The notes under the pieces: generated by a model
What the model was told of the DNA's origin: nothing
What the model saw: the letters and a program-made list of their open reading frames with translations, nothing else
The model's database searches: none
Shown here: one piece after another, positions 1-64,000 of the stretch
How the letters are laid out: the number at the start of each line of letters is the position of its first letter
Position numbering within the stretch: the first letter of the stretch is position 1
Source of the DNA: Candidatus Omnitrophota bacterium
GTDB taxonomy: Bacteria; Omnitrophota; Gorgyraeia; Gygaellales; Profunditerraquicolaceae
NCBI GenBank assembly: GCA_963805065.1
Contig: CAWDSS010000010.1
Coordinates: forward strand, 600,359-664,358
Direction of reading: 5' to 3'
Length of the DNA: 64,000 bases
Made by a program: the position numbers and the translations under genes

Positions 1-23
1 TCGACATTAGAAAGTAAATAGAC

Positions 24-1208
24 ATGCCGATAAAAGTAGGCGTAGGCCTAAGCACGCAAAGAGACCCGGTCCTGGCAGCCAGGGAAGCCTTAAAAAGCGC
101 GCACTTTAATCTTCATACCGAGAAGATAGACCTGGCTATTCTGTTTAGTTCTGACGACCTCTCTTCCCAAAGCCTCATAAGGACAATCAGCATCCCTCTT
201 GGCGCACAAATTCCCATAATAGGCTGCAGCGGCGCTGCAATAATCTGTAATCAGAATATATTGAAACACGGGGTTGTGATAATGCTTTTATCATTGCCTG
301 CGGGGGTTTATTTTAATACAGCCGTCACCAATGAACTCCTTGCCAAGGGTTCAATTAATGCCGGCCAAGAATTAGGGCAAAAATTAATTTATGGCTTCGG
401 GAATGTCCGCAGGGGCCTTAGCATTATATTCTCCGACGGGTTAAGCCGGCAGGGCTCGAAACTTATCTTCGGGCTTCAGGAAAGATTGGGCAAAAGTTTT
501 CCTCTGGTGGGAGCGTCGGCTTCTGATAACCTTAAATTTCAAAAAACCTATGTGTACTTCAACCAAGAGATATTAAACGATGCGGCCTGCGGAATTCTTT
601 TGGGAGGAAAATTAAATTTTGGCGTGGGAGTAAAACACGGCTGGAAGCCACTGGGAAAACCCCGCTATATAACCAAATGCGAGGATAATGTCGTCTATGA
701 AATAGACGGAAACACTGCGGCAAAGGTATACGAAGAATATTTTGCCTGCGGCCTGGAGGAGCTTAGGAAAAAATTAAGATACATCTCCATACTCTATCCA
801 ATAGGGATTTACCTGCCCGGAGAAAAAGAGTATCTTTTGCGAAACTTAACCTCTATAGGTAACGACGGCTGTTTAACTTTTCAAGGCAATATTCCTCAAA
901 ATAGCATTGTGAGGTTGATGATCGGGACAAAAGAATCCTGCCTTGCTGCCGCAAAGCAGGCAGCTGATGAGGCCAAAAGATCGTGCCCGGGTAATTTTGT
1001 GCTTGTATTTGACTCGATTTCAAGATATATTTTGTTAAGGCGCGATGCTAAAAAAGAATTGAAGATAATTAACGAGAGCATCGGCAAAGATATCCCGGTA
1101 ATCGGAGTTTATACCTACGGAGAGCAAGCGCCCTTGGAAGCAATGGGCTACCACGGCCAGACATATTTTCATAATCAAACTGTGGTTGTGCTTAGCGTAG
1201 GAGCTTAA
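24..1208 (+). CDS. FIST-domain sensory protein
   Basis: 394-aa ORF starting at ATG 24. Motif pattern typical of FIST_N/FIST_C proteins (VGVGLS..., IFSDGLS, VGASASD, GWKPLG, YPIG, C-terminal GVYTYGEQAP). Its stop lies 1 nt before the kinase start, suggesting an operon. Confidence 0.7.
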   Translation: MPIKVGVGLSTQRDPVLAAREALKSAHFNLHTEKIDLAILFSSDDLSSQSLIRTISIPLGAQIPIIGCSGAAIICNQNILKHGVVIMLLSLPAGVYFNTAVTNELLAKGSINAGQELGQKLIYGFGNVRRGLSIIFSDGLSRQGSKLIFGLQERLGKSFPLVGASASDNLKFQKTYVYFNQEILNDAACGILLGGKLNFGVGVKHGWKPLGKPRYITKCEDNVVYEIDGNTAAKVYEEYFACGLEELRKKLRYISILYPIGIYLPGEKEYLLRNLTSIGNDGCLTFQGNIPQNSIVRLMIGTKESCLAAAKQAADEAKRSCPGNFVLVFDSISRYILLRRDAKKELKIINESIGKDIPVIGVYTYGEQAPLEAMGYHGQTYFHNQTVVVLSVGA

Positions 1209-1211
1209 TTA

Positions 1212-2741
1212 ATGCAAAACCTCGTCTATAATATTGGCGCTTTGTTAGCACTGCTGGCTATTGCATACCTGGCGCTCACCCTTCTATTCAAGATAGACAA
1301 AATAAAAGAGCTGCAAACAACCACGGATAAATTGAAGCAGTCGCTGGAAGAAATGGATGAACAGGCAAAACTCATCGTGCGCACAGACATCGAATTAAAC
1401 AAAACCCAGGAGGAACTGGATAAAAGGATGTCCGGGCTTTATGCCCTGCAAAGATTATCGCGTGCTATAACCACTACGCTAGAAGAAAATCAGGTATTTA
1501 AAATGATCGGCGCCAGCCACTTGGAAGACTTGGGGTTTGAAAAAGCCTGCAGTTTCCTCTGGGATGAGCCACAAAAGCGTTTCTTGCCTACCCTAAGCGT
1601 GGGTTACTCTGCCCAGGAATCAGAAACCATAATCTCTTCGGTTAATCAGAATAAAGATCTCTATCTTAATCTAATACAAGACCAGAAGTCTTTATCATCC
1701 ATATCGGTACACCCGGATGTTAGTTCGTCCGAAAAAATAAACAAGGTTTTTAAAGCCTCTTTTTTCGTAATCTCTCCGATATTGCCCAAAGAAGGCGATA
1801 AAGGGATTTTGTTTGTAGGCACGCAAAACACAGAGGCAGCTTTAACTGAGGGGGATGAAGAATTAATCACAATCCTTAGCAATGAAATCGGACAAGCCCT
1901 GGAAAATGCGCGCCTGTTCGAAAAAACCTGGCGCGCGCAGCAGGAATTAGAAATTAAGGTGGAGGAGCGCACGCATGAATTAACCCTCGCTCTTGAAGAA
2001 GTAAAGAAAATAAGCAAGCGCAAAACCGATTTTATATCCAGCGTTTCCCATGAATTAAGGACTCCCCTTACTTCGGTTAAGGGCTATGCGGCGATACTCA
2101 TGGAGGAAAAACTGGGGGCAGTGCCTGCGGCAGTAAAAGAACGCCTGCAAAAAATCAACAGCCACAGCAATGAACTTGTAAACATGGTAAATGACCTTCT
2201 GGATATAGCGCGTATTGAATCCGGTAAAGCAACCATGACTTTGTCTGAACTAGATTTAAACAGCATCATTGCAACGGTTGTGGATTTGATTATGATACAA
2301 TGTAAAACCAAAAATATTGATTTGGTGGTAGATGTCCCAAAAGATATCCCCCAAATTATAGCTGACCGCGTCCAGATAGAACGGGTATTTATTAATCTTT
2401 TGGGTAATGCCGTAAAATTTACGCCACAAAACGGCAAAATCACTATCAGGGCAGAAAAACGCGCCAATGCCATACAAGTAGATATCTTGGATACCGGTAT
2501 CGGCATCCCCGCGGAAGCATTGAATTTGATATTTGACGAATTTTATCGCGTTGACAATTCTATCAACCAACAGGTAAAAGGTACGGGCCTTGGGCTTTCT
2601 TTGGTAAAATATATTATTGAGGCGCACAAGGGAAAAATTTGGGTAGAAAGCAGGGTCGGGGAAGGCAGCACTTTTAGTTTTACTCTGCAAATAAAAGGGG
2701 ACGTTTCTATTTTTAACGCCTCCGGTTTAGCAGAAAAATAG
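1212..2741 (+). CDS. Sensor histidine kinase (TM, coiled coil, GAF-like, HisKA, HATPase_c)
   Basis: N-terminal hydrophobic helix; H-box SHELRTPLTSVKGY; N/G boxes NLLGNAVKFT, DTGIGIP, GTGLGLS. The last ~16 codons (IKGDVSIFNASGLAEK) are encoded by REP doublet 2693-2755. Confidence 0.85.
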   Translation: MQNLVYNIGALLALLAIAYLALTLLFKIDKIKELQTTTDKLKQSLEEMDEQAKLIVRTDIELNKTQEELDKRMSGLYALQRLSRAITTTLEENQVFKMIGASHLEDLGFEKACSFLWDEPQKRFLPTLSVGYSAQESETIISSVNQNKDLYLNLIQDQKSLSSISVHPDVSSSEKINKVFKASFFVISPILPKEGDKGILFVGTQNTEAALTEGDEELITILSNEIGQALENARLFEKTWRAQQELEIKVEERTHELTLALEEVKKISKRKTDFISSVSHELRTPLTSVKGYAAILMEEKLGAVPAAVKERLQKINSHSNELVNMVNDLLDIARIESGKATMTLSELDLNSIIATVVDLIMIQCKTKNIDLVVDVPKDIPQIIADRVQIERVFINLLGNAVKFTPQNGKITIRAEKRANAIQVDILDTGIGIPAEALNLIFDEFYRVDNSINQQVKGTGLGLSLVKYIIEAHKGKIWVESRVGEGSTFSFTLQIKGDVSIFNASGLAEK

Positions 2742-2755
2742 AAACGTCCCCTTTT
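2693..2755. repeat. REP doublet (inverted pair of GGGGACGTTTCTATTTTT arms)
   Basis: AAAAGGGGACGTTTCTATTTTT-19 nt-AAAAATAGAAACGTCCCCTTTT. The spacer aacgcctccggtttagcag is shared with the copy at 19322. Confidence 0.9.
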
Positions 2756-2778
2756 TCTTTTTACAAGGAGAATCTTCT

Positions 2779-3714
2779 ATGGTTAGGCCAAGAATTTTGC
2801 TTGTGGATGATGACCCGGACATTCTGGATGTTTTGGAGATTACCCTTTCTGAAGAAAACTACGAGCTCCTGAAAGTCAGGGATGGAGAAGAAGCGTTGAA
2901 GATTATTAAATCCAAGCCCCTGGATTTGGTATTGTTAGATTACGCCATGCCCAAGATGAATGGCCGCCAGGTATGCATGGAAGTAAAAAAAGACATACTG
3001 TTAAGGCACCTGCCGATAATCATGGTAACGGGAAAAGGCGAAGTAAAAGACAAAGTCGGTGGGATTGACGCAGGAGCAGATGATTATATTGTAAAGCCCT
3101 TTGAACCCAAAGAATTGCTCGCGCGCATACGTATGATTATCAGGCGCACGCAAAGAGACCTTGAGGCAAACCCGCTATCTCGCTTACCGGGGAATGTCTC
3201 AATTCTTAATGAATTATCGCGCAGGATTGAAATGAAATCTTTATTTTCCGTCTGCTACCTAGATTTGGACAAATTCAAGACCTATAACGATAAGTATGGT
3301 TTTGAGCACGGGGATGAGGTAATCCGGGAAACCGCGCGCATATTAATACAAGTCGTGCAGCAGGTAGGTAACCCAGACGATTTTATCGGCCATATTGGCG
3401 GGGATGACTTTGTGATTGTAACTGCGCCAAAAACAGTAGATAAAATATGCCAGAAGATTATTGAGGATTTTGAAAAAATATCGCCTTCCTTTTATAATGA
3501 TTCGGACAGGAAAAACGGTTTTATCCTGGCGTTTGACCGCCAGGGCAAAGAGCAGAAAATTCCGCTTTTGTCTATTTCTATCGGTGTGGTTTCAAATGAA
3601 TTCAGGAAGATTGAACACGTGGCACAAATAGGCGAGATCGGAGCAGAAGTAAAATCCCTTGCCAAACGCCTGGAAAGAAGCAACTACATCAAAGACCAGC
3701 GTAAGTCCGAGTAA
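2779..3714 (+). CDS. Response regulator, REC domain plus GGDEF-family domain with variant GGDDF signature
   Basis: REC motifs (LLVDDDPD, LVLLDYAMPKMNG, KPF). C-terminal domain has DLDKFKTYNDKYGFEHGDEV...HIGGDDFVIV, which is GGDEF-like but non-canonical. SD-like aaggag lies upstream. Confidence 0.8.
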   Translation: MVRPRILLVDDDPDILDVLEITLSEENYELLKVRDGEEALKIIKSKPLDLVLLDYAMPKMNGRQVCMEVKKDILLRHLPIIMVTGKGEVKDKVGGIDAGADDYIVKPFEPKELLARIRMIIRRTQRDLEANPLSRLPGNVSILNELSRRIEMKSLFSVCYLDLDKFKTYNDKYGFEHGDEVIRETARILIQVVQQVGNPDDFIGHIGGDDFVIVTAPKTVDKICQKIIEDFEKISPSFYNDSDRKNGFILAFDRQGKEQKIPLLSISIGVVSNEFRKIEHVAQIGEIGAEVKSLAKRLERSNYIKDQRKSE

Positions 3715-3717
3715 AAT

Positions 3718-4453
3718 AAAAGGGGACGTTTCTATTTTTGTTAGATTTAACCCTCTTCCACGTCTATTAATAGTGGAAGGGGGTGTTTTTATGCCAAGGT
3801 CAAAAAGATTAATTCCTATAAATGCAGCTATGCATATTGTGTGTAGAGGCAATAACAAACAAGATATATTTAAAGGGGAAGGCGACAAATTGCGTTATTA
3901 TTCTTTACTTAAAGAGTTCGAGGAGGAAAACAGAGTAACTATTTTTCATTATTGCCTTATGAATAATCATGTACACCTACTTGTTTGGCTTGATGAAAAA
4001 AGTAAGGTATCAAGATTTATGAAACAGGTTAATTTGACTTATTTTAATTATTTCAACAAAATTTATAGTTATGTCGGACATTTATGGCAAGGCAGGTTTA
4101 AAAGCAACATAATAGACACTGATTCATATCTTCTGCAATGCGGTAAATATATTGAACTCAACCCCCTAAGAGCCGGCTTGGTTTATCAGGCGCAAGATTA
4201 TGCCTTTAGCAGCTATAATCATTATGCAAACGGAAAACCCGATTCGTTACTTAGTAATAATCCGATGTATATTGGCTTGGCAAATTCTGAAGAACAGCGG
4301 AGAAACCTGTATATTAATTTTGTGGTAGATACTCAGTTGGTAAATAAAGATATTCTAATCAAAAGATTTAAAAGAGGTAAGCCTAAAAATATATAATGGG
4401 GACGTTTCTATTTTCCGCTAAGCTGCAGAGATGAAAAATAGAAACGTCCCCAT
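3718..4453 (+). mobile_element. RAYT unit: REP-associated tyrosine transposase gene with flanking REP arms
   Basis: Single REP arm at 3718-3739, RAYT CDS at 3791-4396, REP doublet at 4395-4453. The outermost arms are in inverted orientation. Confidence 0.7.
3791..4396 (+). CDS. REP-associated tyrosine transposase (RAYT; IS200/IS605 TnpA-like Y1 HUH enzyme)
   Basis: HUH motif in LMNNHVHLLVW and catalytic-Tyr motif GKYIELNPLRAGLV. Start chosen at ATG 3791, preceded by ggaaggggg. The longer tracked ORF from 3659 merely reads through the upstream gene end and a REP arm. Confidence 0.8.
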   Translation: MPRSKRLIPINAAMHIVCRGNNKQDIFKGEGDKLRYYSLLKEFEEENRVTIFHYCLMNNHVHLLVWLDEKSKVSRFMKQVNLTYFNYFNKIYSYVGHLWQGRFKSNIIDTDSYLLQCGKYIELNPLRAGLVYQAQDYAFSSYNHYANGKPDSLLSNNPMYIGLANSEEQRRNLYINFVVDTQLVNKDILIKRFKRGKPKNI

Positions 4454-4489
4454 TTATTTTCAGGGTTTAGGCATTGTGGTTCATTTTAG

Positions 4490-4573
4490 TGCGAGGAGAG
4501 GGACTTGAACCCTCACAGGCTCATCGCCCAACAGCCCCTCAAACTGTCGCGTCTGCCATTCCGCCATCCTCGC
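4490..4573 (-). tRNA. tRNA-Leu (anticodon GAG)
   Basis: Reverse complement GCGAGGATGGCGGAATGGCAGACGCGACAGTTTGAGGGGCTGTTGGGCGATGAGCCTGTGAGGGTTCAAGTCCCTCTCCTCGCA folds as a cloverleaf: 7-bp acceptor stem, anticodon stem ACAGT/GCTGT with loop TTGAGGG, long variable arm, GGTTCAAGTCC T-loop. CCA is not encoded. Confidence 0.9.
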
Positions 4574-4584
4574 ATATGTCAAAT

Positions 4585-5472
4585 TTACTGCTCAGACCAG
4601 GAAAGAATTTTATTTTCTTTCGGGCTTATCACTACTTGATAACGAACGCCGTCTTTGCCCTTAACCTGAGGGATAATATTAAGCCTTAAGTAGTCTGATT
4701 TTACGCTTAAAACACTCATCGCCGATAACAAATCCTGCTCCTGCCTTAAGCTTACGTCGGAGAAGTTCTTTAAATCCGCTAATATTGTTGCCTGGCTGGT
4801 AAATGCGCCGTCTTCTTTCCCCTGCTCAGCTTTATATTCCCGGCGAAAGCGCATAATTATATCTATAAGCTCATCATCCAGGCCCAACGCAGATAACACT
4901 TCGCTTGAGGCAGTATTAATATTTATTTTTCCCAGTCCATAGACGGTAATTGAATCTTTGATTTGATTGTATATGTCTTTGGTCATCCCCTCTACAAGCA
5001 AGAGCTCTTCTTTGCGTTTAAATGGCCGGCGAGTTGATTCTGTAATATTTTTTGCCAGGTCCTCATTTATACCTACCAGCCTTTTTAATACTTCACTAGA
5101 AACCAGGTTAATATTTATCAGCGCCCCTTCATCGACAAATTTCTCTTTTTCCCCGGCTGTTTTTCTTTCGCTAAGGTAATACTTGTAGCCTGGCTTATCA
5201 CAGAGCATTACTATATTTGCCTGCGTAAGCTCGTTATAAGAATCGTAATCCGGGGTAGCATCTTTAATTCTATCTTCAAATACGCGTAACATTGCTGCCT
5301 TTGCCATGGGTAGCGACATGGACTGGCGGATAAAAAAACTTGAGAATTTTATTTCCTGAAACACAAACCCTGCCAGAGCCAGACTTAAAATAGACAAAAT
5401 CGCAAGCGCCCAAAGGCTAACAATAAGAATGCTTCCCTGTTTATGCTGTGGGAATTGTAATAACCGTAACAT
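4585..5472 (-). CDS. gspK: GspK-like minor pseudopilin
   Basis: N-terminal QGSILIVSLWALAILSILSLA hydrophobic segment and the NINTASSEVLSALGL helix-hairpin-helix-like motif, both typical of T2SS protein K. It is the last gene of the pseudopilin run. Confidence 0.65.
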   Translation of the reverse strand: MLRLLQFPQHKQGSILIVSLWALAILSILSLALAGFVFQEIKFSSFFIRQSMSLPMAKAAMLRVFEDRIKDATPDYDSYNELTQANIVMLCDKPGYKYYLSERKTAGEKEKFVDEGALININLVSSEVLKRLVGINEDLAKNITESTRRPFKRKEELLLVEGMTKDIYNQIKDSITVYGLGKININTASSEVLSALGLDDELIDIIMRFRREYKAEQGKEDGAFTSQATILADLKNFSDVSLRQEQDLLSAMSVLSVKSDYLRLNIIPQVKGKDGVRYQVVISPKENKILSWSEQ

Positions 5473-6067
5473 AAGACTTTTCTTTTTGGGTTACATTAAC
5501 CTTGACTGCCAAGGGTAAAGTTGGTTGCTGTTGCCAATCTTTTTTCCAAACATATGCTTTTTGCTGAAGGTCATAAATTAGATATGCAAAACTAAAGTTA
5601 TCTAATCCTTCGGCAAAGGAAGAAAATTGCGGCTCTAATTGCAATTTACCCTTAGCTAAAATATCCGCCAATTTATCCTGGCTTCGATAAAGAGCCTTTT
5701 TATCAGCATCATACGAATAAATGACCCGGTAGATTTCAGAGTCAATTACCGAAGCAAGCTGCAGCTTAATGCCCGTGCCGCTAAAGGCAACATCATTAAA
5801 AAGAAATGCCTGCCTTAATTCCCGGTTTAGTTTTTCCATTTTTAATATAAACGCGCGCTGTTGTGCCTCGGAGTCTTTGGCGCGCCGCCATACGGTCATG
5901 CCGGAATTGAAAGTCGCATAAATAGCCACAGTTACGACAGCGAATATCGTAACTGTGATAAGCAGTTCGAGAAGCGTAAATGACCTCTGGGTTCTGGGTT
6001 CTGGGTTCTCGGTTCTCGGCAAGAACCTAGAACCTAAAACCCAAAACCTAGTTCTATTTTTGTTCAT
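5441..6067 (-). CDS. Minor pseudopilin (GspJ-like) with prepilin-type N-terminal motif
   Basis: FTLLELLITVTIFAVV class III signal motif. Start set at ATG 6067 (MNKNRTRF...). The leader is encoded by heptamer palindrome 5986-6051; an alternative TTG start sits in the palindrome loop. Confidence 0.55.
   Translation of the reverse strand: MNKNRTRFWVLGSRFLPRTENPEPRTQRSFTLLELLITVTIFAVVTVAIYATFNSGMTVWRRAKDSEAQQRAFILKMEKLNRELRQAFLFNDVAFSGTGIKLQLASVIDSEIYRVIYSYDADKKALYRSQDKLADILAKGKLQLEPQFSSFAEGLDNFSFAYLIYDLQQKAYVWKKDWQQQPTLPLAVKVNVTQKEKSYVTVITIPTA
5986..6051. repeat. Heptamer palindrome (GGGTTCT)n-loop-(AGAACCT)n
   Basis: tctgggttctgggttctgggttctcggttctcgg-caa-gaacctagaacctaaaacccaaaacctag; lies within the 5' coding end of pseudopilin 5441-6067. 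Confidence 0.9.
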
Positions 6068-6554
6068 TTTGTTTTTCTTCCTGTTTCCTTGGCAAATACG
6101 TCGAAACCCAAGCATCTTTAGTTCGTCCTGCCTCCGTCCAATCTACCCTAATACAAACTTCCACTAATTTTTCAGTTAAATAATCCGGGCTGGATACTTC
6201 TTTTACTTCGCTTAGCCAGTTAAAATTTCTTGGGCCAATTTTGCGGGTTCCCGAATCAGATTCTAACCCGGGAGTTAAACCTTTTCTTTCGTATGAAACC
6301 AACTCCAGCTCAGCCAGTTTGTCTCTAGCAAGCTGTGTCGCGCTAATATAATTTTGGCTTGCGTTTAGAGCGCCTGCAGAAATTATGTAAGACTGGCTGA
6401 CTATAACCAGCCCAAAGCCCAGTATGGCTACGCTTATCATTAGTTCAATAAGCGTAAATGACCTCTGGGTTTTGGGTTCTAGGTTTTGGGTTCTGGGCAA
6501 GAACCTAGAACCTAAAACCCAGAACCTAATATTATTCCCAGTTCGTAATATCAT
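6054..6554 (-). CDS. Minor pseudopilin (GspI/H-like) with prepilin-type N-terminal motif
   Basis: FTLIELMISVAILGFGLV motif. The leader MILRTGNNIRFWVLGSRFLPRTQNLEPKTQRS is encoded by heptamer palindrome 6464-6528. Confidence 0.55.
   Translation of the reverse strand: MILRTGNNIRFWVLGSRFLPRTQNLEPKTQRSFTLIELMISVAILGFGLVIVSQSYIISAGALNASQNYISATQLARDKLAELELVSYERKGLTPGLESDSGTRKIGPRNFNWLSEVKEVSSPDYLTEKLVEVCIRVDWTEAGRTKDAWVSTYLPRKQEEKQNEQK
6464..6528. repeat. Heptamer palindrome
   Basis: tctgggttttgggttctaggttttgggttctggg-caa-gaacctagaacctaaaacccagaaccta; lies within the 5' coding end of pseudopilin 6054-6554. Confidence 0.9.
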
Positions 6555-6930
6555 CAGCGGTGCCTGGCTGGCCGTCTTTTCCTACGCTGGAAAGATCGTA
6601 TCCATTTTGATTGTGCTCTCCGGGGAATTTATACAGATAGGCCTTGCCCCAAGGATCAAGCGGTTTTTTCTTTAGATATGGCCCCCGCCAGTTGTCTGCT
6701 GCAGCAGGCTTTGTAGTCAAATAGTCCAGGCTATCGGGAAAAGTCCCCATATCCATTTCATAAAGATCCAAAGCCAGTGCAATGCTTGAGCTGATGTCCG
6801 ACTTTGCAGCCTGAATCCTGGCTTGCTCGGAACGGCCGGCTAGCCTCGGCATAACCATAGCTGACAAAATACCGATAATGATTACTACTAACATCAGTTC
6901 GATTAATGTAAAGCCTCTTTTTGTTTTCAT
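6532..6930 (-). CDS. gspG: Major pseudopilin GspG-like
   Basis: MKTKRGFTLIELMLVVIIIGILSAMVMP plus C-terminal WRGPYL...DPWGKAYLY...GKDGQPGTADDI, a classic GspG pattern. Start trimmed to ATG 6930, preceded by ggagg. Confidence 0.85.
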   Translation of the reverse strand: MKTKRGFTLIELMLVVIIIGILSAMVMPRLAGRSEQARIQAAKSDISSSIALALDLYEMDMGTFPDSLDYLTTKPAAADNWRGPYLKKKPLDPWGKAYLYKFPGEHNQNGYDLSSVGKDGQPGTADDITNWE

Positions 6931-7003
6931 GGAATCCTCCCTGTTAATGTCAAATACCAAAGCACAAAATCCAAAATAAATTAAAATTTCAAAATCTAAA
7001 AAT

Positions 7004-7074
7004 AAAAGGGGACGTTTCTATTTTTCTTCTAATTTTAGTTTTAGGGAACGTTAAAAATAGAAACGTCCCCTTTT
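7004..7074. repeat. REP doublet
   Basis: Same arms; the spacer contains gggaacgtt. Confidence 0.9.
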
Positions 7075-7090
7075 ATTCAGAATGAACCTT

Positions 7091-7122
7091 AGTTTTGACT
7101 TTTACGTTTTGCGTTTTACGAC
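7091..7122. repeat. Second heptamer family (GTTTTRC/CTTTTAC)
   Basis: gttttga cttttac gttttgc gttttac; overlaps the pilO-like stop codon. Confidence 0.8.
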
Positions 7123-7655
7123 AGCGACACTGCCAGAATATTAACTTCTATTTTTAGCACTCCGGAAGTCTCATCTTTGCTGGATAAATTAAGCTTGTCA
7201 ATTTTAAAAAGTATATCGGAATTCTCTAAATTATAAATAAAATCAAAAAACTTCTTTACATCCGCTTCAGCGCGAAGTTGCACGTGAAAAGTCTTAGGCA
7301 TAGCCTGGGGATTAACAGAGGCTTGCGGATTCAGGTCCAAGATGGATAAACCCGACTGCCTAGCCAAGGCTTCGATTTTACTTAAGATTACGCCCATCTT
7401 TGCCTCGTCAGTTCCTTTGAGGCTTAAATAACGCTCTATCTGTTTTTGTGCTTTCAAAATATCTTCTTTTTGCTGCACGAGTTCCAGGTATTTACGGATG
7501 CCCAACTGCTGGCGCTCTATGTCAAGCTTAACAGAACTCATTTTTTCAAGCAGCGGATTAAAAATAATCAGTTTGAACATAAACGCCAGCGCCAAAGCTC
7601 CGACGGCAATGGCCAATATTTTTTCACGCTTTCCTAATTTTTTAATATTTAGCAT
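7116..7655 (-). CDS. PilO/GspM-like bitopic assembly protein
   Basis: 179 aa with an N-terminal TM helix (ILAIAVGALALAFMFKLIIF), a coiled coil and a small C-terminal domain. It sits between the PilM/N-like gene and gspG. Assignment rests on architecture and context only. Confidence 0.4.
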   Translation of the reverse strand: MLNIKKLGKREKILAIAVGALALAFMFKLIIFNPLLEKMSSVKLDIERQQLGIRKYLELVQQKEDILKAQKQIERYLSLKGTDEAKMGVILSKIEALARQSGLSILDLNPQASVNPQAMPKTFHVQLRAEADVKKFFDFIYNLENSDILFKIDKLNLSSKDETSGVLKIEVNILAVSLS

Positions 7656-7695
7656 AAAGGTCGACTATTTTACTTTTGGCTTTTAACTTTTTACT

Positions 7696-9096
7696 TTATT
7701 TTATGCCTATCTCAAAATCCACTATTTCTTTTTCTTTTACTTTGCGCCGGCGCATGTACTTGGCCTGGGAGTCCTTAAAAATGCTGGAATTATTCAGCGC
7801 ATTTACAAAGCTGGAGATATCGGGCATCTGTTGTGCATAACCGCGGATACTGAAGTTTTTCTGCCATTCCCAGGTAAAATTTGTCAGTGTAATATTATCG
7901 GGGCAAAGCCGCGTTAATTCATAAATGTAGGTAGCTACCGAATCCTTTGCTCCGTAATACTGTTTCACGATTGTTATCTTTTGCGCAACGTCATATAAGG
8001 CGCCTGTGTCTTTCTTTAATTGGGTGATCCTCTTTTCCAGCCCCTCTCGGTATGACTGCAGTTGATTTATCCTCACCAAAGCAAGCAGGCCTAATATAAT
8101 AAAAACATAAGTTATGCACGCTCCCATTGTAAGTATTTGCTGCATTTTGAGTTTTATCTCTTTCTTAATCTGCGCCTCCGGCAGCGTAAAATTAATATCC
8201 TCTTTTCTCCTCTGGTAACTAAACCCTAATACGGAGGCAAAGGACACGCCTTCTGCGTTCCTGACGGGGAATTTATCCAGTTCGCTGCATCTTGTAAACT
8301 CAAACTTCAGATTAAAATCTTTTTTCAGCCAATTTTCTATCGTAGATTCTAATTCCCGGGGGGCTCCGGTTATAAAAAGGCGGCTAGGCTTTGTATTGGG
8401 GATTTCGTTATTCAACACTACCAACGCCTGTTTTAATTCGGCACAGCATTTCTCTCTTTCTGTCTCCATTCTGAGCTGCTCGCAGCCTTGCGATATTATA
8501 ACAGTGGATCTGATATTATGATTATTCACCAATACGAGATCGCTAAAATTATAATCGATGTCAAACACAAGGAACGCCCCGTGCAAAAGCGATTTATCTT
8601 TTATGGCCTCATTAATATAATGGACTGTGCCTTGCGAACTCATCAGCATTGATTCAGGTAATATGTTTAGGGGGGTGAATGCGTTAAAAATGTGCCGCAG
8701 CATTTCGCGGTGTGCCACTGCCAAAAGAATATGGCTGTTACTTAAACCGTCAAACCCCAGGTTCTGGTGGCTCCAGATAATTTCCTCTTTTGGATAGGGG
8801 ACTTGCCTTATGACATGTAACCCCAGCATTGATTCGATTTCCGCAGGATCCCTCGACGGCAAATCCAGCTCTCTAACGGTGATTTTATTGCGGCTGACCA
8901 CAACCAAAACCTCTAAGCCCTTTTTTTGCCCTATCTGCTCAAAAATGTTCTTTAGGGAATTGGCAAGGTTATAATTATCTAACCCCGCGGGCTCAAGAAT
9001 TATCTTATCTACTGCGTTATGCGCAATGCCTACAGACGAAGAACATACGGCCTTAAGCCAACGCTCGGAAAACTCTATTACTACTTTTTTCTTCAT
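7696..9096 (-). CDS. PilM-PilN fusion / GspL-like assembly protein
   Basis: 466 aa: an N-terminal ~320-aa cytoplasmic actin-like region (PilM-like start MKKKVVIEFSERWLKAV), one TM helix (ILTMGACITYVFIILGLLALV) and a ~120-aa periplasmic tail. Located directly downstream of gspF. Confidence 0.5.
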   Translation of the reverse strand: MKKKVVIEFSERWLKAVCSSSVGIAHNAVDKIILEPAGLDNYNLANSLKNIFEQIGQKKGLEVLVVVSRNKITVRELDLPSRDPAEIESMLGLHVIRQVPYPKEEIIWSHQNLGFDGLSNSHILLAVAHREMLRHIFNAFTPLNILPESMLMSSQGTVHYINEAIKDKSLLHGAFLVFDIDYNFSDLVLVNNHNIRSTVIISQGCEQLRMETEREKCCAELKQALVVLNNEIPNTKPSRLFITGAPRELESTIENWLKKDFNLKFEFTRCSELDKFPVRNAEGVSFASVLGFSYQRRKEDINFTLPEAQIKKEIKLKMQQILTMGACITYVFIILGLLALVRINQLQSYREGLEKRITQLKKDTGALYDVAQKITIVKQYYGAKDSVATYIYELTRLCPDNITLTNFTWEWQKNFSIRGYAQQMPDISSFVNALNNSSIFKDSQAKYMRRRKVKEKEIVDFEIGIK

Positions 9097-9099
9097 TAT

Positions 9100-10314
9100 T
9101 TAACCGCCGACTAAAGTATCTATGGTGAAGATTGGCAGGAGCACAGCCATCACAATTCCACCGATAACTAACCCTAAGATAAGGATAATCGCCGGCTCAA
9201 GAAGGGAGCTGATAACCTTTAAATCGCCCTCGATTTCCTGTTCATAAGAATTTGCAATATCCTCCATAACGCTATCAAGCCTGCCGCCCTCTTCCCCCAC
9301 CCGGATCATCTGGACAACAAAATCCGGAAAAATTTTGAATTTGGAAAGAGCCTGAGAAAAAGAACTGCCTTCTTTGATGTCGCTGGAAACTTTGCCTAAT
9401 TGTTTTATCTGCTGCGGGTTTTCTATAATGGGCGCTGTAATTGATAGCGCGGATAATAGCGTCACTCCACTTTTTAATAAAAGCGCTGTACTCGTCGAGA
9501 AATTAGCTATTGCCTGTTTATACACAAGCGACTTTACCATGGGCAGGCGGTATTTTAACCACGAAAGAACGCTGCTGCCGTCTTTGCCTTTCTTTTGCAG
9601 TAAACCCAATATAAGCATGAAGGCTACGACTACCAATAACCAGTATTTTTTAAGGAATCCGGCGATAGCCAAAAGAATAACCGTGGGTAGCGGGAGTGCT
9701 GCCTGGAAATCTTCAAACATTCCGGCTAAGCGCGGCAAAACAAACGTAAGCATAACAAAAATTGTCCCAATGCCTACCACGATCATGAATATAGGATACG
9801 CCAATGCCTGACGCACTTTCGTACGCAACTCTTCAGTATGTTGTAGGCGCGTTAAAATCTGCTCCAGCGCATCTTTCAGCTGGCCCGAACCCTCTCCTGT
9901 GCGGATGATATTTATATAGAGAAGAGAAAAATATTGCGGGTATCGGGAGAGGCATTGTGAAAAAGTCATCCCCTCTTTAATGTTTTTGATTATGTCTTCT
10001 AATAGCAATTTTTCCGTATGGTCACTGCCGGACTGCTCAAGCAGCCTCAATGCAGAAAGCAATTCCACGCGGGATTTACTCAGGTTATACAATTTCTGGG
10101 TAAACAAAACTAATTTTTTATGCCCCCACTTACCCAGCTTTATGTTGGATGGCTTAATTTTTGTATCGGCCCTTGCTGCCCCTTCTTCCTCCACCGATAT
10201 AGCAATCATACCCTGATGCTCGAGATTTTCTATTACATGCTCGACAGTATCAGCCTCAAGCTTACCTTCTACTATCTCGTTTAAGCTTTTTTTTGCCTTG
10301 TATCTAAATAACAT
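9100..10314 (-). CDS. gspF: Type II secretion / type IV pilus platform protein (GspF/PilC family)
   Basis: 404 aa with two repeats of the T2SSF cytoplasmic domain plus three TM segments; motifs LSRYPQYFSLLYINIIRTGEGSGQL and FPDFVVQMIRVGEEGGRL. Confidence 0.9.
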   Translation of the reverse strand: MLFRYKAKKSLNEIVEGKLEADTVEHVIENLEHQGMIAISVEEEGAARADTKIKPSNIKLGKWGHKKLVLFTQKLYNLSKSRVELLSALRLLEQSGSDHTEKLLLEDIIKNIKEGMTFSQCLSRYPQYFSLLYINIIRTGEGSGQLKDALEQILTRLQHTEELRTKVRQALAYPIFMIVVGIGTIFVMLTFVLPRLAGMFEDFQAALPLPTVILLAIAGFLKKYWLLVVVAFMLILGLLQKKGKDGSSVLSWLKYRLPMVKSLVYKQAIANFSTSTALLLKSGVTLLSALSITAPIIENPQQIKQLGKVSSDIKEGSSFSQALSKFKIFPDFVVQMIRVGEEGGRLDSVMEDIANSYEQEIEGDLKVISSLLEPAIILILGLVIGGIVMAVLLPIFTIDTLVGG

Positions 10315-10321
10315 TGTTATC

Positions 10322-11935
10322 CTATATTTCTACTACGCGCATAATTTCTTCTTGGGTAGTAAGGCCTTCCTGCACTAACTGCATGCCTGCGTCTTTTAAG
10401 GAACGCATGCCCAATTGTTGCGCTTTTGTCCTAAGTTCCGATGCGGTCTTACGGGCAACAATCATCTGCCGGATCTCATCGTCAATTGCCAGTATTTCAA
10501 AGATTGCCCTTCTGCCTTTGTAACCCGTATCGCTGCAATTGTCGCAACCCTTGCCTTTGCATATGGGGCATAGGAGCCGTATCAGCCTTTGTGCGATTAA
10601 TATTTCCAGGGAAGACGCCAGCAAGAATGGCTCAATGCCCATATCCAATAGCCTGGCAATTCCCGCCGGAGCGTCATTGGTATGCAAGGTAGAAAATACC
10701 AAATGCCCGGTAAGGGCAGAGCGTATTGCCAGGTCTGCGGTTTCAGAATCGCGGATTTCTCCAATCATCATAATATCCGGGTCATGGCGTAGGACGCTGC
10801 GCAGGGTATTGGCAAATGTCAAGCCCACTTTGGGATTTACCTGAATCTGAGTTATTCCTTCTAAGGCATACTCCACAGGGTCCTCTATGCTGATAATCTT
10901 TACTTCCGGCTTATTCAGCCTGCTCAAAGAGGCATACAGGGTTGTGGTCTTTCCGCTTCCTGTTGGCCCTGTGAGCAGGATGATTCCATGGGGCTTTTGC
11001 AGAGCCTTTTTTATTTTTTGCAGGTCATTAGGGTCGAAACCTATGGCGTCCAAATCCAACAGAATCTGGGTAGGCAATATTCTAATCACCACATTTTCCC
11101 CGAAATATCCGGGGATTATAGAAATCCTTAAATCAACTTCCTGGCCGTCCTGAAGGCGTACTTTAGTCCGGCCGTCCTGGGGTATACGGTGCTCTACCAC
11201 ATCAAGGATGGACATAATTTTTATACGCGAGACAATTGCCGGCTCTATATAATATATATCCTCCGGCACCCTGAATTCGCGCAATATTCCGTCGATGCGG
11301 TAACGTAAATGCACCTTGTTCAGGTAGGGCTCGATATGGATATCGGTTGCGCGCAGGCGTATTGCCTCGGATAGAATCTGATTTACCAAATTTATAACTG
11401 ATGCCTCCTCCGCGCTTTTTTCAATATCTTCTACTTTTTCTTTGGCAATCAGGGTTTCTTTGTCATCTTTCTTGCCGGTGATAATTCTATCTACTGTCCC
11501 TGCCACCATGCCGTAGTGTTTATGTATTGCCTCCTCGATTTCAGCGCGCGTGCTTAAAACCCTTTGCACATTAAACCCTAAATCCAGCTTGATATTTTCC
11601 GCCAGCCACACATCCATGGGATTACTGACGGCAATGGTCAGCGTCTTATCTTTTAGCTCAAGGGGCATAAACCCGTAATGCTGCACGAATTTTACCGGCA
11701 CAGCCTTCACTGCTTCTTGAGAAATGGGCCTTTCTTTAAGGCGCGGGAAAAATGGCATGCGGAACTGCTCTGCCAAAACCTCCAGCAACTGCCCTTCCTT
11801 CAGGTGCCCTGCTTTTATGAGGGCCTTGCCTAAAATCTCTTCATTCTCCGGAGATTTCTTCAATGCCTCGCTTAACTGCTCTTTGGTAATAAATCCCTTG
11901 TTTATTAATATTTCTCCCAATAATTTTACAGCCAT
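10322..11935 (-). CDS. gspE: Type II secretion / type IV pilus assembly ATPase (GspE/PilB family)
   Basis: Walker A GPTGSGKTTTLYA, Asp and His boxes (IMMIGEIRD, TGHLVFSTLHTN), tetracysteine motif CPICKGKGCDNC, and an N-terminal GspE_N-like domain. Confidence 0.92.
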   Translation of the reverse strand: MAVKLLGEILINKGFITKEQLSEALKKSPENEEILGKALIKAGHLKEGQLLEVLAEQFRMPFFPRLKERPISQEAVKAVPVKFVQHYGFMPLELKDKTLTIAVSNPMDVWLAENIKLDLGFNVQRVLSTRAEIEEAIHKHYGMVAGTVDRIITGKKDDKETLIAKEKVEDIEKSAEEASVINLVNQILSEAIRLRATDIHIEPYLNKVHLRYRIDGILREFRVPEDIYYIEPAIVSRIKIMSILDVVEHRIPQDGRTKVRLQDGQEVDLRISIIPGYFGENVVIRILPTQILLDLDAIGFDPNDLQKIKKALQKPHGIILLTGPTGSGKTTTLYASLSRLNKPEVKIISIEDPVEYALEGITQIQVNPKVGLTFANTLRSVLRHDPDIMMIGEIRDSETADLAIRSALTGHLVFSTLHTNDAPAGIARLLDMGIEPFLLASSLEILIAQRLIRLLCPICKGKGCDNCSDTGYKGRRAIFEILAIDDEIRQMIVARKTASELRTKAQQLGMRSLKDAGMQLVQEGLTTQEEIMRVVEI

Positions 11936-11980
11936 TGTATTCGCCCTCCGTCTTGATTATTTCTGTAATGTTTAAAAAAT

Positions 11981-12042
11981 AAAAGGGGACGTTTCTATTT
12001 TCCTTCTGCTTAAGAAACGTTAAAAATAGAAACGTCCCCTTT
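11981..12042. repeat. REP doublet
   Basis: Same arms; lies between the atpD stop and the gspE start. Confidence 0.9.
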
Positions 12043-12062
12043 ATTTTGCAGAATGAACCTTA

Positions 12063-12095
12063 GTTTTGCCTTTTTACTTTTGCGTTTTGAGTTTT
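12063..12095. repeat. Second heptamer family
   Basis: gttttgcctttttacttttgcgttttgag. Together with the preceding cagaatgaaccttag it duplicates the 7075-7122 segment. Confidence 0.8.
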
Positions 12096-12101
12096 TCAAG
12101 T

Positions 12102-13493
<1,392 letters not shown>

Positions 13494-14336
13494 TTAGTGT
13501 CTACCTAATAGCCTTGACGCAGAAATCTCGCGAATCGTCTTATCAGAAAGGCCATGCAGGTACTTAAAATATTCCAGCTCCAAATGCTGGTTAATGCGTT
13601 TTAATTCCTGGAGGCTTGCCTCCAAATGCATGATGCGCGCGGCGAACTCCGCTAATTTACTGGACCAGAAAATCTGATAAAGCCTAAACCCCAACCACAG
13701 CTTGGCCCAGCCTTCAATGACCAGGCTTCGGCTTGGCTCAATAATAATATCTTCCTTTTTAACATCTGGATTTAGCGACGGGGGCGGCAAAGGCAACAGG
13801 GTTTCCGATTCAATCTGCTGAAGGGCAATATTCACGAACCTGGGATAAATTATCTGGATTTTACCGATTTCGCCTTTCCTGTAACGCTTAAAGCAATAGT
13901 CTCTTAACGGCTCCACGTGTTTGAATTCTAATTTTTCACTCGGCGAGGAAAAGGGAGTAAAATCCATCCCTACTTCTTCCAGGTACTCTGCTCCCTGGCG
14001 GCCTAAAACAATTATTTCATTTTCCCCCGATCTTATTTCCGAGAGCCTGTTAACTAATAGCACGTTTAACTCTCCTAAGAAGCCTTCATCGGAACTTACC
14101 AGGATAATAGCGGACGACGACGATTCAGGGCGCGGGCTGAAAAAGATACTGTTTGTAGCCAGCCCGGAAATCAAATTAATCCCTTCTTCCAGGGAGGGCA
14201 AAAAATCCCTTCTGGGCTCCTGGCGGGTGCGGAACTGGTTAAACTGCAAAGTTGCCGCCATCTTCATTACTTCTATGAGTTCATCCAGGTTTTTATTGAA
14301 TTTGAGATTCTCTTTTAATTTCGCAGCCGGTATCAT
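13494..14336 (-). CDS. atpG: F1 ATP synthase gamma subunit
   Basis: 280 aa between alpha and beta. N-terminal helix LIEVMKMAATLQFNQ and C-terminal helix ...TIREISASRL match the gamma pattern. Confidence 0.75.
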   Translation of the reverse strand: MIPAAKLKENLKFNKNLDELIEVMKMAATLQFNQFRTRQEPRRDFLPSLEEGINLISGLATNSIFFSPRPESSSSAIILVSSDEGFLGELNVLLVNRLSEIRSGENEIIVLGRQGAEYLEEVGMDFTPFSSPSEKLEFKHVEPLRDYCFKRYRKGEIGKIQIIYPRFVNIALQQIESETLLPLPPPSLNPDVKKEDIIIEPSRSLVIEGWAKLWLGFRLYQIFWSSKLAEFAARIMHLEASLQELKRINQHLELEYFKYLHGLSDKTIREISASRLLGRH

Positions 14337-14338
14337 TC

Positions 14339-15811
14339 CTACCCTACTTCAATTGTCCTAAAGAACTCCTGGATCGACTTATCCAGCCTTTCCTTTATCT
14401 GTTCGGTTAAATCGCCGTATTTGTCCAATTCATCGACGATACTGGCATTGTGTTTTAACAAGAATGTGAAAAACTCCTGCTTGAATTTCTTCACCTGCTC
14501 AATACTTATTGCCTCTAAGATCTTTTTATCAAAGGTATAGAACAGGACTATTTCTTCTGCCAGAGAAAGCGGGGCATTGTTTTCCTGCGTAAGAAGCTCA
14601 TACAGCGCCCTTCCTCGCTGCAATTGCGCTGTTGCCTCGGCAGATAACTTTGTACGCAGGCGTGTCAATCTCTGCAAAGACCGGTAATGCACGTATTCAT
14701 AACGTAAGCCCCTGCTTAAACTACGCATTGCAGGAGACTGCACCTTGCTTCCAATACGGGAAACTGAAAGCTCAAGGTCTATTGCCGGCTTAAACCCTTC
14801 CTGGAATAAACTCGTATTAAGATAAATCTGGCCGTCTGTCATGGAAACAAGATTAGACGGGATGTATCCGGTGATGTCACCTTGCAAGGTTTCGCACATC
14901 GGCAAAAATGTCATTGTCCCGCCGCCAAATTCCTGCCTTAAGAATCCGGCGCGCTCCATAAGCTGTGAATGCAGGAAAAATATATCTCCGGGGTATGCCT
15001 CTCTTCCCGGAGCCCGCTCCAGGAGTAAAGACATTTGGCGGTAAATCCAGGCGTGCTTGGTAAGGTCGTCAAATATTACTAATACGTCTTTGCCCTTATG
15101 CATAAAATATTCGCCCAGCGTAGCAGCAGTATAAGGACAGACGTACTGCTCGGCCGTAGATGAGCCTGCCGGAGCACATATTCCTATTGTATATTCCATG
15201 GCCTGCTTCTGGGCAACGGTCTGCATAATTTTTTTAAACGCAGCGTAATTGCCGCCAATCCAGCAGTAAATACAAATTACGCCTTTGCCTTTCTGATTAA
15301 TAATCGTATCTAAGGCTATTGAGGTCTTACCTATCTGGCGGTCTCCCACAATTAACTCGCGTTGGCCCTTACCGATAGGAATAAGCAGGTCAATAATTTT
15401 AATTCCCGTCATCAGCGCCTTATTTATAGGCTCGCGTTCCATGACACCTGCTGCCTCGCGAAAAACCGGGTTAAAATCCGAAGAGGTTATTTCTCCCTTG
15501 TCATCAAAAGGCCTGGCTAAACTATCGACAATCCTTCCGATAAAGTTTTCTCCAACAGGAATATATAATGGCCTGCCTTGGCTAGAAACAGTATCACCGA
15601 CTTTTACGCTGTACTCATCGCCAAAAACAATCCCGTAGACGCAGGAAGGATTAAACTCAATAACCATGCCTTTAATACGGCTGCCAGAAGCATTTTCGAA
15701 TTCTATAACCTGCCCGTAGATACAGTTAGGCAAGCCGCTTATCTTAATGATGCCCTGCCTGACTTCTTCTACTTTGCCTATTTCTTTTATTTCTATGGTA
15801 GGAATATGCAT
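14339..15811 (-). CDS. atpA: F1 ATP synthase alpha subunit
   Basis: P-loop GDRQIGKTSIALDTIINQ, DDLTKHA, REAYPGDIFFLHSQLMERA, SITDGQI-like SMTDGQIYL. Confidence 0.92.
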   Translation of the reverse strand: MHIPTIEIKEIGKVEEVRQGIIKISGLPNCIYGQVIEFENASGSRIKGMVIEFNPSCVYGIVFGDEYSVKVGDTVSSQGRPLYIPVGENFIGRIVDSLARPFDDKGEITSSDFNPVFREAAGVMEREPINKALMTGIKIIDLLIPIGKGQRELIVGDRQIGKTSIALDTIINQKGKGVICIYCWIGGNYAAFKKIMQTVAQKQAMEYTIGICAPAGSSTAEQYVCPYTAATLGEYFMHKGKDVLVIFDDLTKHAWIYRQMSLLLERAPGREAYPGDIFFLHSQLMERAGFLRQEFGGGTMTFLPMCETLQGDITGYIPSNLVSMTDGQIYLNTSLFQEGFKPAIDLELSVSRIGSKVQSPAMRSLSRGLRYEYVHYRSLQRLTRLRTKLSAEATAQLQRGRALYELLTQENNAPLSLAEEIVLFYTFDKKILEAISIEQVKKFKQEFFTFLLKHNASIVDELDKYGDLTEQIKERLDKSIQEFFRTIEVG

Positions 15812-15835
15812 TGTTTAGCTGTCAGTCGTCAGAAG

Positions 15836-15898
15836 AAAAGGGGACGTTTCTATTTTTAACGTTTCCCAACTAGAAGAAAAATAGAAACGTCCCCTTTT
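15836..15898. repeat. REP doublet
   Basis: Same arms. The spacer aacgtttcccaactagaag is the reverse complement of the spacer at 16826, so the element is in the opposite orientation. It lies between the atpF(b) and atpA genes. Confidence 0.9.
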
Positions 15899-15950
15899 CT
15901 TTGGGTCCCCTTTTCTTTGGGTTTTGTCATTTGCCATTACACTTTACACA

Positions 15951-16673
15951 TTACACGGATTTACTGAGTTCGGGTATGACTCTGGATAATTTATTCCTGA
16001 GGGTTCCGTCGATAACCAACCCTCCTATTTCAACGGTCAGGCCGCTGATTAAATCTTTATCAACGGATTCTTCCAAGGCAATATTCCTCTCTAGTTTCTC
16101 AGCCAAAACTTTTTTCAAGGTTTCCCGTTGTTTATCTTGCAGGGCGTAGCTGGCAATAACCTTTACTTTATCGGAGGTGACTGTAAACTTTTCTTTGGGC
16201 AGTTTGCCGATTTCCTGGATAATCTCGGTAATAAATTGGTGCTGTAGTTCCTCTTTGTCTGTTTCGTTAAATGTCTCCTCGATCATCCTGATTGCCAGGT
16301 CCAGGCTTTGCTTTTGCATTTCCCGGTTGAGTTTTTCTTTCAGCTCCTTTACCTCTTCTTTTGCCTGGGCAATGATTTTCTCTGATTGCTGCCTAGCCTC
16401 CTCTTCCATAATCAGGCGGGTCTTAATTGCCTCCTGTTTTGCTTCCTCTATCAAAGCATCGGCTGCTTCTTTACCCTTGGCAATCTCTGCTTCTCTTTCT
16501 TCCTGAGCGCGCTTCAGCTCTTCGGTAAGCTGCGCTTCCTTGACTAAATTCTCCTCGTGGAGTGAGTTTAATCTGGTTAAGGCAACATTGAGGTTACGCG
16601 AAAAAATATAGCGTAAGACAAACAGAAGCACTATAAATGTGATTCCCTGAATTATGAGGAGTTGGATTAGCAT
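15951..16673 (-). CDS. atpF: ATP synthase b subunit fused to a delta(OSCP)-like C-terminal domain
   Basis: N-terminal TM helix plus a long charged helix (b-like). The C-terminal ~90 aa end in VDKDLISGLTVEIGGLVIDGTLRNKLSRV, which resembles the conserved C-terminus of delta/OSCP. No separate delta gene is present in the cluster. Confidence 0.7.
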   Translation of the reverse strand: MLIQLLIIQGITFIVLLFVLRYIFSRNLNVALTRLNSLHEENLVKEAQLTEELKRAQEEREAEIAKGKEAADALIEEAKQEAIKTRLIMEEEARQQSEKIIAQAKEEVKELKEKLNREMQKQSLDLAIRMIEETFNETDKEELQHQFITEIIQEIGKLPKEKFTVTSDKVKVIASYALQDKQRETLKKVLAEKLERNIALEESVDKDLISGLTVEIGGLVIDGTLRNKLSRVIPELSKSV

Positions 16674-16675
16674 TG

Positions 16676-16794
16676 TCTAGGTTCTAAGCTATGGCTTAGC
16701 CTTCTAAGGTTCTAGGCTATGGAATAGACTTCTGGGTTCTAGGTTATGGGTTCTGGGCTATGGGCAAAAACCTAGAACCTAAAACCTAGAACCT
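16676..16794. repeat. Heptamer/27-mer structured array abutting the atpF(b) start codon
   Basis: Contains the ~80-nt unit shared with 17144-17228 and 17472-17556, plus one extra ggttctaagctatggcttagccttct module. Confidence 0.9.
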
Positions 16795-16825
16795 ACTTCG
16801 TAAACAAATTGTATACTATCAGTAG

Positions 16826-16888
16826 AAAAGGGGACGTTTCTATTTTTCTTCTGGTTGGGAAACGTTAAAAATAGAAACGTCCCCTTTT
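16826..16888. repeat. REP doublet
   Basis: Same arms; spacer cttctggttgggaaacgtt; lies between the atpE(c) and atpF(b) genes. Confidence 0.9.
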
Positions 16889-16928
16889 CTTTGGGTGTTG
16901 TCATTTGTCATTACACTTTACACAATTA

Positions 16929-17141
16929 CTATTTCGTAAATAGATTGTACACAATTAACAACGCTAATACTGCGATTGCCTCGGCGAAAATAAAAGCCAA
17001 AATCATGGCTATGAATATCTTGGCAGATGCCGAAGGGTTGCGTGCCACGGACTTGACCGCCGAGAAACCGACCAAGGCAATTACAGCTGCCGGTCCTGCG
17101 GTGCTTAGGAACATGGTTATGATTAGAATTAAGTTCTGCAT
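16929..17141 (-). CDS. atpE: ATP synthase c subunit (proteolipid)
   Basis: 70-aa two-helix hairpin with loop ARNPSA (cf. ARQPE) and a carboxylate in FIFAEAIAVLALL. Confidence 0.8.
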   Translation of the reverse strand: MQNLILIITMFLSTAGPAAVIALVGFSAVKSVARNPSASAKIFIAMILAFIFAEAIAVLALLIVYNLFTK

Positions 17142-17143
17142 TG

Positions 17144-17228
17144 TCTAGGTTCTAGGCTATGGAATAGACTTCTGGGTTCTAGGTTATGGGTTCTGGGCTA
17201 TGTGCAAAAACCTAGAACCTAGAACCTA
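17144..17228. repeat. ~85-nt heptamer-based structured element filling the atpC-atpE spacer
   Basis: gtctaggttctaggctatggaatagacttctgggttctaggttatgggttctgggctatgtgcaaaaacctagaacctagaaccta. Confidence 0.9.
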
Positions 17229-17229
17229 A

Positions 17230-17469
17230 TTATGTTTCCACAAATATCTTTAATGCATTGCTCTTCATAAACGCAATGCCGTCTTTAATTAAAACCTGGT
17301 TCTGGGTTCTGGGTTCTGAGGAACACCTAATATTACCTTTTTTTAGCCTCATCAGGAATGGCTGATGAAAATCCAATACGCAAACTTCTCCGTCTTCAGT
17401 GGGTAAAGTCACCTGCCTTGCATTTCCTTCCCAGAGTACGCCTTTGGGTTCGAGTATACTTACCTGCAT
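17230..17469 (-). CDS. atpC: ATP synthase epsilon subunit, N-terminal beta-sandwich domain only
   Basis: 79 aa. LEPKGVLWEGNARQVTLPTEDGEVCVLDFHQPFLMRLKKGNIR aligns with the epsilon N-domain pattern (GE.g.L..H.P.l..L..G). It lacks the C-terminal helical hairpin. A heptamer repeat encodes SSEPRTQNQ. Confidence 0.65.
   Translation of the reverse strand: MQVSILEPKGVLWEGNARQVTLPTEDGEVCVLDFHQPFLMRLKKGNIRCSSEPRTQNQVLIKDGIAFMKSNALKIFVET
17296..17320. repeat. Direct heptamer run inside atpC
   Basis: ctggttctgggttctgggttctgag, read in-frame as SEPRTQNQ. Confidence 0.8.
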
Positions 17470-17471
17470 CG

Positions 17472-17556
17472 TCTAGGTTCTAGGCTATGGAATAGACTTC
17501 TGGGTTCTAGGTTATGGGTTCTGGGTTATGTGCAAGAACCTAAAACCTAGAACCTA
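17472..17556. repeat. ~85-nt heptamer-based structured element abutting the atpC start codon
   Basis: Near-identical to 17144-17228, with a few substitutions. Confidence 0.9.
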
Positions 17557-17571
17557 ATTCACTATAATTAT

Positions 17572-18453
17572 CTATTTTCTAGCTACACAATACTTATTCT
17601 TGCCTGTCCTCTTTGCCTCGTAAAGCGCTACGTCTGCCTTTTCAATAAGAGTAGTTATTTCCTGCGCATCTTCCGGGAATGTTGAGATGCCTATGCTTAA
17701 TGTCGCGGGTAGATACAGGGTTGCCTGCACGCGCAGCCTCTCGGCAACTATCTGAGCGCCCTTTTTATCCGTCTGGGGCAATATAACCACAAATTCCTCT
17801 CCTCCGTAACGGCAGACCATGTCCACTTCACGCATAGAAGCCTTCAAGAGCTTGGAGAGCTTACGTAATAATTCGTCTCCCGCGGGGTGCCCATTTGTAT
17901 CATTATAATTTTTAAAATTATCGATGTCAATCATTAACAAAGACAGGTTTGAGGCAAAGCGTTTTAACCTGGCAAATTCCATCAGCATTACCTCATTGAA
18001 ATACCTGCGGTTATAAAGCCCGGTGAGCCCGTCGATAACAGCAAGCTGCGCATAATAATCTTTTTCTTTGCCCGCTGACAACAGATAGAACCTTTCTACG
18101 GCATGCCCGACCTTAATCCTTATTTCAGAGGTATTAAAGGGCTTGGTAATATAAGCGTAGGCGCCTGCCTCCATCGCCTCTATCGCGGAATTGATGAATG
18201 AATACAGGGTTATGACTATTACATTTGTTGCCGGTGAAATTTTATGCGCCTGCCGGGTTAATTCCACACCGTTCATTTTTGCGGAGCGTACTTCCGTAAT
18301 GATTACCGCGAATTGGTTTTGCCGAAGCAACCCCAGGCCCTCTGCAGGATTGCCGGCTATCCAAACCTTGTAACCCACATCTTTAAGGGTCTTTTCCAAA
18401 ATCATGGCTGATTCCGGATTATCCGTAATCACTAATATATTTATCTCTGCCAT
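17572..18453 (-). CDS. Response regulator - diguanylate cyclase (REC + GGDEF)
   Basis: REC domain followed by LTGLYNRRYF, IDIDNFKNYNDTNGHPAGD and the canonical RYGGEEFVVIL signature. Confidence 0.88.
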   Translation of the reverse strand: MAEINILVITDNPESAMILEKTLKDVGYKVWIAGNPAEGLGLLRQNQFAVIITEVRSAKMNGVELTRQAHKISPATNVIVITLYSFINSAIEAMEAGAYAYITKPFNTSEIRIKVGHAVERFYLLSAGKEKDYYAQLAVIDGLTGLYNRRYFNEVMLMEFARLKRFASNLSLLMIDIDNFKNYNDTNGHPAGDELLRKLSKLLKASMREVDMVCRYGGEEFVVILPQTDKKGAQIVAERLRVQATLYLPATLSIGISTFPEDAQEITTLIEKADVALYEAKRTGKNKYCVARK

Positions 18454-18461
18454 TTATCTCC

Positions 18462-19244
18462 TTAATGCGCTAATATGAATTCCTTCCATTTACTTTCCAT
18501 ATCATTTAAATCCTTAAAGCCGTAGGTGTTCTGTAATGTCTCCTGCCAATCTCCGCCGTCGCGAAGCCCGCGGCTGAAGTCCAGGAATTTATCCCTGCCG
18601 TAATCCTCGAGCAGAAAAATAATCAAGGAGGCGGACTCTGCATAAAAAACATTGGGGACAACCAATGTAGCACCCTGAATCGCATTGAGCTTGCTTAAAG
18701 AAATGTATACGCCCTCGGTAACCAAATTTTTTGCAAATTTTAACCGTTCTTTTAAATTGCTTTTTTCCTGCGAACAGGCAACGCCCTCATCAATCCAGAG
18801 AGGCAAATTTATTTTATCTCCTACGAACTCCCTGAATATAATATGGGTTAACTCATGAGGCAACACTGAATCAAAAAATCCCTGCTGGCCGACAAAGGTT
18901 ATTATGGTACGCTTTTTTATGTTAACCATTGCCCCTGACCATTCTGCAGCCAGCCCGGTAGAGTGGTACCCTGTGTTATCCTTATATAAATATATTTTAG
19001 CACGGTTATCCCAGCTCCAGAAGTCAAATCTTCGGTACCCCAAATCATCGACAATGCCGTTGTAATAGTTTTCTGCGTTGTTTATAAGTTCGTCGACATA
19101 GCCGTAAGGCGCCTCCTGGGAATAGGCGATAAAATGCTCGGATTTGGTTGTTTGCCAGAGTTGTGTTTCAACCTCGGCGAGACACCGGCTGAAAAATGCC
19201 GTAGATAAAAAAAAGAAAAATATCAATATTTTGGTATTTTTCAT
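18462..19244 (-). CDS. Secreted zinc metallopeptidase-like protein (HEXXH)
   Basis: Signal peptide MKNTKILIFFFFLSTAFFSRCLA; HELTH motif in VLPHELTHIIFREF with downstream DEG. Family assignment is uncertain. Confidence 0.5.
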   Translation of the reverse strand: MKNTKILIFFFFLSTAFFSRCLAEVETQLWQTTKSEHFIAYSQEAPYGYVDELINNAENYYNGIVDDLGYRRFDFWSWDNRAKIYLYKDNTGYHSTGLAAEWSGAMVNIKKRTIITFVGQQGFFDSVLPHELTHIIFREFVGDKINLPLWIDEGVACSQEKSNLKERLKFAKNLVTEGVYISLSKLNAIQGATLVVPNVFYAESASLIIFLLEDYGRDKFLDFSRGLRDGGDWQETLQNTYGFKDLNDMESKWKEFILAH

Positions 19245-19272
19245 ATTTTTTGTAAGTTGTTTGATCTATCTG

Positions 19273-19409
19273 TTAATGTCAAATGACAAAGCACAAATGA
19301 AGAAAAGGGGACGTTTCGAAGAAAAGGGGACGTTTCTATTTTTAACACCTCCGGTTTAGCAGAAAAATAGAAACGTCCCCTTTTCTTTGGATGTTGTCAT
19401 TTGTCATTA
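19273..19409. mobile_element. Short composite MITE-like element
   Basis: ttaatgtcaaatgacaaagcacaaa - REP doublet - ctttggatgttgtcatttgtcatta. The ends are inverted repeats of each other. Confidence 0.65.
19303..19384. repeat. REP doublet preceded by a partial duplicated half-arm
   Basis: gaagaaaaggggacgtttc is duplicated, followed by a full doublet at 19322-19384. Confidence 0.9.
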
Positions 19410-20111
19410 CTCCTTGTTTTCTTCCGAAAGCTTTCTCTCCTGCTCCGACTTCGCCTGCTGCTGCCAGATAATATAAAAGGTAAGTCCCAATATTCCTAAG
19501 AAAACGATGATAAAAATAATTATTTTCCAGGTAAGCTTGGCTAACCCCCGAGGCTGGACTTCTGCAAGCAAAGTCTTGGCTGAAAGCAAATCGTTCTTTG
19601 CTGATTCCAGCTGGCTTACGCAATAACGGTAATCCGATATATGCTGCGAAGGGTTATTCGCCGATGCCTTCTGCTTTTCTTCCACTTCATTAAGTTTCTT
19701 TTCTACGTCGCCGTAAAGAACATTGGCTTTATCGGCATAGCCTGTTTTGGCAAATCCGCTAAAGACATCTTTGGCTTCTTTACGAAGCGCCAAAATCTGT
19801 GCCTCATCAACGACCCAGACATCTTTAATCTCAATTTCCTTTTCCAGCACCTCTTTAGGCTTAAGCTCATACTCACCGGAGACATAATAAGTGCCCAGTT
19901 GCGCATCATAAGCAACCTCTAAATCTTCCTTATAAATAATGTCCTCGGGCTTTACTTCCAGGGGTAGATATACTTTTATCGGCACGGTTTGCGTCGATTC
20001 TTCAGAAGGATTTACCGCTACTACTCGAAGAGTAATGCTGGCTTGTGCAAGGCTTGCAAAAAATAACAGGCAAAAAAAAGTGATTAAGGAAAAGAAAATC
20101 GCTTTTTTCAA
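19407..20111 (-). CDS. Hypothetical bitopic membrane protein (signal peptide plus C-terminal TM)
   Basis: 234 aa with N-terminal signal sequence FFSLITFFCLLFFASLAQA and C-terminal TM WKIIIFIIVFLGILGLTFYIIW. It lies 64 nt downstream of the giant gene. No family recognised. Confidence 0.5.
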   Translation of the reverse strand: MKKAIFFSLITFFCLLFFASLAQASITLRVVAVNPSEESTQTVPIKVYLPLEVKPEDIIYKEDLEVAYDAQLGTYYVSGEYELKPKEVLEKEIEIKDVWVVDEAQILALRKEAKDVFSGFAKTGYADKANVLYGDVEKKLNEVEEKQKASANNPSQHISDYRYCVSQLESAKNDLLSAKTLLAEVQPRGLAKLTWKIIIFIIVFLGILGLTFYIIWQQQAKSEQERKLSEENKE

Positions 20112-20175
20112 GGGTCCCTCCGGGCTTTTCTTTTCTATATATTATATACTTATTTTATTATAATTTACACACAAA

Positions 20176-23100
20176 TTATTTGAACTCAAACCAAGTCTGC
20201 ACAACGGGTTTCTTGGCAACGTTCTCAACCATCTTGCTGTTTAAGTCCATTGCCGCCTTTAATTCCTCGGTCTTGTTCTTTAAGTAAACCATATCGTCTT
20301 TCTTTTCTTTGGCAACTTCATATAATTTCTTTAAATTGATGCCTCCCGCTCCGCTCATCTTATCTATCTGGGCGCTGATATCGTCCAATTGTTTGTACAC
20401 TGTCTCAACCTGAGTCAACACTCCCTGCGCCTGCTCCGCCTTCCCCGTAAGGCCCTGGCTAAGCTTTGTCAATGCATCGTCAACGAGGTTGAATTGCGAA
20501 TTGAGCGTATCGGCAACTGACTTCAATCCTGTGATGCCTGTGGTTGAGCCTAAAACCGCGGAAACCTGCCCAGCTACATCTGCAATATCAGTGTTGTAAA
20601 CAGTGATCACCTGAGCATCTACGGTGCCCTTAGTAGTCTCAGAACACACTACCGTAAAATCACCCGTGCCCCAACCCGCAAGGAATGTAACAGTGTAATC
20701 GTAAACTCCGCTTGTTCCGTTTTCTATCATACGCCCCTTGGAAATTTTTAACATGTTCTTGGGGTCATAAACATCGATAGTGGGGGAAAGGCCCGTGGTT
20801 GTGCGATAGGAAATTATAACTGCCTGGCCTGACTTTACCGCGGTATCGCGGTTAAGAATGCCCGACTGCACCTGCGGTTTAATCTCGGTGTTTAGTGTCC
20901 CGGTTATATTATTTTGCGCCGCAGTTATAGCGTTAGGAATAGCAGTATTTGTGGCAGTTAAAATCTGGGAAGTCTGTTGCGTTATGGCTGAAACCTGCGG
21001 CTGTATAGCGTTTACAACTGAATCCTGTATTGTTTTCTGAATGCTCTGAGTCTGGTTAGCTATGGCTGCAGTGGTAGTATTTATGGCATCGGTAGCTGTC
21101 TGTATCATCTGCGTCATTTGTTTTAATTGCTCGGATATGCTGATGTCGAATGTTGCGCCTGAGGTATAAGTGCTTCTAGTGCCGCTTGTGCCGCCGTAGC
21201 TAATGCTACAGTTTGCAAAATACGTTTTACCGGACTCAAGCCCGCCGGTAGTAGTGGCATTGGGCACCTGTATAAAATAACTGCCTGTCGTTGGATCTGC
21301 TGATGCAGCTGTTGCTGTCCATAACGTCGATGAGCCGTAAGACACCGCAACAGTAGCTGAGCCCAGCGCATTGATAGAGTCACTAACCACTAAATAGCCT
21401 TGTTTCTCAAGCCACAACCTTATCATCAACGTATTCGTGTCTTCATTGTAAGAAAAGCTGCTCTGGACCCTGTATTCCTTAGGGGTTGTTGACTCCATAA
21501 GCACATCTACCAACGCATCCTGACTTACTATCCTGTCGACATCGCTAGTATCATAGTATCCTGATTTCGACCAGATAGTTGTGTATGTGCCTTGAGGGTA
21601 ACGCCAGGTAAATGTAGTTGAGCCGGTCGCCACATCCAGCGCTCCCACTATAACATTCCAGTATGTTGAACCTCCTCCCGAAGAATCTACGCCTAATCCG
21701 GTGGTTAATAACGTCATGGTCTCATCATCCCTGATTCTCCAGGTGAGGGTGTAATAAGAAATCGTAAATGCAGGAGATACGGCAAATATTGTCGCATCTG
21801 ACGTTGAACTGACTCTTAGTTGGACATAATAATCTGCTGGCGGTTCAGCCGGCAGATTGGCGAAATTAGGATCGGGCACTGTCCAGGCATAGCCTGAGAT
21901 ATTGTTTGCATTAGGAACGTTAGTAAAGGAGTTAATAGTAGTCCAGCTAGCAAGAGGTAATGTCGACTGATCAGTGGCTGTCCTATACTCTAATTTCAGC
22001 GACGGAAATGCCCCTTTGTTATACCAAGTTATGGAATGAAGTGTATTTGCCTTCCAGTCTGTGGAATTTAAAAATTCCTCGCTGTTAACAGTTTCATCCC
22101 TGAAATCAAAACCACCGGTGATCCTAAACCATCCCGGACTCACCGCAGTAGCAAGTAAGTTACCATTGGAATCATATCCTCTTACCCGCATTTTCAAAGT
22201 AGATGTGGCAGTTGCATTGTCCGGCACTGTCCAGGTATAACTACCTGTATAGCTACCGCTATATGCATCAGCAGTATCGGATGTACCCTTAGGAATGTTG
22301 ACCGCAATAACTGTGGCGGTTTCAGTACCGTCTAAAGAGCCGTCTTGATCGGCATCATTCCAGTAATCAATTGCTACATGATCAATAGCCAAGCCGCGTA
22401 TTGTCCAGTTAATCGTCATGGGATCCTCAACCACGTAGGCAACGCCATTTGGCGGAGGGGTGAGGAACGTAGCTATCGTAGGAGCGGCAATGACTGTAAA
22501 GTTAGCAACTGATGCGCCGCTGGAATTAGGCCTTGAGCCATCCATGACTCTTAGGCGCTCATTAATTCCCTGAACAATAGCCGGGACAGTCCAAGTGTAG
22601 GTCCCGCTATTAGCCAGAGAGTTGGCAAAAGGAGCAGCATAGTTTTGGCCGCTGTTGGTAGAATATGCTATTTGTAGGGCATTGGCAGTTATGGAACCCT
22701 GGGTTGTCCAGGCAATAGGCGCTAAATCGCCCACAGCCCAAACTTCGCCGCCATTAGGACGAATCATGCTAACCGTGGGTATCTTGACAGTCCATTGCGC
22801 TGATACCTCTACCGGCGTTGCGCTATTTCCTGAGTCGGTAATCCTGACTCTGGCCGGCGAATCGCTGGTTATTGCAAAGGAGTTTGGTATTGCCCAGTTG
22901 TAGGAAGTTGCACCATGCATGGCTCCTGAGTAAATTTGCGAATAAGTTACGCCGTTGTCGTATGAATATTCCAAAAGAAGGTTATCGCTTACCAGGCCTT
23001 GCTTTGTCCAGCTAATAGTCTGGGTAGTTCCCATTATCCAGGCATCAGTTGTAGTCGGATGGTTTATGCTGGTAATCATGGGCGGAGGCAATACTGAGAA

Positions 23101-26100
23101 ATTAGCGTTGGAAACAGCCACTACGCTGGGATTCGCAGCATCGCTTATCCTTATCCTGGCAGTTGCGGTAACTGTTGCCGGAGAAAAGTTATAATACGCG
23201 CCGTTATTTGGCCAGTTGGACTCTATGGTTGCCCAGGTCTGATTAGTTGTATAATCCGGGCACCATTCAATCTTCACGTTACCCACTGTTCCTGTGTTTG
23301 TCCATTTAATCCCGCCTGTAGGATTTACCTGGTCGCTATATCCTAGATTATAAGTCTGGTATTGGGTGAGCTCTTCCCCGCCATTTGGCTGCAGTATCCC
23401 TATTGCAGGCAAGGCAATGATAAACGCCGACGGAGAAACCGAAACATTAGACAGGCCGTTTGGCTGGGAAACCCGCACCAGGCAAACCTGTTGATTGCCG
23501 ATAGAATAATCTGCCGGGATAGTCCAGCTGAAGCTTCCGGTATTTCCGACAATGCCGTCATTAAGCGTGTCATATGATTCAACTACGGTTGTCCAGGAAG
23601 TGCCGTAGTCAGTAGAATATTCCAATTTCACAGTAGCCATGGAAGCCGAGCCGGCTGTGGTTGTCCAGGTAATATTATGAGTAGTCCCGATAGTCCAGTT
23701 TTCACCTCCCACAGGAGAAATTAAGTTTAAGTTACCTTTGATATTAAATGTCCCGGAGGTTGCAGAAACAGTGAGATCATTAGCATCCTCTACTTGTATC
23801 TTGCAGTCGCTGGATATATTATCAGGCACTGTCCAGGTATAATTAGTTGCTGCATTGGCATTAGGAGTAACGCTCCAGTTCGCAGAAGCATTCAATACTG
23901 TCCAGGTGGGAGTGCCTGCGCTGGCATTGGTGGTATACAAAAGTTTTACACGCGTAATATTTCCCGTGGTTGTCCAGGTGATTACATTGCCTGTGCCTAC
24001 TGTCCAGCTTGCACCTAGAGCAGGCGGGTTAGGGGCGCTCACTGAGCCGTTTATCTGGAAGGTAGTAGTCGTGTCTTTATAAGAAGTGGAGTCTGTAGGA
24101 ACGCGCGTATCTATTATTCTTATCCTTAATGCAGTATTAATGTAGCTGGCATCAACAGTTGTAGGCACAGTCCAGACGCACGAACCTGAACTGTTACCAA
24201 TATTCCAGCTGCTTAAGTCAGCGGAGGAAATTGTTTGGGCGCTAGTAAGATTAACATCACCATCTCTATAATAAATCAGCTCCACATTAGCCTGGTCAAT
24301 TCTACCGGTAGTTGTCCAGTTAATTGTCAGGGCACTTCCTGCTGTTACTGCTGAGCCTGATAAATTCACGTTGTTAAACATGCCACAAATGGTAAAGGAA
24401 TTAGAAGTAGCAGCTGTTGTACTCTGCCTGTATGAATCAAACACCTTTATCTGGGATGCTCCCACATCATTGGGAACTGTCCAGGTAAAGGTGGATGTGC
24501 CATTGGAATTACTGGTTACTGAAGCACCGCCGGAAACATTTGTAAAACTACCGCCGCCTGACGTAGAATTATATTGTATGGTTGCCGCATAAGTAGCGCT
24601 GCCTTCGCCACCAGCTGTGCTCCAGGTAATTGCCGGGGTTTCAGTTACCACCTGATAGCCGGATAAATTACCCACAGTAATTGCCGGCTGTGTAATTGTC
24701 ACCTGGGGTAGCAATGTGTTTGTCATCTGGGTTTGCGTCCTAGTCATATCCCTGATTCTTAGTTGCGCGCTGGCATTAGTAGCTGCTGCGCCTAAGGCTG
24801 CTTGCGGCACTGTCCAGGAGAAACTTGCCGCACTAGGATACCCCCTTGGCTGGCCTGTGGCAATGGCTGTCCAGTTTGTGCCTGAGTTTGTAGAGTATTC
24901 AACATTAATATTGTCATTGGCATTGGCAGAGCCTGTCCAGGTAATGGTATTTCCCGCCGAACCTACCCGCCAGGATGGATTTGTCAAAGGAGAAGTAATG
25001 GTTAGGGTGGGCTGTGTGCCAATGTTAAAAGGATTTGAAGTAGACACTGCCACTGAAGGATAATTGGGATCATATATTCTCACTTGGGCAGTTGAGGTTA
25101 TTGCATTGGGTATAGTCCAGCTAAAGCTTCCGCTGCTTCCACTATTAGGCACCTGGGTGAAACTGTTTTGCGCGGTATGATTCATATCATACCAGTTGCT
25201 GCCGTCAGTGGATAATTGCAGATTTACTGGCGTAAATGTCCCGGCAGATGTCCAGGTAATATTCACTGAATCATTCACCACAACATTAGGTGGCTGAGCC
25301 AAAGTTATGCTACCGACTAAATTAAACTCACCTGAAGTCTTGGTAACAACAGTGGATCTAGAGGCATCTACAATCTTAACGGAAGTAGCGCCGATATCGT
25401 CGGGAATTGTCCAGGTCCAGCTTGTAGAACCGTTAGATGTATTAGCCAGATTAGTAGCAATTGTTGACCAGCTTGTGCCTGCCCCATAGCTAAGGTCGTA
25501 AGAGATATTTACTTGAGAAACCGCTCCGCTTGTCGACCAGGAAATTAGGTTAGCTGTAGCTACTGCCCAATTGTTGCTTGAGCTGGGGCTGTTAATTGTA
25601 ATCTGCGGGGCAATTGCCGTCCATGCGGCATCAGGGCTGACAACAGCCCCTAAAACTGCTGAGCCAGCACGCGAGGCATCGCTAACCTCGATTAGTCCTG
25701 CGCTAGTAGAATTTGTCCATAACAATGCTGCTTGGGGCACTGTCCAGAAATAAGTGCCGTTTTGTGCTGCGGTTGTAGTCAAAACTGTCCAGCCCATATC
25801 GCTAGTATTAGCCCTTAACTGTACATGGCCATCGTTTACACCTGCAGAGGCTGTCCAAGTAATGGAATAGCCTTTGCCCACCTGCCACTGCGGAGTTCCC
25901 GTCGGAGAAGTAATGGTAATGGAAGGCTGGGCTTTTACAGTATAAGCAGTAGAGGATTGGCCTAGGCTGGCCGAGCGGGATGAATCTGTATCTTCCACCT
26001 TAATTTGCGTCTGATTTATGCTCACGGCATCAGAAGGTATGGTCCAGTTAAAGGACGCAGTAGTATTTGCCAAAGCACCCGCTCCGCTACAGGCTGTCCA

Positions 26101-29100
26101 GGTTGTGCCATTATTATTTGTGTAAGAAACCTTAACGCTATTGCCGCTGCTTAAATTACCTACCCAGGTCCAGGAAATAGTTGCCGTGTCGCCAACATAC
26201 AGCGCATCTGCGCCTAAAGGCTGAGTTAGAGTAACATTGCTAATTTTGGGAACTGCTATGGTTATAGGTAATGTAACAGAAATATTCGTGGGGTCTGAGC
26301 CGTTAATTGCCGGGGCGCGCGTTCCGGTAATCCTTATTTGGCTTGCGCCAGATGAGATATACGCATCGTTGTTAGGAACAGTCCAGTAATAAGACTTGGT
26401 GAAGTTATTATCGTATGTGCCTGTGGTAAGAAGAGTAATATTGCTATCATTGGGATCAGTGTTATCAACAGTCCAGTTAGTATAACTTGCATTCGGCACT
26501 GTCCAGGTTGAGCCGTCAGGAGAATATTCTACTTTTACCTGCGTAATCTTACCCACGGTTGACCAGCTGATTTGATTATTGCTGGTGCCTAATGTCCAGG
26601 TAGTTCCGCTGGCTGGCAAAACAGTAGTAATATTCGCTGCTACGGTAAATGCAGATGATGTACCTGTAATAGTATTATCCGCATTGGAGATAATCTCTAT
26701 TTGGGCATTGGTTGAAGGAGCTAACCAGACGTTCCAGTTATAGGTCCCGCTATTGACACTTGAGTTTGCTAAATTGGGGGTTTGCGCTACGCCATTCTCA
26801 ACATACTTAATAGTTACAGCAGGGCTATTAGTTGGATTAGCCTTGTCTCCGATATTTGTCCAGGTAACGCTGGAATAGGTTTTGCCTCCGATTATCCTCA
26901 CGCCTGCAGCAGGCGTATCAACCCTAAACTTGGCATTGTTCAAAACCTTGAACACGTAAGATAAGGCTTGTATGCCTTGGGTCCTGGCAGGGGTAGAACC
27001 ATCCTCAATCCTTATCTGTCGGTTAGTGCCTACTGCCGCTGCAGGGATAGTCCAAACATAAGAGCCGTTGTCTGTTAGCCCTGCAACACTCCAAAGCACA
27101 GTTGCTCCGCTAATACAGTCAATTTCAATATTATTTCCTAAATTGCGTTCAGTCGTCCAGGTAATGCTACGCGCATCATTCTGCACTAAAGTGATTGCAC
27201 CATCACTATCTTCGGGCTCTGTTGACAGCGGGAATGGATTTAAGGTAATGGTCGGGTAGCGCACAGTAAAGGCATTCTTAGTATAATCATACACGGTGCT
27301 GGGGTTGTTAGAATCCTCGATCTTCAGGCCATAGCTAGTGGAAGAATATGCAGTAGGAATTACCCACGCATAGCTTCCGTTATTTGTCTCTTGTCCAATC
27401 AATGTCCAGGTAGCGCTAGTAGGAGTAGTTGGGTTAAAATCAGTAGCATAATATAGGTTTGCTGTGGCTGCCTTTGTTCCTACAGTAGTCCAGGTAATTG
27501 TCCAGGTATCTCCGGCAATCTGAGGAGAAGTTACTGCATTTAAGCTAATAGTGCTGGAGGGAATAGCGAAGGTATTTGAGACAGCTGTCCAATTAGTAGT
27601 AGGCGATATTTCTGAGCGGGAGGCGTAAGTGATTTTTATCTGGGCGTTGCTTGTGGCTGCGCTCAACTCCGGAATAGTCCAGGAGGTAGAATTTGCCTGT
27701 GTATCGCTAACTCCTGTTGGCTGAGGATTGGCTACTGTTCCTGTTCCAATGTTCGTCCAGGTTATTCCATCTGACGTATACCAGATAGTTATTTGATTGG
27801 CTGCTGCATAATCAGTAGTCCAGGCAATAGTCTGGTTGGTTCCCATTCTCCAGGAAGAACCGCTATTAGGCGATTGAATAGTAATTGAGGGGGGCGATAC
27901 AATCTTAAACGCGCTATTTGAGGTATCTGAAACTGTTGCGCCGTGCATACTTACCATTACCAAACAATTATTTGAAACGTCATTTGGTATAGAATACCAA
28001 TTGTAGGTCCCCAAATTAGCTTGTTGTGTATCAATGGTTGTCCAATCTGTGCCGCCATCACTAGAATAATACAAATCTATGGGTGTACTAGGAATTAAAC
28101 CTGTGGATGTCCAAGTGATATTTCTATTAGTATCTCCCACCACCCACATCTCTGAGCCGGTGTTAGGCGCAGTAACTCTAACTCCCTTAACTGTAAACCC
28201 TGCAGAGGTTGTCCAGGCTACATTATTAAGCGCGGTTATGCTTGTAGGCTGAAGTTTTATCTGGGCGCTATTAGTAGCTGTGGCAATCTGGTCTCCGGTA
28301 ATTGTCCAGGTATAACTTGTGCCGCTTTGGTTAGTGGCAATTGTCCAGCAAGTAGAATTATCTACAGTCCAGTTTGTGCCATTGGAAGAATACAAAATAT
28401 CTAACGGCTCATTAAAGCCGGCTGTTGACCAGGTAATATTTGAGTTTGTATTTGCCGTCCAGGATGTCCCTGCCGCAGGCGCAGTAATGCCTAAATTAGT
28501 GATTTTTATGGTCCATGTCTGCGTAGATGCCTGGCTATTATTTACATTATCCACAGCTGCCACTGACCAGGTATATATTCCCGGGTTTATGGTATTGGCA
28601 GTAATGGTAGAGCCTGTAGTCCAAGTAGCAGAGATATTGTCTTTATTAACACTCCCGTTTACATATAGTTGGTATTTACCTAAACCTGAGCCGGCATCTG
28701 AACTAGCAGACCAGCTAAAAGCAGGCGTGGTAGACGTAGTCCAGATAGAAGAAGTTGGGCTGGTTAAGCTAAAGCTGGCTGGCGCAGTAAGATCTTGAAT
28801 CACTGAAAAATTATTAGAGACTGTGGTTAAGCCTGCGTTATTGGTTACTGTAAAGCTAACCGAACCATTCTGAGTAGAATTTGCCGTCCAGGTATAGTTA
28901 GCAGTCCAGGTAGTGCCGCTACTCGTAACATCAAATGCAGTGTTTCCTGTACTGAACCCGGCCAAACCCGGAAAAGTAATCTTTTGAATTCCCGAGACTG
29001 GATCTTGTGCTGTAGCAATAATCCTGAATGAACCGGAAGTTCCGCCCGTATTATAATAAATCGGGCCGCTAGCACTCGATACGTATTGATAAATAGAGCT

Positions 29101-32100
29101 CGGATTCCCGGCAATGGTAAAGGAAATTGAGCCGGCAGGAGGAGCAGTAGAATCCACCACAAATGTCCAGCTGGTAGCTTGTTCAGTCCAGTTCATTGCT
29201 GCGTCTGTAGCCTTGATTTTTACCTTGCAGTTAGCAGAGCTAATGCCAGGAGCTGGTGTCCAGGTATAGCTGCCACTATTAGTAATGCTCCAGTTTGTAG
29301 CTGTATTTATAATTGACCAGGTAGGAGAGCCGAGGTTTCCATCGGAGGCATAGTAAATTTGTATAGGAGTAGTATTTAAGCCGCTGGTAGCATCTGTAAT
29401 TGCAGTTGTTGACCAGGTAATGGCATTGGTCCCTACGGTGCCATTCCAATATGTTCCTCCTGAGGCTGGGGCAATAATAACATTGCCGTTAAATATCGGA
29501 GATGCAGTGTCCAGGGTGATGGAGCCATAGAGTGGAGAAACTATGCTAATAGTAACATTAGTTAAGCTAGGTGTATAAAGTGTATTTGCAGTTGCAAAAT
29601 AGACTTTATAGCGCAGGTATTGCTTGCCTGTAAGTACAGGGTTAATTGTAGTACCGCTTACAGTATAATAATCAGTTGTGCTCGTGGGGCCGTAGTATAT
29701 CCAGGGGCCAGTAGCACTATTGGAAGTTGCTAATTGGAATTTTAAGGCAGTTGCTTGTGATACTGTCCAGCATTGGCTGGGTATAGTTGCAGTCCAGCTT
29801 ATGGTCCACAGCTGGGCTTCGCCGCCTAAATTTACAGTTGCTGACTCAAAGGTACCGGAGGAATTATAATTAAAAGGAGTAATGGTTAAAGATCCGTTGC
29901 TTCCAGCTGCCGCACCAGCTCCAGCAATTGTAGTCCAGTTCGTGAGCGAAGTTGAACTCCAAACATACCCTGAACCTCCGCCGCCAGCTCCACCACCAGT
30001 AGCGCTGCCTGCACCACTACCGCCACCATAATATCCACCTCCACCGCCACCCGCATTATTGCCAGTACCGCCAGGTGCTGTTCCGCCAATACCAGCTGAG
30101 CCATGACTGCCAGTAACAGTACCGGTACCACCAGCGCCGCCACCAGTAGAGGTTCCACCGCTACCGCCGCCGCCAGATCCGCAGCTGCCCCCATTGGCGC
30201 CACTGGCACCACCACCAGTTCCTCCTTGAGATTGGGTTGCCCCACCTCCTCCTCCACCTCCAGCAACTATGATCGCTGTCGATGTTGAAAATGTTGAGGC
30301 TATTCCAAGCCATGTCATTCCACCACCACCACTACCAGAATAGATACCATTACTAGTTCCACCACCGCCACCACCATATCCACCAGTTGTACCAGTAGCG
30401 GGACCAGCACCTCCAACTAAAATATAATAAGTTTGTCCCGCAGTAACAGCTAGAGCTCCCGTGCTTGAGCCTCCCGCAGCACCGTAACCATAAGTACCGC
30501 CCACACCACCACCTCCGGCACCATTTGCAGTAATTTGTATGCTCCCCACCCCGCTGCTAGGCACAGTCCAGGTATAGGTGCTGGGAATAGTCCAAGTAGT
30601 AGGAGAACCACTACTCCTCAATAATAACCCCACGCTGGCACCTGCCCCTGTTCCTGTGATGGCAACATTGCTTGTCCCGGTGTTACTTAACCCTGGAGTA
30701 AACCCGTCCCAACTTGCAGGGGTATCAGCTGTGCCATCACTAGAGGCTTGTACTATCTGTGTATAGGTAACAGTCTTGGAAGTGCGTGATGATATGTTCC
30801 CTGCTCCATCCATGACCCTGACATACACAGTCTTTGTCCCGTCGGTATTGGAGAGCTTCCAGGCGCTGTTAATTGTCCAGTTAGAAGAAGAGGCAGTAAC
30901 TGCAGTCCAGGTGCCTGCTGCCCAGGTAGAGCCGCCTGTAGTAGAGTTAGTTGAGCCGTTATATACGCCCCAGGTAGAGCTGTCTTCTGAGAATTGCACT
31001 TCTAAGGTGGTAGGTACAAATGTCCAGGAGGTCCTGCTATTGTCATCAAATACACCAGCTACCTTAATTATCTGGTTATCGCCAGGTGAGGCCATGCCAT
31101 TGACATAGGTGGCTGAGCCGCCAGTAGGAGCAGTGCCATTGCCATAGATGGTAAAGCCGGTGATTGTAGGGGAAGCTGTATCGCAGGCAATGGGAGAAGA
31201 GTTACCGGAATAAGCTCCTACTATAAGGGCATTGTTCCTTGCCTTTACTTTAGCATAGTAGGTGTTATTGTTAGAAGCGCCTGTCCAGGTGTAGCTGGTA
31301 ACATTACCTACGTTTAAGTCGCTGACTTGATCTGTTCCTCCGGCAGTTGTACCTATGCAGAAGAAGTAATCCTTTATGCCGGCAACGCTATCTACAGCAG
31401 CTGTCCAGGTCCAGGTGATCGAGTTAGAGCCTGTGACCACTCCTGAAGCAACAGGAGTGCCAGGAGGAGAACTAGGCGCTGTTGAATCAATGACAAATGT
31501 CCCGCTAGTAGGCACTGTCCAGTCGCTGTAGTTCATGGCTGCATCAGTTGCTCTTAGTTTAATTTGAACGGTAGAACTGGATATGCCGGGAGCTGGACTC
31601 CAGGTATATGAGCCAGTAGTATTAGGTAAGGCTGAGGCAGTATTAATTGTCCACCAGTTTGAACCGTCAGTAGAATAATACAGGTTGATAGGCAGAGTCC
31701 AGTTAGTGCCAGTAAGGTTAGTGTCTGTAACTAAGCTAGTTGACCAGGTAATGGCATTGGTGTTTAGGGTGCCATTCCAGTAAGTGCCAGATGTAGGCGT
31801 AAGCACTGAGTTGGTTACGCTGGGTGGAGTAGTGTCCAGGGTGATGGTTTTACTTCCTATTGCTGTTGCTTCGCTTCCTAGGGAGCCTACAACAGGCGGA
31901 GAAGACAAATATTGACGGCCTAAATAATGCGCAGTAATGTCAGTTTGTGTCAGGGCGCGGCTGTATATTCTGACTTCGTCGAGAATGCCATTCCAATAGT
32001 AACCCGCAAAAGCACCGAGTGTTAAGGGTGCGGATCCATTTGTACAGCCACCACCGTAGTCGGCCACGAGAATATTGCTTTTTACTCCATTAAGATAAAT

Positions 32101-35100
32101 TTGTGTTTCGGAGTCGCAACCCGTAAATACTACTGCGACATGATACCAGGTATTTGTTGCAACAGGACTGGCGTATTCGTGTTTAAACCAAGTTCCGTTG
32201 AACAGATATGTATAAACGTCTAAATATCCATTCAGTATGTAGATGCCCCATTCATAATTACTGGTTGAGCCTTTCCCCATAACTGAGTAGATATTAGTCA
32301 CGTCACTACCAGTTTTTACCCAAAACTCTGTAGAAAGAACTCCCGTAGTATTAATGGAAAAGGCATCTTGGTCAGAAATGGTTACATAATTACTGCTGCC
32401 ATTACCTTGGAATGCGCTGCCAAATTTTCCGGCTGTTGTCCAATAACTAGAGCCCTGCATTGTTCCAGTATAGCTTTTTCCGCTTGTATCAGCAGTACTT
32501 GCACCACTCCCCTCATTCAACAGCCATTCTCCTTTTAATCCAGTATCTCCATTATACGAATAGCTTGTGCTGGAATTAGCAGTATTAGCATAACTACTGG
32601 AGCTTGTGGCGCTGGGGTTTCCGTAATACATATAAATTGTAGCACCGCTGGTAGGTATTGAATCTACTTTAACCCAGAAACTAGATGTACCAGTACTACT
32701 CCAGGATTCAATCCAGTAAGGTAATTCCTGCATGGTTGAAGGATTGTAGAATCTAATATCTGATCCGTTACTATTTACATTAGTATAAGGGGACCCCATT
32801 GTAGCAGTGGTAAGGCTTACATTAACCTGATAACTAGTTTGGGTTGCTCCCGATGAGTTAGTGATCGGAATAGCTCTATTGTATTTCCAGGTGCCGCCAC
32901 CGGCATTAGATAAGCTGCTAGATACGGGGCTATATAAACCAACATTCTCCGCTGCATCACGTGCTCTGACATAAATGCTCTTTGCAGCGTCGCTACCTTC
33001 CAAATACCAGGCGCTACTAATTGTCCAGGTGGTAGGCGAGGTACTAGTATTAACTGTGGTCCAATTAGTCCAGTCAGCAGCTTTATTATTTGTCGTGCCT
33101 GAGCCGGAATAAACGCCCCAGTTAGTGCCGTCTTGAGAGAATTGCACTTGCAGGCTCGTGCTTGTATTATCAGAAGACACGCCTACCGCCTTAATTAGCT
33201 GTGCATCGCCGGGTGAAGCCATGCCATTGACATAGGTAGGTGAGCCGCCATTCGGAGCAGCGCCGTTGCCATAGATAGTGAAGTTGGTAAGTGTGGGTGC
33301 GACCAAACCAATTTGGAATGGGCCAAGGTCAGCTGTCCCTACGGCGGGAACACCTTCGCCATTATAACCTTGAAGGTGCAGATAATACTGGCCTGAGGCG
33401 CTGGCGATTCGAGTTAAGGTTGAGCTTGACCAGACATTTCCGTCTCCAGCCCAAGTATGAGTGTTATTTGTATCCCAAACATATTTATAATAAGCAACTC
33501 CACCTGAACCAAACGGTAGGTTATTGGTAAAAACCCAGGTGGCGGTATTAGTCCAGGTGCTGCTTGTAGGGGTTACGTTCCAGCTTGCAGAGGGAATTGC
33601 ATAGGTGTATTTTGCGGTGGTTGAGGTAGCATTAGTCGAAACACCATTGCCGTTTTGTGCAGCCACAGACCAAATATACTGTTGGTTACTGTTAAGCCCA
33701 CTTACTACTTTACCAGAAGCTCCACCCCAGCCAGCTGAAACAGTTGTCCACACTGCCGAGGCACCTAAGGTGCCATTACCTTGGACATAATATCCGGCTC
33801 CTGTTCCGCCCCCCATATTCTCTATGGCATAATTAGTATTAGCGGGGTTCGCAGGAGTCTCGGCTACATAAGTTATAGTCATGCCTGTAGTAGAAATATT
33901 GGATACTGCCCACGCCGACGGAGTATTGGCAAGAGAATATAGAGGTTCAATGGAAGCTGTCTGTGCAGTGTTGCTTGTCCAATTTGCACTTGAGCCTGTA
34001 TCATATAAATAAGACCAAACACGGTAACAATAAGGAGTGTTATAGCTGACGGAGGCGTCATCAGAGGTGACTGTGCCTGAGCCTGGGCTGGGATAAGTCC
34101 AGGAATAATCAGTCCAGCTATTTGTGCAACTTAACCCATCACTAGAACCGCAACGCTCTACCCTGTAACCGGTTGCGGTTGATACAGCAGACCAGTTAAC
34201 AGTAAGCTTGTTGGGCTGGGGCAGAGTTGACGGAACACTGATAGAGCAAGCAGATGGCGCGCTGGGAGGAATTACCGTATAAGTTATCGTCCAGTCCGTA
34301 ATATCGCGCTCATTGGCAGAATCTGGGTTAATAGCCATAGTATTGCTATCATCCAAAGTCAACCTTGTCCATAATGCCCGGCCATTTTGGTTTATGGTAT
34401 AGGCAGTGCCACGCGTAATAGGATTAACCGTGGTAACCGCGCCAAATGCTGCGGTAGTTGCATCTGCCACAGCATATTGCAACCCCACTGCGCCTGTATT
34501 GGCAGTAGTCCAGTTTATGGCAATAGAACTCCAGGTTGTATTTAGGCCACGGTCATATAATTTAGAATAATAACCTTTGGAAACTGGTAGAGCGTTGATA
34601 GAGGCGTAGAGCACGTCGGTGGCGTAAATGCCCATACCCCAAACCCCTCCCATGATATACACATAGCCATTGTAGGCTACTGAGCTGTGGCGCGCCCTTG
34701 ATGATCCGATTGCTACCTTGCCAAAATAGCTGGTGGTAGCCCAGGGACCCAAGGTGCCGTTTGAGTTAATAGGGGCGTAGAGCACGTCGGAGAAGGTAAT
34801 GTATGAAGACAGTAAACCTCCTCCTATGATATACAGATAGCCATTGTAGGCTACTGTGCTTTGGTCCGCCCTTTGTCCAGATCCTACGTTGGCAAAAGAG
34901 CTAGTGGTAGACCAGGTGCCTAAGGTGCCGTCGGCGTTAATAGAGGCGTAGCCTACTTTAGAGCTGTAGCCAGTTGAAACTCCTACGATATATATATATC
35001 CATTGTAGGCAGCTGAGCTGAGGTATTCGCTTCCTATCGCGCTAAAATTGCTGGTGGTAGACCAAATGCCTAAGGTGCCGTCGGCGTTCATAGAGGCGTA

Positions 35101-38100
35101 GAGCACGTCGGAATAGTTTGAGCTACCGACACCTCCCATGATATACAAATAGCCATTGTAGACTACTGAGCTGTGGTTATGTCTTGCCCCGCTTCCCACG
35201 CCGCTAAAAGAGCTGGTGGTAGACCAAATGCCTAAGGTGCCGTCGGCGTTCATAGAGGCGTAGAGCACGTCGGAATAGTTTGAGCTACCCCTACCTCCCA
35301 TAATATACAGATAACCATTGTAGGCTGCTGAGGTGTGGCCATACCTTGCGACTCCTGCCCCGCTAAAAGAGTTGGTGGTAGACCAGGTACTTATGGTGCC
35401 GACGGCGTTCATAGAGGCGTAGAGCACGTCGGAATAGTAGTTGCTGGCGCCGTTATACCCTCCCATGATATACAGATAACCATTGTAGGCTGCTGAGGAC
35501 GGGTACTCCCTTGTACTTACACCGTCTAAACCGCTATAATTACTGGTGGTAGACCAGGTGGTGAGGTTTCCTCCCGGCCCCAGCGGGGCGTAGAGCACGT
35601 CGGATAAATAGGCGGTGTTAATACCTCCCATGATATACATATAGCCATTGTAGACTGCTGAGCTGTGGTACGATCTTGCTCCGCCTCCTACGCCAGTAAA
35701 AGAGCTGGTGGTAGTCCAGTTAGCCAGGGTGCCGTCGGAGTTGATAGAGGCGTAGAGTGTGTCGGCGAGGAAGGTGCTGCTATAGCCTCCCATGATATAC
35801 ATATAGCCATTGTAAGCTGCTGAACTGTGGACATACCTTGCTCCGCCTCCTATGCCGGTAAAAGAACTGGTGGTAGTCCAGTTGTCGAGAGCGCCAGTGC
35901 CGTCGGATTTTATGTGTGCGTAGAGTGTGTCGGCGAGGGCGACGCCGCAATTACCTCCCATGATATACAGATAGCCATTGTAGGCTGCTGAGCTGTGCAT
36001 AGATCTTGCTCCGCCTCCTCCTGCTGCACTGTTAAAAGAGATGGTGGTAGTCCAAGTGCCAAGGGTACCAGTGGAGTTTATGGAGGCGTAGAGGACATCG
36101 GAGAGGGAGTTGCCGCTTTGATTGCTCCCTCCCATAATATACAGATAGCCATTGTAGGCTGCTGAGCTGTGGTACGATCTTGCTCCGCCTCCTCCTGCTG
36201 CACTGTTAAAAGAGATGGTGGTAGTCCAGTTAGCCAGGGTGCCGTCGGAGTTGATAAAGGCGTAGAGGACATCGGAGAAGCGGTTGGCGCTTTGATCCAT
36301 CCCTCCCATGATATACATATAGCCATTGTAGGCTGCTGAGCTGTGGTGCGATCTTGCTCCGCCTCCTCCTGCTGCACTGTTAAAAGAGATGGTGGTAGTC
36401 CAAGTGCCAAGGGTACCAGTGGAGTTTATGGAGGCGTAGAGCACGTCGGAGATGTAGTTGCCATTACAACCTCCCATAATATACATGTAGCCATTGTAGG
36501 CAACTGAGGCATGTCGTCCCCTTGCTCCGCCTCCTCCTGCTGCACTGCCAAAATAGCTGGTGGTAGTCCAGTTCCCCGTGCCGCCGGGAGTAAATGGGAC
36601 GTAGAGAGTGTCGGATAAGCTAGAGCCATTCCAACCTCCCATGATATACATATAGCCATTGTAGGCTGCTGAACAATGCATATTCCTTCCTCCGCTACCT
36701 GCATTGCCAAAATAGCTGGTAGCAGCCCAAGTACCCAGGGTGCCATTAGAATTGATAGGGGCATAGAGGACATCGGAGAAGTAAGCAGCGTCGAATGAAG
36801 CATTATTCCCCCCTACGATATACATATAGCCATTATAGGCTATTGAACAATGTATATTCCTTCCTCCGCTACCTGCATTGCCAAAATAGCTGGTGGTGGT
36901 CCAGGTAGCCAGGGTGCCGTCGGAGTTGATAGAGGCGTAGAGGACATCGGAGAAGCCAATACCGTTCCAAGTGTCAGTAGTACCTCCCATAATATACATA
37001 TAGCCATTGTAGGCAACTGAAGTATGGGCATCCCTTGCTCCGTTGCCTTTGCCAGTAAAAGAGCTGGTGGTGGTCCAGTTAGCCAGGGTGCCGTCGGAGT
37101 TGATAGAGGCGTAGAGTGTGTCGGAAAGATAGGTACCGTTAGTACCTCCCATAATATACATATAGCCATTATAGGCTGCTGAGGTATGTATGCCCCTTGC
37201 TCCGCTTCCTCCACTTACGCTGCCAAAAGAGCTGGTGGTAGTCCAGTTGTCGAGAGCGCCAGTGCCGTCGGATTTTATGTGTGCGTAGAGTGTGTCGGAG
37301 AGATAGGTACCGTTAACACCTCCCATGATATACAGATAACCATTGTAGGCTGCTGAGGTGTGGCCATACCTTCCTCCGCTTCCTCCTGCTGCACTGTTAA
37401 AAGAGATGGTGGTGGTCCAGTTAGCCAGGGAGCCGTCGGAGTTGATAGAGGCGTAGAGGACATCGGAGAAGTAGTTAGACCAGTTGCTAGTTCCTCCCAT
37501 AATATACAGATAGCCATTATAGGCTGCTGAGCTGTGGTAATACCTTACTCCGCTTCCGCCGCTTACACTACCAAAATTGCTTGTGATAGCCCAAGTGCCA
37601 AGAGCCCCTGTTGCCGGAGTTTTGCTTCTGATAATTGGTGCACCGGAGGTATTATAGGAAATCATTCCCTCATTATTCCCGCCTCCTCCAGTGGACTTAA
37701 AGTCTGCTACAGTGACGATGTGCACAGAGGGATCAATGCTTATAGGATAATTCAAGTTCCTATAATTCTTAACTTCCAAAATCAGGGACACCCTCGATTC
37801 CAAAGCAGGGACACCCTGCTTTCCAATCGGAAGGCTGTCCCCTTTGGGATTGGTAATCTTGTAGCTGGCTAAATCTTTTCTTTCTTTGCCGTTTGCCTCC
37901 CTTATTATAGGTAAGGGAATTGTATAGAGAAGCTCTGTTTTGGGAGCGTTCTTTCGCGCCAGCTCAATTAATTTGGCGCTTTTTTCATCACCTATCTGAA
38001 TATCACCCCAGAGATATTGGCTGGGCCCGTAAATTCCAATTGAGCCGTCCTGTTCCTGTTTTGCCACTAAATTATTATCCAGTTCCAATTGCCAGCTTAA

Positions 38101-38664
38101 ATTAACTTTTTTGTAATCGCGGCTGCTGGCAACCACAATATCTTCTCTTACGCCGTTATCCAGTGGAGTATAAATAATTGCCTGCCCCTGTCCGAAATTA
38201 TACACTACTCTTCCATTACGCAACTGGGAGCTGAATTTACAATTTTTGTATAAAGCCTTCATAACAAAACCAAACGCAGAATCATCGCGCTTAACCCAAA
38301 CCCTTCCTGCGTACTGAGCAAATGTGGCCTGGAATTTTACTTTAGCCAGCTCGTTGACGGACACAGATGCGCCTTGTTTTTGCGCAGGCGCGGTTTGCAA
38401 ATCGGCATTTTTGAAAACGTAGCTGTCTTTTTCTTTGGCCAGCGTGCCTTTAGTAGGCATGGGCAGGAAGCCTTCGGCAAAGCTTATCAGCTTTTCTCCC
38501 CGCACTTCTTTGGCTGTGGTTTTTAGTTCATTAAAGGTAGCATAGAATCCCAGCGCCAGGCCTGCTCCTAAAAATAAGATCGTCGCCAAACCCACTGTTA
38601 CAGTTTTTGCCAAATGCATTTTTCCTTGTTTGTCTTTTAGCATTTCTTTAATAGTGGTTTGCAT
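20176..38664 (-). CDS. Giant (6162-aa) membrane-anchored multi-repeat surface protein
   Basis: Uninterrupted 18,489-nt ORF with GAGGAG 7 nt upstream of the ATG. Contains an N-terminal signal-anchor helix (VTVGLATILFLGAGLALGFYA), 18 Kelch-like repeats, FN3-like units, DUF2341+LamG, a glycine-rich domain, dozens of ~85-90-aa Ser/Thr/Trp-rich Ig-like repeats and a coiled-coil C-terminus. Confidence 0.85.
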   Translation of the reverse strand: MQTTIKEMLKDKQGKMHLAKTVTVGLATILFLGAGLALGFYATFNELKTTAKEVRGEKLISFAEGFLPMPTKGTLAKEKDSYVFKNADLQTAPAQKQGASVSVNELAKVKFQATFAQYAGRVWVKRDDSAFGFVMKALYKNCKFSSQLRNGRVVYNFGQGQAIIYTPLDNGVREDIVVASSRDYKKVNLSWQLELDNNLVAKQEQDGSIGIYGPSQYLWGDIQIGDEKSAKLIELARKNAPKTELLYTIPLPIIREANGKERKDLASYKITNPKGDSLPIGKQGVPALESRVSLILEVKNYRNLNYPISIDPSVHIVTVADFKSTGGGGNNEGMISYNTSGAPIIRSKTPATGALGTWAITSNFGSVSGGSGVRYYHSSAAYNGYLYIMGGTSNWSNYFSDVLYASINSDGSLANWTTTISFNSAAGGSGGRYGHTSAAYNGYLYIMGGVNGTYLSDTLYAHIKSDGTGALDNWTTTSSFGSVSGGSGARGIHTSAAYNGYMYIMGGTNGTYLSDTLYASINSDGTLANWTTTSSFTGKGNGARDAHTSVAYNGYMYIMGGTTDTWNGIGFSDVLYASINSDGTLATWTTTSYFGNAGSGGRNIHCSIAYNGYMYIVGGNNASFDAAYFSDVLYAPINSNGTLGTWAATSYFGNAGSGGRNMHCSAAYNGYMYIMGGWNGSSLSDTLYVPFTPGGTGNWTTTSYFGSAAGGGGARGRHASVAYNGYMYIMGGCNGNYISDVLYASINSTGTLGTWTTTISFNSAAGGGGARSHHSSAAYNGYMYIMGGMDQSANRFSDVLYAFINSDGTLANWTTTISFNSAAGGGGARSYHSSAAYNGYLYIMGGSNQSGNSLSDVLYASINSTGTLGTWTTTISFNSAAGGGGARSMHSSAAYNGYLYIMGGNCGVALADTLYAHIKSDGTGALDNWTTTSSFTGIGGGARYVHSSAAYNGYMYIMGGYSSTFLADTLYASINSDGTLANWTTTSSFTGVGGGARSYHSSAVYNGYMYIMGGINTAYLSDVLYAPLGPGGNLTTWSTTSNYSGLDGVSTREYPSSAAYNGYLYIMGGYNGASNYYSDVLYASMNAVGTISTWSTTNSFSGAGVARYGHTSAAYNGYLYIMGGRGSSNYSDVLYASMNADGTLGIWSTTSSFSGVGSGARHNHSSVVYNGYLYIMGGVGSSNYSDVLYASMNADGTLGIWSTTSNFSAIGSEYLSSAAYNGYIYIVGVSTGYSSKVGYASINADGTLGTWSTTSSFANVGSGQRADQSTVAYNGYLYIIGGGLLSSYITFSDVLYAPINSNGTLGPWATTSYFGKVAIGSSRARHSSVAYNGYVYIMGGVWGMGIYATDVLYASINALPVSKGYYSKLYDRGLNTTWSSIAINWTTANTGAVGLQYAVADATTAAFGAVTTVNPITRGTAYTINQNGRALWTRLTLDDSNTMAINPDSANERDITDWTITYTVIPPSAPSACSISVPSTLPQPNKLTVNWSAVSTATGYRVERCGSSDGLSCTNSWTDYSWTYPSPGSGTVTSDDASVSYNTPYCYRVWSYLYDTGSSANWTSNTAQTASIEPLYSLANTPSAWAVSNISTTGMTITYVAETPANPANTNYAIENMGGGTGAGYYVQGNGTLGASAVWTTVSAGWGGASGKVVSGLNSNQQYIWSVAAQNGNGVSTNATSTTAKYTYAIPSASWNVTPTSSTWTNTATWVFTNNLPFGSGGVAYYKYVWDTNNTHTWAGDGNVWSSSTLTRIASASGQYYLHLQGYNGEGVPAVGTADLGPFQIGLVAPTLTNFTIYGNGAAPNGGSPTYVNGMASPGDAQLIKAVGVSSDNTSTSLQVQFSQDGTNWGVYSGSGTTNNKAADWTNWTTVNTSTSPTTWTISSAWYLEGSDAAKSIYVRARDAAENVGLYSPVSSSLSNAGGGTWKYNRAIPITNSSGATQTSYQVNVSLTTATMGSPYTNVNSNGSDIRFYNPSTMQELPYWIESWSSTGTSSFWVKVDSIPTSGATIYMYYGNPSATSSSSYANTANSSTSYSYNGDTGLKGEWLLNEGSGASTADTSGKSYTGTMQGSSYWTTAGKFGSAFQGNGSSNYVTISDQDAFSINTTGVLSTEFWVKTGSDVTNIYSVMGKGSTSNYEWGIYILNGYLDVYTYLFNGTWFKHEYASPVATNTWYHVAVVFTGCDSETQIYLNGVKSNILVADYGGGCTNGSAPLTLGAFAGYYWNGILDEVRIYSRALTQTDITAHYLGRQYLSSPPVVGSLGSEATAIGSKTITLDTTPPSVTNSVLTPTSGTYWNGTLNTNAITWSTSLVTDTNLTGTNWTLPINLYYSTDGSNWWTINTASALPNTTGSYTWSPAPGISSSTVQIKLRATDAAMNYSDWTVPTSGTFVIDSTAPSSPPGTPVASGVVTGSNSITWTWTAAVDSVAGIKDYFFCIGTTAGGTDQVSDLNVGNVTSYTWTGASNNNTYYAKVKARNNALIVGAYSGNSSPIACDTASPTITGFTIYGNGTAPTGGSATYVNGMASPGDNQIIKVAGVFDDNSRTSWTFVPTTLEVQFSEDSSTWGVYNGSTNSTTGGSTWAAGTWTAVTASSSNWTINSAWKLSNTDGTKTVYVRVMDGAGNISSRTSKTVTYTQIVQASSDGTADTPASWDGFTPGLSNTGTSNVAITGTGAGASVGLLLRSSGSPTTWTIPSTYTWTVPSSGVGSIQITANGAGGGGVGGTYGYGAAGGSSTGALAVTAGQTYYILVGGAGPATGTTGGYGGGGGGTSNGIYSGSGGGGMTWLGIASTFSTSTAIIVAGGGGGGGATQSQGGTGGGASGANGGSCGSGGGGSGGTSTGGGAGGTGTVTGSHGSAGIGGTAPGGTGNNAGGGGGGYYGGGSGAGSATGGGAGGGGSGYVWSSTSLTNWTTIAGAGAAAGSNGSLTITPFNYNSSGTFESATVNLGGEAQLWTISWTATIPSQCWTVSQATALKFQLATSNSATGPWIYYGPTSTTDYYTVSGTTINPVLTGKQYLRYKVYFATANTLYTPSLTNVTISIVSPLYGSITLDTASPIFNGNVIIAPASGGTYWNGTVGTNAITWSTTAITDATSGLNTTPIQIYYASDGNLGSPTWSIINTATNWSITNSGSYTWTPAPGISSANCKVKIKATDAAMNWTEQATSWTFVVDSTAPPAGSISFTIAGNPSSIYQYVSSASGPIYYNTGGTSGSFRIIATAQDPVSGIQKITFPGLAGFSTGNTAFDVTSSGTTWTANYTWTANSTQNGSVSFTVTNNAGLTTVSNNFSVIQDLTAPASFSLTSPTSSIWTTSTTPAFSWSASSDAGSGLGKYQLYVNGSVNKDNISATWTTGSTITANTINPGIYTWSVAAVDNVNNSQASTQTWTIKITNLGITAPAAGTSWTANTNSNITWSTAGFNEPLDILYSSNGTNWTVDNSTCWTIATNQSGTSYTWTITGDQIATATNSAQIKLQPTSITALNNVAWTTSAGFTVKGVRVTAPNTGSEMWVVGDTNRNITWTSTGLIPSTPIDLYYSSDGGTDWTTIDTQQANLGTYNWYSIPNDVSNNCLVMVSMHGATVSDTSNSAFKIVSPPSITIQSPNSGSSWRMGTNQTIAWTTDYAAANQITIWYTSDGITWTNIGTGTVANPQPTGVSDTQANSTSWTIPELSAATSNAQIKITYASRSEISPTTNWTAVSNTFAIPSSTISLNAVTSPQIAGDTWTITWTTVGTKAATANLYYATDFNPTTPTSATWTLIGQETNNGSYAWVIPTAYSSTSYGLKIEDSNNPSTVYDYTKNAFTVRYPTITLNPFPLSTEPEDSDGAITLVQNDARSITWTTERNLGNNIEIDCISGATVLWSVAGLTDNGSYVWTIPAAAVGTNRQIRIEDGSTPARTQGIQALSYVFKVLNNAKFRVDTPAAGVRIIGGKTYSSVTWTNIGDKANPTNSPAVTIKYVENGVAQTPNLANSSVNSGTYNWNVWLAPSTNAQIEIISNADNTITGTSSAFTVAANITTVLPASGTTWTLGTSNNQISWSTVGKITQVKVEYSPDGSTWTVPNASYTNWTVDNTDPNDSNITLLTTGTYDNNFTKSYYWTVPNNDAYISSGASQIRITGTRAPAINGSDPTNISVTLPITIAVPKISNVTLTQPLGADALYVGDTATISWTWVGNLSSGNSVKVSYTNNNGTTWTACSGAGALANTTASFNWTIPSDAVSINQTQIKVEDTDSSRSASLGQSSTAYTVKAQPSITITSPTGTPQWQVGKGYSITWTASAGVNDGHVQLRANTSDMGWTVLTTTAAQNGTYFWTVPQAALLWTNSTSAGLIEVSDASRAGSAVLGAVVSPDAAWTAIAPQITINSPSSSNNWAVATANLISWSTSGAVSQVNISYDLSYGAGTSWSTIATNLANTSNGSTSWTWTIPDDIGATSVKIVDASRSTVVTKTSGEFNLVGSITLAQPPNVVVNDSVNITWTSAGTFTPVNLQLSTDGSNWYDMNHTAQNSFTQVPNSGSSGSFSWTIPNAITSTAQVRIYDPNYPSVAVSTSNPFNIGTQPTLTITSPLTNPSWRVGSAGNTITWTGSANANDNINVEYSTNSGTNWTAIATGQPRGYPSAASFSWTVPQAALGAAATNASAQLRIRDMTRTQTQMTNTLLPQVTITQPAITVGNLSGYQVVTETPAITWSTAGGEGSATYAATIQYNSTSGGGSFTNVSGGASVTSNSNGTSTFTWTVPNDVGASQIKVFDSYRQSTTAATSNSFTICGMFNNVNLSGSAVTAGSALTINWTTTGRIDQANVELIYYRDGDVNLTSAQTISSADLSSWNIGNSSGSCVWTVPTTVDASYINTALRIRIIDTRVPTDSTSYKDTTTTFQINGSVSAPNPPALGASWTVGTGNVITWTTTGNITRVKLLYTTNASAGTPTWTVLNASANWSVTPNANAATNYTWTVPDNISSDCKIQVEDANDLTVSATSGTFNIKGNLNLISPVGGENWTIGTTHNITWTTTAGSASMATVKLEYSTDYGTSWTTVVESYDTLNDGIVGNTGSFSWTIPADYSIGNQQVCLVRVSQPNGLSNVSVSPSAFIIALPAIGILQPNGGEELTQYQTYNLGYSDQVNPTGGIKWTNTGTVGNVKIEWCPDYTTNQTWATIESNWPNNGAYYNFSPATVTATARIRISDAANPSVVAVSNANFSVLPPPMITSINHPTTTDAWIMGTTQTISWTKQGLVSDNLLLEYSYDNGVTYSQIYSGAMHGATSYNWAIPNSFAITSDSPARVRITDSGNSATPVEVSAQWTVKIPTVSMIRPNGGEVWAVGDLAPIAWTTQGSITANALQIAYSTNSGQNYAAPFANSLANSGTYTWTVPAIVQGINERLRVMDGSRPNSSGASVANFTVIAAPTIATFLTPPPNGVAYVVEDPMTINWTIRGLAIDHVAIDYWNDADQDGSLDGTETATVIAVNIPKGTSDTADAYSGSYTGSYTWTVPDNATATSTLKMRVRGYDSNGNLLATAVSPGWFRITGGFDFRDETVNSEEFLNSTDWKANTLHSITWYNKGAFPSLKLEYRTATDQSTLPLASWTTINSFTNVPNANNISGYAWTVPDPNFANLPAEPPADYYVQLRVSSTSDATIFAVSPAFTISYYTLTWRIRDDETMTLLTTGLGVDSSGGGSTYWNVIVGALDVATGSTTFTWRYPQGTYTTIWSKSGYYDTSDVDRIVSQDALVDVLMESTTPKEYRVQSSFSYNEDTNTLMIRLWLEKQGYLVVSDSINALGSATVAVSYGSSTLWTATAASADPTTGSYFIQVPNATTTGGLESGKTYFANCSISYGGTSGTRSTYTSGATFDISISEQLKQMTQMIQTATDAINTTTAAIANQTQSIQKTIQDSVVNAIQPQVSAITQQTSQILTATNTAIPNAITAAQNNITGTLNTEIKPQVQSGILNRDTAVKSGQAVIISYRTTTGLSPTIDVYDPKNMLKISKGRMIENGTSGVYDYTVTFLAGWGTGDFTVVCSETTKGTVDAQVITVYNTDIADVAGQVSAVLGSTTGITGLKSVADTLNSQFNLVDDALTKLSQGLTGKAEQAQGVLTQVETVYKQLDDISAQIDKMSGAGGINLKKLYEVAKEKKDDMVYLKNKTEELKAAMDLNSKMVENVAKKPVVQTWFEFK
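29880..30600 (-). other. Glycine-rich domain of the giant protein
   Basis: WTVPSSGVGSIQITANGAGGGG...GQTYYILVGGAG...AIIVAGGGGGGG...GGGSGYVWS. This resembles the bacterial/ALK-type 'glycine rich protein' domain; the DNA is runs of ccacc/gccgcc. Confidence 0.55.
31920..32900 (-). other. DUF2341-like plus LamG-like (concanavalin-A-type) module of the giant protein
   Basis: DIRFYN...LPYWIESW...FWVKVDSIP...IYMYYGN matches the DUF2341 pattern. It is followed by GEWLLNEGSG...WYHVAVVF...LDEVRIYSRALTQTDI, the Laminin_G_3 pattern. Confidence 0.65.
34590..37640 (-). other. Kelch-like repeat region of the giant protein (18 repeats)
   Basis: The motif (A/V)AYNGY(L/M)YI(M/V)GG recurs 18 times at ~47-55-aa spacing, each followed by SDVLYA.INSDGTL..W.TTS.F. 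This is consistent with three 6-bladed propellers (inference). Confidence 0.7.
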
Positions 38665-38680
38665 TGTTCGCTCCTCTTTT

Positions 38681-40099
38681 TTAGGAATTAGGTTCTGGGT
38701 TCTGGGTTTTAGGTTCTATAACTACTTTCGGTTCTACTTCCACGAACGGCCGAACCCTGACCCAGTCAAAATAAACGCTGCCTGCATTAACCAAGGCAGC
38801 ATCTGCTTTTAAACCGATATAGTCTTGCTCCAAACCGCCCACATCTAAAAATTGTATTTCTGCTTCTTTCTTGTAATTTTCACTGTATCTTTCAAATATA
38901 ATGCCGTCTTCATTTACGATTACCTTATATATATAATAAGTAAGAGGTGTTATGGGCTTACCGATATTTAGCTTGGCTACGCCATTAATGGCAATGGTAT
39001 GCTCTGCTCCGGGATAATTTGAAGAATAAACTATTACTTCGATGGGCAAAGTTTTTTGGTTTGTAACTTTTTCGCGCAGCACTGCCTGAATACTGGCATT
39101 GTCTTGCGCCTTGGCTTTAAATTCCAAAATCCCTTGTTTCATTGTAAAATCGCGCGAAAGAATCAGGCAATCCTTAAGCTGCAATTGGCCGTCTTTTAAA
39201 TTATATTCTTTTTTCAGTCCGGGCAGCACCTGCCATTTTGTCTCATCTAATTTCGCTTGGCTAAAATCATCGAAGAGCGGGAAGACTTTATTGGCATCTA
39301 AATATTCAGGGACAGTCCCCTGCGGGGGCAGCCCCTGTTTATCTCCGCAATAAAGATAAATGGTTATGCCTTCTTTGGGAATCTGGGGTATCTTGACCCA
39401 GCAATTATCATATTGGGTTCTAGGTTCTAGGTTCTTGGTGTTCGCATAATCCCCAGAACCTAGAACCGAAAACCTAGAACCTTCTTCTAAATAGTAGTAC
39501 AGAGGCGTCTGGCCATCTGCAGCAGTAAAATAAACATCCCTTCTATCCAAATTTATTTTCACGGGATAATTAAAGAGCTCCTCATTTGAACCCGCAATAA
39601 AAATCGGCTTATGATATTTAAATTTGTAGATGTCGGGGTTGCGGAAGATTTTTTTTACCCCTGATGAATCTGTAAACCCAAGGGTAATTTTTTTCAAGAT
39701 ACTGCCTTGGGGAATATTGACTTTAAAACACAAGGTATTTCCCGCAATAAATCCGTCAGTCAAAGGTTTTCCATTAATTATTTTTGTGTAAGAAGTGCCT
39801 GCGTTAGCGCTGACTTCCAGAGTAACCTCACCTTCAAAATCGTAAGAGGCAGAAATGGTTTTTATTGTGCCTGCAGTTTGAATAGGCGCAGATTCTATTG
39901 TGGTAGGGCCGGCTAAATTGTATTCAAAAACCATAGGGACAGTCCCCTTCGCTTCGCTCGGGGACAGTCCCTGAGCCTGCGCCTGAAGGGTGAGCCCCGC
40001 GCTTAACACTCCCACAATTAACCCAATAGTATATTTATTCATTTTCTCCTCTTCTTGTATGTCCATATAAAATATACTATTTATCATTGTTAATATCAA
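38681..40099 (-). CDS. Secreted DUF2341/LamG-like protein (paralogous to a module of the giant protein)
   Basis: Signal peptide (IGLIVGVLSAGLTLQAQA). DUF2341-like PLYYYLEE...CWVKIPQIPKEGITIYLYCGD, then a concanavalin-like FDDFSQAKLDETKWQVL... domain. Its stop lies 16 nt before the giant gene start. It contains in-frame heptamer palindrome 39413-39482 and has a heptamer-encoded C-terminus. Confidence 0.6.
   Translation of the reverse strand: MILTMINSIFYMDIQEEEKMNKYTIGLIVGVLSAGLTLQAQAQGLSPSEAKGTVPMVFEYNLAGPTTIESAPIQTAGTIKTISASYDFEGEVTLEVSANAGTSYTKIINGKPLTDGFIAGNTLCFKVNIPQGSILKKITLGFTDSSGVKKIFRNPDIYKFKYHKPIFIAGSNEELFNYPVKINLDRRDVYFTAADGQTPLYYYLEEGSRFSVLGSGDYANTKNLEPRTQYDNCWVKIPQIPKEGITIYLYCGDKQGLPPQGTVPEYLDANKVFPLFDDFSQAKLDETKWQVLPGLKKEYNLKDGQLQLKDCLILSRDFTMKQGILEFKAKAQDNASIQAVLREKVTNQKTLPIEVIVYSSNYPGAEHTIAINGVAKLNIGKPITPLTYYIYKVIVNEDGIIFERYSENYKKEAEIQFLDVGGLEQDYIGLKADAALVNAGSVYFDWVRVRPFVEVEPKVVIEPKTQNPEPNS
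38689..38718. repeat. Heptamer run at the 3' coding end of the DUF2341/LamG gene
   Basis: taggttctgggttctgggttttaggttcta, read as EPKTQNPEPNS-stop. Confidence 0.85.
39413..39482. repeat. Heptamer palindrome inside the DUF2341/LamG gene (in-frame)
   Basis: ttgggttctaggttctaggttcttgg-tgttcgcataatcc-ccagaacctagaaccgaaaacctagaacc, read as SRFSVLGSGDYANTKNLEPRTQ. Confidence 0.9.
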
Positions 40100-40154
40100 T
40101 TATCAACATACCTGATTTTATTGCACAATATACTCGATCTTCCAAGGCTACTCT

Positions 40155-40233
40155 TTGGGTTCTGGGTTCTGGGTTCTGGGCTGTAAATATTGACCGGGTT
40201 TTAGCTAGAACCGAAAACCTAGAACCTAGAACC
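40155..40233. repeat. Heptamer palindrome upstream of the DUF2341/giant-gene operon
   Basis: ttgggttctgggttctgggttctggg-23 nt-ctagaaccgaaaacctagaacctagaacc. Confidence 0.9.
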
Positions 40234-40311
40234 GAATTCAGTATGTACATTGTCAGTTTGGACATTTCTAATCTCCAATTTCGGCAATTTTACGCTCCAT
40301 AGCACCTTCAG

Positions 40312-40755
40312 CTATTCCAATAGAATCTCTAAATCTGCCTTATCCTGTTTACGCCCTGATACCTTTTTGGTCCTTATTAACTCGTTTTTCCCAATAAAAA
40401 ACACCTTTTCTTTCCCGTATTTAGCGACTTTTTTATTCTTCCAAATTTCCTTAAAACTGGCGCCCTCAACAGAGGTTATCAAATCAACCCTTAAGGGTTC
40501 GTAGCCAAGCTGTATAATCTTTCCTTCCAAAGCAAAATCTTCCTTTGCCAATTTGAGGTTTTTAAAGCCGAATTCGGTTAGCGACTTTATGATTTTGTGG
40601 CTATTATCTTTTTTGGCTTCTACTAAGATATCGATATCTTTTGTATACCTGGGCTTGGCGTATAGAGCCAGCGCATATGCGCCAACAATGCAATATTTAA
40701 CCTTGTTCTTATTGAATAATTTTAATAATTCTTCGTAATCCTTTTCTACTTTCAT
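40312..40755 (-). CDS. Nucleotidyltransferase-fold-like small protein
   Basis: 147 aa. YCIVGAYALALYAKPRYTKDIDILV resembles minimal nucleotidyltransferase/DUF-type proteins often paired with a small upstream partner. Family not verified. Confidence 0.4.
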   Translation of the reverse strand: MKVEKDYEELLKLFNKNKVKYCIVGAYALALYAKPRYTKDIDILVEAKKDNSHKIIKSLTEFGFKNLKLAKEDFALEGKIIQLGYEPLRVDLITSVEGASFKEIWKNKKVAKYGKEKVFFIGKNELIRTKKVSGRKQDKADLEILLE

Positions 40756-40912
40756 TTTTATGCCCGCCTTTTATTTTAAGATATATCTCCCGTAAAAACT
40801 GCATTGTTTCTAAGCGCCCCTGCCGCGACATTCCACGGTAATAAACAGTATCAAAATCTTGGGCTTCTTTAAATGATTGGAATTTTTTTATCCAGATTTT
40901 CTTCATTCTCAT
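40709..40912 (-). CDS. Small hypothetical protein, possible partner (antitoxin-like) of the downstream nucleotidyltransferase-like gene
   Basis: 67-aa ORF overlapping the next gene by 47 nt and the RR stop by 4 nt. The pattern FKEAQDFDTVYYRGMSRQGRLETMQFLRE recalls small proteins found upstream of NTase-like genes. Weak. Confidence 0.3.
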   Translation of the reverse strand: MRMKKIWIKKFQSFKEAQDFDTVYYRGMSRQGRLETMQFLREIYLKIKGGHKNESRKGLRRIIKIIQ

Positions 40913-41562
40913 TCTCCCGCGGCATCCACGATTTTGTGCTCTAAAGCATACTTTATCAGGTCGCTGGTCTTATGCAGGTTAAGCTTCTTTAGGATGCTGT
41001 TTTTATAGTTTTCCACAGTCCTGCGGCTTAAAAACAGGGTTTCTGCGATTTCCTTGGCAGTCTTTCCCTCAGCTACCAGCCGCAAAACATCCTGCTCCCG
41101 CTCATTCAAAATTTCACCCTTGGACACCTCTTTTTGCTTGGGCTCCTGCATTATTTCTGTTAAATAATTTGAGATGGAAGCTCCAAAATAAGAATTGCCG
41201 GAAATTACGCGCGACAATGCAGGAATCAACTCTTCCGCTAAATTATCCTTATTTAAATATCCGTTTACTCCGCGGCGCATTGCCTTTAAAACATAGGCTC
41301 CTAATTTATGCACTGTAATCATAATAATTTTTGTTTTATTTGAGGCCCGTTTAACCCGCTCAATAATATCCAGGCCGCTAACCTTGGGCATGGAAATGTC
41401 CAGAAGCAAAATATCCGGCTTCATTTCGCGCACCAATTCCAGCGCCTGCTCTCCGTTTGATGCCTCTGCGCAAACCTGATATTGCGCATGGGGCTTCAGT
41501 ACGCTCTTTATTCCCTCTCTTATGATATCGTGGTCGTCAGCTATTAGAATAGTTATAGGCAT
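40909..41562 (-). CDS. NarL/LuxR-family response regulator
   Basis: REC domain (LIADDHDIIREG, ILLLDISMPKVSG) plus a C-terminal LuxR HTH (LNEREQDVLRLVAEGKTAKEIAETLFLSRRTVENYKNSILKKL). Confidence 0.9.
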   Translation of the reverse strand: MPITILIADDHDIIREGIKSVLKPHAQYQVCAEASNGEQALELVREMKPDILLLDISMPKVSGLDIIERVKRASNKTKIIMITVHKLGAYVLKAMRRGVNGYLNKDNLAEELIPALSRVISGNSYFGASISNYLTEIMQEPKQKEVSKGEILNEREQDVLRLVAEGKTAKEIAETLFLSRRTVENYKNSILKKLNLHKTSDLIKYALEHKIVDAAGE

Positions 41563-41563
41563 A

Positions 41564-41617
41564 TTGGGTTCTAGGTGTTCGACTCTCTATTATTACTTCT
41601 GGGTTCTGGGTTCTTGG
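41564..41617. repeat. Heptamer units (GGTTCT orientation) between the RR start and the four-helix-bundle gene end
   Basis: ttgggttctaggtgttc ... cttctgggttctgggttcttgg. Confidence 0.85.
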
Positions 41618-41805
41618 TAATCATTTACATGTTGCCTGGTTTTTCCTTCTGCAATGTTTGAAGAAATAGAAACAGCGCATCTTCTCATTTGATTAATCAA
41701 GCCGTACATTTCCTCTTTAGGAAAATCTTTGGTAAGTATATAAACTTTTTTAACGAACTCTATGGATTTTTTCCAAACTTCCAAGTCTTTATAGCTTTTT
41801 ATCAC
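41593..41805 (-). CDS. Four-helix-bundle protein (23S rRNA intervening-sequence protein family), truncated
   Basis: SYKDLEVWKKSIEFVKKVYILTKDFPKEEMYGLINQMRRCAVSISSNIAEG matches the N-terminal half of the family. The ORF ends in heptamer-encoded YQEPRTQK, so about half the usual length is missing. GTG start. Confidence 0.55.
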   Translation of the reverse strand: MIKSYKDLEVWKKSIEFVKKVYILTKDFPKEEMYGLINQMRRCAVSISSNIAEGKTRQHVNDYQEPRTQK

Positions 41806-41817
41806 TTCTAATTATCC

Positions 41818-41849
41818 CCCAGAACCTAGAACCTAAAACCTAGAACCTA
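41818..41849. repeat. Heptamer units (AGAACC orientation) between the HK stop and the four-helix-bundle gene start
   Basis: cccagaacctagaacctaaaacctagaaccta; includes the HK stop codon (TAG). Confidence 0.85.
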
Positions 41850-43205
41850 AATAGGCAAATCAACTGTGATTCTGGTTCCTTTACCTAGGGCTGAATCAAT
41901 ATGCATTACTCCGTCCAACAACTCAATCCGCTCTTTTAAGCTCACCAACCCCAGCCTTAATTTATCTTCCTGCCGCCTGCGGGGAATTTTTTTTACCATT
42001 GCTTCATAATCAAACCCTAAGCCGTCATCCTGATAAAAAAATTCCAGCGAATTCTTTTTTTTAGTCAACCGGATTTCCACTGCTTTGGCCTGCGCGTGTT
42101 TTAGCATATTAGTCAGGAGTTCCTGCGCAATGCGGTATAAAACCAAACTATATTCAGGGGGCAGCTGCAATTCCTCTTTGGGTTTTTCATAAATAAAATT
42201 TATATTACTCAATTGCTTATATTCCATAACCAGGGCTTCCAGGCTCTCGGCTAATCCCACCTCATCCAAATCCGGGGGCCTTAAGAGAAATGCGATGTTG
42301 TGGCCTTTTTCAATTAATCCGGAAACTATTTTTTTAATCTGGACTAATTTTTCTTTTAGGTCCTGCGGCAGGTTCATAAGGCCCTGCTCTAATAATCCCA
42401 GGTAAATTTTTAAAGCGCTTAGGTCCTGGCCCATCTGGTCGTGTACCGCCGTAGAAAGGTTTTTGCGCTCTGTTTCTTCCACATTAATCATCTGGTTAAA
42501 CAGGTCTTCGCGGTTTAAACGTTCACTGCCAAGGCGCCTGTAAACCGACTGGGCAATAAGGATTCCAATGATTGTGGCACTAAGCAAAATTAAACACACA
42601 AACAAAATTGCTGCTTTCCTGTCATGGCTAGTTTTCTGCATCTGCCTTTCTACTTCAGAAATATTCGCCTTACCCATGGTGTTGTCCAGGAATTCATCTA
42701 TTTTATACAGCTTGTTTTCAAAGGCCATGAGCAGGCTGTTAATTACAGCCTCTTCCGCCGCGGGCTGCGCTGAATTTGAGAGGTCTATAATTTGTTTACC
42801 CAGGGCACTTAGCTCATTAAAAGAATTGCCTACTTCTCTAGCCCATTCTTTTTGCTGCGCAAGATACGCAAAGTCTTCGTAAACTTTTAATTGCTGACGG
42901 AAACGTTCCCCGGCATCAAGGACATCATTCAAATTAACTGCCATGGGAAGGGCGCCCAGGTATTTCGATATTTTCCAAAACACGTAATTACGTATGCCTA
43001 TGGAATAAATCGTATTGTTTATGCGCATTTCCAAAACCGCTTTTTCCAATTTTAGATTGCGCTTGCCCAGGTCTTCGATTCTATGGCTTAGGCCGCGGAT
43101 TTCCAGGATTCCCGTTATGCCTATTGCAATAATTAAAATAATTAAGACAGTAAATGCTATCTGCAGCTTCCTGTCTTTATGGTCTAACTTTCTGGAGTCA
43201 ATCAT
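41847..43205 (-). CDS. Sensor histidine kinase (HisKA_3/NarX-LiaS type)
   Basis: Two TM segments flank a periplasmic/HAMP-like region. H-box AVHDQMGQDLSALKIYL; HATPase motifs ELLTNMLKHA, DDGLGF, GLVSLKERIELLDG. Confidence 0.85.
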   Translation of the reverse strand: MIDSRKLDHKDRKLQIAFTVLIILIIAIGITGILEIRGLSHRIEDLGKRNLKLEKAVLEMRINNTIYSIGIRNYVFWKISKYLGALPMAVNLNDVLDAGERFRQQLKVYEDFAYLAQQKEWAREVGNSFNELSALGKQIIDLSNSAQPAAEEAVINSLLMAFENKLYKIDEFLDNTMGKANISEVERQMQKTSHDRKAAILFVCLILLSATIIGILIAQSVYRRLGSERLNREDLFNQMINVEETERKNLSTAVHDQMGQDLSALKIYLGLLEQGLMNLPQDLKEKLVQIKKIVSGLIEKGHNIAFLLRPPDLDEVGLAESLEALVMEYKQLSNINFIYEKPKEELQLPPEYSLVLYRIAQELLTNMLKHAQAKAVEIRLTKKKNSLEFFYQDDGLGFDYEAMVKKIPRRRQEDKLRLGLVSLKERIELLDGVMHIDSALGKGTRITVDLPI

Positions 43206-43206
43206 T

Positions 43207-43317
43207 TGGGTTCTAGGCTATGGTTTAGACTTCTGGGTTCTAGGTTCTCGGCTATGGCTTAGACTTCTGGGTTCTAGGTTCTCGTGCTAGAACCTAGAAC
43301 CTAAAACCTAGAACCTA
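43207..43317. repeat. Heptamer/27-mer structured array filling the secretin-HK spacer
   Basis: Two ggctatgg(y)ttagacttctgggttctaggttctcg modules plus a terminal palindrome arm. The array spans from the secretin stop codon to the HK start codon. Confidence 0.9.
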
Positions 43318-45867
43318 TATTTTGTTTTTATTCAGCTCCTCTATGTGCCTTAAGGCTTCCTTCGTCCAGAGGTCAGTCGGCTCGCCCAATTGCACGCGCT
43401 TCTTCCAGTATTCAATTGCCTTAGGCTTGTCGCCCTTTGCCTCATTTAACAAAGCCAGGTTAGAATAAGCTGCACGGCACTTTGGATCGAGGTCCAGGGT
43501 TTTTAAATACATCTTCTCTGCTTCATCAGCCAGGCCTGCGGTTTCCAGGATAATACCTAATTGGTTATATGCGCCGGCAAAAGTAGGGTCTGCGCCGGTA
43601 GCTTTTTGAAAATAATCTTTTGCCTCATTGAGGTTACCTGACTTTTGTAACTCCAGGCCCTTTTGATACAACTCTGCAGCTTTGAACCTGTCGGGAATTT
43701 TAACTTCTAAGGCCTTCTTTTCCTCTTTTATCTTTTTTCCGGCTTCTTCCTGTTCTTGCTTTCTCTGTTCTTCTTGTTTCCTTATCTCTTCTTGCTTCTT
43801 GGCTTCTGCTGCTTTTTTCGCCTCTTGGGCTTTTTTAATTTCTTCTTGCTGCCTGTTGGCTTCCTCGGTTTTCTTGGCTTCTTCCTGTTTTTTAAGCTCC
43901 TGGGCTTTTCTTATTTTTTCCTGCCTCTTAGCCTCTGCTTGTTTTCTTTCTTCCTCTGCCTGCTTTTTAATTCCTTCCTGCTGCGCCTTTTTTTGTGCTT
44001 CCTGCTCTTTCTTTTCTTGCTCCTTTTTGGCATTCTCGGCTTTTACGGCTGTTTCTAATTTTATGGCATCGTCTATTTTTTTAAATTCCGCGGCTTGCCT
44101 TTCTTGCTCTAATTTTTCCGATTCAGCCCGAATCAATTCTTCCTGCATTTTTCTTGCGGGAAACTCTAACGTATCGGCCATTTCCCATTCTCTGGCAATT
44201 TTTCTTTTAACGGTTTCAGGCATTATGTCTTTAGGGATTATTTTTTCCGGCTCATATCCGGGCAGCGTTGTATCGCCTTTTATTAAATGAGGCGTAACAA
44301 AAACAATCAGTTCTGTCCTTTGTTTGCTTTTGTCGCGGTTGCCGAAAAACGAACCTATTACCGGCAACCTGGATAGCCAGGGTAACCCCGTAATCGTATC
44401 CGTGTTTTGCTCCTGGATAAGGCCGGCAATCATAATCATTGTGCCGTCTTTAACCTTAACCACGGTCTCTGCCTGCGAGGTCGAGACAATGGGTATACGG
44501 CTGCCTAAAGAAGTTGTGATAGTTTCTTTTACGGAGCTCACCTCTGGTTTTATCTTCATGCTGATGTAACCATCTTTATTGATAGTGGGAATAATTTTTA
44601 ATTTCACGCCCACATCCACGAATTCAATTGACTCGGAGGTTACCGTAGTTGACTGCGCCTGGCTCAATGTCTGGGTCACATATGCCTCGCGCGTGCCCAC
44701 CATAATGCTTGCCTCTTCGTTATTAACCGCGGCAATCCTGGGCTGGGAGATAATTTTGGTGTCACCGTAGCTTTCCAAAAGCTTTATAACTACATTAAAT
44801 CTATTAGCGGGTACGCTGCCCACTGATATTTGCTGATACGTAGCCAAAGCCGTTGCCACCGGGAAATTTCCCAGGAAGTCTAATCCGGCAAGCCTGCTTT
44901 GACTAAACAGCTGTTCCCAATTAATGCCCCTGCTAAAATCATTACTCAGGGTTACTTCGGCAATTTCAGTTTCTAAAAACACTTCCCGCGTTTCTTCGTC
45001 AATCTCTTTTACCAGGCGGCTTATTTTTTCCATCTTCCTGGGCAGGTCAGATACAATGGCCTTGCCGTTACGCTCATCCACAATGACCTGGCCTGTCCCG
45101 GGAGTTATTGCCGCATTCAGTTGCGTTTTTGCATCAGCCGGCTTAATATAATTAAGATTGAAAACTGTGGTTTGTAACGGCTGGTCGAGTTCTAAAGCAG
45201 TTTTTTCCATGATCTCAATTTTTTCCGGTATGTCGATTAAAATTATTGTGCCGGATGCCTCATCAGCAATAATTTTTCCTATATCTGATTTCAGCTGGGA
45301 AAGCGCATTGAATACGTTTGCAGGCTTTGCGTAAGAAAGCTTGATAACCTTCATCCTCCTTTGTTCTATATAATCTTTGCCGTAGCGGACTTTATACTCC
45401 GCAGCGCTCATAATGTAATATATACCGCCTTGTTTCTCGATGGCGTAGCCTTGGGTGAGCACAATTATATCCAATACGTCTTTTAAGGTAACATTATTAA
45501 GGAATACGGTTATGCGGCCGGTTACATCTTTGCTGGGGACAATGGTTCTTCCTGTCTTTAAAGCAAGTATGCGCAGCAATTCTACTACTTCAATATTTTT
45601 TAAATCCAGGGAAATCTTCTCTTCTTTTTGCAGGGAAGGGGCCCCCTCTGCCAAAGCGCTAATACCAAAGCACAAATGACAAAATAAAATCAAAGCACAA
45701 ATGACAAAACTCAAAGAAAAGGGGACGTTTCTATTTTTCTGCTGATTAGGAGACGTTAAAAATAGAAACGTCCCCTTTTCTTTGGTTGTTGAATTACTTA
45801 GATTAAAGGATTTATTTAGACGTTGGGATTTTGTCATTTGGATTTTTAACTTCAATTTTTTCCTCAC
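43315..45867 (-). CDS. Secretin (GspD/PilQ/MshL family) fused to a Lys/Glu-rich coiled region and C-terminal TPR repeats
   Basis: Secretin C-domain (SQPRIAAVNNEEASIMVGT..., ITGLPWLSRLPVIGSFFG, ELIVFVTPHLI). A Lys/Glu-rich low-complexity stretch lies at roughly nt 43725-44145, followed by TPR repeats (AGAYNQLGIILE..., AAYSNLALLNE...). The start is uncertain because the N-terminal ~50 codons are repeat-derived. Confidence 0.8.
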   Translation of the reverse strand: MRKKLKLKIQMTKSQRLNKSFNLSNSTTKEKGTFLFLTSPNQQKNRNVPFSLSFVICALILFCHLCFGISALAEGAPSLQKEEKISLDLKNIEVVELLRILALKTGRTIVPSKDVTGRITVFLNNVTLKDVLDIIVLTQGYAIEKQGGIYYIMSAAEYKVRYGKDYIEQRRMKVIKLSYAKPANVFNALSQLKSDIGKIIADEASGTIILIDIPEKIEIMEKTALELDQPLQTTVFNLNYIKPADAKTQLNAAITPGTGQVIVDERNGKAIVSDLPRKMEKISRLVKEIDEETREVFLETEIAEVTLSNDFSRGINWEQLFSQSRLAGLDFLGNFPVATALATYQQISVGSVPANRFNVVIKLLESYGDTKIISQPRIAAVNNEEASIMVGTREAYVTQTLSQAQSTTVTSESIEFVDVGVKLKIIPTINKDGYISMKIKPEVSSVKETITTSLGSRIPIVSTSQAETVVKVKDGTMIMIAGLIQEQNTDTITGLPWLSRLPVIGSFFGNRDKSKQRTELIVFVTPHLIKGDTTLPGYEPEKIIPKDIMPETVKRKIAREWEMADTLEFPARKMQEELIRAESEKLEQERQAAEFKKIDDAIKLETAVKAENAKKEQEKKEQEAQKKAQQEGIKKQAEEERKQAEAKRQEKIRKAQELKKQEEAKKTEEANRQQEEIKKAQEAKKAAEAKKQEEIRKQEEQRKQEQEEAGKKIKEEKKALEVKIPDRFKAAELYQKGLELQKSGNLNEAKDYFQKATGADPTFAGAYNQLGIILETAGLADEAEKMYLKTLDLDPKCRAAYSNLALLNEAKGDKPKAIEYWKKRVQLGEPTDLWTKEALRHIEELNKNKI
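45660..45840. mobile_element. Composite MITE-like element (outer inverted repeats plus REP doublet core)
   Basis: The left end has ccaaagcacaaatgacaaa duplicated; the core is the REP doublet. The right flank ctttggttgttgaattacttagattaaaggatttatttagacgttgggattttgtcatttg is ~90% identical to 53113-53175. Confidence 0.65.
45717..45779. repeat. REP doublet
   Basis: Same arms; lies inside the tracked 5' extension of the secretin-TPR ORF. Confidence 0.9.
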
Positions 45868-47377
45868 TTTTATCAGACTCTGCTCCGCTAATTAATTGCG
45901 GGGTGAGAAAAATAACCAATTCTTTTCTGGGATTAGATTTCACCCGGCTTCCGAATAGGGCCCCTAAAATCGGAATCCTGGATAACACCGGCTCTCCGGT
46001 GATGGTATCCTGTTTTGTGTCTTGCATCAGCCCGGCAATCATAATCATTGTGCCGTCTTTGACCTTGACCACGGTTTCTGCCTGCGAGGTGTCTACAATG
46101 GGGATTTGGCTGCCGGCAGCTGTGGTGAGAACTGAAGCGACAGTACTTACCTCCGGTTTTATTTTCATGGTGATGTAACCGTCTTTACCGATGGTGGGGA
46201 CTACTTTTAATTTTACTCCCACATCAATAAATTGCACATTTTCTGAATTAACCGTGGTTGTCTGGGCCTGGCTTAAGGTTTCAGTTATATAGGCTTCTCT
46301 TGTCCCCACAAGTATTGTAGCCTCTTCTTTATTAACCGCGACTATGCGCGGAGAAGAAAGAATTTTTGTCTCACCATATTGCGCTAAAAAATTCATAACT
46401 GCAGTAAAGCTATTATGACCGACCGTCCCAATTGAAACCTGCTGATAGGAAGAAAGGGGTATCGTCCAATTTCCTACAAGGTCGAGGCCAGCCATCTTGG
46501 GATTGGTAAAAAGCTTTCCCCAGTTAATCCCACTAGACGTTGCATCAGTCAGGGTTACTTGTATAATTTCTCCGTTGATCAATACCTGGCGGCTTGCCTC
46601 ATCGAACTCTTTCATCAGCCTTGTGATTTTGGCTAATCTCTGCGGCAGGTCAGAGACAATTGCCTTACTGCTCCTATCGTCGATAATTACCTGGCCCACT
46701 CCCGGAGTAATCAATTCATTTAAATAGGATTTGATGTCGGCTGAGCGGGCGTAATTTATGTCAAACACAGCAGTCTGCAAAGGCTGGTCGAGCTCCTTTA
46801 TGGTCTGCTCAATCAGCGATAAAACAGGCGGGGAATCTGTTATGATAAGCGTCCCCGAAGGCTCATCAGAGATTATTTTTCCCGTTTGTGATTTTAGTGT
46901 CGAGATAATATTAGTTATGTTGGAGGGTTTGGCATAATTAAGCTTTATGGTTTTGGTTTCTTTTCTTTCGCCAAACTTGACGCCAAACGTTGCTTCATAC
47001 TCTTCCGGAGTCATTACCTTAATGAGATTACCTCTTTTCTCGTAGGCTAAATTCTGTTTCGTAATAATAACATCCAAGGCATCTTCAAAAGATAAATTAT
47101 TCACAAAAACACTGGCTACCCTGCCCTGGACACCGGGCGTCGTTATGATGGTCAATCCGCTTTTGGCAGAAAGCACTTTGAATAATTCGTTTATGTCTAC
47201 CCCTTGCAAATCCAGGGAAATTTTTTCTCCTTTTGCAAGTGGCACTTCTGGCGCGACAGTAGCTGGCATGGTGGCTGCCGGCTGGATTACAGTTGCAGTG
47301 GTAGAGGGAGTCTCTGCAGCATAACCAAAAACCGAAAACCAACAACCAATAACCAATAACAATATTTTTATCTTCAT
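45812..47377 (-). CDS. Secretin (GspD/PilQ/MshL family)
   Basis: Signal peptide MKIKILLLVIGCWFSVFGYA; N-domains; secretin domain SSPRIVAVNKEEATILVGT..., ITGEPVLSRIPILGALFG, ELVIFLTPQLI. Long stretches are near-identical to the downstream paralogue. Confidence 0.88.
   Translation of the reverse strand: MKIKILLLVIGCWFSVFGYAAETPSTTATVIQPAATMPATVAPEVPLAKGEKISLDLQGVDINELFKVLSAKSGLTIITTPGVQGRVASVFVNNLSFEDALDVIITKQNLAYEKRGNLIKVMTPEEYEATFGVKFGERKETKTIKLNYAKPSNITNIISTLKSQTGKIISDEPSGTLIITDSPPVLSLIEQTIKELDQPLQTAVFDINYARSADIKSYLNELITPGVGQVIIDDRSSKAIVSDLPQRLAKITRLMKEFDEASRQVLINGEIIQVTLTDATSSGINWGKLFTNPKMAGLDLVGNWTIPLSSYQQVSIGTVGHNSFTAVMNFLAQYGETKILSSPRIVAVNKEEATILVGTREAYITETLSQAQTTTVNSENVQFIDVGVKLKVVPTIGKDGYITMKIKPEVSTVASVLTTAAGSQIPIVDTSQAETVVKVKDGTMIMIAGLMQDTKQDTITGEPVLSRIPILGALFGSRVKSNPRKELVIFLTPQLISGAESDKSEEKIEVKNPNDKIPTSK
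47321..47360. repeat. AT-rich heptamer run (NNAACCN)x6 encoding a signal-peptide core
   Basis: ataacca aaaaccg aaaacca acaacca ataacca ataacaa, read on the minus strand as LLLVIGCWFSVFGY. Confidence 0.7.
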
Positions 47378-48025
47378 TTATCTTAACTCGTAATCCTTCA
47401 ATTTGCCTTCTCCCTCTATCTCTAAGATTACGGAGTTGTGTGTGACTTCTTTTACCTTAAGCTGCTGCTGGCCGAAAGTATCCCCCTTTTTTAAAAGGTA
47501 AGTCCGGTTTTCCTTGGAGTTTTCTACCATTGCCTCGGGATTCTTCGACCAGATAATTCCTACCAGTTTTACATCCTGAAATAATTGAGCGATATTAGGC
47601 GCCATTTCTGTCGGGCCGGTTGCCCTTATCTCAGGAGGCAAAAACATATTGCGCTTGCTAATTTCATTCAGGTATTCTTGTAGTCCTAAGAAGCTGTTTG
47701 CCTGCTGGATTACGCCCTTAGCAGGAGAGCCTCCTTTGCCAGAGGGGAAAATTAAATCCGCCCTGATTGCTCCTGGCCCGCTGATAAGGGCAATCAAAAA
47801 CAATAGAGTCAACAAGCCACAGACTACAAATAATCCCTTATTTATATTTTGCAGGTTCATCATGGCGCGAGGGTCAAACTTTCGGGGAAAAGAGAGGAAA
47901 CTAAAAGGCGTTCTGCCTTTTGGCTTCAAGCCTACTTTCTGAATAGGCTTAACACTAGATGTCCCTTCAATCAGTTTAAGTAATTTTTCGTCTGAGGTGC
48001 TTTTATCGGTCATTTTGTCTGTCAT
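47378..48025 (-). CDS. PilP/GspC-like secretin-associated membrane protein
   Basis: One TM helix (GLFVVCGLLTLLFLIALI) and a C-terminal beta domain VKLVGIIWSKNPEAMVENSKENRTYLLKKGDTFGQQQLKVKEVTHNSVILE, resembling the PilP/GspC HR-domain pattern. It abuts the secretin start. Confidence 0.45.
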   Translation of the reverse strand: MTDKMTDKSTSDEKLLKLIEGTSSVKPIQKVGLKPKGRTPFSFLSFPRKFDPRAMMNLQNINKGLFVVCGLLTLLFLIALISGPGAIRADLIFPSGKGGSPAKGVIQQANSFLGLQEYLNEISKRNMFLPPEIRATGPTEMAPNIAQLFQDVKLVGIIWSKNPEAMVENSKENRTYLLKKGDTFGQQQLKVKEVTHNSVILEIEGEGKLKDYELR

Positions 48026-48843
48026 ATAATACTCTTGGTTATTAATTCGCGTATTAGTGCCGCATCTACCACGGTCTTATCTTCCGCCAGAAGGGTGCGC
48101 AGCGCATTATGGCAGATTAAATTAATCCTCCTGGGGTAACCCTGGCTATAACGATAAATCTCGCTCACCGCCTCATCCGTAAATAATTTTAAGTCCGAAT
48201 TAAACCCTGCCTGCCTTAACCTAAACTCAATCATATCCCTGGTTTCCTGTTCATCAAAAGGGTTAAGCACGTATTTTAAGACTATCCGGTCGAAGAAATT
48301 TTTTATGCCTTTTATTACCGGTAATAATTCCATTTGTGACAACAAAACTAACTGTAATAATTTATATTCGTTGGTTTCATAATTTAATAAGACGCGTAAC
48401 ACCTCTAAAGACATAGGGTTAAGTTTTTGTGCCTCATCAATGACTAAAACCACGGTTTTATTTTCTTCCGCAGCTTTCTGGAATAAATATTTCTTAATTG
48501 CCTCCTTGTAATCAAGGATGTTGGCTCCCGCAGAAATTTCTTGTATATTAAAAGCTCTTACCAGCGACTCTAAAAATAGCTCTTCGCTTCCGGCAGTAGG
48601 GTCCATAATCATAAAAAAGAGGATATCCGGCCTTTCCTTTAACATCTGGAATAATTTTCTAGAAAGCGTGGTTTTTCCTGTGCCTACATCTCCTAATATA
48701 AGGCTTAAGCCCCTGCGCAGCCTAATTTCCACCAAAAGCCGCATCAGCGCTGCCCTGTGTTCATAGGAATCGTAAAAGAATTCCGGATCAGGGCTTGATG
48801 AAAAAGGTTCTTTTTTTAGTCCGAGGATCGTGTAATAGCTCAT
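48022..48843 (-). CDS. ExeA/GspA/MshM-like AAA ATPase
   Basis: N-terminal YYTILGLKKEPFSSSPDPEFFYDSYEHRAAL, Walker A GDVGTGKTTL, Walker B VVLVIDEAQ. Confidence 0.8.
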   Translation of the reverse strand: MSYYTILGLKKEPFSSSPDPEFFYDSYEHRAALMRLLVEIRLRRGLSLILGDVGTGKTTLSRKLFQMLKERPDILFFMIMDPTAGSEELFLESLVRAFNIQEISAGANILDYKEAIKKYLFQKAAEENKTVVLVIDEAQKLNPMSLEVLRVLLNYETNEYKLLQLVLLSQMELLPVIKGIKNFFDRIVLKYVLNPFDEQETRDMIEFRLRQAGFNSDLKLFTDEAVSEIYRYSQGYPRRINLICHNALRTLLAEDKTVVDAALIRELITKSII

Positions 48844-48844
48844 T

Positions 48845-49099
48845 TTATTTCTTCCTCAGCATGTCGCGGATTAATTTTAGCGAATAGCCCTGATTTTTGA
48901 ACTTCGTCACAGCGTCAAGGCAGCGCCGGACTTCGCCTGCTTTGTATAGCCGGCTGTTACCGATTTTCTTTCGTACCATCAATAGCCCAAGGTTAGTGTA
49001 ATAATTAACGGTCTGGTAGGAAAGATTATGGATCCTGGTGATGTCCTGCGTAGAAATCAAACCTTTGCTCATTGAGCCTCCTTTTTGAAATTGAAGCAA
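48845..49099 (-). CDS. Small MerR/excisionase-type HTH DNA-binding protein
   Basis: 84 aa. ISTQDITRIHNLSYQTVNYYTNLGLL is a MerR-like HTH. It is the first gene of the secretin operon. Confidence 0.55.
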   Translation of the reverse strand: MLQFQKGGSMSKGLISTQDITRIHNLSYQTVNYYTNLGLLMVRKKIGNSRLYKAGEVRRCLDAVTKFKNQGYSLKLIRDMLRKK

Positions 49100-49102
49100 A
49101 AT

Positions 49103-49165
49103 AAATGGGGACGTTTCTATTTTTAATGTTTATTAATCAGCAGAAAAATAGAAACGTCCCCATTT
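49103..49165. repeat. REP doublet (TGGGG/CCCCA variant)
   Basis: AAATGGGGACGTTTCTATTTTT...AAAAATAGAAACGTCCCCATTT. The variant is shared with the RAYT-adjacent copy at 4395-4453. Confidence 0.9.
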
Positions 49166-49225
49166 ATTTTTGGGCCTCATTTTTAGCTTAGGGTAGTTAT
49201 AGTAAGTGCTATAATATTATAGTAA

Positions 49226-49254
49226 ATCATATATAAAATTATATGTTTTGTCAA
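49226..49254 (-). promoter_or_regulatory. Candidate sigma70-type promoter (TTGACA-17 nt-TATGAT) for the MerR-like/ExeA/secretin operon
   Basis: On the minus strand, TTGACA (49254-49249), a 17-nt spacer and TATGAT (49231-49226) lie in a 235-nt non-coding AT-rich region ~130 nt upstream of the first gene. The AT-rich context makes a chance match possible. Confidence 0.35.
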
Positions 49255-49400
49255 GAACTATTTTACATTTACTGGCTTAATTTTCCGTCGGGAAATTGCT
49301 ATTTCTTAGGCTTTTTGGTAAGGTTTTTTAGGTAAGATAACGAATTATCGTAACTTCAATAAAATTAATAACTTTTGCTTCTGTTAAAATCTAAAGCGGC

Positions 49401-50888
49401 TTAGAATTTAAACTCCAGGGCTAATTCCACCTGGAAGGCGGGGTCGGCTGAACCATCCCCCCGCACAAAAGGAGTTAAGAGGCTGCCATCCGTATCGTCT
49501 CTTTCCTCTTGGTAGAACTCACCCGGCCAAAAATACCCTCCCAAGAGGCTAATCAGGATATTTTCGTTAATTTTGTAATCAATGAACAGGTCGGTTTCCC
49601 AGCCTAAATCGCGCGAAAGGTATTTTGCCTCTTCCTCATACATCCCGGCACCCCTTTCAAAGGAGCTTAAATAATATTCGTAAATACCCAAAGTCAATTT
49701 CTCGGTTGCAAGATAATCAAATCCTATGCAGGGCAGAATTATATTTTCAAAATCTCCCACTGAAAAGGTTTTTGGCCTGGGTACTCCGTAATTTAAACCG
49801 TACCCTCCTCCCATCGCCACAATGGGAAGCATGTCTGAATTATTGCTGCTGATTGAATCTCCTAAATTTTTATTCATCGGAGAATAGTAACTAAACGCCC
49901 TGTTCTTTGCGCTGGTTAAACTTGTGTCACGGCCCCTCACTGCATCCAAAGTTACTTTATTGCCGGAACAGGCTAAAACTTTCGCCGATGGAATAAACTT
50001 ACCTGTTTTATAGCTTAGCCCTGAGTATATTAAATAGCCCGTGTGAGAAATATCTTTAAATTCTGGATCGCTACTTTTAGCTCTGCCAAAATTATGCGCC
50101 GCTTCAAAATTAAAAGTCAGTTTGTTAATCGTTGTATCCCAGGCCAGCCCCACTGTGCCTAAAATATCCTGTTTTATGGGGGCGCTAAATAAGTTATCCC
50201 TTTTGTCGGGAGACGTGTAATCAACCAAAGCTCCGATATAGGGCTGTAATGAGTTTTCACCTATTTTAAATTTTGCATCCGTGGCAAAAAAATTAGCGGC
50301 GTTAGGCTCATAAACAATCCCTTGTTCTTTTTCCTGATGGATAGCCGGCCCCAGCCGGTATTTATGCTCGAGGTCAGGCCGGCAATAATAGAACCTCCAG
50401 CAAAAATCCTGCGATTCGCGCGATAAAGTAAACCCGATGTTTTCGTATCCGCCGTTTAGGCTAAAGCCGTTTCCTACTGTATAAGCATAAAGCCCTGCTT
50501 TAAATTTAAGGTAGTCAAATAACGGCGTCTCCATCCACAATTCCTCAAGCGCTGGCAAAAGTTCTTCATCGCGATACTTTTCAATAACTCCGCCTGAAGT
50601 CATGAGGGTATTATGTATAAAGAGAGGCGCGTCGTAATCATAGGGTCCGTTTCTTTCCAATTTTAAATAAAATTTGCTGGGGTTATTTTTTAAATCCAGA
50701 TTAAAACCTAAACTGTAGTCAATGCCTAGATACACCGTGGAATCGTCTTTGTTTTTATTATCCAGGCTGGTGACGTTCTTAAAAGTCATCAAATCATTCC
50801 TTAGGTAGGTGTTCATGATTAAGCTGAAATTATCTGTTTCTAACAAAGGCGCGGCATAACAGGCAGGAGCCCAAAAAAATAAGAGCAC
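49401..50888 (-). CDS. Putative outer-membrane beta-barrel protein (porin-like)
   Basis: 495 aa with a signal-like N-terminus (LLFFWAPACYA), alternating amphipathic beta-strand pattern rich in Y/G/N/D, and a C-terminal ...LALEFKF aromatic terminus typical of OMPs. Family not identified. Confidence 0.4.
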   Translation of the reverse strand: MLLFFWAPACYAAPLLETDNFSLIMNTYLRNDLMTFKNVTSLDNKNKDDSTVYLGIDYSLGFNLDLKNNPSKFYLKLERNGPYDYDAPLFIHNTLMTSGGVIEKYRDEELLPALEELWMETPLFDYLKFKAGLYAYTVGNGFSLNGGYENIGFTLSRESQDFCWRFYYCRPDLEHKYRLGPAIHQEKEQGIVYEPNAANFFATDAKFKIGENSLQPYIGALVDYTSPDKRDNLFSAPIKQDILGTVGLAWDTTINKLTFNFEAAHNFGRAKSSDPEFKDISHTGYLIYSGLSYKTGKFIPSAKVLACSGNKVTLDAVRGRDTSLTSAKNRAFSYYSPMNKNLGDSISSNNSDMLPIVAMGGGYGLNYGVPRPKTFSVGDFENIILPCIGFDYLATEKLTLGIYEYYLSSFERGAGMYEEEAKYLSRDLGWETDLFIDYKINENILISLLGGYFWPGEFYQEERDDTDGSLLTPFVRGDGSADPAFQVELALEFKF

Positions 50889-50910
50889 TCCTATAAAGAG
50901 TGCCCTTATC

Positions 50911-50989
50911 TGGCGGGGTCGACGAGATTTGAACTCGCGGTCTCCACCGTGACAGGGTGGCGTGCTAGACCAGGCTACACCACGACCCC
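50911..50989 (-). tRNA. tRNA-Asp (anticodon GTC)
   Basis: Reverse complement GGGGTCGTGGTGTAGCCTGGTCTAGCACGCCACCCTGTCACGGTGGAGACCGCGAGTTCAAATCTCGTCGACCCCGCCA. Anticodon stem CCACC/GGTGG with loop CTGTCAC; GTTCAAATC T-loop; CCA encoded. Confidence 0.9.
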
Positions 50990-51053
50990 TTAAAAATTGC
51001 GGGAGATTAATTTTAACTTAAAACCCCCTTATTAGCAATAAGTTTTTTGGCAA

Positions 51054-52871
51054 TCACTTGCCCAAAGACGCTTCTGCGCGTTCAAGATTCGAGCGCGCTT
51101 CTGGTGAATCCGGCTTAAGCTGGAGCGCTTTTTTGTAAAGCACAATGGCTTCGGGAAAACGGCCGTTTGTAGCATAGGCGTTTCCCAAATTAATATTAGC
51201 CTCAACAGAATCAGGGTTTAATTCTGCTACTTTTTTAAAGGCTGCTAATGCTTCCTCCTGCCTTCCTGTCATAGCATAAGCTATACCTGTGTCATTATAT
51301 GCAGCGAGAAGCTCCGGATTGAGCTCTAATGCTTTTTTGTCATATTCTATTGCCTCAGCGTATTTACCCTGGCGCAGATACGCATTGCCTAGATTGTAAT
51401 AAGAGCCGCTGTCTTTGGGGTCGCGCTTTATAGCATCTTGGAATAACGCAATCGCTTCTTCTATGTGGCCGGAATTTAAATAGCTCATGCCTAAATTATC
51501 CTGGGAATTAACAAACCGTTTATCCGACTCATTGGCTTTTTTAAATAATTCTGCTGCTTCGCTATTACGCCCCATATGCATATACTCCATGCCTAAACCA
51601 TTAAGTATGCGGGGACTGGTTGTATACTTAAGCGTGCGCTCGTAAAAATACAAAGGTTCGCTCCAGTAACGGTTTTGTTGTATAGTGCGCACTGCGTAAA
51701 ATAACCCTGCAACAATGGCAACAGTTAGTACTGTCCTACTTAATTGCGGCTTTCGATAAAAAACCAATCCTTCATGCGCCGCTAATAAAAAGAATCCTAT
51801 GGAAGGCAGGTATAACCAGTGCTCTGCCATATAGACCTGGACAGGATAAAGATTGGCAACAGGCAGAAGCCCGACGAAAAACCAGAGGATGGCAAACGAT
51901 ACTACTTTATTAGTCTTAAGCGACCTTATTGCCCAAATGATTGCCGCTGCTGTAATCAGAAATCCCAGGATAACCTCCGGGTGCGTATAAGGGAACCAGG
52001 AAATGCCGTATTCCATATGTAAATTAAACGGCGCTATCAGAAGTTTTAAATATTCTGCGGCTGCAAGAAATGAGCCAGGCAGGCGCTGAAGAAGCGTCGA
52101 GGAATAAACAAATTCCGGGTGAAAAGGCTTTAGAACCGTCGAGCGCAGCAAAATATATATAGTCGATATAATTACAACCGCCCAAAATCTTTTAAGCTTA
52201 ATTTTTTCTTTGAAAACGAAATGGTACAACAAAAGCAAGCAGGGAAAAATTATGCTGCCTTCGCGGGATAAAAGTGCCGCGCAGTAACATATAACCAGCG
52301 CGATAAAAGAAAACGTGTTTTTTTCTTTGCGCTTATTAAGATAGGCGATAAAGGCTAAAACAATAAATAATAGCGACAAAGGATCTGCCCTGCCGGCAAT
52401 GTAACTGACTGCCTCGGTATGAATGGGATGAATTTCAAAAAATACAGCTGTCAGGATGGCTAAAAGAAAATCGCTAAAAAGCAGATAAACCAAAGCAAAA
52501 ATACCAAGTGTTGCCCCGATATGAATTAATACATTCGTCAGATGATAACCGACTATGTTTTGCCGCCAGACAGAATAATCTAACATATAAGTCATCATTT
52601 GTAGCGGCCGATAAGAGCTGCTTTTTTGTCCGGTGCCTGCGCCGATATCTCCTGTGAAAAGTTTTCCTATATTGCTTAAGCTCTTGATGCGGGGATTGGC
52701 TTGGATTAAATATTCATCATCCCAAATGAAGCTGCCTTTAAGAGAATTCAGATAGCAAATAGCTCCCAGGATAATAATGGCTAAAACTGCCGGCCAAAGC
52801 TGTTTTCGGCTTGCCGGAATAGGTTTATGCTTTTGATTGTTCATGTAGAATGTTTTTTGTAATAGGGCCAA
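51054..52871 (-). CDS. TMTC-like membrane protein: polytopic GT-C-like N-terminal domain plus C-terminal TPR repeats
   Basis: About 10 TM segments with FIWDDEYLIQANPRI near the first loop, as in TPR-containing putative O-mannosyltransferases. The C-terminal ~200 aa contain at least 5 TPR units (YYNLGNAYLRQGKYAEAIEYDKKALELNP etc.). Confidence 0.6.
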   Translation of the reverse strand: MALLQKTFYMNNQKHKPIPASRKQLWPAVLAIIILGAICYLNSLKGSFIWDDEYLIQANPRIKSLSNIGKLFTGDIGAGTGQKSSSYRPLQMMTYMLDYSVWRQNIVGYHLTNVLIHIGATLGIFALVYLLFSDFLLAILTAVFFEIHPIHTEAVSYIAGRADPLSLLFIVLAFIAYLNKRKEKNTFSFIALVICYCAALLSREGSIIFPCLLLLYHFVFKEKIKLKRFWAVVIISTIYILLRSTVLKPFHPEFVYSSTLLQRLPGSFLAAAEYLKLLIAPFNLHMEYGISWFPYTHPEVILGFLITAAAIIWAIRSLKTNKVVSFAILWFFVGLLPVANLYPVQVYMAEHWLYLPSIGFFLLAAHEGLVFYRKPQLSRTVLTVAIVAGLFYAVRTIQQNRYWSEPLYFYERTLKYTTSPRILNGLGMEYMHMGRNSEAAELFKKANESDKRFVNSQDNLGMSYLNSGHIEEAIALFQDAIKRDPKDSGSYYNLGNAYLRQGKYAEAIEYDKKALELNPELLAAYNDTGIAYAMTGRQEEALAAFKKVAELNPDSVEANINLGNAYATNGRFPEAIVLYKKALQLKPDSPEARSNLERAEASLGK

Positions 52872-52888
52872 ACGGTGAGACTCAAAAC

Positions 52889-52966
52889 TGGTGGGCGGTA
52901 CTGGACTTGAACCAGTAAACCTCTTGAATGTAAATCAAGCGCGCTAACCAATTGCGCCAACCGCCC
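52889..52966 (-). tRNA. tRNA-Val (anticodon TAC)
   Basis: Reverse complement GGGCGGTTGGCGCAATTGGTTAGCGCGCTTGATTTACATTCAAGAGGTTTACTGGTTCAAGTCCAGTACCGCCCACCA. Anticodon stem CTTGA/TCAAG with loop TTTACAT; CCA encoded. Confidence 0.9.
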
Positions 52967-53016
52967 CCAATTATGTATTATAAATACAAAGGCTTAAGAG
53001 GTCAATCCTCTCATTC

Positions 53017-53180
53017 TTAATGTCAAATGCCAAAGTACAAAATTCAAAATAAAGGGGACGTTTCTATTTTTAACGTTTCCTAATCAGAAGAAAAATAGAA
53101 ACGTCCCCTTTTCTTTGGTTGTCGAATTACTTAGATTAAGGGATTTATTTTGACGTTGGGATTTTGTCATTTGACATTTT
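53017..53180. mobile_element. Composite MITE-like element (TIR AATGTCAAATGMCAAA ... TTTGTCATTTGACATT around a REP doublet)
   Basis: The terminal inverted repeats ttaatgtcaaatgccaaag / ttttgtcatttgacatttt are reverse complements. The internal REP doublet is at 53051-53112. Confidence 0.7.
53051..53112. repeat. REP doublet
   Basis: Same arms; core of the composite element at 53017-53180. Confidence 0.9.
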
Positions 53181-53185
53181 ATAGT

Positions 53186-53872
53186 TTATAATTCCTCTAC
53201 TGCTTTTAGCGGATCCTTTGCTTCTAATATGGGCCTGCCTACGACGAGAAAATCGCTGCCTGCTTTAATTGCCGACTTTGAGGTTGTAATTCTTTGCTGA
53301 TCATCGCTTGCGGATTTCACCGGCCTTATCCCAGGAGTTATTGCAATAAATTTTTTGCGGATGTTTCGCTTTAAGCCGGAAACTTCTTGAGCCGAACAGA
53401 CAACCCCGTCTAAACCGCAAGCCAAACCTGTTTTTGCCAATTTCAGGACCTCACCTGGCCTGGTTTCTTTGCTGGTTAATACCGTAACCCCGATTAACAG
53501 CGGCCTTCTTGCCTTAAGCCGCCTTGCTTCCTGTTTTGCTGCCCTTACTGCCTGCCTTAGCATTTCTTCTCCTCCTGAAATATGCAAGGTGAGCATCTTG
53601 ACTTTAAGGCGGGTTGCCTGACGCACGGCATTAGCAACGGTATTGGGGATATCATAAAATTTTAAATCCAAAAACACTTCTGCGTGCTTCTTATGTAAAA
53701 AATCAATTATTTTATGTCCGCAGGCGGCAAAAATCTGTGAACCCACTTTAAATATTCTTATCTTCGGGTAAAGCTTATTGATGAAATATTTTGCTTTTTT
53801 AAAATTATCCACATCTAAGGCTAGGATTATCCTGTTCTTGAGTTCTTGAGTTCTTGAGTTCTTGACTTTCAT
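53186..53872 (-). CDS. pyrF: Orotidine 5'-phosphate decarboxylase
   Basis: IILALDV, FKVG, FLDLKFYDIPNTV, GVTVLTS, VVGRPI motifs. N-terminal codons 4-13 are encoded by heptamer array 53834-53866. Confidence 0.9.
   Translation of the reverse strand: MKVKNSRTQELKNRIILALDVDNFKKAKYFINKLYPKIRIFKVGSQIFAACGHKIIDFLHKKHAEVFLDLKFYDIPNTVANAVRQATRLKVKMLTLHISGGEEMLRQAVRAAKQEARRLKARRPLLIGVTVLTSKETRPGEVLKLAKTGLACGLDGVVCSAQEVSGLKRNIRKKFIAITPGIRPVKSASDDQQRITTSKSAIKAGSDFLVVGRPILEAKDPLKAVEEL
53834..53866. repeat. Heptamer run (GAGTTCT)x4 at the 5' end of pyrF
   Basis: gttcttgagttcttgagttcttgagttcttgac, read as KNSRTQELKNR. Confidence 0.85.
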
Positions 53873-53892
53873 ATTATTATCTACTTAGTGTC

Positions 53893-53954
53893 TTTGCGAG
53901 CAAAGCGAAGCAATCTCATTTGGGATTGCTTCGGCACTTCGTGCCTCGCAATGA
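53893..53954. repeat. Imperfect 62-nt palindrome in the pyrD-pyrF spacer
   Basis: tttgcgagcaaagcgaagcaatc-tcatttgg-gattgcttcggcacttcgtgcctcgcaa. Single copy in this window and unrelated to the other families. Confidence 0.7.
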
Positions 53955-53962
53955 CGGCTGCC

Positions 53963-54877
53963 TTATATAGCAAGAGAGCCTATAGTGTCCTTAATACTAC
54001 TGATTTTATTTTGTAATAAATATTCCTTTAGCCCGTAGATTATATCGATGCTTACTTTGGGATTAATAAAATTAGCAGTGCCTATTGCTACGGCAGTTGC
54101 TCCGGCAATAAAAAATTCTAAGGCACTTGAAACATCCATGATGCCGCCCATGCCGATGATAGGGATTTTTATCTTCTGATAAACCTGCCAGACCATTCTT
54201 ACTGCCACCGGCCTGATTGCCGGGCCGCTTAACCCTGCGGTTACGCAGGCAATTCGCGGCTCTCTTTTGGTTACGTCTATGCTCATGCCTGTTAATGTAT
54301 TAATCAAAGAAACTGCGTCGCTACCGGCGGATTCCGATGCTTTGGCAATCTCGGTTATATCCGTAACATTGGGCGAAAGCTTGGTAATCAACACCTTGTG
54401 CGTAACTTTGCGTACTGCTGTTATTAAATCATGGGTTGCTTTTGCATCCTGTGATATCAATTGCGGGCTTTTTATGTTCGGGCAGGATATGTTTAATTCC
54501 ACAGCGGCAATTTCTGTTATTTTGTCTAAAATTCTAGCCAGGGTTACAAATTCTTTTGGGTCGCCTTCAGAGGCGATGCTTACGATTATCGGGCAGCCAA
54601 GCTTTACCAAATGCGGCAATTTATGTTTTAAAAATGAATCTGCTCCGGGATTTTCCAAGCCGATAGAATTAAGCATGCCTGCGGGAGTTTCGCAGGTGCG
54701 CGGCGAGGGATTACCGATTCTGGGCTTAATAGTAATGGTTTTTGTTACAATAGCCCCCAATTTCTTCACATCAAAAAAATCCTTAAATTCCTCGGCATAG
54801 CCGAATGTTCCGGAGGCAACCATTACGGGATTACTTAATTTAAGCTTACCTATATTTACTGATGTATCGATAGACAT
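53963..54877 (-). CDS. pyrD: Dihydroorotate dehydrogenase catalytic subunit (class 1B)
   Basis: NPVMVASGTFGY, NSIGLENPG, ELNISCPN, GLSGPAIRPVA, IIGMGGI motifs. Confidence 0.92.
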   Translation of the reverse strand: MSIDTSVNIGKLKLSNPVMVASGTFGYAEEFKDFFDVKKLGAIVTKTITIKPRIGNPSPRTCETPAGMLNSIGLENPGADSFLKHKLPHLVKLGCPIIVSIASEGDPKEFVTLARILDKITEIAAVELNISCPNIKSPQLISQDAKATHDLITAVRKVTHKVLITKLSPNVTDITEIAKASESAGSDAVSLINTLTGMSIDVTKREPRIACVTAGLSGPAIRPVAVRMVWQVYQKIKIPIIGMGGIMDVSSALEFFIAGATAVAIGTANFINPKVSIDIIYGLKEYLLQNKISSIKDTIGSLAI

Positions 54878-54882
54878 TTGTT

Positions 54883-56031
54883 TTAAAAGCTGGGTTCAAT
54901 ACAAAGTATTTTGTATTTTTTAAAATCCTTCAACCCCCCCTGGATAAAACTTAAATTCGTTAAATACTTCATTTTGCACCAGAACCAGAATTTATTCGTC
55001 GGCTCCATGCTGAAATTCCATTTTACATACTGGTAGGCAAAATAGAGCGTCAGCAGAAATGCTACGATAGTAAAAAGCTTTAACCCGATTCCTGATGCAA
55101 ACAAACTAAATATCAAACCAATTATGGAAACCAAGCCAAACAGATGCATGAGATGAAAATTGCCAATGTAGACAAAGCCTCGCAGGGGAAACGGCAGAAT
55201 AAATGAAGGGTTCCCTTTTAAAAATTGCAGGTTAACCTGCAGTCCCTTCTTAATTACATACTTGTCAATCAAAGGTAAATGTGCCTGGCCATAAGTCACC
55301 CAGACTTTACGCAGCGCCTTTAAATCTGCCCTGTGCATATGGTCAACTTTTGCCTTGGGAGCAAAATAAAATTTCCAGCCACGGCTGCGGTGCTGATAGC
55401 TTAAATCCATATCCTCACCAGTCGGCCTTTCCCAAAACTTGGCACCCAATGATTGCATTGCAGACCTGCGGTACGTCACATTACAAGTGCCGAAGAAATA
55501 TGCCTTGTGCCCCCCGATATCAACGGGTTTGGGGTTTTTGGGAAAATCCGGGTAATAGCCTTCTTTAATAAATCCGTAGCGGGGGCTAACCATATTAAAA
55601 CGGAAATGCTGACACCATGCCTCTACCAGATTATCGGGATCGACCTTTAAAGTATAGACCTCTCCTCCTACTGCAGCGATTAATTCATCCCGCTGAAAGT
55701 GCCGCAGCATTTCTTTTATCCAGTTTTTATCCGGAGCGCAGTCTGCGTCCGTAAAAAACAGGAACTCTCCTTTAACAACCTCGAGCGCTTTATTGCGGGC
55801 AAACCCCGGAGAAGGGCAATTCGGCACTTCTACTAATTTTATAAACGGGTATTTTACCTGCCAGCTCTTTATTATTTCAATCGTCTTATCGCTGGAGCCG
55901 CCGTCGGCAATTACCCATTCCCAAGAGTCGTGCGGGTAATCGACATTAAGCAAATAATCAAAGGTCTTCTCTATAGTGCGTTCGAAATTTTTTACCGGAA
56001 TAATTATGGAAACCAAAGGCATTGCGGGCAT
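54883..56031 (-). CDS. Family 2 glycosyltransferase with C-terminal membrane domain
   Basis: VSIIIPVKN, ADGGSSDKT, FTDADC (DXD) and GEDMDLS motifs, with C-terminal TM helices. It sits between pyrK and pyrD. Confidence 0.8.
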   Translation of the reverse strand: MPAMPLVSIIIPVKNFERTIEKTFDYLLNVDYPHDSWEWVIADGGSSDKTIEIIKSWQVKYPFIKLVEVPNCPSPGFARNKALEVVKGEFLFFTDADCAPDKNWIKEMLRHFQRDELIAAVGGEVYTLKVDPDNLVEAWCQHFRFNMVSPRYGFIKEGYYPDFPKNPKPVDIGGHKAYFFGTCNVTYRRSAMQSLGAKFWERPTGEDMDLSYQHRSRGWKFYFAPKAKVDHMHRADLKALRKVWVTYGQAHLPLIDKYVIKKGLQVNLQFLKGNPSFILPFPLRGFVYIGNFHLMHLFGLVSIIGLIFSLFASGIGLKLFTIVAFLLTLYFAYQYVKWNFSMEPTNKFWFWCKMKYLTNLSFIQGGLKDFKKYKILCIEPSF

Positions 56032-56043
56032 TTTACCCTCCTT

Positions 56044-56790
56044 CTACCAGATTATTTCATCCGCTAAAAATACAGGCCCCTCTTTACAGACCCGCTTAAA
56101 ACCATTCTTTGTATCTACGACACAGCCTAAACATGCGCCTATCCCGCAAGCCATGTGTTCTTCCAAAGAAATTTGCGCGGGGATTTTCAGGTTTTTAGAG
56201 ATTATGGCTATTTCTTTTAACATGGGTTTGGGACCGCAGGCGTAGATGGTCGATGGTCGCAAAACCTTCTTTAATAAATCCGTTACCCTGCCTTTGAAAC
56301 CCCTGGAACCGTCATCAGTAGCAATTTTGATTTCGCAGCCTAAATTTTTAAATTCCCTCTCGCATAATATTTGGTTTTTTGTTTTTGCGCCTATTAAAAC
56401 CAAGGGCTTATGTTTAGCCAGCTTTTTTGCTAAGAATACCAAGGGCGCAACGCCCATGCCTCCTGCTACGAGAACCGATAACCGAGAACCGAGAACCGAG
56501 AACCCATTGCCCAACGGCCCGATTATATCCGCATATTCTCCTTGTTTTCTTTGCGAAAATAACTCCGAGCCTTTGCCTACAACTTCATAAATAATCTCTA
56601 TGGATTTGCCTTTTGCTGCATGTATGCTAAACGGCCGCCTAAGAAGCGGGTCAAACCCTTCACCTACTTTTATATTCACAAATTGGCCAGCAGTTGCTGA
56701 CTTTGCAATATTAGCGGCTTGCAGGCAGCAATGAAAATAATTATTGCTGATTTTTGCGTTGTAAATTATTTTAGCTTTTGTTTGAAACAT
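56044..56790 (-). CDS. pyrK: Dihydroorotate dehydrogenase electron-transfer subunit
   Basis: RRPFSI (FAD binding), GPLGNGF, AGGMGVAPL, and the C-terminal 2Fe-2S motif MACGIGACLGCVV. The loop after GNGF is encoded by heptamer array 56470-56505. Confidence 0.88.
   Translation of the reverse strand: MFQTKAKIIYNAKISNNYFHCCLQAANIAKSATAGQFVNIKVGEGFDPLLRRPFSIHAAKGKSIEIIYEVVGKGSELFSQRKQGEYADIIGPLGNGFSVLGSRLSVLVAGGMGVAPLVFLAKKLAKHKPLVLIGAKTKNQILCEREFKNLGCEIKIATDDGSRGFKGRVTDLLKKVLRPSTIYACGPKPMLKEIAIISKNLKIPAQISLEEHMACGIGACLGCVVDTKNGFKRVCKEGPVFLADEIIW
56470..56505. repeat. Heptamer run (GAGAACC)x5 inside pyrK
   Basis: gagaaccgataaccgagaaccgagaaccgagaaccc, read as FSVLGSRLSVL between GPLGNG and VAGGMG. 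Confidence 0.85.
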
Positions 56791-57496
56791 CTATGCTCGA
56801 TGCAGTTGTTTTTTTGTTTAGATAAATTATAAATAGTGTAAACATCAGCAACACTATTAACATTAGCGCAAATTCCTTTAAGTATGCTGGCAACCCCTTG
56901 CTCCTAATATCCTCCCATGATTCTAATAATAGCGCAAGCAATAAAACTGTTATTATTGAGCCGATTTCTTTTTTTATCCATGATATCTTCAAGGGGAAAT
57001 ATTCTGAAAATTTCATTTTGCATAACGTGGCTAAAGACGGCAGGATACGGGGAACGCGCAGTTTATACTCCAGGTAATCTTTACCGAAAAGCGCTGTTAA
57101 TTTCCTTTCCTCTTCGTATGTAAGCAACATGTATCTTAGGAAAAAAATTGCCAGAAAAAGGAAAATCACCCACCAGCGAAATAACATCAGCACAATACCC
57201 AGGCCTATGAGCAGTATGCCTAGATACATGGGATTACGCACCAGCGAATAGGGCCCGCTTTGCAATAATACATTTCCTTGCTGTGAATGCTCTGCCTTAA
57301 AACCTCGCGCAGAAACACGCAGCAGCTGGCCGCAAATAATAAGGATAAGCCCCAGGGTTTCTATAATCATATCCGGATAACGCGCTTCATTTATTCTAAA
57401 AAATATTTTGTAAAATAAAACCAGCGCTACAACAGCCAAAAATATCAAGATCCCGTTAATCTTAAGGCGCTTCTTCATCTCTGGCACTTCGGGCAA
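56771..57496 (-). CDS. ICMT/PEMT-family membrane methyltransferase
   Basis: Polytopic membrane protein with LLQSGPYSLVRNPMYLGILLIGLGIVL, the hallmark of isoprenylcysteine carboxyl / phospholipid methyltransferase-like proteins, and the EERKL motif region. Confidence 0.7.
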   Translation of the reverse strand: MPEVPEMKKRLKINGILIFLAVVALVLFYKIFFRINEARYPDMIIETLGLILIICGQLLRVSARGFKAEHSQQGNVLLQSGPYSLVRNPMYLGILLIGLGIVLMLFRWWVIFLFLAIFFLRYMLLTYEEERKLTALFGKDYLEYKLRVPRILPSLATLCKMKFSEYFPLKISWIKKEIGSIITVLLLALLLESWEDIRSKGLPAYLKEFALMLIVLLMFTLFIIYLNKKTTASSIDVSNKS

Positions 57497-58275
57497 AAAT
57501 ACGTACCCCTTCCTCCCAAAGCAACCCGCTTGATGGGAGTTTTACAAACCAGGCAGGGTTTTCCTGCTCTGCCGTAAACCCGGTGGTATTTAACAAAGCT
57601 GCCCTGTTTACCTGAAAGCTGCACATATTGGTCTATAGATGAGCCTTTATGCTGTATTGCTTCGGTAAGCGTATCTTTTATTTCCTTAAACAGGAGCTCT
57701 TTCTCTTTATCGGATAATGCTGCAGCCGGCCTTTCAGGATGAATCCTCGCCCTAAACAACGCCTCAGCAGCATAGAGATTGCCTATCCCTGAAATAAATG
57801 TCTGGTCCATTAACAAGGGCTTGATTTTAGTTTTTTTAGCGCAAAGCTTTGCCTTAAACTGGCTGGCGGTTATATCAAAAGGCTCCGGCCCAAGCTCCCT
57901 GACAAATTTTAGATTATGCCAATTATCCACTAACCTTAATTCTCCCAGCAGCCTGCGGTCGTTAAAATCCAGGATTGAACCGCCGCAAAATCTAAAACTC
58001 ACACGGCTGGCCAAAGCATTTCCCGGATAAACAAGCTGGCCTGTCATTCTTAAGTGAATGGCCAAAGATTTTCCCGAGGACAATTCTAAAATCAAGAGCT
58101 TGCCTTTTCTTAAGATGGATTTTATAGTAACGTTCTTTAATGCCCTGACAAATTCTTCTTTCCCGGGTTCTTTTATCACCGCGGGGTTATTTATCACTAC
58201 ACCCGCGATTTTCTTGCCGCAAACTACTTTTTCTAATTCTCTTTTAATGGTCTCTACTTCCGGGAGCTCTGGCAT
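57475..58275 (-). CDS. mutM: Formamidopyrimidine-DNA glycosylase
   Basis: N-terminal MPELPEVETI, the H2TH region GIGNLYAAEALF, and the C-terminal zinc finger CLVCKTPI...GRGTYFCPKCQ. Confidence 0.92.
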   Translation of the reverse strand: MPELPEVETIKRELEKVVCGKKIAGVVINNPAVIKEPGKEEFVRALKNVTIKSILRKGKLLILELSSGKSLAIHLRMTGQLVYPGNALASRVSFRFCGGSILDFNDRRLLGELRLVDNWHNLKFVRELGPEPFDITASQFKAKLCAKKTKIKPLLMDQTFISGIGNLYAAEALFRARIHPERPAAALSDKEKELLFKEIKDTLTEAIQHKGSSIDQYVQLSGKQGSFVKYHRVYGRAGKPCLVCKTPIKRVALGGRGTYFCPKCQR

Positions 58276-58283
58276 AAAGTCTA

Positions 58284-58676
58284 TTAGCCTATTATTTTAA
58301 CCCAAACTTCTCTTGTGCGCGGGCCGTCGCCTTCGCAAAAATATATCCCCTGCCAGGTGCCTAATACTAATTCTCCTGACTCGATAAAAATATTTAAAGA
58401 AGCCCCGAATAAAGATGATTTAACGTGGCTGTCGGCATTTCCCTCTGAGTGAGCATATCCGGCATTCTCAGGCACAAGTTTATTCAGTGCATTTATAATA
58501 TCTCGCTGCACAGAAGGGTCTGCGTTTTCATTAATAGTCAAACCGGCTGTGGTATGCGGGCAAAACACAAAACATACGCCTTGCTTAATTTTGCATTTAG
58601 AAACTATTGTTTGTATATCCCGGGTAATATCTACTAAGTCTATGCGTTTAGCTGTTTTTATATTAATTTTCTCCAT
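58284..58676 (-). CDS. yjbQ: YjbQ/UPF0047 family (secondary thiamine-phosphate synthase) protein
   Basis: 130 aa; HTTAGLTINENADPSVQRD and GNADSHVKSSLFG motifs. Confidence 0.85.
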   Translation of the reverse strand: MEKINIKTAKRIDLVDITRDIQTIVSKCKIKQGVCFVFCPHTTAGLTINENADPSVQRDIINALNKLVPENAGYAHSEGNADSHVKSSLFGASLNIFIESGELVLGTWQGIYFCEGDGPRTREVWVKIIG

Positions 58677-58682
58677 ATTGAC

Positions 58683-58758
58683 GTTTTAGGTTTTGCGTTG
58701 CAGTTTTGCCTTTTTCCTTTTTACTTTTACCTTTTTGCTTTTTACTTTTTCCTTTTTA
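58683..58758. repeat. Second heptamer family, long run
   Basis: gttttaggttttgcgttgcagttttgcctttttcctttttacttttacctttttgctttttacttttt, which encodes the carB tail [23 protein letters not shown]. Confidence 0.85.
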
Positions 58759-60302
58759 TAGTAGCTTTGCAACGAATTCACTTCCAGCTTCTCTTGTATC
58801 AACGCCTCTATGCCGTTAACCGTTGCCTGTGCCCCGGAAATTGTAGTGGTGTAAGGAATGTTACAGGCGATAACCTGCGAACGAATCTTTACTTCATCTT
58901 GCCTGGGAATTCTTCCCGTGGGAGTATTGATTACCAATTGAATTTTCCCGTCTTTCATAAGATCCAGGACATTGGGTCTGCCTTCGGCGATTTTTGGCAG
59001 CACCTTTACCTCTATATTGTTTCTTTCTAATGCCGCGGCAGTGCCTGAAGAGGCATAGAGATGAAATCCCAGGTCTTTTAATTTTTTGGCAATGAACACG
59101 ACCGCCCTTTTATCTTTGTCTCTTACTGAAATAAACACATTGCCTTTTTTAGGAAGGTTTTGGCCGGCGGCAATCTGGCTTTTAATGTAAGCCTGGCCAA
59201 AATCCTTGCCAATACCCATTACCTCGCCTGTTGATTTCATCTCCGGCCCTAAAATTATATCTACTCCGGCAAAGCGGTTAAAAGGAAACACGGATTCTTT
59301 AACTGACACATGTTTTGGGATGATTTCCTGTGTAATACCCAGGTCTTTAAGCTTCTTACCCAACATGACCTTGGTTGCCAGTTTTGCCAACGGCACTCCT
59401 ATTGCCTTGGAAACAAAAGGAACTGTCCTGGATGCGCGCGGATTAACCTCTAATACATAAACTTTTTCATCTTTTACTGCATATTGGACATTCATTAGCC
59501 CTGTAACGCTCAATTCCTTTGCCATTTTATACGTAGCTTCACGGATTTTATTGAGTATTCCGGCGGACAGTGTATAAGTAGGCAACGCCATCGCTGAATC
59601 TCCCGAATGAATACCCGCCTCCTCTATATGCTCCATAATCCCGCCGATAACAAATGTGTCTCCGTCGCCGATTAAATCCACGTCTACTTCAATAGCATCC
59701 TCTAAAAATTTATCGATTAATACGGGATGTTCTCCTGAAACTTCAGCTGCTTCTTTGATAAAGCGCTCCAGGGTAGACTCTTCATAAACTATCTCCATTG
59801 CCCTGCCCCCTAAAACATAAGAAGGCCTTACTAAAACCGGGTAACCGATTTTTTGCGCTACTTCTTTTGCTTCCGGAAAAGTAAAGGCTGTGCCGTTTGC
59901 AGGCTGCAAGAGATTTAACTTTTCTAGCATCTGCTTGAAACGCTTTCTGTCTTCGGCAATATCAATGCTGTCTGCGCTTGTCCCCAAAAGGTTTACTCCC
60001 GCCTTACGCAAAGGCACTGCCAGATTAAGCGGCGTCTGACCTCCAAATTGTACAATTACTCCCACAGGCTTTTCAAGTTTAATGATACTCATAATATCTT
60101 CGAAGGTAAGCGGCTCAAAATAAAGCCTGTCTGAAGTATCATAATCAGTAGAAACTGTCTCCGGGTTACAATTAACCATAATACTGTCTATGCCTTCTTC
60201 TTTGAGGGCATATGCTGCATGGCAGCAGCAATAATCAAACTCAATACCCTGCCCGATTCTATTCGGGCCGCCACCTAAGATAATTACACATTTTTTAGCC
60301 AT
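58686..60302 (-). CDS. carB: Carbamoyl-phosphate synthase large subunit, C-terminal half (second ATP-grasp plus MGS-like domain)
   Basis: Collinear with E. coli CarB from about residue 555: [85 protein letters not shown]. It starts cleanly at MAKK, with no N-terminal half adjacent. Its Lys-rich tail is encoded by heptamer array 58683-58758. Confidence 0.9.
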
Positions 60303-60327
60303 TTTTCTTACCCATTATTTTTTTAAT

Positions 60328-60389
60328 AAAAGGGGACGTTTCTATTTTTCCATTAACTTGGAGACGTTAAAAATAGAAACGTCCCCTTT
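60328..60389. repeat. REP doublet
   Basis: Same arms; lies between the TIGR00725-like gene and carB. Confidence 0.9.
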
Positions 60390-60849
60390 ATTTTATTTTT
60401 CTCAATAGCTCCTCAATCTTACCAATTGTCTCATCAACTGTTTTTACCTTTATTACACCCGGCATATCCCAGGAATTTAAGCTGATTACCGGTATGCCAA
60501 ATTGCAGGCAATAGGCAATTTCTGAAAGCGTTCCTGCCTCTCCAGGCAAAGCAACCACCACATCTGCAGCCTTAACTACTAATACATTTCGAGCTAATCC
60601 TAAACCTGTAGGTATCACAATATCCACAAATTCATTGGCGTCATTTTTATCGTAACTTGGTATAATACCTATAGTTATGCCACCTCCAGCCTTAAATCCT
60701 TGACAAACTGCCTTCATTGTCCCACTTAAGCCACCAGATACGAGAATATCTACCACTTTTGCGAGTTTTTTGCCTAAATCTTGGGCTAATTGCTCCACTT
60801 CCTTATTGCATTTATGCCCGCCTATTACACTTATGACTCTTTTTCGCAT
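60388..60849 (-). CDS. TIGR00725/LOG-like Rossmann-fold protein
   Basis: ISVIGG...VSGGLSGTMKAVCQGFKAGGGITIGIIP...PGEAGTLSEI pattern. Confidence 0.7.
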   Translation of the reverse strand: MRKRVISVIGGHKCNKEVEQLAQDLGKKLAKVVDILVSGGLSGTMKAVCQGFKAGGGITIGIIPSYDKNDANEFVDIVIPTGLGLARNVLVVKAADVVVALPGEAGTLSEIAYCLQFGIPVISLNSWDMPGVIKVKTVDETIGKIEELLRKIK

Positions 60850-60862
60850 GCTTTGTTCTTAA

Positions 60863-60934
60863 TGCGCCTGGCGGGAATCGAACCTGCACACCCAGCTCCG
60901 GAGGCTGGTGCCCTATCCATTGGGCCACAGGCGC
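60863..60934 (-). tRNA. tRNA-Arg (anticodon CCG)
   Basis: Reverse complement GCGCCTGTGGCCCAATGGATAGGGCACCAGCCTCCGGAGCTGGGTGTGCAGGTTCGATTCCCGCCAGGCGCA. Anticodon stem CCAGC/GCTGG with loop CTCCGGA; GGTTCGATTCC T-loop; CCA not encoded. Confidence 0.9.
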
Positions 60935-61407
60935 GTAACCTCTTTTATCTTGGCTAAAACAAACTCGTTTTCCTTAACCCGAAACTGTGGGATGGAAAAT
61001 TTTTTAAACTCCTTAACCCCTTGTTTACTCAGCAACTCCTGCATGTAATTTTGGCAGCGGTTTACTCCTGTGCCACTGCCATGGGTTGTAAAGATAACCG
61101 CACTTTTTCCTGCTACGCCTGATACCTTATCTAAATAGGTATTAATTGCAGGCGTAGGGCTAAAAGCCCACACCGGAGTACCAACGCAGATTAAATCATA
61201 AGCGGATAAATCATAATTTGTTTCCTGAATGGCCGCCTTTTCATGCCTGAATGCCTTTTTGCATTGGCTAAGAAATTTTCCGTCTTCATTCAGGTCTTTT
61301 AATTCTATGGTTACTACCTCGCCTTTTTCTTTCAAGCACTCTGATAAACCTTGCGCAACTTTCTTCGTGTTACCGCTAAAAGAATAGTAAATAATTACGC
61401 TTTTCAT
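60913..61407 (-). CDS. Flavodoxin-family protein
   Basis: MKSVIIYYSFSGNTKKVAQ FMN-binding start and GTPVWAFSP. The last 7 codons overlap the 5' part of tRNA-Arg. Confidence 0.75.
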   Translation of the reverse strand: MKSVIIYYSFSGNTKKVAQGLSECLKEKGEVVTIELKDLNEDGKFLSQCKKAFRHEKAAIQETNYDLSAYDLICVGTPVWAFSPTPAINTYLDKVSGVAGKSAVIFTTHGSGTGVNRCQNYMQELLSKQGVKEFKKFSIPQFRVKENEFVLAKIKEVTRLWPNG

Positions 61408-61408
61408 T

Positions 61409-62647
61409 TTAGAATAAGCTTAACTGCTGCTCTCCTTTTTCCTCTCCCTGGTCTTTGCCAAGTATGGAAATAGTCCCATATTCTCCGTCGAAACCGGCGT
61501 TTATGTCCACCTTGCCTTCACGCACCCTTATTACGCCTTGCGCTATTTTAGGAGGCAGGCCCTTAATCAATTCCTCTTTAGAAGCCCGAAGCAGTATTTC
61601 AAACTCCGTGCCGAATTTCGCCACTACAGACATGTAATCTTTCTCCACTGCCACAGAACCCTTACCCACTCCTCTTGCCTCTGCAATAATTTCATCCAGA
61701 GGAATAAGATTTTTAAACGGCATGGCATTGGCAGGGTGAAAACCTTCCTGCCTGTCAGATAATTGCTCTACCCGGTTCATTACTCCCACTGTTACAGGCT
61801 TGCCGCATTTTGGGCAAATATTTTTATGTTGCTTTGTTTCTGTGGGCGAGAAACGCACTCCGCAAAGCCTGTGGCCGTCAAAATGATATTTACCCTCTTC
61901 GGGAAAGAATTCAATTGTGTATAAGAACCTCTTTTTGTCTTTGGTCCTTAAAACCTCCCTTATGGTTTTATAGTCCAATTCGCAATCAAACACATTTGCC
62001 TCGCGCCCAATTTTTTGCGGGCTGTGGCTGTCCGAATTGCTGATTAAGGTAAATTTGTCCAGGGCGCTTAGCCTCCAGTTCATCGCCGGATCCGACGACA
62101 AGCCTGTTTCTAATGCAAAAATCTTTGGTGTTTGTTCTTCAAAACAATCTTCTATCCTATCAAACCCGGACATCGAGCCAAATAAAGAAAACCAGGGCGT
62201 CCAGATGTGTCCGGGGACAACCATGCAATTCTCATCAATGTCAAAAACTATGCGCGCAAGCTCTGCTGCATCTAATCCCAGTATCGGCCGTCCGTCGCTG
62301 GATAGATTGCCCATGCGGCCCAAGGTTTCATTTATCTTATCCGTAGTCTTAAATGAAGGGCTGAAAACCATGTTGTGGATACGGTAGGTTTTGCCTTTTT
62401 TGGAATAAATGCTACTGATTTCTGAGGTAAGGATAAAATAAACGCCCTGGTATCTAAACAAGCCGTTGCCTAAATCTTCCAGGTTGTGCTTACATTCCTC
62501 AAGCCACAAATGATGTGTAAAGTCACCCGTGCCCATTAAAGTAATGCCCTTTAATTTGGCCCATTGCGCAAGGTGCTTGATATCCATATCCTTGCTTGTG
62601 GCGCGGGAATATTTAGAATGAATGTGAAAGTCGGCTATAAATTCCAT
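61409..62647 (-). CDS. Endonuclease Q-like PHP-domain protein (TIGR00375-type)
   Basis: ADFHIHSKYSRATSKDM, GTGDFTHHLW, NSDSHSP and the zinc-finger-like CPKCGKPVTVGVMNRV. Confidence 0.65.
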   Translation of the reverse strand: MEFIADFHIHSKYSRATSKDMDIKHLAQWAKLKGITLMGTGDFTHHLWLEECKHNLEDLGNGLFRYQGVYFILTSEISSIYSKKGKTYRIHNMVFSPSFKTTDKINETLGRMGNLSSDGRPILGLDAAELARIVFDIDENCMVVPGHIWTPWFSLFGSMSGFDRIEDCFEEQTPKIFALETGLSSDPAMNWRLSALDKFTLISNSDSHSPQKIGREANVFDCELDYKTIREVLRTKDKKRFLYTIEFFPEEGKYHFDGHRLCGVRFSPTETKQHKNICPKCGKPVTVGVMNRVEQLSDRQEGFHPANAMPFKNLIPLDEIIAEARGVGKGSVAVEKDYMSVVAKFGTEFEILLRASKEELIKGLPPKIAQGVIRVREGKVDINAGFDGEYGTISILGKDQGEEKGEQQLSLF

Positions 62648-62648
62648 A

Positions 62649-62678
62649 CTTTTACCTTTTTGCTTTTACGTTTTAACT
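62649..62678. repeat. Second heptamer family
   Basis: cttttac ctttttg cttttac gttttaa, lying between the endonuclease-Q-like and Mut7-C genes. Confidence 0.75.
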
Positions 62679-63137
62679 TGAGGCATTGATGCCTATCTCT
62701 TCTAAGCAATGCCGCACATTGCCCCAGTGCGTCCCCTGCCAGTATATGCGCTTACATTTTGGACAGGTGATAAAATCTTTTTGCGTTTGAAATACGTATT
62801 CGGGAACCTTATCTTTCACTTTATCTTTCTCAATGCCTTCTAACTTTTCGTTACAGATAATGCAGCGCGTAAACATCTCCTGGGATTTCGGTTTTATCTT
62901 TAACGCGCCTAAAATTTCCGCAAGCTGCTCTTTAATTCTTTCTTCCCCAATGACCACAATCCTGATTCCTGCGGACCTGGGTAAACGGTGGTTTCTGCTA
63001 ATAATAATGCGCTCGCTTCTTAATGCTTCAATAATCAAAGAGCTTAAGTTGCCCTGCTTAAAATATTCTGTGTCAAACCCCAGAATCCTTAGCCACTTGG
63101 CCAGCCGGCCTAATTCTTTTGTAAGCAGTAATTTCAT
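62673..63137 (-). CDS. Mut7-C RNase-domain protein
   Basis: LGRLAKWLRILGFDT near the N-terminus and the C-terminal CIICNEKL...CPKCKRIYWQGTHW zinc-ribbon pattern. Confidence 0.7.
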   Translation of the reverse strand: MKLLLTKELGRLAKWLRILGFDTEYFKQGNLSSLIIEALRSERIIISRNHRLPRSAGIRIVVIGEERIKEQLAEILGALKIKPKSQEMFTRCIICNEKLEGIEKDKVKDKVPEYVFQTQKDFITCPKCKRIYWQGTHWGNVRHCLEEIGINASS

Positions 63138-64000
63138 GCCTTATAGGCGATTTTTCCGCAGCAAATTGTATATTCGACCATTCCTTTCAAGCGCCTGCCT
63201 AAAAAGGGGCAGTTTTTAGACTTAGACAATAATCCGCTTCTTTCTACAACCCATTCTTTATCGGGGCTGACCACAACAATATCGGCACTTGCGCCTATGC
63301 TTAACGAACCTTTGGAAATCCCTAAAATTTTTGCCGGGTTAAGCGCGGTTTTACGCACTAATTCCGTCCAGGTCAAAACCTTAGAATGCACCAGTTCTGT
63401 AATCGCCACTGCCAACTCTGTCTCTAAGCCGATTACTCCGAATTCTGCACGCTCAAATTCAATTTCTTTTTCATTTTCTGTATGAGGCGCATGATCCGAA
63501 GCAATAACATCAATTATGCCCTCATGTAATCCTTGCTTTATTGCCGCGGCGTCGGTCTTGCTCCTTAAGGGGGGATTCATTTTCAGGTTAGTGTCGTAAT
63601 TTAACAATGCGTCTTCATCCAAGGCAAAATAGTGGGGCGCTGTTTCGCAGGTTACTTTTATCCCCTGCTGTTTTGCTTTGGCGATTATTTCCAGCGACTC
63701 TTTACAGCTTACATGCGCAATGTGAACAGACGCTTCTGCTTTCTTGGCTAATTCGATATCCCTTGCCACTCTTTTGTATTCTGACTCTTGGGAAATTCCC
63801 CTTAAACCCAGTCGCGTAGAAATAAACCCCAGGTTAACCACGCCGTTAGCGCTTAAAGCCTTGTCTTCGCTGTGGCAGATAACCAGAATTTTTTCCTGCT
63901 TGGCAATTTTAAAAGCCTCCAGCATTATCTTATCGGAATCTACTGATGAACCGTCGTCGGTAATCGCAACAGCTCCTGCTGCTTTTAGTTTCACGATGTC
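63134..64000 (-). CDS. pyrC: Dihydroorotase (partial; N-terminus beyond window end)
   Basis: AITDDGSSV, HIAHVS, CETAPHYFAL, MNPPLRSK, VIASDHAPH motifs. The reading frame stays open to base 64000. Confidence 0.88.
   Translation of the reverse strand, partial: DIVKLKAAGAVAITDDGSSVDSDKIMLEAFKIAKQEKILVICHSEDKALSANGVVNLGFISTRLGLRGISQESEYKRVARDIELAKKAEASVHIAHVSCKESLEIIAKAKQQGIKVTCETAPHYFALDEDALLNYDTNLKMNPPLRSKTDAAAIKQGLHEGIIDVIASDHAPHTENEKEIEFERAEFGVIGLETELAVAITELVHSKVLTWTELVRKTALNPAKILGISKGSLSIGASADIVVVSPDKEWVVERSGLLSKSKNCPFLGRRLKGMVEYTICCGKIAYKA

Follow-up and report, generated by a model that had tools for sequence, protein, structure and literature searches.

The transposase gene and the ends of its unit

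The window analyzed here, a stretch of 64 kb taken as a whole, holds one copy of a transposase gene that lies between inverted repeats, together with numerous hairpins built from the same repeat. Type IV pilus/pseudopilin genes are also present in the window. The gene-carrying unit consists of the following features.

3718–3739, + strand: left terminal inverted repeat, AAAA plus GGGGACGTTTCTATTTTT, starting 4 nt past the stop of a GGDEF response-regulator gene
3740–3748, + strand: conserved GTTAGATTT box from the left arm to the 5'-UTR hairpin, nearly invariant in 45 aligned homolog leaders
3750–3784, + strand: 5'-UTR hairpin, CCCTCTTCCAC / GTGGAAGGGGG, a predicted fold that pairs a Shine-Dalgarno GGAGG-like sequence
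3791–4396, + strand: gene for a Y1/HUH tyrosine transposase (201 aa), by motif of the TIRYT type (subclass 2.1), identified by Pfam Y1_Tnp, Foldseek and motifs
4395–4454, no strand assigned: 3' hairpin of the transposase unit, with a + arm at 4398–4415 (T18C), an 18-nt spacer and a - arm at 4434–4451

The first-pass annotation had read ORF 3791–4396 as a RAYT transposase from its HUH and Tyr motifs. Both motifs are present in the product (MNNHVHLL and GKYIELNPLRAGLV), which scores 67.3 bits against Pfam Y1_Tnp (curated cut-off 23) and belongs to the Y1/HUH transposases, in the RAYT clade. A phmmer search of the protein against the PDB gave no match, so that a profile or fold search is required to find one there. 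A profile search picks up 4er8, the E. coli TnpA-REP, and Foldseek places the same structure first among PDB matches of the AF2 model (4er8_A, E 2.4e-7, TM 0.60/0.71), followed by the IS608 and ISDra2 TnpA proteins; the 2a6o and 2xm3 folds agree. The best NCBIfam model is REP_Tyr_transpos (NF047646), at 63 bits under its equivalog cut-off of 80, and transpos_IS200 is not reached (29.6 bits versus a cut-off of 55). We found 2941 homologs, and in the homolog protein alignment H60/H62 and Y120 are invariant. The signature motifs are NHVH for HUH (NNHVHLL), WQ (HLWQGRF), YIELNP for the Y motif (KYIELNP) and FSSY. The C terminus reads RGKPK and is AT-hook-like, with a weak match to Pfam AT_hook (E 0.15); neither the window protein nor five 225-aa homologs match Bac_DnaA_C, HTH_23 or HTH_28 in Pfam at E ≤ 1. 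The tail is shorter than in those homologs, the whole protein having 201 versus 225 aa. The 3' hairpin has not truncated the gene: the short tail reflects an internal 24-aa deletion that also occurs in the homologs P0007 and P0002.

The arms are terminal inverted repeats of about 22 bp starting with GGGG, AAAA-GGGGACGTTTCTATTTTT ... AAAAATAGAAACGTCCCC-TTTT, that bracket the gene. A solo arm 5' of the gene and an inverted doublet 3' of it are present as first described. The doublet, which had been taken for two REPs, is actually one long hairpin of two repeats and a spacer, and its outer - arm (4434–4451) is the right terminal inverted repeat. A stop codon followed by a full hairpin, as here, is also seen at five homolog loci (L119, L154, L191, L139 and L159), the majority architecture being a - arm alone with the TAG stop inside it. 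With this minority 3' architecture and the shorter tail, activity of the window copy is not assured.

The leader hairpin is kept across homologs, with double changes in six of nine predicted pairs. Covariation is no more than modest, since the ribosome-binding site occupies one strand and the loops contain indels in the alignment. The same hairpin lies upstream of a 41%-identical paralog with different arms, and its loop, ACGTCTATTA, looks like the arm center.

Hairpins dispersed through the window

The arm GGGGACGTTTCTATTTTT (18 bases) has 23 copies in the window at one mismatch or fewer, against 0.11 expected, a number reached in no shuffle. They make up 11 hairpins and one solo arm, that at 3722–3739, 5' of ORF 3791–4396. 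Inverted arm pairs begin at 2697, 4398, 7008, 11985, 15840, 16830, 19326, 45721, 49107, 53054 and 60332, about one per 5.8 kb, exactly where the first-pass annotation had listed inverted doublets at about one per 6 kb. Apart from the 3' hairpin of the transposase unit, the copies are as follows; + and - refer to the orientation of the spacer.

2693–2755, +: supplies the final 15 codons of the histidine-kinase gene 1212–2741, along with its stop
7004–7074, -: 27-nt spacer
11981–12043, -: dispersed hairpin
15836–15898, +: after it, a tandem duplication (16 nt) of the right edge
16826–16888, -: dispersed hairpin
19299–19384, +: hairpin at 19322–19384, preceded by a partial tandem duplication, GAAGAAAAGGGGACGTTTC (19299–19317), with its junction at TTC^
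45717–45779, -: dispersed hairpin
49103–49165, +: TGGGG/CCCCA flank variant
53050–53112, +: adjoins tRNA-Val
60328–60390, -: overlaps the stop codon of gene 60388–60849

A unit, counted with its AAAA/TTTT flanks, is 63 nt long (71 nt for the copy at 7004) and consists of two inverted arms around a spacer of typically 19 nt. As single-stranded DNA the hairpins are predicted to fold at about -24 kcal/mol (z of -8 to -9.5), whereas a solo arm folds only weakly by itself; in the predictions the hairpin needs both arms. The arms are 99% identical among the window copies and the spacers 69%, and we found no decayed arms in the 64 kb. The spacers occur in both orientations, as had been noted; that at 15840 and the reverse complement of that at 16830 agree at 18 of 19 positions. 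The two spacer subfamilies proposed at first are alignable variants of a single family to which all 11 hairpins belong, with the consensus AACGTYTCCYAAYYAGMAG. Restriction of the TGGGG/CCCCA flank variant to the transposase-adjacent copy and the 49103 copy holds.

All of the hairpins are intergenic or overlap the last codons of a gene, and at least eight of 12 sites overlap a stop codon or sit no more than 75 nt downstream of one. Their edges carry no target-site duplications. Rfam at the gathering threshold returns only four tRNAs over the window; the hairpins are thus not a known RNA family. A CRISPR array was ruled out by the irregular spacing, the inverted-pair units and the absence of cas genes.

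Homologous loci in other genomes

We compared 75 distinct homolog loci (46–67% identity), 62 of them with both flanks available. The same arms lie on both sides, + upstream and - at the 3' end, in 52 of these 62 independent loci. This recurrence identifies the dispersed repeat as the cognate flanking sequence of the transposase. Of 69 loci, 57 have a + arm at a distance of 60–175 nt before the ATG. In 34 of 59 the end of the right arm falls 10 nt after the stop codon, which there is always a TAG inside AAAAATAGAAACG. The two ends vary together: at the variable arm position 8 (T/G/C), left equals right in 46 of 52 loci, where 21.6 would be expected if they were independent. DNA homology between loci begins at the left arm (window 3714–3722) and the neighboring genes differ; the best non-transposase DNA match of the window among the compared loci is L010, at 66% identity.

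A near-identical arm flanks homologs as distant as 46% identity, and arms differ between protein clades. One locus (L112) has two paralogs, 37% identical, with GGGGACGGTTC on one and GGGGTCAGAATTATTTTT on the other. In cultured relatives (35–40% identity) the gene is flanked on either side by GGGGACAGATTTATTTTCCCT, on a P. aeruginosa plasmid, or by GGGGTCAGAGCAAA, in Iodobacter. At another locus, L127, two unit copies 96% identical lie on one 6.5-kb contig, which indicates that the gene-carrying unit itself duplicates.

More than 100 stretches, drawn from dozens of MAGs with GC contents of 0.34–0.69, have the arm. The exact 18-mer is present in dozens of species-level MAGs over this range, and the AT-rich arms persist unchanged within genomes of 65–68% GC. 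Spacers elsewhere are genome-specific. Asymmetric arm pairs (for example GTTTCT with a right arm GCGTCT, in L002 and L024) recur whole within a genome, implying that the arm pair is copied as a unit. The arm has no match in viral contigs and thus gives no sign of phage carriage, and a literature search for its sequence returned chance primer matches only. A new REP sequence in a self-consistent REP/RAYT system had been proposed at first. The association of gene and cognate repeat stands, and neither of the outcomes named at first as refuting the reading was observed: the ORF passes the Y1_Tnp model, and its repeat accompanies the homologous genes. But the arm is not lineage-specific: a great many uncultured bacteria, distantly related to one another, retain it.

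Partial duplications and a candidate cut site

Partial duplications recur widely in the form [X GGGGACGNTTC][X GGGGACGNTTC TATTTTT], with the junction at TTC^T, a possible and indirect footprint of cleavage by the protein. There are 26 truncated cores with a second core behind them, and in 15 of the 26 the gap is exactly the preceding flank; the window and roughly a dozen distinct loci contribute these 15. Cleavage by E. coli TnpA-REP falls between C and T (PMC3479197), and by analogy the nick here is most likely at C^T within TTC^TATTTTT. In the recurring duplications just one of the breakpoints is fixed, which leaves replication slippage at the hairpin as another possible origin for them.

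Relation to known systems

TIRYT proteins and their TIRtrons (Di Nocera et al. 2013, PMC3733652) correspond to TnpA-Y1 subclass 2.1 (Quentin et al. 2018, PMC6006769) and to RAYT group 1 (Bertels et al. 2017, PMC5581495). The key motifs of the subclass are NHVH, W[EQ] and YIELNP, together with SS in the proximal tail (Table 1 of PMC6006769). Judged against that table, the NHVH, WQ, YIELNP and FSSY motifs of the window protein place it in subclass 2.1. Other TIRYT traits are shared as well: long terminal inverted repeats that begin with GGGG (in relatives here, GGGGACAG or GGGGTCAG), repeats that are also dispersed, often as dimers, occasional duplicate copies, and plasmid-borne relatives. The published repeat consensus at TIRYT gene ends is GGGGWSAS, i.e. 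GGGG[AT][CG]A[CG] (PMC3733652). The arms GGGGACAGATTTATTTTCCCT and GGGGTCAGAGCAAA of the cultured relatives agree with it, and GGGGACAG, GGGGTCAG and the GGGGACAGTCC arms of L141 and L176 match it at eight of eight positions. The window arm differs, starting with GGGGACGT, with the core GGGGACGNTTC, and matching six of the eight. TIRYT proteins are also reported to carry a C-terminal helix-turn-helix of the Bac_DnaA_C, HTH_23 or HTH_28 type, in contrast to the short, AT-hook-like GRP tail here. The repeats differ too. Quentin et al. report no REP-like sequences near subclass 2.1 genes (PMC6006769), and Bertels et al. find that the flanking 16-mers of group 1 occur only about 12 times (PMC5581495), but the hairpins in our window are dense, and one 18-mer is kept across very many species.

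The resemblance to TnpA-REP/REPtrons and to the Pseudomonas RAYT-REPIN systems (subclasses 2.2 and 2.5) is partial. The Y1/HUH fold (4er8), the Y...NP motif and the candidate nick at C^T are common to both, as is a gene bracketed by the dispersed intergenic repeat of its genome, pairs of which form hairpins; the dispersal of the cognate repeat, a canonical RAYT trait, is borne out by the 11 hairpins in 64 kb, in intergenic regions or at gene ends. In other respects the classic RAYT-REP arrangement claimed at first does not fit. Repeats at canonical RAYT genes (subclasses 2.2, 2.4, 2.5, 2.7 and 2.8) are short imperfect palindromes tagged at the 5' end with GT[AG]G; the arm here contains neither the GTAG guide tetranucleotide nor GTGG, and a single unit forms no palindrome. 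The protein has NHVH in place of DHLH as its HUH motif, falls below the NCBIfam equivalog cut-off and has subclass 2.1 motifs. The arm is shared across phylum-level diversity instead of being species- or genus-specific.

With IS200/IS605 elements (IS608, ISDra2) the system shares the HUH/Y1 family and, by analogy, would share chemistry on single-stranded DNA with DNA hairpins as recognition elements. In IS200 a leader stem-loop occludes the ribosome-binding site, and a stem-loop over that site is predicted in the leader here. The protein differs in having Y...NP, not Y...Q, and 200–225 rather than about 150 aa; tnpB, often part of IS200/IS605 elements, is absent near the window gene, several near-identical copies are usual for those elements, and the ends here are perfect inverted repeats instead of distinct subterminal hairpins.

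Proposed mechanism and alternatives

Taken as a whole, the locus is probably a TIRtron, a subclass 2.1 Y1 transposase unit accompanied by miniature hairpins and presumably acting through single-stranded DNA. The mechanism that we propose is drawn by analogy to IS608 TnpA and E. coli TnpA-REP. The 11 hairpins would be miniature, non-autonomous versions of the gene unit, REPIN- or MITE-like in shape. In transiently single-stranded DNA the two arms would pair into a long hairpin whose conserved foot, GGGGACGNTTC, the transposase may recognize. The catalytic tyrosine would then nick, most likely at the C^T, and transfer the strands, so that hairpins (in trans) and occasionally the gene's own unit could be copied or moved. 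The leader hairpin probably buries the ribosome-binding site and would limit translation.

We think it improbable that the locus is instead a canonical REPtron/REPIN system, in which a domesticated, vertically inherited, single-copy RAYT maintains REP doublets as in E. coli or Pseudomonas. The gene is indeed single-copy in the window, intergenic hairpins are abundant, TnpA-REP and REP_Tyr_transpos are the best structural and NCBIfam matches, and two inverted units with a spacer in a hairpin correspond to the REPIN definition (PMC3337134). Yet the GT[AG]G tag is absent, a lone arm does not fold by itself, 63 bits is under the cut-off of 80, and the protein has the motifs of subclass 2.1 rather than 2.2 or 2.5. 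Furthermore, the near-identical duplicates at L127, the plasmid-borne relatives and the differing neighborhoods indicate an IS-like unit. It is barely credible that the hairpins derive as MITEs from an ordinary DDE transposon, or act as a DNA-uptake-type signal, and have a Y1 gene as their neighbor by chance. MITEs would account for terminal inverted repeats with a short interior, but target-site duplications are missing and the window has no DDE transposase with these ends. Uptake signals might be suspected from the pilus genes, and Neisseria uptake sequences often form inverted pairs, but such sequences are mostly intragenic and roughly 1 per kb, whereas all copies here are intergenic at about 1 per 6 kb. 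Moreover, neither idea explains why the same arms bracket a Y1 gene in 52 of 62 loci or why the arm co-varies with the protein clade.

The contrast between arms and spacers, together with the lack of decayed arms, is not predicted by simple selfish copy-and-decay. Possibly, although on the unlikely side, the hairpins persist chiefly because they serve the host, for instance as protein-binding sites or as intrinsic terminators acting in both directions, and the transposase merely seeded them or is itself regulated by them; this is compatible with the TIRtron explanation. Arm constancy in the window speaks for it, as does the persistence of the exact 18-mer over the whole range of GC contents, but constancy is equally expected if only intact arms are transposase substrates. 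The stem foot is GGGG/CCCC and is flanked on both strands by A-runs and T-runs, which is terminator-like; a simple terminator scan calls no hairpin, but it is blind to them because their loops exceed its 3–8 nt limit. Many sites lie at or just downstream of stop codons, but the intergenic regions are short, which makes that proximity uninformative, and there is no Rfam match. A bolder version, which we regard as unlikely, is a phylum-spanning, host-integrated system in which the TIRYT protein would continuously maintain or re-homogenize GGGGACGNTTCTATTTTT hairpins via TTC^T nicks and the cell would benefit from them, for instance through bidirectional termination. It would account for the 99%/69% contrast, the absence of decayed arms and the AT-rich arms in GC-rich genomes. 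If it were true, the largest and least understood RAYT group would count as a REPIN-type "replicator" system, and no repeat sequence known from systems of this kind would be more widely conserved.

Significance

Under the TIRtron interpretation, the locus is a real member of an already described element type, and what is notable is mainly that so many uncultured bacteria, distantly related to one another, retain an identical 18-base sequence. Among RAYT-like groups, subclass 2.1 (group 1) is the largest; published accounts disagree on whether it has cognate repeats, and we know of no biochemistry on it. The locus and its 52 two-armed relatives offer a clean candidate substrate, a conserved 12–18-nt arm with a probable C^T nick site, as well as a right repeat that contains the stop codon and a leader hairpin that is likewise conserved. 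They also indicate that in uncultured lineages, Omnitrophota among them, hairpins of subclass 2.1 can form dense populations. For annotation, the arm/hairpin motif accounts for about one in five intergenic regions of the window and for one chimeric gene end, that of the histidine kinase 1212–2741.

The dispersed hairpins and their transposase

The locus very probably represents a TIRtron, that is, a subclass 2.1 Y1 transposase unit, with the dispersed hairpins as its miniature, non-autonomous versions. Its central features are as follows.

3722-3739, + orientation: solitary arm
3750-3784: leader hairpin
3791-4396: transposase gene (201 aa), with tRNA-Leu just 3' of it on the opposite strand

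As the first-pass annotation proposed, one arm family forms inverted doublets across the window. The 18-mer GGGGACGTTTCTATTTTT occurs 23 times at no more than one mismatch, as 11 inverted pairs plus the solitary arm, whereas dinucleotide-preserving shuffles gave a mean of 0.11 and never reached 23. The TGGGG/CCCCA flank variant is indeed common only to the transposase-adjacent copy and the 49103 copy. The two spacer subfamilies described there, however, are variants of a single family: all 11 units, oriented by spacer (5 one way, 6 the other), fall under the consensus AACGTYTCCYAAYYAGMAG. From its flanks, the unit reads AAAA-arm-spacer-arm-TTTT and is 63 nt long, the unit at 7004 (71 nt) being the sole exception; as ssDNA it is predicted to fold into stems of 22-27 bp (about -24 kcal/mol, z -8 to -9.5). 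Every arm copy is intergenic or overlaps a gene's last codons.

The gene product carries the HUH (NHVH) and Tyr (YIELNP) motifs already noted in the ORF. It passes Pfam Y1_Tnp (67 bits, cut-off 23) but falls under the curated cut-off of the NCBIfam canonical REP-associated transposase model (63 versus 80 bits), and under that of the IS200 model (30 versus 55). The best solved relative of a profile of 11 homologs is E. coli TnpA-REP (4er8); the AlphaFold model (mean pLDDT 66, core predicted well) also matches 4er8_A best (E 2.4e-7, TM 0.60/0.71), followed by IS608 and ISDra2 TnpA. The motifs NHVH, WQ, YIELNP and FSSY constitute the subclass 2.1 signature, and subclass 2.1 equals Bertels' RAYT group 1 and the TIRYT of Di Nocera et al. 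2013 (Quentin et al. 2018, PMC6006769). TIRYT genes are flanked by terminal inverted repeats with GGGGWSAS, not by GTAG-tagged REPs, an arrangement termed TIRtron (PMC3733652). The family comprises 2941 proteins at E ≤ 1e-5, mostly of 225 aa, named "transposase [Candidatus Omnitrophota]" where the source supplies a name.

The earlier reading as a RAYT-REP system thus stands in part. As in a REPtron/REPIN, a Y1 transposase is bracketed by inverted copies of a hairpin repeat that the genome itself carries between its genes; unlike the canonical REP family, the locus has no GTAG-tagged palindromic REP, and the protein misses the NCBIfam equivalog score. With subclass 2.1/TIRYT it shares protein motifs and the GGGG-repeat, although the C-terminal HTH domain reported for TIRYT was not found in this protein.

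Arms and gene in homologous loci

We drew 75 distinct homolog loci (46-67% protein identity) from assemblies and metagenome contigs, 62 of them with both flanks present. The expected association of repeat and gene is borne out: 52 of the 62 have arms on both sides, the + arm lying 60-175 nt before the ATG and the - arm at the 3' end. Six have neither arm under the strict pattern, some of these bearing variant arms (GGGACCGTTTCTATTTT in L127; GGGGACAGTCC in L141 and L176). The arm never varies at positions 2-4, 6 and 11, and position 8 (T, G or C) agrees between left and right in 46 of 52 loci, versus 21.6 expected under independence. Nucleotide homology between loci starts at the left arm, and the genes beside the transposase are unrelated between genomes. 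In 34 of 59 loci, exactly 10 nt separate the stop from the end of the right arm, and the stop is always TAG, within AAAAATAGAAACGTCCCC; the window shows a minority 3' architecture, a stop codon and then a complete hairpin, as do L119, L154, L191, L139 and L159.

Plasmid-borne relatives from cultured bacteria (35-40% identity) have repeats that fit the published TIRYT consensus: GGGGACAGATTTATTTTCCCT in P. aeruginosa, where the right repeat again contains the stop and the C terminus carries GRPRLE, and GGGGTCAGAGCAAA in Iodobacter. Two paralogs in the metagenomic locus L112, 37% identical, carry arms GGGGACGGTTC and GGGGTCAGAATTATTTTT, respectively. The arm shifts along with the protein among remoter relatives. 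Two copies 96% identical on a single 6.5-kb contig (L127) indicate that the gene-carrying unit itself duplicates.

Between the diverged L112 paralogs, in an Omnitrophota MAG, lies an RHH_3/Fic pair (10877-11484), a toxin-antitoxin-like module; the plasmid relatives likewise adjoin HipA or MazEF modules. At two metagenome loci (L165, 3741-4934; L178, 1559-2752), a conserved 397-aa protein comes after the transposase homolog; its N terminus is Y1-like (HFHLL, YIHLNP), and a hydrophobic segment lies in its long C-terminal extension.

In most homologs, the left arm is followed by GTTAGATTT and then a hairpin before the ATG, which pairs the Shine-Dalgarno GGAGG (3' strand) with its complement (5' strand). 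Double changes at 6 of 9 predicted pairs give modest evidence of covariation. The loop, ACGTCTATTA, resembles the arm center, ACGTTTCTATT, and the same leader precedes an L112 paralog with different arms. IS200 has a translation-limiting leader stem; by analogy, we infer a similar role for this hairpin, which may also be a binding site for the transposase.

Distribution of the arm

With one genome per species scanned, the exact 18-mer arm occurs in at least 107 stretches; the viral collection gave no match. Among the matches listed, the stretches derive from dozens of MAGs, deposited mostly as Omnitrophota but also as Aminicenantes, "Planctomycetales," Atribacterota, Elusimicrobia and more, with GC of 0.34-0.69; a transposase homolog lies directly beside the arms in 3 of 107. 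Spacers (5-80 nt) vary in length and sequence between genomes and are alike inside one genome. Asymmetric arm pairs reappear as whole units inside one genome (L002/L024), indicating that copying acts on the entire hairpin. Some lineages retain only the outer 11-12 nt (GGGGACGNTTCT), with a different inner part, as in L149, L164 and L179.

Proposed mobility and maintenance

By analogy to IS608 TnpA and E. coli TnpA-REP, the substrate would be ssDNA with its two arms paired; the enzyme would recognize the conserved stem foot, and its tyrosine would then nick. Unrelated genomes repeatedly show partial tandem duplications patterned as [X GGGGACGNTTC][X GGGGACGNTTC TATTTTT...], X standing for 5-10 nt of left flank. 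In 15 of 26 truncated cores that precede a second core (drawn from roughly twelve distinct loci and window 19299-19343), the intervening gap exactly equals the preceding flank. The junction falls nearly always right after TTC, a footprint suggesting a candidate nick position there; TnpA-REP cuts between C and T (PMC3479197). Because the other breakpoint lacks a consensus, the duplications could instead reflect slippage at the hairpin. A 16-nt tandem duplication (GTCCCCTTTTCTTTGG twice, 15895-15926) after the right edge of hairpin 15836-15898 has a junction different from the recurring TTC^T.

The 22 arms of the 11 window hairpins share 99.0% pairwise identity (20 exact, 2 with T18C), versus 68.7% (range 0.47-0.95) for their 19-nt spacers, and no arm with 2-3 mismatches was found across the 64 kb. 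This contrast is at odds with simple selfish decay: either only copies that have kept intact arms survive or spread, or each arm is itself under constraint. Given the GGGG/CCCC stem foot, T-runs on both strands, and the position of at least 8 of 12 sites over a stop codon or no more than 75 nt past one, a role as putative terminators is conceivable.

A histidine-kinase ORF (1212-2741) extends 15 codons into hairpin 2693-2755; as HATPase_c stops at residue 494 of 509, the C-terminal tail and stop codon of the ORF come from the hairpin. The motif TTGTCATTTGTCATTAC has 7 copies at no more than 3 mismatches in the window, versus 0.25 expected, and adjoins several hairpins, pointing to a longer flank common to some copies.

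15924-15940, 16898-16914, 19273-19289, 19394-19410, 53017-53033, 53164-53180: copies of TTGTCATTTGTCATTAC

Dispersed, dimer-forming repeat families have already been described for TIRYT (PMC3733652), and what is new in a TIRtron reading is a matter of degree: about one hairpin per 5.8 kb of the window, high for a group reported with few or no cognate repeats; an arm kept among homologs down to 46% identity and over the whole GC range; and concrete testable features, namely the stop codon within the repeat, the leader hairpin and the C^T junction.

Other repeats in the window

A second pervasive family consists of heptamers GGGTTCT/AGAACCT in inverted, hairpin-forming blocks.

5985-6054, 6463-6532, 16696-16813, 17136-17239, 17464-17567, 38682-38713: heptamer blocks
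39411-39487, 40153-40235, 41565-41621, 41812-41849, 43193-43321: heptamer blocks

They overlap or directly precede what look like the 5' ends of functionally unrelated genes on the minus strand: an ATP synthase b/delta fusion, a LuxR-type response regulator, a histidine kinase, a DUF2341 protein, and pseudopilins in which the N_methyl motif begins only at residue 28-41. Long DNA repeats of ~160-175 nt (34594-37611) lie within a giant 6162-aa ORF (20176-38664, - strand) that has Kelch/beta-propeller repeats and DUF2341.

Follow-up and report, generated by a model that had tools for sequence, protein, structure and literature searches.

The question raised by this locus is why two adjacent minor pseudopilin genes should each carry a palindrome of tandem heptamers between the start codon and the codon of the first mature residue (Phe+1), and whether this palindrome is translated as a part of the prepilin leader. 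The window analysed is a stretch of 64 kb out of a contig of 1.19 Mb from an uncultivated Omnitrophota bacterium, and the coordinates of its features are collected in the table below. The palindromes reported by the sequence-only reading were confirmed by using the sequence, the list of open reading frames (ORFs), and Tandem Repeats Finder, which detected arrays of period 7 at 5986-6016, 6022-6051, 6464-6497, and 6500-6528. Both copies have the architecture (AGGTTCT)4-loop-(AGAACCN)4 of approximately 63-66 nt and lie in the only available reading frame of the leader, which is open through each of them. The insert is 63 nt in both genes (nine heptamers, equal to 21 codons), and the gain or loss of one unit would shift the frame, as had been proposed. 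The translated leaders, MNKNRTRFWVLGSRFLPRTENPEPRTQRS/FTLLELL and MILRTGNNIRFWVLGSRFLPRTQNLEPKTQRS/FTLIELM (the slash marks the -1/+1 boundary), consist of 29 and 32 amino acids, end in Ser(-1), and are hydrophilic and basic (net charge +5, with 6-7 Lys/Arg vs 1-2 Asp/Glu). Since the frame is open, a translational bypass of the T4 gene 60 type between two in-frame AGG codons, which was also considered, is unnecessary.

The gene order of the locus, E-F-PilN-M-G-I-J-K, is kept in the related contigs L140 and L008, and the junction between gspJ and gspK carries no repeat. Both minor pseudopilins have the N-terminal hydrophobic helix with Glu5 (FTLIE or FTLLE); PF07963 (N_methyl) was matched at 30.9-32.3 bits (cutoff, 21.2) together with TIGR02532, and PF11612 (T2SSJ) at 31.5 (cutoff, 28), while TIGR01707 (gspI) and TIGR01711 (gspJ) were the best matches but stayed below their cutoffs. 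A gene for an A24 prepilin peptidase was absent among the window ORFs scanned. Both ORFs are intact and keep the invariant residues, dN/dS against orthologues is about 0.1 (with dS saturated), and both genes look functional. That the insertions inactivated them, the open frames being those of recent pseudogenes, is extremely improbable: the non-canonical leader length and the Ser at -1 would fit such a history, but the full-length ORFs, the invariant residues, and the low dN/dS speak against it, as do the same architecture kept in the lineage of L002 and L010 at 53-57% identity and the avoidance of stops exactly at the vulnerable positions described below.

The gspI-like ATG is embedded in the final codons of gspG, being contained in its C-terminal Asp-Asp codons, and the gspJ-like ATG overlaps the end of the gspI-like gene; the gspJ-like ORF has an additional in-frame ATG farther upstream, at 6115. 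The palindromes begin 5 nt past the gspG stop codon (6532-6534) and 3 nt past the gspI-like stop codon (6054-6056), respectively. Comparison with orthologues lacking the repeat (L012, L007, L008, gspI of L139, and the first copy in L138) showed that the nearest in-frame start is there, too, the ATG in the gspG Asp-Asp codons, other starts lying further upstream inside gspG. Their leaders are MMISRIGNKRS/F, MILKIGSNKKS/F (L007), MTLQTGNKICVIKA/F, and MMISRTGNNHA/F; a start at Met+7 for protein P0013 was rejected as a miscall of the gene caller, the DNA (L007) having a normal overlapping ATG. When the 63 nt between the two AGG codons were deleted in silico from the window genes, the canonical leaders MILRTGNNIRS/F and MNKNRTRS/F were obtained. 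Because orthologues without the repeat begin at the same ATG, the comparison shows that the overlapping ATG is the ancestral start and that the repeat was inserted, in frame, into the leader-coding segment. Since CAGAGGTCA, with which the element ends on the right, is similar to the 3' extension typical of the family, CAGAAGTCT, codons -2 and -1 may be element-derived, and the event may not have been a simple insertion. The Ser at -1, to which attention had been drawn, is seen in both leaders but is not specific to the repeat, S or A at -1 being common in the clade and found also in the repeat-free orthologues.

Between the ATG and Phe+1, the only further start codon of canonical type in this frame is one TTG in each loop, as had been noticed. 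Initiation there would leave the ATG and the 5' arm untranslated and give 14-residue leaders, MPRT(Q/E)N(L/P)EP(K/R)TQRS, whose length is within the normal range, and gspJ of L011 likewise has an in-frame loop TTG. We consider such a start quite improbable, however. The loop consensus TTGC(A/C)C is common to the whole repeat family, intergenic copies included, and therefore the TTG is no evidence of a start codon; a Shine-Dalgarno sequence is missing, the flanks are sequestered in the stem, and the repeat-free orthologues use the overlapping ATG. In gspI of L002 and gspJ of L010, a start codon is absent within or after the element, so that full read-through is the only option there. Moreover, the 5' arm avoids stops at its vulnerable junction, which would be needless if it were untranslated.

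The palindromes are not a pilin-specific device, as the sequence-only reading had supposed, but belong to a dispersed family. With up to two mismatches allowed, GGTTCTNGGTTCT gave 76 matches in the window against 4.2 expected, and none of 100 shuffles reached 76. At least 11 further copies are present in these 64 kb, making 13 sites with the pilin pair, of which approximately six are intergenic and seven overlap coding DNA in this sample. The arrays have period 7 and 3-5 copies per arm, and their units are imperfect, with three identical heptamers in a row at most. Copies at the junctions that follow gspG, gspI, atpC, and the secretin gene start no more than about 5 nt from the preceding stop codon, which one of them overlaps. 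The core of the copy upstream of atpF can be aligned colinearly with the pilin copies along 68 nt, of which 14 are mismatched (54/68, approximately 79% identity), and the alignment includes the terminal CAGARGTC. In-frame read-through of the element is found also in the DUF2341 protein, AtpC, and the PyrK-like protein, the last of which has no net length change relative to solved PyrK structures despite its array. A synthetic 58-aa heptamer-peptide probe detected only short "hypothetical" ORFs over similar arrays in diverse taxa and none on the source contig, and a scan of genome contigs with the loose pattern GGTTYTNGGTTYTNGGTTYT gave at least 120 stretches from many phyla, with none from the source genome among the matches listed. 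Such repeats were not described in the Omnitrophota papers searched, and no account of repeat-encoded prepilin leaders was found in the literature searched.

A second palindrome family (GGGGACG) is also present around the operon. It flanks the adjoining Y1/RAYT-like transposase gene, with GGGGACGTTTCTATTTTT at 3722-3739 and a full palindrome at 4395-4454, and has another palindrome, missed by the first reading, at 7001-7077 upstream of the major pseudopilin gene. Because the RAYT flanks in the window consist of this family and not of heptamer arrays, no transposase is linked there to the heptamer family. The syntenic RAYT gene in L005 is flanked by GGGGTCAGAATTATTTTTT, and the GGGGACGTTTCTATTTTT and GGGGTCAGAATTATTTTTT families both occupy pseudopilin leader sites in relatives.

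Table. Pseudopilin genes, heptamer-family copies, and the neighbouring transposase gene in the window.
Feature	Coordinates	Strand	Details
Y1/RAYT-like transposase gene adjoining operon	3791..4396	+	flanked by second palindrome family
GspK-like gene, last of G-I-J-K block	4585..5472	-	overlaps gspJ-like gene by 32 nt
GspJ-like minor pseudopilin, 208 aa	5441..6067	-	ATG 6065-6067, Phe+1 5978-5980, loop TTG 6020-6022
gspJ-like leader palindrome	5986..6051	-	sense: 5' arm 6051-6022, loop about 6021-6017, 3' arm 6016-5986
GspI-like minor pseudopilin, 166 aa	6054..6554	-	ATG 6552-6554, Phe+1 6456-6458, loop TTG 6498-6500
gspI-like leader palindrome	6464..6529	-	sense: 5' arm 6529-6500, loop about 6499-6495, 3' arm 6494-6464
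GspG-like major pseudopilin	6532..6930	-	leader MKTKRG/FTLIELM
Intergenic copy upstream of atpF/delta-like gene	16676..16795	-	all three sense frames closed
Intergenic copy between atpC and atpE	17148..17228	-	starts 1 nt past atpC stop, ends 6 nt before atpE ATG
In-frame single-arm array in ATP synthase epsilon-like protein	17298..17318	-	SEPRTQNQ, in a loop
Intergenic copy upstream of atpC-like gene	17476..17557	-	6 nt short of its ATG
Single-arm array, C-terminus of DUF2341 protein (same as next row)	38691..38717	-	IEPKTQNPEPNS, then stop
Full palindrome read in frame in DUF2341 protein	39413..39482	-	EGSRFSVLGSGDYANTKNLEPRTQ; used frame alone open
Intergenic copy upstream of DUF2341 gene	40156..40233	-	
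Partial copy, C-terminal end of truncated 23S-rRNA-IVP-like ORF	41567..41621	-	DYQEPRTQK, then stop; ends 4 nt before ATG of response-regulator gene
Intergenic copy with 34-nt higher-order repeat	43207..43317	-	secretin-TPR stop to histidine kinase gene; 5' arm overlaps the stop, ends 1 nt before the kinase ATG
Five-unit array in frame in PyrK-like protein	56469..56504	-	GFSVLGSRLSVLV

Intergenic frames were open in only 1 of 18 cases for heptamer cores (94% closed) and in 12 of 66 cases for the GGGGACG family (82% closed), while in coding copies exactly the used frame is open. The seventh base of the left-arm unit (N7) is A at 15 of 17 intergenic junctions; in coding copies, the three junctions that are frame-vulnerable have G, G, and C, and six of the seven safe ones have A, which bears out the earlier proposal that variants of this base avoid in-frame stops. 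The peptides encoded by the element are G-S-R-F-(W/S)-V-L and E-P-(R/K)-T-Q-N-(P/L). Judging from these reading frames, the 3' arm must be translated, and the whole element very probably is.

Filled leader sites were found also in relatives, namely in the Omnitrophota contigs L002, L010, L005, L138, L139, L011, and L134, the last being the one new and useful locus among five obtained by a metagenome scan for GspI relatives. Together with the window, these provide 13 filled gspI/gspJ sites, every one of which is open to Phe+1 and has G, A, or S at -1. The palindromes at these two leader positions belong to five or more families that are unrelated to each other. In L005, L138, and L139, an ATG lies within the 5' arm, a few nt past the upstream stop. 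The element states are scattered over the GspI tree, and proteins P0004 and P0083 belong to one 90%-identity cluster, yet have different leader elements.

The sequence-only reading had proposed contingency loci, in which slippage by one unit would switch the minor pseudopilins ON and OFF. For this speak the unit of 7 nt, which is not a multiple of 3, and the present length of exactly 9 units, and heptameric simple sequence repeats (SSRs) are slippage-prone in principle (PMC4692102). On the present data this is highly improbable. The units are heterogeneous, all of the 13 filled sites are in the ON frame, and an independent assembly (Logan, L001) is identical (100% over 2487 nt), which also means that the palindromes are not an assembly artefact. 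In addition, the 90% clusters of both window proteins are single-member, and minor pseudopilins are core parts of the machine rather than typical phase-variable surface antigens.

RNA folding, which had been recommended as a check, predicted stable hairpins of -39.8 and -39.6 kcal/mol for the pilin palindromes (z = -7.4 and -5.1), and across the heptamer family the energies lie between -23 and -40 kcal/mol, with z values between -4.2 and -7.4. No other copy of the family in the window is as regular or as stable as those of the pilin genes (approximately -39 vs -23 to -30 kcal/mol for other copies). The antisense strand folds equally well or better, e.g., pilI at -43.3 kcal/mol in antisense vs -33.5 in sense. 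A terminator scan gave nothing at the heptamer palindromes, with no terminator-like U tract, and a search of Rfam gave no family match, the only matches being sub-threshold ones to generic, miRNA-precursor-like hairpins.

These hairpins raise the alternative that the structure itself, a stable stem-loop immediately past the upstream stop, is selected, for translational coupling or as a 3' exonuclease block or RNase site for which any palindromic repeat could be recruited, translation of the repeat being a side effect; such a hairpin would set a high-major to low-minor pseudopilin ratio. It is favoured by the fact that, depending on the lineage, hairpins from five unrelated families are found at these two junctions, that L140 has a hairpin not made of repeats between gspG and gspI, and that the pilin copies are exceptionally stable. 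The ATG position in L005, L138, and L139 would suit termination-reinitiation, and in E. coli operons such as malE-malF, REP sequences have a stabilising effect on the mRNA upstream of them. We nevertheless regard this alternative as unlikely, while giving it some weight. Close relatives (L012, L008, L007, and gspI of L139) have no junction hairpin at all, and therefore it is dispensable, and the same families fill many unrelated intergenic spaces. The equal or better folding of the antisense strand means that the mRNA bears no G-U mark of having been selected, and the lack of a U tract and of an Rfam family points in the same direction. Furthermore, the genes on both sides of the gspI-gspJ junction encode minor subunits, and the need for a stoichiometry switch is less obvious there.

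Our preferred explanation, which we hold to be probable from the sequence comparisons above, is that the pilin palindromes are dispersed REP/MITE-like elements, analogous to the palindromic elements of Rickettsia, which are tolerated in the leader because it is disposable and are translated there. An oriented inverted repeat of heptamer arrays (AGGTTCT/AGAACCN) would fill short gaps after stop codons and occasionally enter coding DNA. Because the minor pseudopilin ATGs of the gspG-I-J-K block overlap the preceding gene, the leader-coding segment would be the only slack DNA after the upstream stop, and a 63-nt copy would have come to occupy it in both genes. Translation would start at the ancestral overlapping ATG and read through the hairpin, adding approximately 21 basic, mostly hydrophilic residues to the cytoplasmic leader, and the prepilin peptidase would then remove the leader between Ser(-1) and Phe(+1) to leave the mature protein unaltered. 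Selection or survivorship would hold the frame open via the seventh-base variants. Translation of the repeat and cleavage of the long Ser(-1) leaders are predicted steps of this model, and we infer that the element is not there because its hairpin acts on expression, any such action being secondary.

Several points stand against this explanation. A hairpin of approximately -39 kcal/mol within an ORF could hinder ribosomes, and the repeated, independent gain of hairpins at these two junctions, together with that of L140, could be a sign of selection for the hairpin as such. To these points belong also the regularity and stability of the pilin copies, which are the highest in the window. With 29 and 32 aa and a terminal Ser, the leaders are outside the class III norm, the textbook bacterial signal peptide of this class having 6-26 aa and ending in Gly (PMC4471445). 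A further conjecture, decidedly unlikely in our estimation, is that in this clade the minor pseudopilin genes have domesticated REP-like palindromes and use them as 5' cassettes that can replace one another, forming a repeat-encoded stoichiometry device often swapped between lineages. If so, the cassette would supply a start codon (the ATG of the 5' arm in L005, L138, and L139), a basic leader that can be discarded, and a post-stop hairpin, which would tie translation of each minor subunit strictly, as a fixed fraction, to that of the preceding gene.

With translation and tolerance of the repeats as the preferred explanation, the locus suggests that coding DNA can retain selfish hairpin repeats where it encodes a disposable segment of the protein; several unrelated families would repeatedly settle in the discarded part of a protein, the class III leader, remain translated there, and in some cases provide the start codon as well. 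If this is confirmed, selfish DNA in compact genomes would have safe harbours in cleavable targeting peptides, and prepilin peptidases would have to tolerate arbitrary leaders of approximately 30 aa with Ser or Ala at -1. Gene callers and annotators should then treat odd long pilin leaders, as well as "hypothetical" GSRFSVLGS or EPRTQNPEP peptides of metagenomes, as repeat read-through. The filled and empty alleles provide a natural series for testing whether intercistronic hairpins tune subunit ratios in operons for type II secretion and type IV filaments.

To our knowledge, in-frame palindromic repeats are known mainly from Rickettsia. The palindromic elements of that genus (RPEs) occur between genes and also, in frame, within genes for unrelated proteins, where the ORF is preserved and a conserved peptide is added (PMC10969869). 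The heptamer palindromes are similarly dispersed, being intergenic and also in frame in the DUF2341 protein, AtpC, the PyrK-like protein, and the two pseudopilins. They are, however, elements of 63-66 nt in Omnitrophota, whereas RPEs are approximately 100-150 bp long, have no tandem heptamers, and belong to an alpha-proteobacterial lineage, and a sequence relationship between the two was neither expected nor found. The RPE insertions described are located in mature domains, and not in class III leaders that are cleaved off.

REP and REPIN sequences are short imperfect palindromes present in many copies per genome, with inverted doublets folding into hairpins (PMC3116915, PMC3337134), and the heptamer family resembles them in being repeated short imperfect palindromes, with inverted doublets that have predicted hairpins. 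In contrast to REPIN-RAYT systems, whose repeat flanks a single-copy RAYT gene, it does not flank the RAYT-like gene in this window. REPs are extragenic by definition, but several copies are translated here, and in L005, L138, and L139 the REPIN even supplies the ATG. The heptameric SSRs of cyanobacteria and Xanthomonas (GGGGA(C/T)T and GGGAATC) are strongly intergenic and nearer to the 3' end of the upstream ORF than to the following gene, some forming paired inverted arrays (PMC4692102). Our family shares with these SSRs (STRR) tandem units of 7 nt in at least three copies close to the 3' end of the upstream ORF, but it has the unit AGGTTCT, no G-quadruplex potential, and a regular palindrome of 4 units-loop-4 units. 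In-frame coding copies, present here, are not a feature of the reports on heptameric SSRs. The unit AGGTTCT also differs from the classical STRR unit sequences.

Type IVb prepilins have a basic, hydrophilic leader of approximately 15-30 aa before a hydrophobic helix with Glu5 and are cleaved by prepilin peptidase (PMC4471445). The window leaders are likewise long, basic, and hydrophilic before such a helix, with predicted cleavage, but the proteins are type IVa-like minor pseudopilins of type II secretion (T2SS) whose relatives have leaders of 4-14 aa, and repeat DNA, not an evolved leader, accounts for the additional length, with Ser, not Gly, at -1. Finally, as with the REPs of malE-malF in E. 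coli, the hairpin follows straight after the stop of a highly expressed gene and precedes less expressed ones; the intercistronic REP hairpins of E. coli are untranslated, whereas the palindromes of the window lie inside open frames.

An operon of type II secretion / type IV filament-like genes lies on the minus strand of the window (see the table), and in each of its two minor pseudopilin genes an (AGGTTCT)4-loop-(AGAACCN)4 palindrome lies between the ATG and the codon of Phe+1, the first mature residue. Sequence and translation bear out both the palindromes and the leaders described in a sequence-only reading of this DNA. The palindrome region is identical in an independent assembly, and the folding energies of the hairpins are -39.8 and -39.6 kcal/mol (z = -7.4 and -5.1). 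It is extremely improbable that these genes are pseudogenes: their ORFs are unbroken, comparison with orthologues gives a dN/dS of about 0.1 (dS saturated), and judged on sequence the mature parts of both proteins look functional.

Features of the window and their positions
Feature	Position	Strand or remark
gspE	10322-11935	minus
gspF	9100-10314	minus
PilN-like gene	7696-9096	minus
M-like gene	7116-7655	minus
gspG	6532-6930	minus
GspI-like gene	6054-6554	minus
Leader palindrome, GspI-like gene	6464-6529	minus
GspJ-like gene	5441-6067	minus
Leader palindrome, GspJ-like gene	5986-6051	minus
GspK-like gene	4585-5472	minus
Y1/RAYT-like transposase gene	3791-4396	adjoins secretion operon
Second family at RAYT-like gene flanks	3722-3739, 4395-4454
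Second family, further copies	2693-2755, 7001-7077, 11977-12047, 15833-15901, 16824-16890, 19319-19387, 45705-45791, 49098-49170, 53045-53117, 60329-60389
Start codons of five genes with heptamer 3' extension	16673, 17141, 17469, 41562, 43205	minus
Further spacer heptamer arrays	7085-7125, 7655-7700, 12055-12105; 15925-15960, 16893-16915, 19270-19305, 19390-19412
A-rich heptamer array	58704-58757
PyrF 8-mer array	53834-53865

Homologues of the GspI-like and GspJ-like proteins come from Candidatus Omnitrophota. At the orthologous loci that have no repeat (L012, L007, L008, L139 and the first gspI-like copy in L138), the gspG stop is only 7-19 nt away from the Phe+1 codon. The closest start codon in frame is an ATG in the C-terminal Asp-Asp codons of gspG (G ATG AT.), and it alone yields a leader of normal length, the remaining in-frame ATG/TTG/GTG codons lying further upstream within gspG; the leaders are MMISRIGNKRS/F, MILKIGSNKKS/F, MTLQTGNKICVIKA/F and MMISRTGNNHA/F (slash before Phe+1). 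Because the ATG at 6552-6554 of the window is this same codon, it is the ancestral start and the repeat is within leader-coding DNA. The in-frame AGG codons bracketing each palindrome are 63 nt apart (9 heptamers, 21 codons), and removing this stretch in silico gives the canonical leaders MILRTGNNIRS/F and MNKNRTRS/F. Ser(-1), pointed out earlier as a departure from the canonical Gly, is a property of the clade and does not result from the repeat, since repeat-free orthologues also have Ser or Ala there; it is unusual against the textbook class III leader with Gly(-1) and 6-26 aa (PMC4471445).

Among the intergenic copies in the window, open frames number 1/18 for heptamer cores and 12/66 for the second, GGGGACG palindrome family, and in the three full coding heptamer copies the open frame is exactly the one used. 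The seventh base of the left arm is A at 15 of 17 intergenic junctions, whereas in the coding copies the three junctions at which an A would make an in-frame TAG have G, G and C, and 6/7 harmless junctions have A; these counts support the earlier proposal that seventh-base variants avoid stops. The TTG in the loop was confirmed as the sole other canonical in-frame start of each leader, but we consider it improbable that translation starts there, as had been suggested, because TTGC(A/C)C is the loop consensus of the family in intergenic copies and stops are avoided in the 5' arm as well. We infer that the leader palindromes are translated from the ancestral ATG and the leaders cleaved. Antisense ORFs of 70 and 83 aa cross the palindromes (plus strand, 5955-6167 and 6424-6675). 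As the element is palindromic, the peptides that they encode are nearly the same (LWVLGS..KNLEPKTQNL). Spurious 'hypothetical proteins' of this kind, read across heptamer arrays, are frequent in public protein sets.

Across the window there are 76 matches to the heptamer pattern, where 4.2 would be expected, and the family occupies 13 sites. Four full copies, within the ATP synthase operon and ahead of a histidine kinase gene, are intergenic. They start at or within about 25 nt of the upstream stop codon (two adjoin or overlap it) and carry a 3' extension, CAGAAGTCTATTCCATAGCCTAGAACCTAGA, that stops 1-6 nt short of the next ATG; none has a Shine-Dalgarno sequence. Along 68 nt the copy upstream of atpF aligns colinearly with the pilin copies (14 mismatches, about 79% identity), the terminal CAGARGTC included. 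Relative to the minus strand, every full copy is oriented alike. Further copies are read in frame: a full palindrome (EGSRFSVLGSGDYANTKNLEPRTQ) and a C-terminal single arm in a DUF2341 protein, a single arm in an ATP synthase epsilon loop (SEPRTQNQ), and a single-arm array in a PyrK-like protein (GFSVLGSRLSVLV), whose net length is unchanged against solved PyrK structures. A partial copy forms the end of a truncated 23S-rRNA-IVP-like ORF. The leader palindromes belong, as ordinary copies, to a family of selfish or dispersed repeats.

The 3' extension reaches to 1-6 nt of the ATG in five genes (atpF/delta-like, atpE, atpC, response regulator and histidine kinase), none with a Shine-Dalgarno sequence, and canonical GAGGAG sites precede other genes of the window. 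These five may be initiated through coupling or from mRNA processed to a near-leaderless form.

The leader sites of related Omnitrophota loci are filled by various elements: related heptamer palindromes (gspI of L002, L003 and L004, both genes of L010), the GGGGACG REPIN (gspI of L005 and L138, gspJ of L138), with the ATG within its 5' arm (MGTFLFLT...KNRNVP...), a GGGGTCAGAATTATTTTTT palindrome (gspJ of L005, L139 and L011; MGSELFF...KNNSDP...), a GTCATTGCGA...TCGCAATGAC palindrome (gspI of L011) and a palindrome built on an 8-mer (gspI of L134). At each of the 13 filled sites the frame is open between a canonical start and Phe+1, with G/A/S at -1. Since L002 gspI and L010 gspJ have a start codon neither inside nor after the element, the whole palindrome must be read. 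The suggested phase variation is highly improbable, as the units are imperfect, with runs of identical units no longer than three, and the filled sites are in frame (13/13). Element states are scattered over the GspI tree, and one 90%-identity cluster unites the GspI homologues P0004 (GGGGACG leader) and P0083 (8-mer leader); turnover is therefore fast, with at least five independent gains. It is unusual that palindromes of several families repeatedly persist in a disposable leader peptide, sometimes supplying its start codon.

In L138 (a GCA_017973895.1 contig), the gspI-like gene is duplicated in tandem at 94-1199; the first copy, with a repeat-free leader, is split into two ORFs, and an identical GGGGACG palindrome precedes the second copy and the gspJ-like gene, supplying the ATG of each. 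In L010 (722-779), a degenerate remnant of the pilin N-terminus (LA/FTPLETIG) downstream of the heptamer palindrome is followed by a canonical second leader, MVSLTG/FTLIELM, which suggests that the target was partly duplicated during or after insertion.

The main rival to a dispersed repeat is a coupling or attenuation role of the hairpin, which we regard as unlikely. Unrelated hairpins do recur directly after the upstream stop codon, the gspG-gspI spacer of L140 has a non-repeat hairpin, and the ATG is within the 5' arm in several lineages. However, the hairpin is dispensable, because close relatives have none at the same junctions. Moreover, the antisense strand folds as well or better (-43.3 kcal/mol against -33.5 for the mRNA strand in pilI, the gspI-like copy), and thus G-U pairs give no sign that the transcript was selected; a single-stranded DNA intermediate would account for this asymmetry equally well. 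In the window, the heptamer palindromes lack a terminator-like U tract downstream and match no Rfam family.

The second family, GGGGACGTTTCTATTTTT-19 nt-AAAAATAGAAACGTCCCC (reverse complement), has at least 11 copies in the window, with T runs behind stems of 20-27 bp. Since it is on both flanks of the RAYT-like gene, whose best NCBIfam match, REP_Tyr_transpos, is at 62 bits and below the cutoff of 80, it fits a REPIN-RAYT pair; the heptamer family is absent from these flanks in the window. In L005 the syntenic RAYT has another repeat, GGGGTCAGAATTATTTTTT, on its flanks, and together this looks like REPIN-RAYT co-evolution in Omnitrophota.

Operon spacers are occupied by more heptamer-array families, (NNAAAAC/G)n ending in CTAAGGTT and (TGTAATG / AATGACA)n, and relatives have other units (L010, GTCAGCT/AGCTGAT; L140, GTGTAAT). 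As a general trait, this clade seems to carry heptamer arrays of many different sequences. A (GGTTNTT)-type array at 47323-47360 encodes the hydrophobic core (MKIKILLLVIGCWFSVFGYA...) of the predicted signal peptide of a secretin (gene 45812-47377), a putative further cleavable targeting peptide from repeat DNA. The array (GGAAAAA)7.7 on the gene sense strand (TRF: TTTTTCC on the + strand) encodes the 18-letter lysine-rich C-terminal tail of a carbamoyl-phosphate-synthase-like protein, and a perfect 8-mer x4 array encodes PyrF residues 3-13 (VKNSRTQELKN). A giant ORF of 6162 aa (20176-38664), with about 17 tandem 174-nt repeats (58-aa, YNGY.YIMGG-type; 34646-37557), has the secretion operon / ATP synthase genes on one side and two secretin genes (43315-45867, 45812-47377) on the other, a location that fits reports of Omnitrophota giant genes adjoining type II secretion genes (bioRxiv 10.1101/2023.11.21.568195). 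The ATP synthase operon (12102-17469) directly adjoins the secretion operon, as in L140, encodes a b/delta-like fusion subunit and a short epsilon subunit (79 aa), and may be the 'symbiotic' F-type ATPase noted for Omnitrophota (PMC10066038).

The Omnitrophota literature searched makes no mention of these repeats, and RAYT linkage, unit, size and host place the heptamer element outside the Rickettsia palindromic element (RPE), REP/REPIN and SSR families. It resembles REP/REPIN hairpins in structure (PMC3116915, PMC3337134), but no RAYT is linked to it in the DNA examined. Like the heptameric intergenic SSRs of cyanobacteria and Xanthomonas, it lies close behind the upstream ORF (PMC4692102), but its unit sequence is unlike the described heptamers. 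Although size and host are unlike, its closest functional analogue is the RPE, a dispersed palindrome inserted in frame in unrelated genes, where it adds a conserved peptide (PMC10969869).

Follow-up and report, generated by a model that had tools for sequence, protein, structure and literature searches.

Three structured units that lie directly against the start codons of the ATP-synthase genes for epsilon, c and b-delta in this Omnitrophota genome are probably copies of a lineage-specific composite repeat, which was built from a 7-nt satellite and kept by survivorship, not by targeting of start codons. The three start-adjoining units, which an earlier note had described as near-identical elements of ~85 nt, are confirmed by their coordinates, by an identity of 82/85 (96.5%) between E5 and E4 and by the conservation of the three ATG codons. 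The further reading as an RNA element dedicated to start codons is partly supported, and an RNA-level effect (processing site, decay barrier, uncoupling) is plausible. All positions refer to the window, that is, the whole stretch of 64,000 nt that was analysed. The ATP-synthase locus contains the following features:

17572-18453, minus strand: GGDEF response regulator (stop codon 17572-17574)
17472-17556, minus strand: E5, 85-nt composite unit between the GGDEF-regulator stop and the epsilon ATG (-28.3 kcal/mol, z -3.2)
17230-17469, minus strand: epsilon, N-terminal domain only, 79 aa (ATG 17467-17469, stop 17230-17232)
17298-17318, minus strand: stop-free heptamer array of 21 nt (3 x 7) within the epsilon ORF
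17144-17228, minus strand: E4, 85-nt composite unit from the epsilon stop to the c ATG (-27.1 kcal/mol, z -4.0)
16929-17141, minus strand: ATP-synthase c (ATG 17139-17141)
16824-16900, no strand assigned: different repeat in the c-to-b spacer, a palindrome with a 22-bp stem of the AAAAGGGGACGTTTCTATTTTT...AAAAATAGAAACGTCCCCTTTT family
16676-16795, minus strand: E3, 120-nt version that ends 2 nt before the b-delta ATG (-41.3 kcal/mol)
15951-16673, minus strand: b-delta fusion (ATG 16671-16673)
14339-15811, minus strand: alpha
13494-14336, minus strand: gamma
12102-13490, minus strand: beta

On the coding strand, E3, E4 and E5 share one order of parts, from a heptamer palindrome through a 28-nt module to TAGAACCTAGAC(A/G)ATG; in E5, palindrome and module are followed by TAGAACCTAGACG immediately 5' of the epsilon ATG. 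As previously noted, the copies differ by few substitutions and begin 2-3 nt from the start codon, the coding strand ending in ...CCTAGAACCTAGAC(A/G)ATG, and both the heptamer palindrome GGTTCTAGGTT...AACCTAGAACC and the mini-palindrome CTATGGAATAG are present. Compared over their common length, E4 and the distal part of E3 are separated by a single substitution and one whole 7-nt unit, and E3 carries one heptamer more than the shorter units as well as a second, diverged 28-nt module (28-nt period, 2.7 copies). The proposal that the units fill their spacers completely holds between epsilon and c (88 nt), but not between the GGDEF regulator and epsilon, where 85 of 102 nt are occupied, nor between c and b (120 of 255 nt). 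The start codons of epsilon, c and b-delta are backed by N-termini that are conserved in relatives (MQVS, MQNL and MLIQ). The idea that the copies bring along the start codon and the next codon (ATGCAG, ATGC) was ruled out, since the native codons are the same in relatives. Counted from the conserved ATG, b-delta has 240 aa, compared to 226 aa in the identical database protein P0001.

The satellite unit is GGTTCTN with its complement NAGAACC, and in E3, E4 and E5 it is arranged as an imperfect palindrome (TAGGTTC)n...(GAACCYA)n. A two-heptamer pattern matches 64 times in the window compared to 1.74 matches expected from shuffles, and TRF returns a period of 7 at all array sites. Folded as RNA, the hairpins are predicted to reach about -27 to -41 kcal/mol, with z-scores of -3.2 to -7.5. 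In the wider family, arm complementarity is element-specific, with -48.5 kcal/mol for native and -38.4 kcal/mol for swapped arms (102/123 elements, p = 4e-16). Three consecutive units, (TAGGTTC)3, place a TAG in each of the three frames; the CTAG variant can therefore sit only outside ORFs or supply the stop itself. At the gathering score, Rfam yields no family for the elements, and only four tRNAs reach this score in the window; searched by E-value, the elements give sub-threshold, generic miRNA-hairpin matches only (<=31 bits versus cut-offs of 58-249). An intrinsic terminator is not apparent either, as CAGAAGUCUAUUCC or the AUG, and no U-run, comes after the 3' arm, and the terminator scan places no site at the elements. 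Neither the promoter nor the terminator scan exceeded the level of shuffled sequence or offered a site to account for the elements, and a literature search on the heptamer strings returned nothing relevant.

Further copies are distributed over the window as follows:

5990-6048, minus strand: E1, 59-nt palindrome, 5 nt after the GspI-like stop (-38.8 kcal/mol, z -7.5)
6468-6526, minus strand: E2, 59-nt palindrome, 5 nt after the GspG stop (-33.9 kcal/mol)
38691-38736, minus strand: E6, one-directional (GAACCYA)n array forming the C-terminus of a DUF2341 protein
39416-39481, minus strand: E7, complete 66-nt heptamer palindrome in ORF 38681-40042 (-33.8 kcal/mol)
40158-40233, minus strand: E8, intergenic heptamer palindrome with no start codon adjoining (-27.1 kcal/mol)
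41567-41847, minus strand: E9, split palindrome (5' arm 41820-41847, 3' arm 41567-41621)
43207-43317, minus strand: E10, composite with two 34-nt modules (-40.2 kcal/mol, z -5.9)
56470-56504, minus strand: five-unit heptamer array, in frame in a PyrK-like ORF (dihydroorotate dehydrogenase electron-transfer subunit)

Of the ~13 arrays in the window, five (E3, E4, E5, E9 and E10) reach to within 6 nt of a start codon, six or seven are located in ORFs, and one lies between genes at a distance from the next start. For E8, the nearest ATG downstream is found at 40042, ~115 nt away. E10 indeed runs from the secretin stop to the histidine-kinase ATG, as had been claimed: the TAG lies inside its first heptamer, as does the histidine-kinase stop in the array that follows that gene, and the ATG is found 3 nt past the last heptamer. 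In E9, the 5' arm contains the kinase stop, the 3' arm ends 5 nt before the ATG of the NarL-type regulator at 41562, and a truncated 23S_rRNA_IVP/bAvd-like ORF (41593-41805) lies between the arms; the short array formerly described at this start (41567-41580) belongs to the 3' arm of the split palindrome.

The intragenic copies are read in frame. E7 constitutes an insertion of 22 codons within the DUF2341 domain: when the 22 aa are deleted, the Pfam score rises from 47.0 to 55.6 bits, and the match covers profile positions 2-83 instead of 27-83. When the DUF2341 region was compared with the giant protein by BLASTP, the C-terminal half alone was aligned, and it is the Pfam test with the 22 aa deleted that settles the insertion. 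E2 is located in the leader-peptide coding part of a GspI-like pseudopilin (ATG 6554; N_methyl residues 28-52), upstream of the cleavage motif QRS/FTLIEL, and the leader has 33 aa here compared to 19 aa in a relative. E1 occupies the corresponding part of a GspJ-like pseudopilin (ATG 6115; N_methyl residues 41-66). E6 lies 27 nt upstream of the ATG of the giant gene, and AGAGGAG serves this gene as a Shine-Dalgarno motif of its own. Shorter arrays are found in four more ORFs (epsilon, PyrK-like, a secretin-signal-peptide ORF and one protein C-terminus); the array in epsilon is translated as EPRTQNQ, within a loop that relatives show to be hypervariable. Overall, 3/10 palindromes in the window are intragenic, and the elements are both palindromic and multi-copy. 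From the cis-acting RNA element proposed in the earlier note, the near-identical, strong hairpins lying exactly from stop to start are retained; placement specific to start codons is not, given the palindromes in frame in DUF2341 and in the pseudopilin leaders, and neither is a conserved regulator, given the junctions of relatives described below.

We compared the three junctions with those of four relatives (L122, L247, L248 and L249) at 62-81% protein identity. In L122, whose b-delta is 81% identical, TAATG overlaps are found at GGDEF/epsilon and epsilon/c, and the c-to-b spacer of 73 nt contains a REP-like hairpin only. This hairpin belongs to the family of the 16824-16900 palindrome, which is REP/REPIN-like, terminator-like and has 10-12 copies. 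The spacers of L247 measure 9, 3 and 1 nt, the junctions of L248 are a 10-nt spacer and two overlaps, and L249 has an overlap at c/b. The element is absent from all three orthologous junctions in L122, L247 and L248 and from the c/b junction of L249. These coupled or 1-10-nt junctions without element indicate that the element was recently inserted into ancestrally coupled junctions. The array density amounts to 3.1 per 10 kb in the window versus 0-0.66 in relatives, and the 28-nt module pattern had no match in the JGI metagenomes. Among 112 metagenomic relatives, hairpins are placed near gene ends in 41 cases versus near starts in 15, and a scan of genome contigs with (GGTTYTN)4 retrieved mostly one-directional arrays from unrelated phyla.

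We propose that the satellite spreads and resizes via replication slippage, because copies differ by whole-heptamer indels (exactly one 7-nt unit between E4 and E3). The most similar copies sit at neighbouring junctions (E3/E4/E5, E1/E2 and the 3' ends of E7/E9), suggesting local copying or gene conversion. The placement of the copies is shown by the comparison with relatives; in this compact genome, selection would have allowed them to persist only where they are harmless. Tolerated sites would then be (i) positions exactly between formerly overlapping stop and start codons (TAATG) and (ii) variable loops, leader peptides and protein termini, in all of which the copies are in frame. Contact with a start codon would thus represent a survivorship effect and not targeting. 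The ancestrally coupled GGDEF-epsilon-c-b block would now be broken by stable stem-loops that begin 1-17 nt past the upstream stop; the coupled cistrons have probably been turned into hairpin-separated ones. The ~30 nt from stem-loop to AUG are A/C-rich and predicted to be weakly structured, and like most genes in the window they have no Shine-Dalgarno motif (...ACAAUG); the downstream cistrons are then probably initiated independently. The hairpins would act in the manner of REP elements, as barriers to 3'-to-5' decay, and may be RNase III substrates.

The translation starts of the window are in keeping with such a tail. A Shine-Dalgarno-like motif is found at ~15/44 gene starts, about two thirds being without, and ACAATG-type contexts are common. 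The absence of GGAGG from the three spacers, as previously stated, is correct, yet a Shine-Dalgarno-like motif of any kind is present at only ~1/3 of the genes in the window. Sequestration or exposure of the start site was considered and rejected: the predicted unpaired probability between -18 and +12 is 0.40-0.71 at element-preceded starts and falls in the range of the window (mean 0.51, sd 0.12).

Heptameric repeats are over-represented in bacteria (PMC4692102), and among the closest counterparts is the TAACTGA repeat of marine Beggiatoaceae, which mostly ends 1 nt before start codons (MacGregor 2015, PMC4679880). In forward orientation, this repeat has a stop codon in each of the three frames, frequently overlaps the upstream stop and usually leaves a spacer without Shine-Dalgarno motif (PMC4679880). 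The elements here share the tandem 7-nt units, the orientation toward the downstream gene, these stops, the frequent overlap with the upstream stop, the usual lack of a Shine-Dalgarno motif and the patchy spread over phyla. TAACTGA sets are mostly intergenic, with a minority in frame inside ORFs near protein termini (PMC4679880), and both kinds of location occur here as well. They differ in unit (GGTTCTN/NAGAACC here) and host (Omnitrophota here), in the extra non-heptamer module of 28 or 34 nt present at four loci here and in arrangement, as most arrays here are inverted pairs forming 25-30-bp hairpins, compared to one inverted case in the Beggiatoaceae genome. With cyanobacterial STRR and the G-rich heptamers of Xanthomonas and Nostoc, the elements share intergenic over-representation, length variation between close relatives and occasional inverted arrangement with stem-loop potential, but the unit sequences are other ones and G-quadruplex potential is absent here (PMC4692102).

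The same hairpins could instead have been exapted as a cis-acting RNA module, in which hairpin and tail set the output of epsilon, c and b by serving as insulator, translational coupler or processing site, either because RNase III cuts the long stem or because a terminating ribosome melts it and exposes the next start. We regard this as rather unlikely, although several observations fit it and count against survivorship. Three exact placements in consecutive junctions look orderly, with stable stems 1-17 nt past the stop and a tail that ends 2 nt before the AUG. The surroundings of the AUG (-4 to +3) of c and epsilon are relatively paired, with predicted unpaired probabilities of 0.26 and 0.15 in the lower fifth of the window genes. 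The outer stem predicted for E10 joins the stop region to the stretch immediately 5' of the next AUG, a geometry to be expected if translational coupling is mediated by structure. A second lineage, the 64%-identity relative (L124/L125), has independent, short heptamer runs directly 5' of the epsilon and b ATGs, and GAACCYA before an ATG may be favoured, not merely tolerated. Element-specific arm complementarity across the family fits as well, and the analogous TAACTGA repeats have been proposed as sites of translational regulators (PMC4679880). Against exaptation, the element is absent at the corresponding junctions of the four relatives, the predicted folds of the three atp copies show no pairing of the pre-AUG region with the 5' arm, palindromes of the family also occur inside coding sequences, the near-identity of adjacent copies fits recent copying and not long-term constraint, and Rfam gives no match.

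Movement by a transposase, as a non-autonomous REP/REPIN- or MITE-like element that prefers stop/start junctions, appears improbable. The copies are palindromic, multi-copy and near-identical, and a RAYT-like Y1 transposase gene is encoded in the window at 3791-4396; its flanks, however, carry another palindrome family (GGGGACGTTTCTATTTTT) and no heptamer arrays, whereas a RAYT gene linked to REPs has that REP on its own flanks. Like the REP, BIME and REPIN sequences of Proteobacteria, the elements are short, imperfect palindromes in many copies that lie, apart from the 3/10 intragenic ones, between genes within operons and near stops; transcribed stem-loops of this kind can shield upstream mRNA from 3' exonucleases, and their positions are poorly conserved. 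REPs, in contrast, contain no tandem heptamers and have a defined 5' tetranucleotide. Rickettsia palindromic elements provide a precedent for palindromes inserted in frame into protein genes, as in E7, E1 and E2: they are selfish DNA of about 100-150 bp, not built from heptamers, and tolerated in surface or variable regions. To our knowledge, they have not been reported as stop-to-start spacers. Transposition is further opposed by lengths that vary in whole heptamers and by the lack of consistent target-site duplications, fixed ends or boundary motif at the copies, with at most a repeat of AA or AAT at one junction; one-directional arrays and the in-situ growth of a seed that a relative already has in its pseudopilin leader fit slippage better.

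GGTTC-core heptamer arrays and palindromes occur in many phyla at GC contents from 30 to 72%, the palindromes in at least 120 metagenome contigs. It is a long shot that GGTTC-core palindromes are self-propagating hairpins crossing phyla, here co-opted as portable modules of stop, hairpin and Shine-Dalgarno-less start that replace overlap coupling in operons such as atp and, where they land in frame, add new peptide segments. A function at the DNA level independent of transcription, with 7-bp-spaced GGTTC cores binding a protein or cruciforms affecting recombination or supercoiling, would accommodate this recurrence across phyla and has a parallel in REP/BIME elements, which bind IHF and gyrase, but is very improbable, as no candidate protein is known, arrays tolerate translation and module orientation matches the direction of transcription at 4/4 loci, although nearly all genes there lie on one strand.

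If the three units are survivors of a spreading satellite, they show for the poorly studied Omnitrophota that a 7-nt repeat can split overlapping stop/start junctions while an essential operon is not destroyed, and that loops and leader peptides of proteins can take up the same repeat in frame. Annotation of such genes calls for caution, as with the shorter b-delta in P0001 and the pseudopilin starts upstream of hairpins, and so does taking contact with a start codon as a sign of regulation. Should the hairpins influence mRNA processing or coupling, their presence here and absence from the 81%-identical relative would constitute a natural experiment.

On the coding strand, each of three spacers in the F-type ATP-synthase cluster is terminated by the same unit, composed of (TAGGTTC)3-4, a short loop, (GAACCYA)3, GAAGTCTATTCCATAGCC and TAGAACCTAGAC(A/G), followed directly by ATG. 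The Pfam assignments for this minus-strand cluster are:

17572-18453 (-), GGDEF response regulator
17230-17469 (-), epsilon subunit, N-terminal domain only
16929-17141 (-), c subunit
15951-16673 (-), b-delta fusion
14339-15811 (-), alpha subunit
13494-14336 (-), gamma subunit
12102-13490 (-), beta subunit

The b-delta homologues come from Candidatus Omnitrophota according to their sources, and the N-termini of epsilon, c and b-delta (MQVS, MQNL and MLIQ) are common to relatives, so the three start codons are real. The database protein P0001, identical to the b-delta fusion, has 226 aa and its alignment covers 94% of the 240-aa query; relatives support a conserved ATG directly after the repeat (MLIQLLIIQ), and the P0001 start looks like a mis-call beside the repeat. 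The cluster (12102-17469, -) has no a-subunit gene, its epsilon is without the C-terminal helical domain and its b is fused to delta. Several Omnitrophota relatives conserve the order GGDEF-epsilon-c-b/delta-alpha-gamma-beta, then T2SS/pilus genes, with c and epsilon swapped in one relative.

We found the copies preceding epsilon and c to be identical at 82 of 85 positions, while the b-delta copy differs from the c copy by one substitution and one extra 7-nt unit and also has a second, diverged version of the 28-nt non-heptamer module. The two-heptamer pattern occurs 64 times in the window against 1.7 expected, and as RNA the units are predicted to form stems whose folding energies lie between -27 and -41 kcal/mol, with z-scores between -3.2 and -7.5. 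The near-identical hairpin units described in the earlier note at these three starts are thus confirmed; its description of spacers wholly filled by the element fails for the c-to-b spacer, which at 255 nt also holds an unrelated palindrome with a 22-bp stem (16824-16900). The 85-nt unit exists in only three or four near-identical copies, and the pattern of its 28-nt module had no exact match in JGI metagenomes.

The same junctions were compared in relatives, ordered here by locus with the identity of their b-delta proteins:

L122 (81%), TAATG overlaps at GGDEF/epsilon and epsilon/c; c/b of 73 nt with only a GGGGACGTTTCTATTTTT palindrome
L247 (63%), GGDEF/epsilon 9 nt; epsilon/c 3 nt; c/b 1 nt
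L248 (62%), GGDEF/epsilon 10 nt; epsilon/c and c/b overlapping
L249 (75%), TAATG overlap at c/b, the only one of the three junctions that this locus covers

The heptamer element is absent from all of these junctions (three each in L122, L247 and L248; c/b in L249), and array density is 3.1 per 10 kb in the window versus 0-0.66 in the relatives' loci. The comparison thus shows the three atp copies to be recent, lineage-specific additions to ancestrally overlapping or nearly overlapping junctions, former TAATG junctions among them. An insertion into a junction of zero length, with both genes surviving, must touch both stop and start. L124/L125 (64% identity; genes in the order c-epsilon-b) calls for some caution: short heptamer runs (...TAGAACCGATAACCGAAACAATG and ...CTAGAACCTAAATG) lie there directly before the epsilon and b ATGs, so that the arrangement has arisen more than once.

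About 13 arrays of this heptamer occur in the window, ten of which are inverted pairs forming hairpins. Their positions are:

E3, E4 and E5, the atp units before b-delta, c and epsilon, ending within 6 nt of the start codon
E10, 43207-43317, from secretin to histidine kinase, ending within 6 nt of the start codon
E9 (3' arm), before the NarL-type regulator, ending within 6 nt of the start codon
E8, intergenic, about 115 nt from the next start
E7, 39416-39481, in frame inside coding sequence
E1, 5990-6048, in frame inside coding sequence (GspJ-like pseudopilin leader peptide)
E2, 6468-6526, in frame inside coding sequence (GspI-like pseudopilin leader peptide)
17298-17318, short stop-free array, hypervariable loop of epsilon
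56470-56504, short stop-free array, PyrK-like protein
47323-47360, variant short stop-free array, secretin signal peptide
38691-38736, short stop-free array, C-terminus of the DUF2341 protein

The intragenic arrays, all of them in frame, are the key evidence. E7 is a complete 66-nt palindrome within one continuous ORF; without its 22 codons the DUF2341 score is 55.6 bits instead of 47.0, and the match covers profile positions 2-83 instead of 27-83. E1 and E2 lie 5 nt past the preceding stop, yet downstream of the next gene's own ATG, and encode part of the leaders, with the N-methylation motif (QRS|FTLIEL, QRS|FTLLEL) directly after. These leaders are 45 and 33 aa long versus 18-19 aa in a 64% relative, where they start at the homologous ATG and a small GGTTT/CGGTTAT seed is already present. 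In the CTAG-containing heptamer variant, each of the three frames of both strands contains TAG; for this reason only CCAG-type or suitably phased arrays lie inside ORFs, and two upstream stop codons come from the first heptamer. In-frame palindromic insertions are a trait of the Rickettsia palindromic elements, which those found here recall.

Satellites with other 7-nt units (TTGTCAT, AGTTTTG, TTTTACT, TTTTTCC) also occupy spacers (16898-16912, 19394-19408, 12062-12095, 7663-7697 and 58704-58757), so that repeats of period 7 are a habit of this genome in general. A truncated, 70-aa ORF for a 23S-rRNA-intervening-sequence protein, or bAvd-like protein (41593-41805, -; Pfam 82.5 bits over profile positions 1-59 of 106), is nested in the heptamer palindrome that separates the histidine kinase from its NarL-type regulator, one arm lying on each side; it is reminiscent of IVS ORFs within stems that RNase III processes. 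The prepilin cleavage site of the GspI-like and GspJ-like pseudopilins (5441-6960, -), QRS|FTL, has Ser at -1; this residue is Ala or Ser in a relative and the usual Gly in GspG (KRG|FTLIEL). A giant ORF of 6162 aa (20176-38664, -) contains at least one DUF2341-type segment and a block of about 17 tandem 174-nt repeats (34646-37557) with a Kelch-like YNGY(L/M)YIMGG motif; unlike most genes of the window, it has a clear AGAGGAG Shine-Dalgarno motif.

The hairpin pattern (GGTTCTRGGTT, 8-38 nt, AACCYAGAACC) matches at least 120 JGI metagenome contigs, with GC contents from 30 to 72% among the matches listed. A rough ORF analysis of the matches listed considered ORFs of 200 aa or more and distances up to 20 nt: 41 of 112 elements are this close to a stop, versus 15 of 112 that are this close to a possible start and upstream of it. 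Many listed hairpins lie between convergent ORFs. The family as a whole is associated with gene ends and intergenic space rather than start codons. One-directional (GGTTYTN)4 arrays are present in genomes of many phyla, and the matches listed place GGTTC-core palindromes or direct arrays in named genomes of Bacteroidota, Verrucomicrobiota, Planctomycetota, Acidobacteriota, Chloroflexota, Cyanobacteria, Patescibacteria and Proteobacteria. We found no paper that describes the GGTTC-core heptamer unit.

The earlier note had proposed a cis-acting RNA element placed at start codons (processing site, coupler or insulator, stoichiometry control). Such placement is not specific, given the in-frame intragenic copies, the element-free junctions of relatives and the preference of the wider family for gene ends, and the case for a dedicated start-codon function is weak. 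The missing GGAGG is not special either, since of the window's 44 starts only ~15 are preceded by a Shine-Dalgarno motif of any kind. An A-rich ...ACAATG context is frequent and is also seen at alpha and beta. The predicted mean unpaired probability from -18 to +12 is 0.40-0.71 at element-preceded starts (window mean 0.51, sd 0.12), and immediately around the AUG it falls in the lower fifth for c (0.26) and epsilon (0.15). The pre-AUG stretch of the atp copies is predicted to form weak local pairs or to pair with flanking sequence rather than the 5' arm. For E10, an outer stem is predicted between the stop region and the 11 nt that immediately precede the AUG. Among 123 GGTTC-core palindromes, native arms are more stable than swapped arms (-48.5 vs -38.4 kcal/mol; 102/123, p = 4e-16), which is compatible with selection for pairing and also with a palindrome-generating mechanism. 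No Rfam family matches the elements. Promoter-like and terminator-like sites showed no excess and no informative coincidence with them. A genuinely co-opted regulatory role is, on balance, unlikely.

REP elements resemble the heptamer elements in position and expected RNA behaviour, but the heptamer family here lacks the RAYT linkage that defines them, and we regard transposase-driven mobility as distinctly improbable. A DNA-level role is the least credible alternative, with very little probability.

A second repeat family (GGGGACGTTTCTATTTTT palindromes) is present in ~12 copies with perfect 22-bp stems (AAAAGGGGACGTTTCTATTTTT / AAAAATAGAAACGTCCCCTTTT) and loops of 15-25 nt in both orientations. 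Copies of ~77 nt lie at 2691, 7010, 11979, 15834, 16824, 19320, 45715, 49101, 53048 and 60326; in the atp cluster they follow c, b-delta and beta, and the 81% relative (L122, 1313-1378) also has a copy in its c-to-b spacer. Their appearance is that of REPIN-like elements or bidirectional terminators, and for c-subunit stoichiometry they may be more important than the heptamer element. A single arm (3713-3742) and a full hairpin (4396-4450) of this family flank a RAYT-like Y1 transposase gene (3791-4396, +; Pfam Y1_Tnp 66.7 bits; NCBIfam REP-associated tyrosine transposase 62.3 bits, below the cut-off of 80), which is the classic REP/RAYT arrangement.

The closest described analogue is the set of TAACTGA heptamer repeats of marine Beggiatoaceae, of which one genome has 169 sets, most of them intergenic and oriented toward the downstream gene, the largest class ending 1 nt before the start and a minority lying inside ORFs; they carry stops in all three frames, overlap upstream stops and are accompanied by few Shine-Dalgarno motifs (PMC4679880). 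The elements here behave alike in these respects but differ in unit sequence, palindromic arrays and the added module. Heptameric repeats are over-represented in bacteria, and inverted arrangements were noted in Xanthomonas (PMC4692102). The finding is real and is best filed with such known kinds of bacterial repeat.

The sequences themselves show a heptamer satellite in palindromic arrangement, with whole 7-nt units gained or lost between copies. In the explanation that we consider probable as a whole, this satellite would spread through slippage together with local copying or gene conversion, the last two suggested by the greatest similarity of copies at adjacent sites. Purifying selection would retain only copies that preserve stop and start or stay in frame. 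In mRNA, the hairpins would separate once-coupled cistrons, the downstream genes initiating without a Shine-Dalgarno motif from a weakly structured tail of ~30 nt, and the stems may serve as decay barriers in the manner of REP elements, or as RNase III sites.
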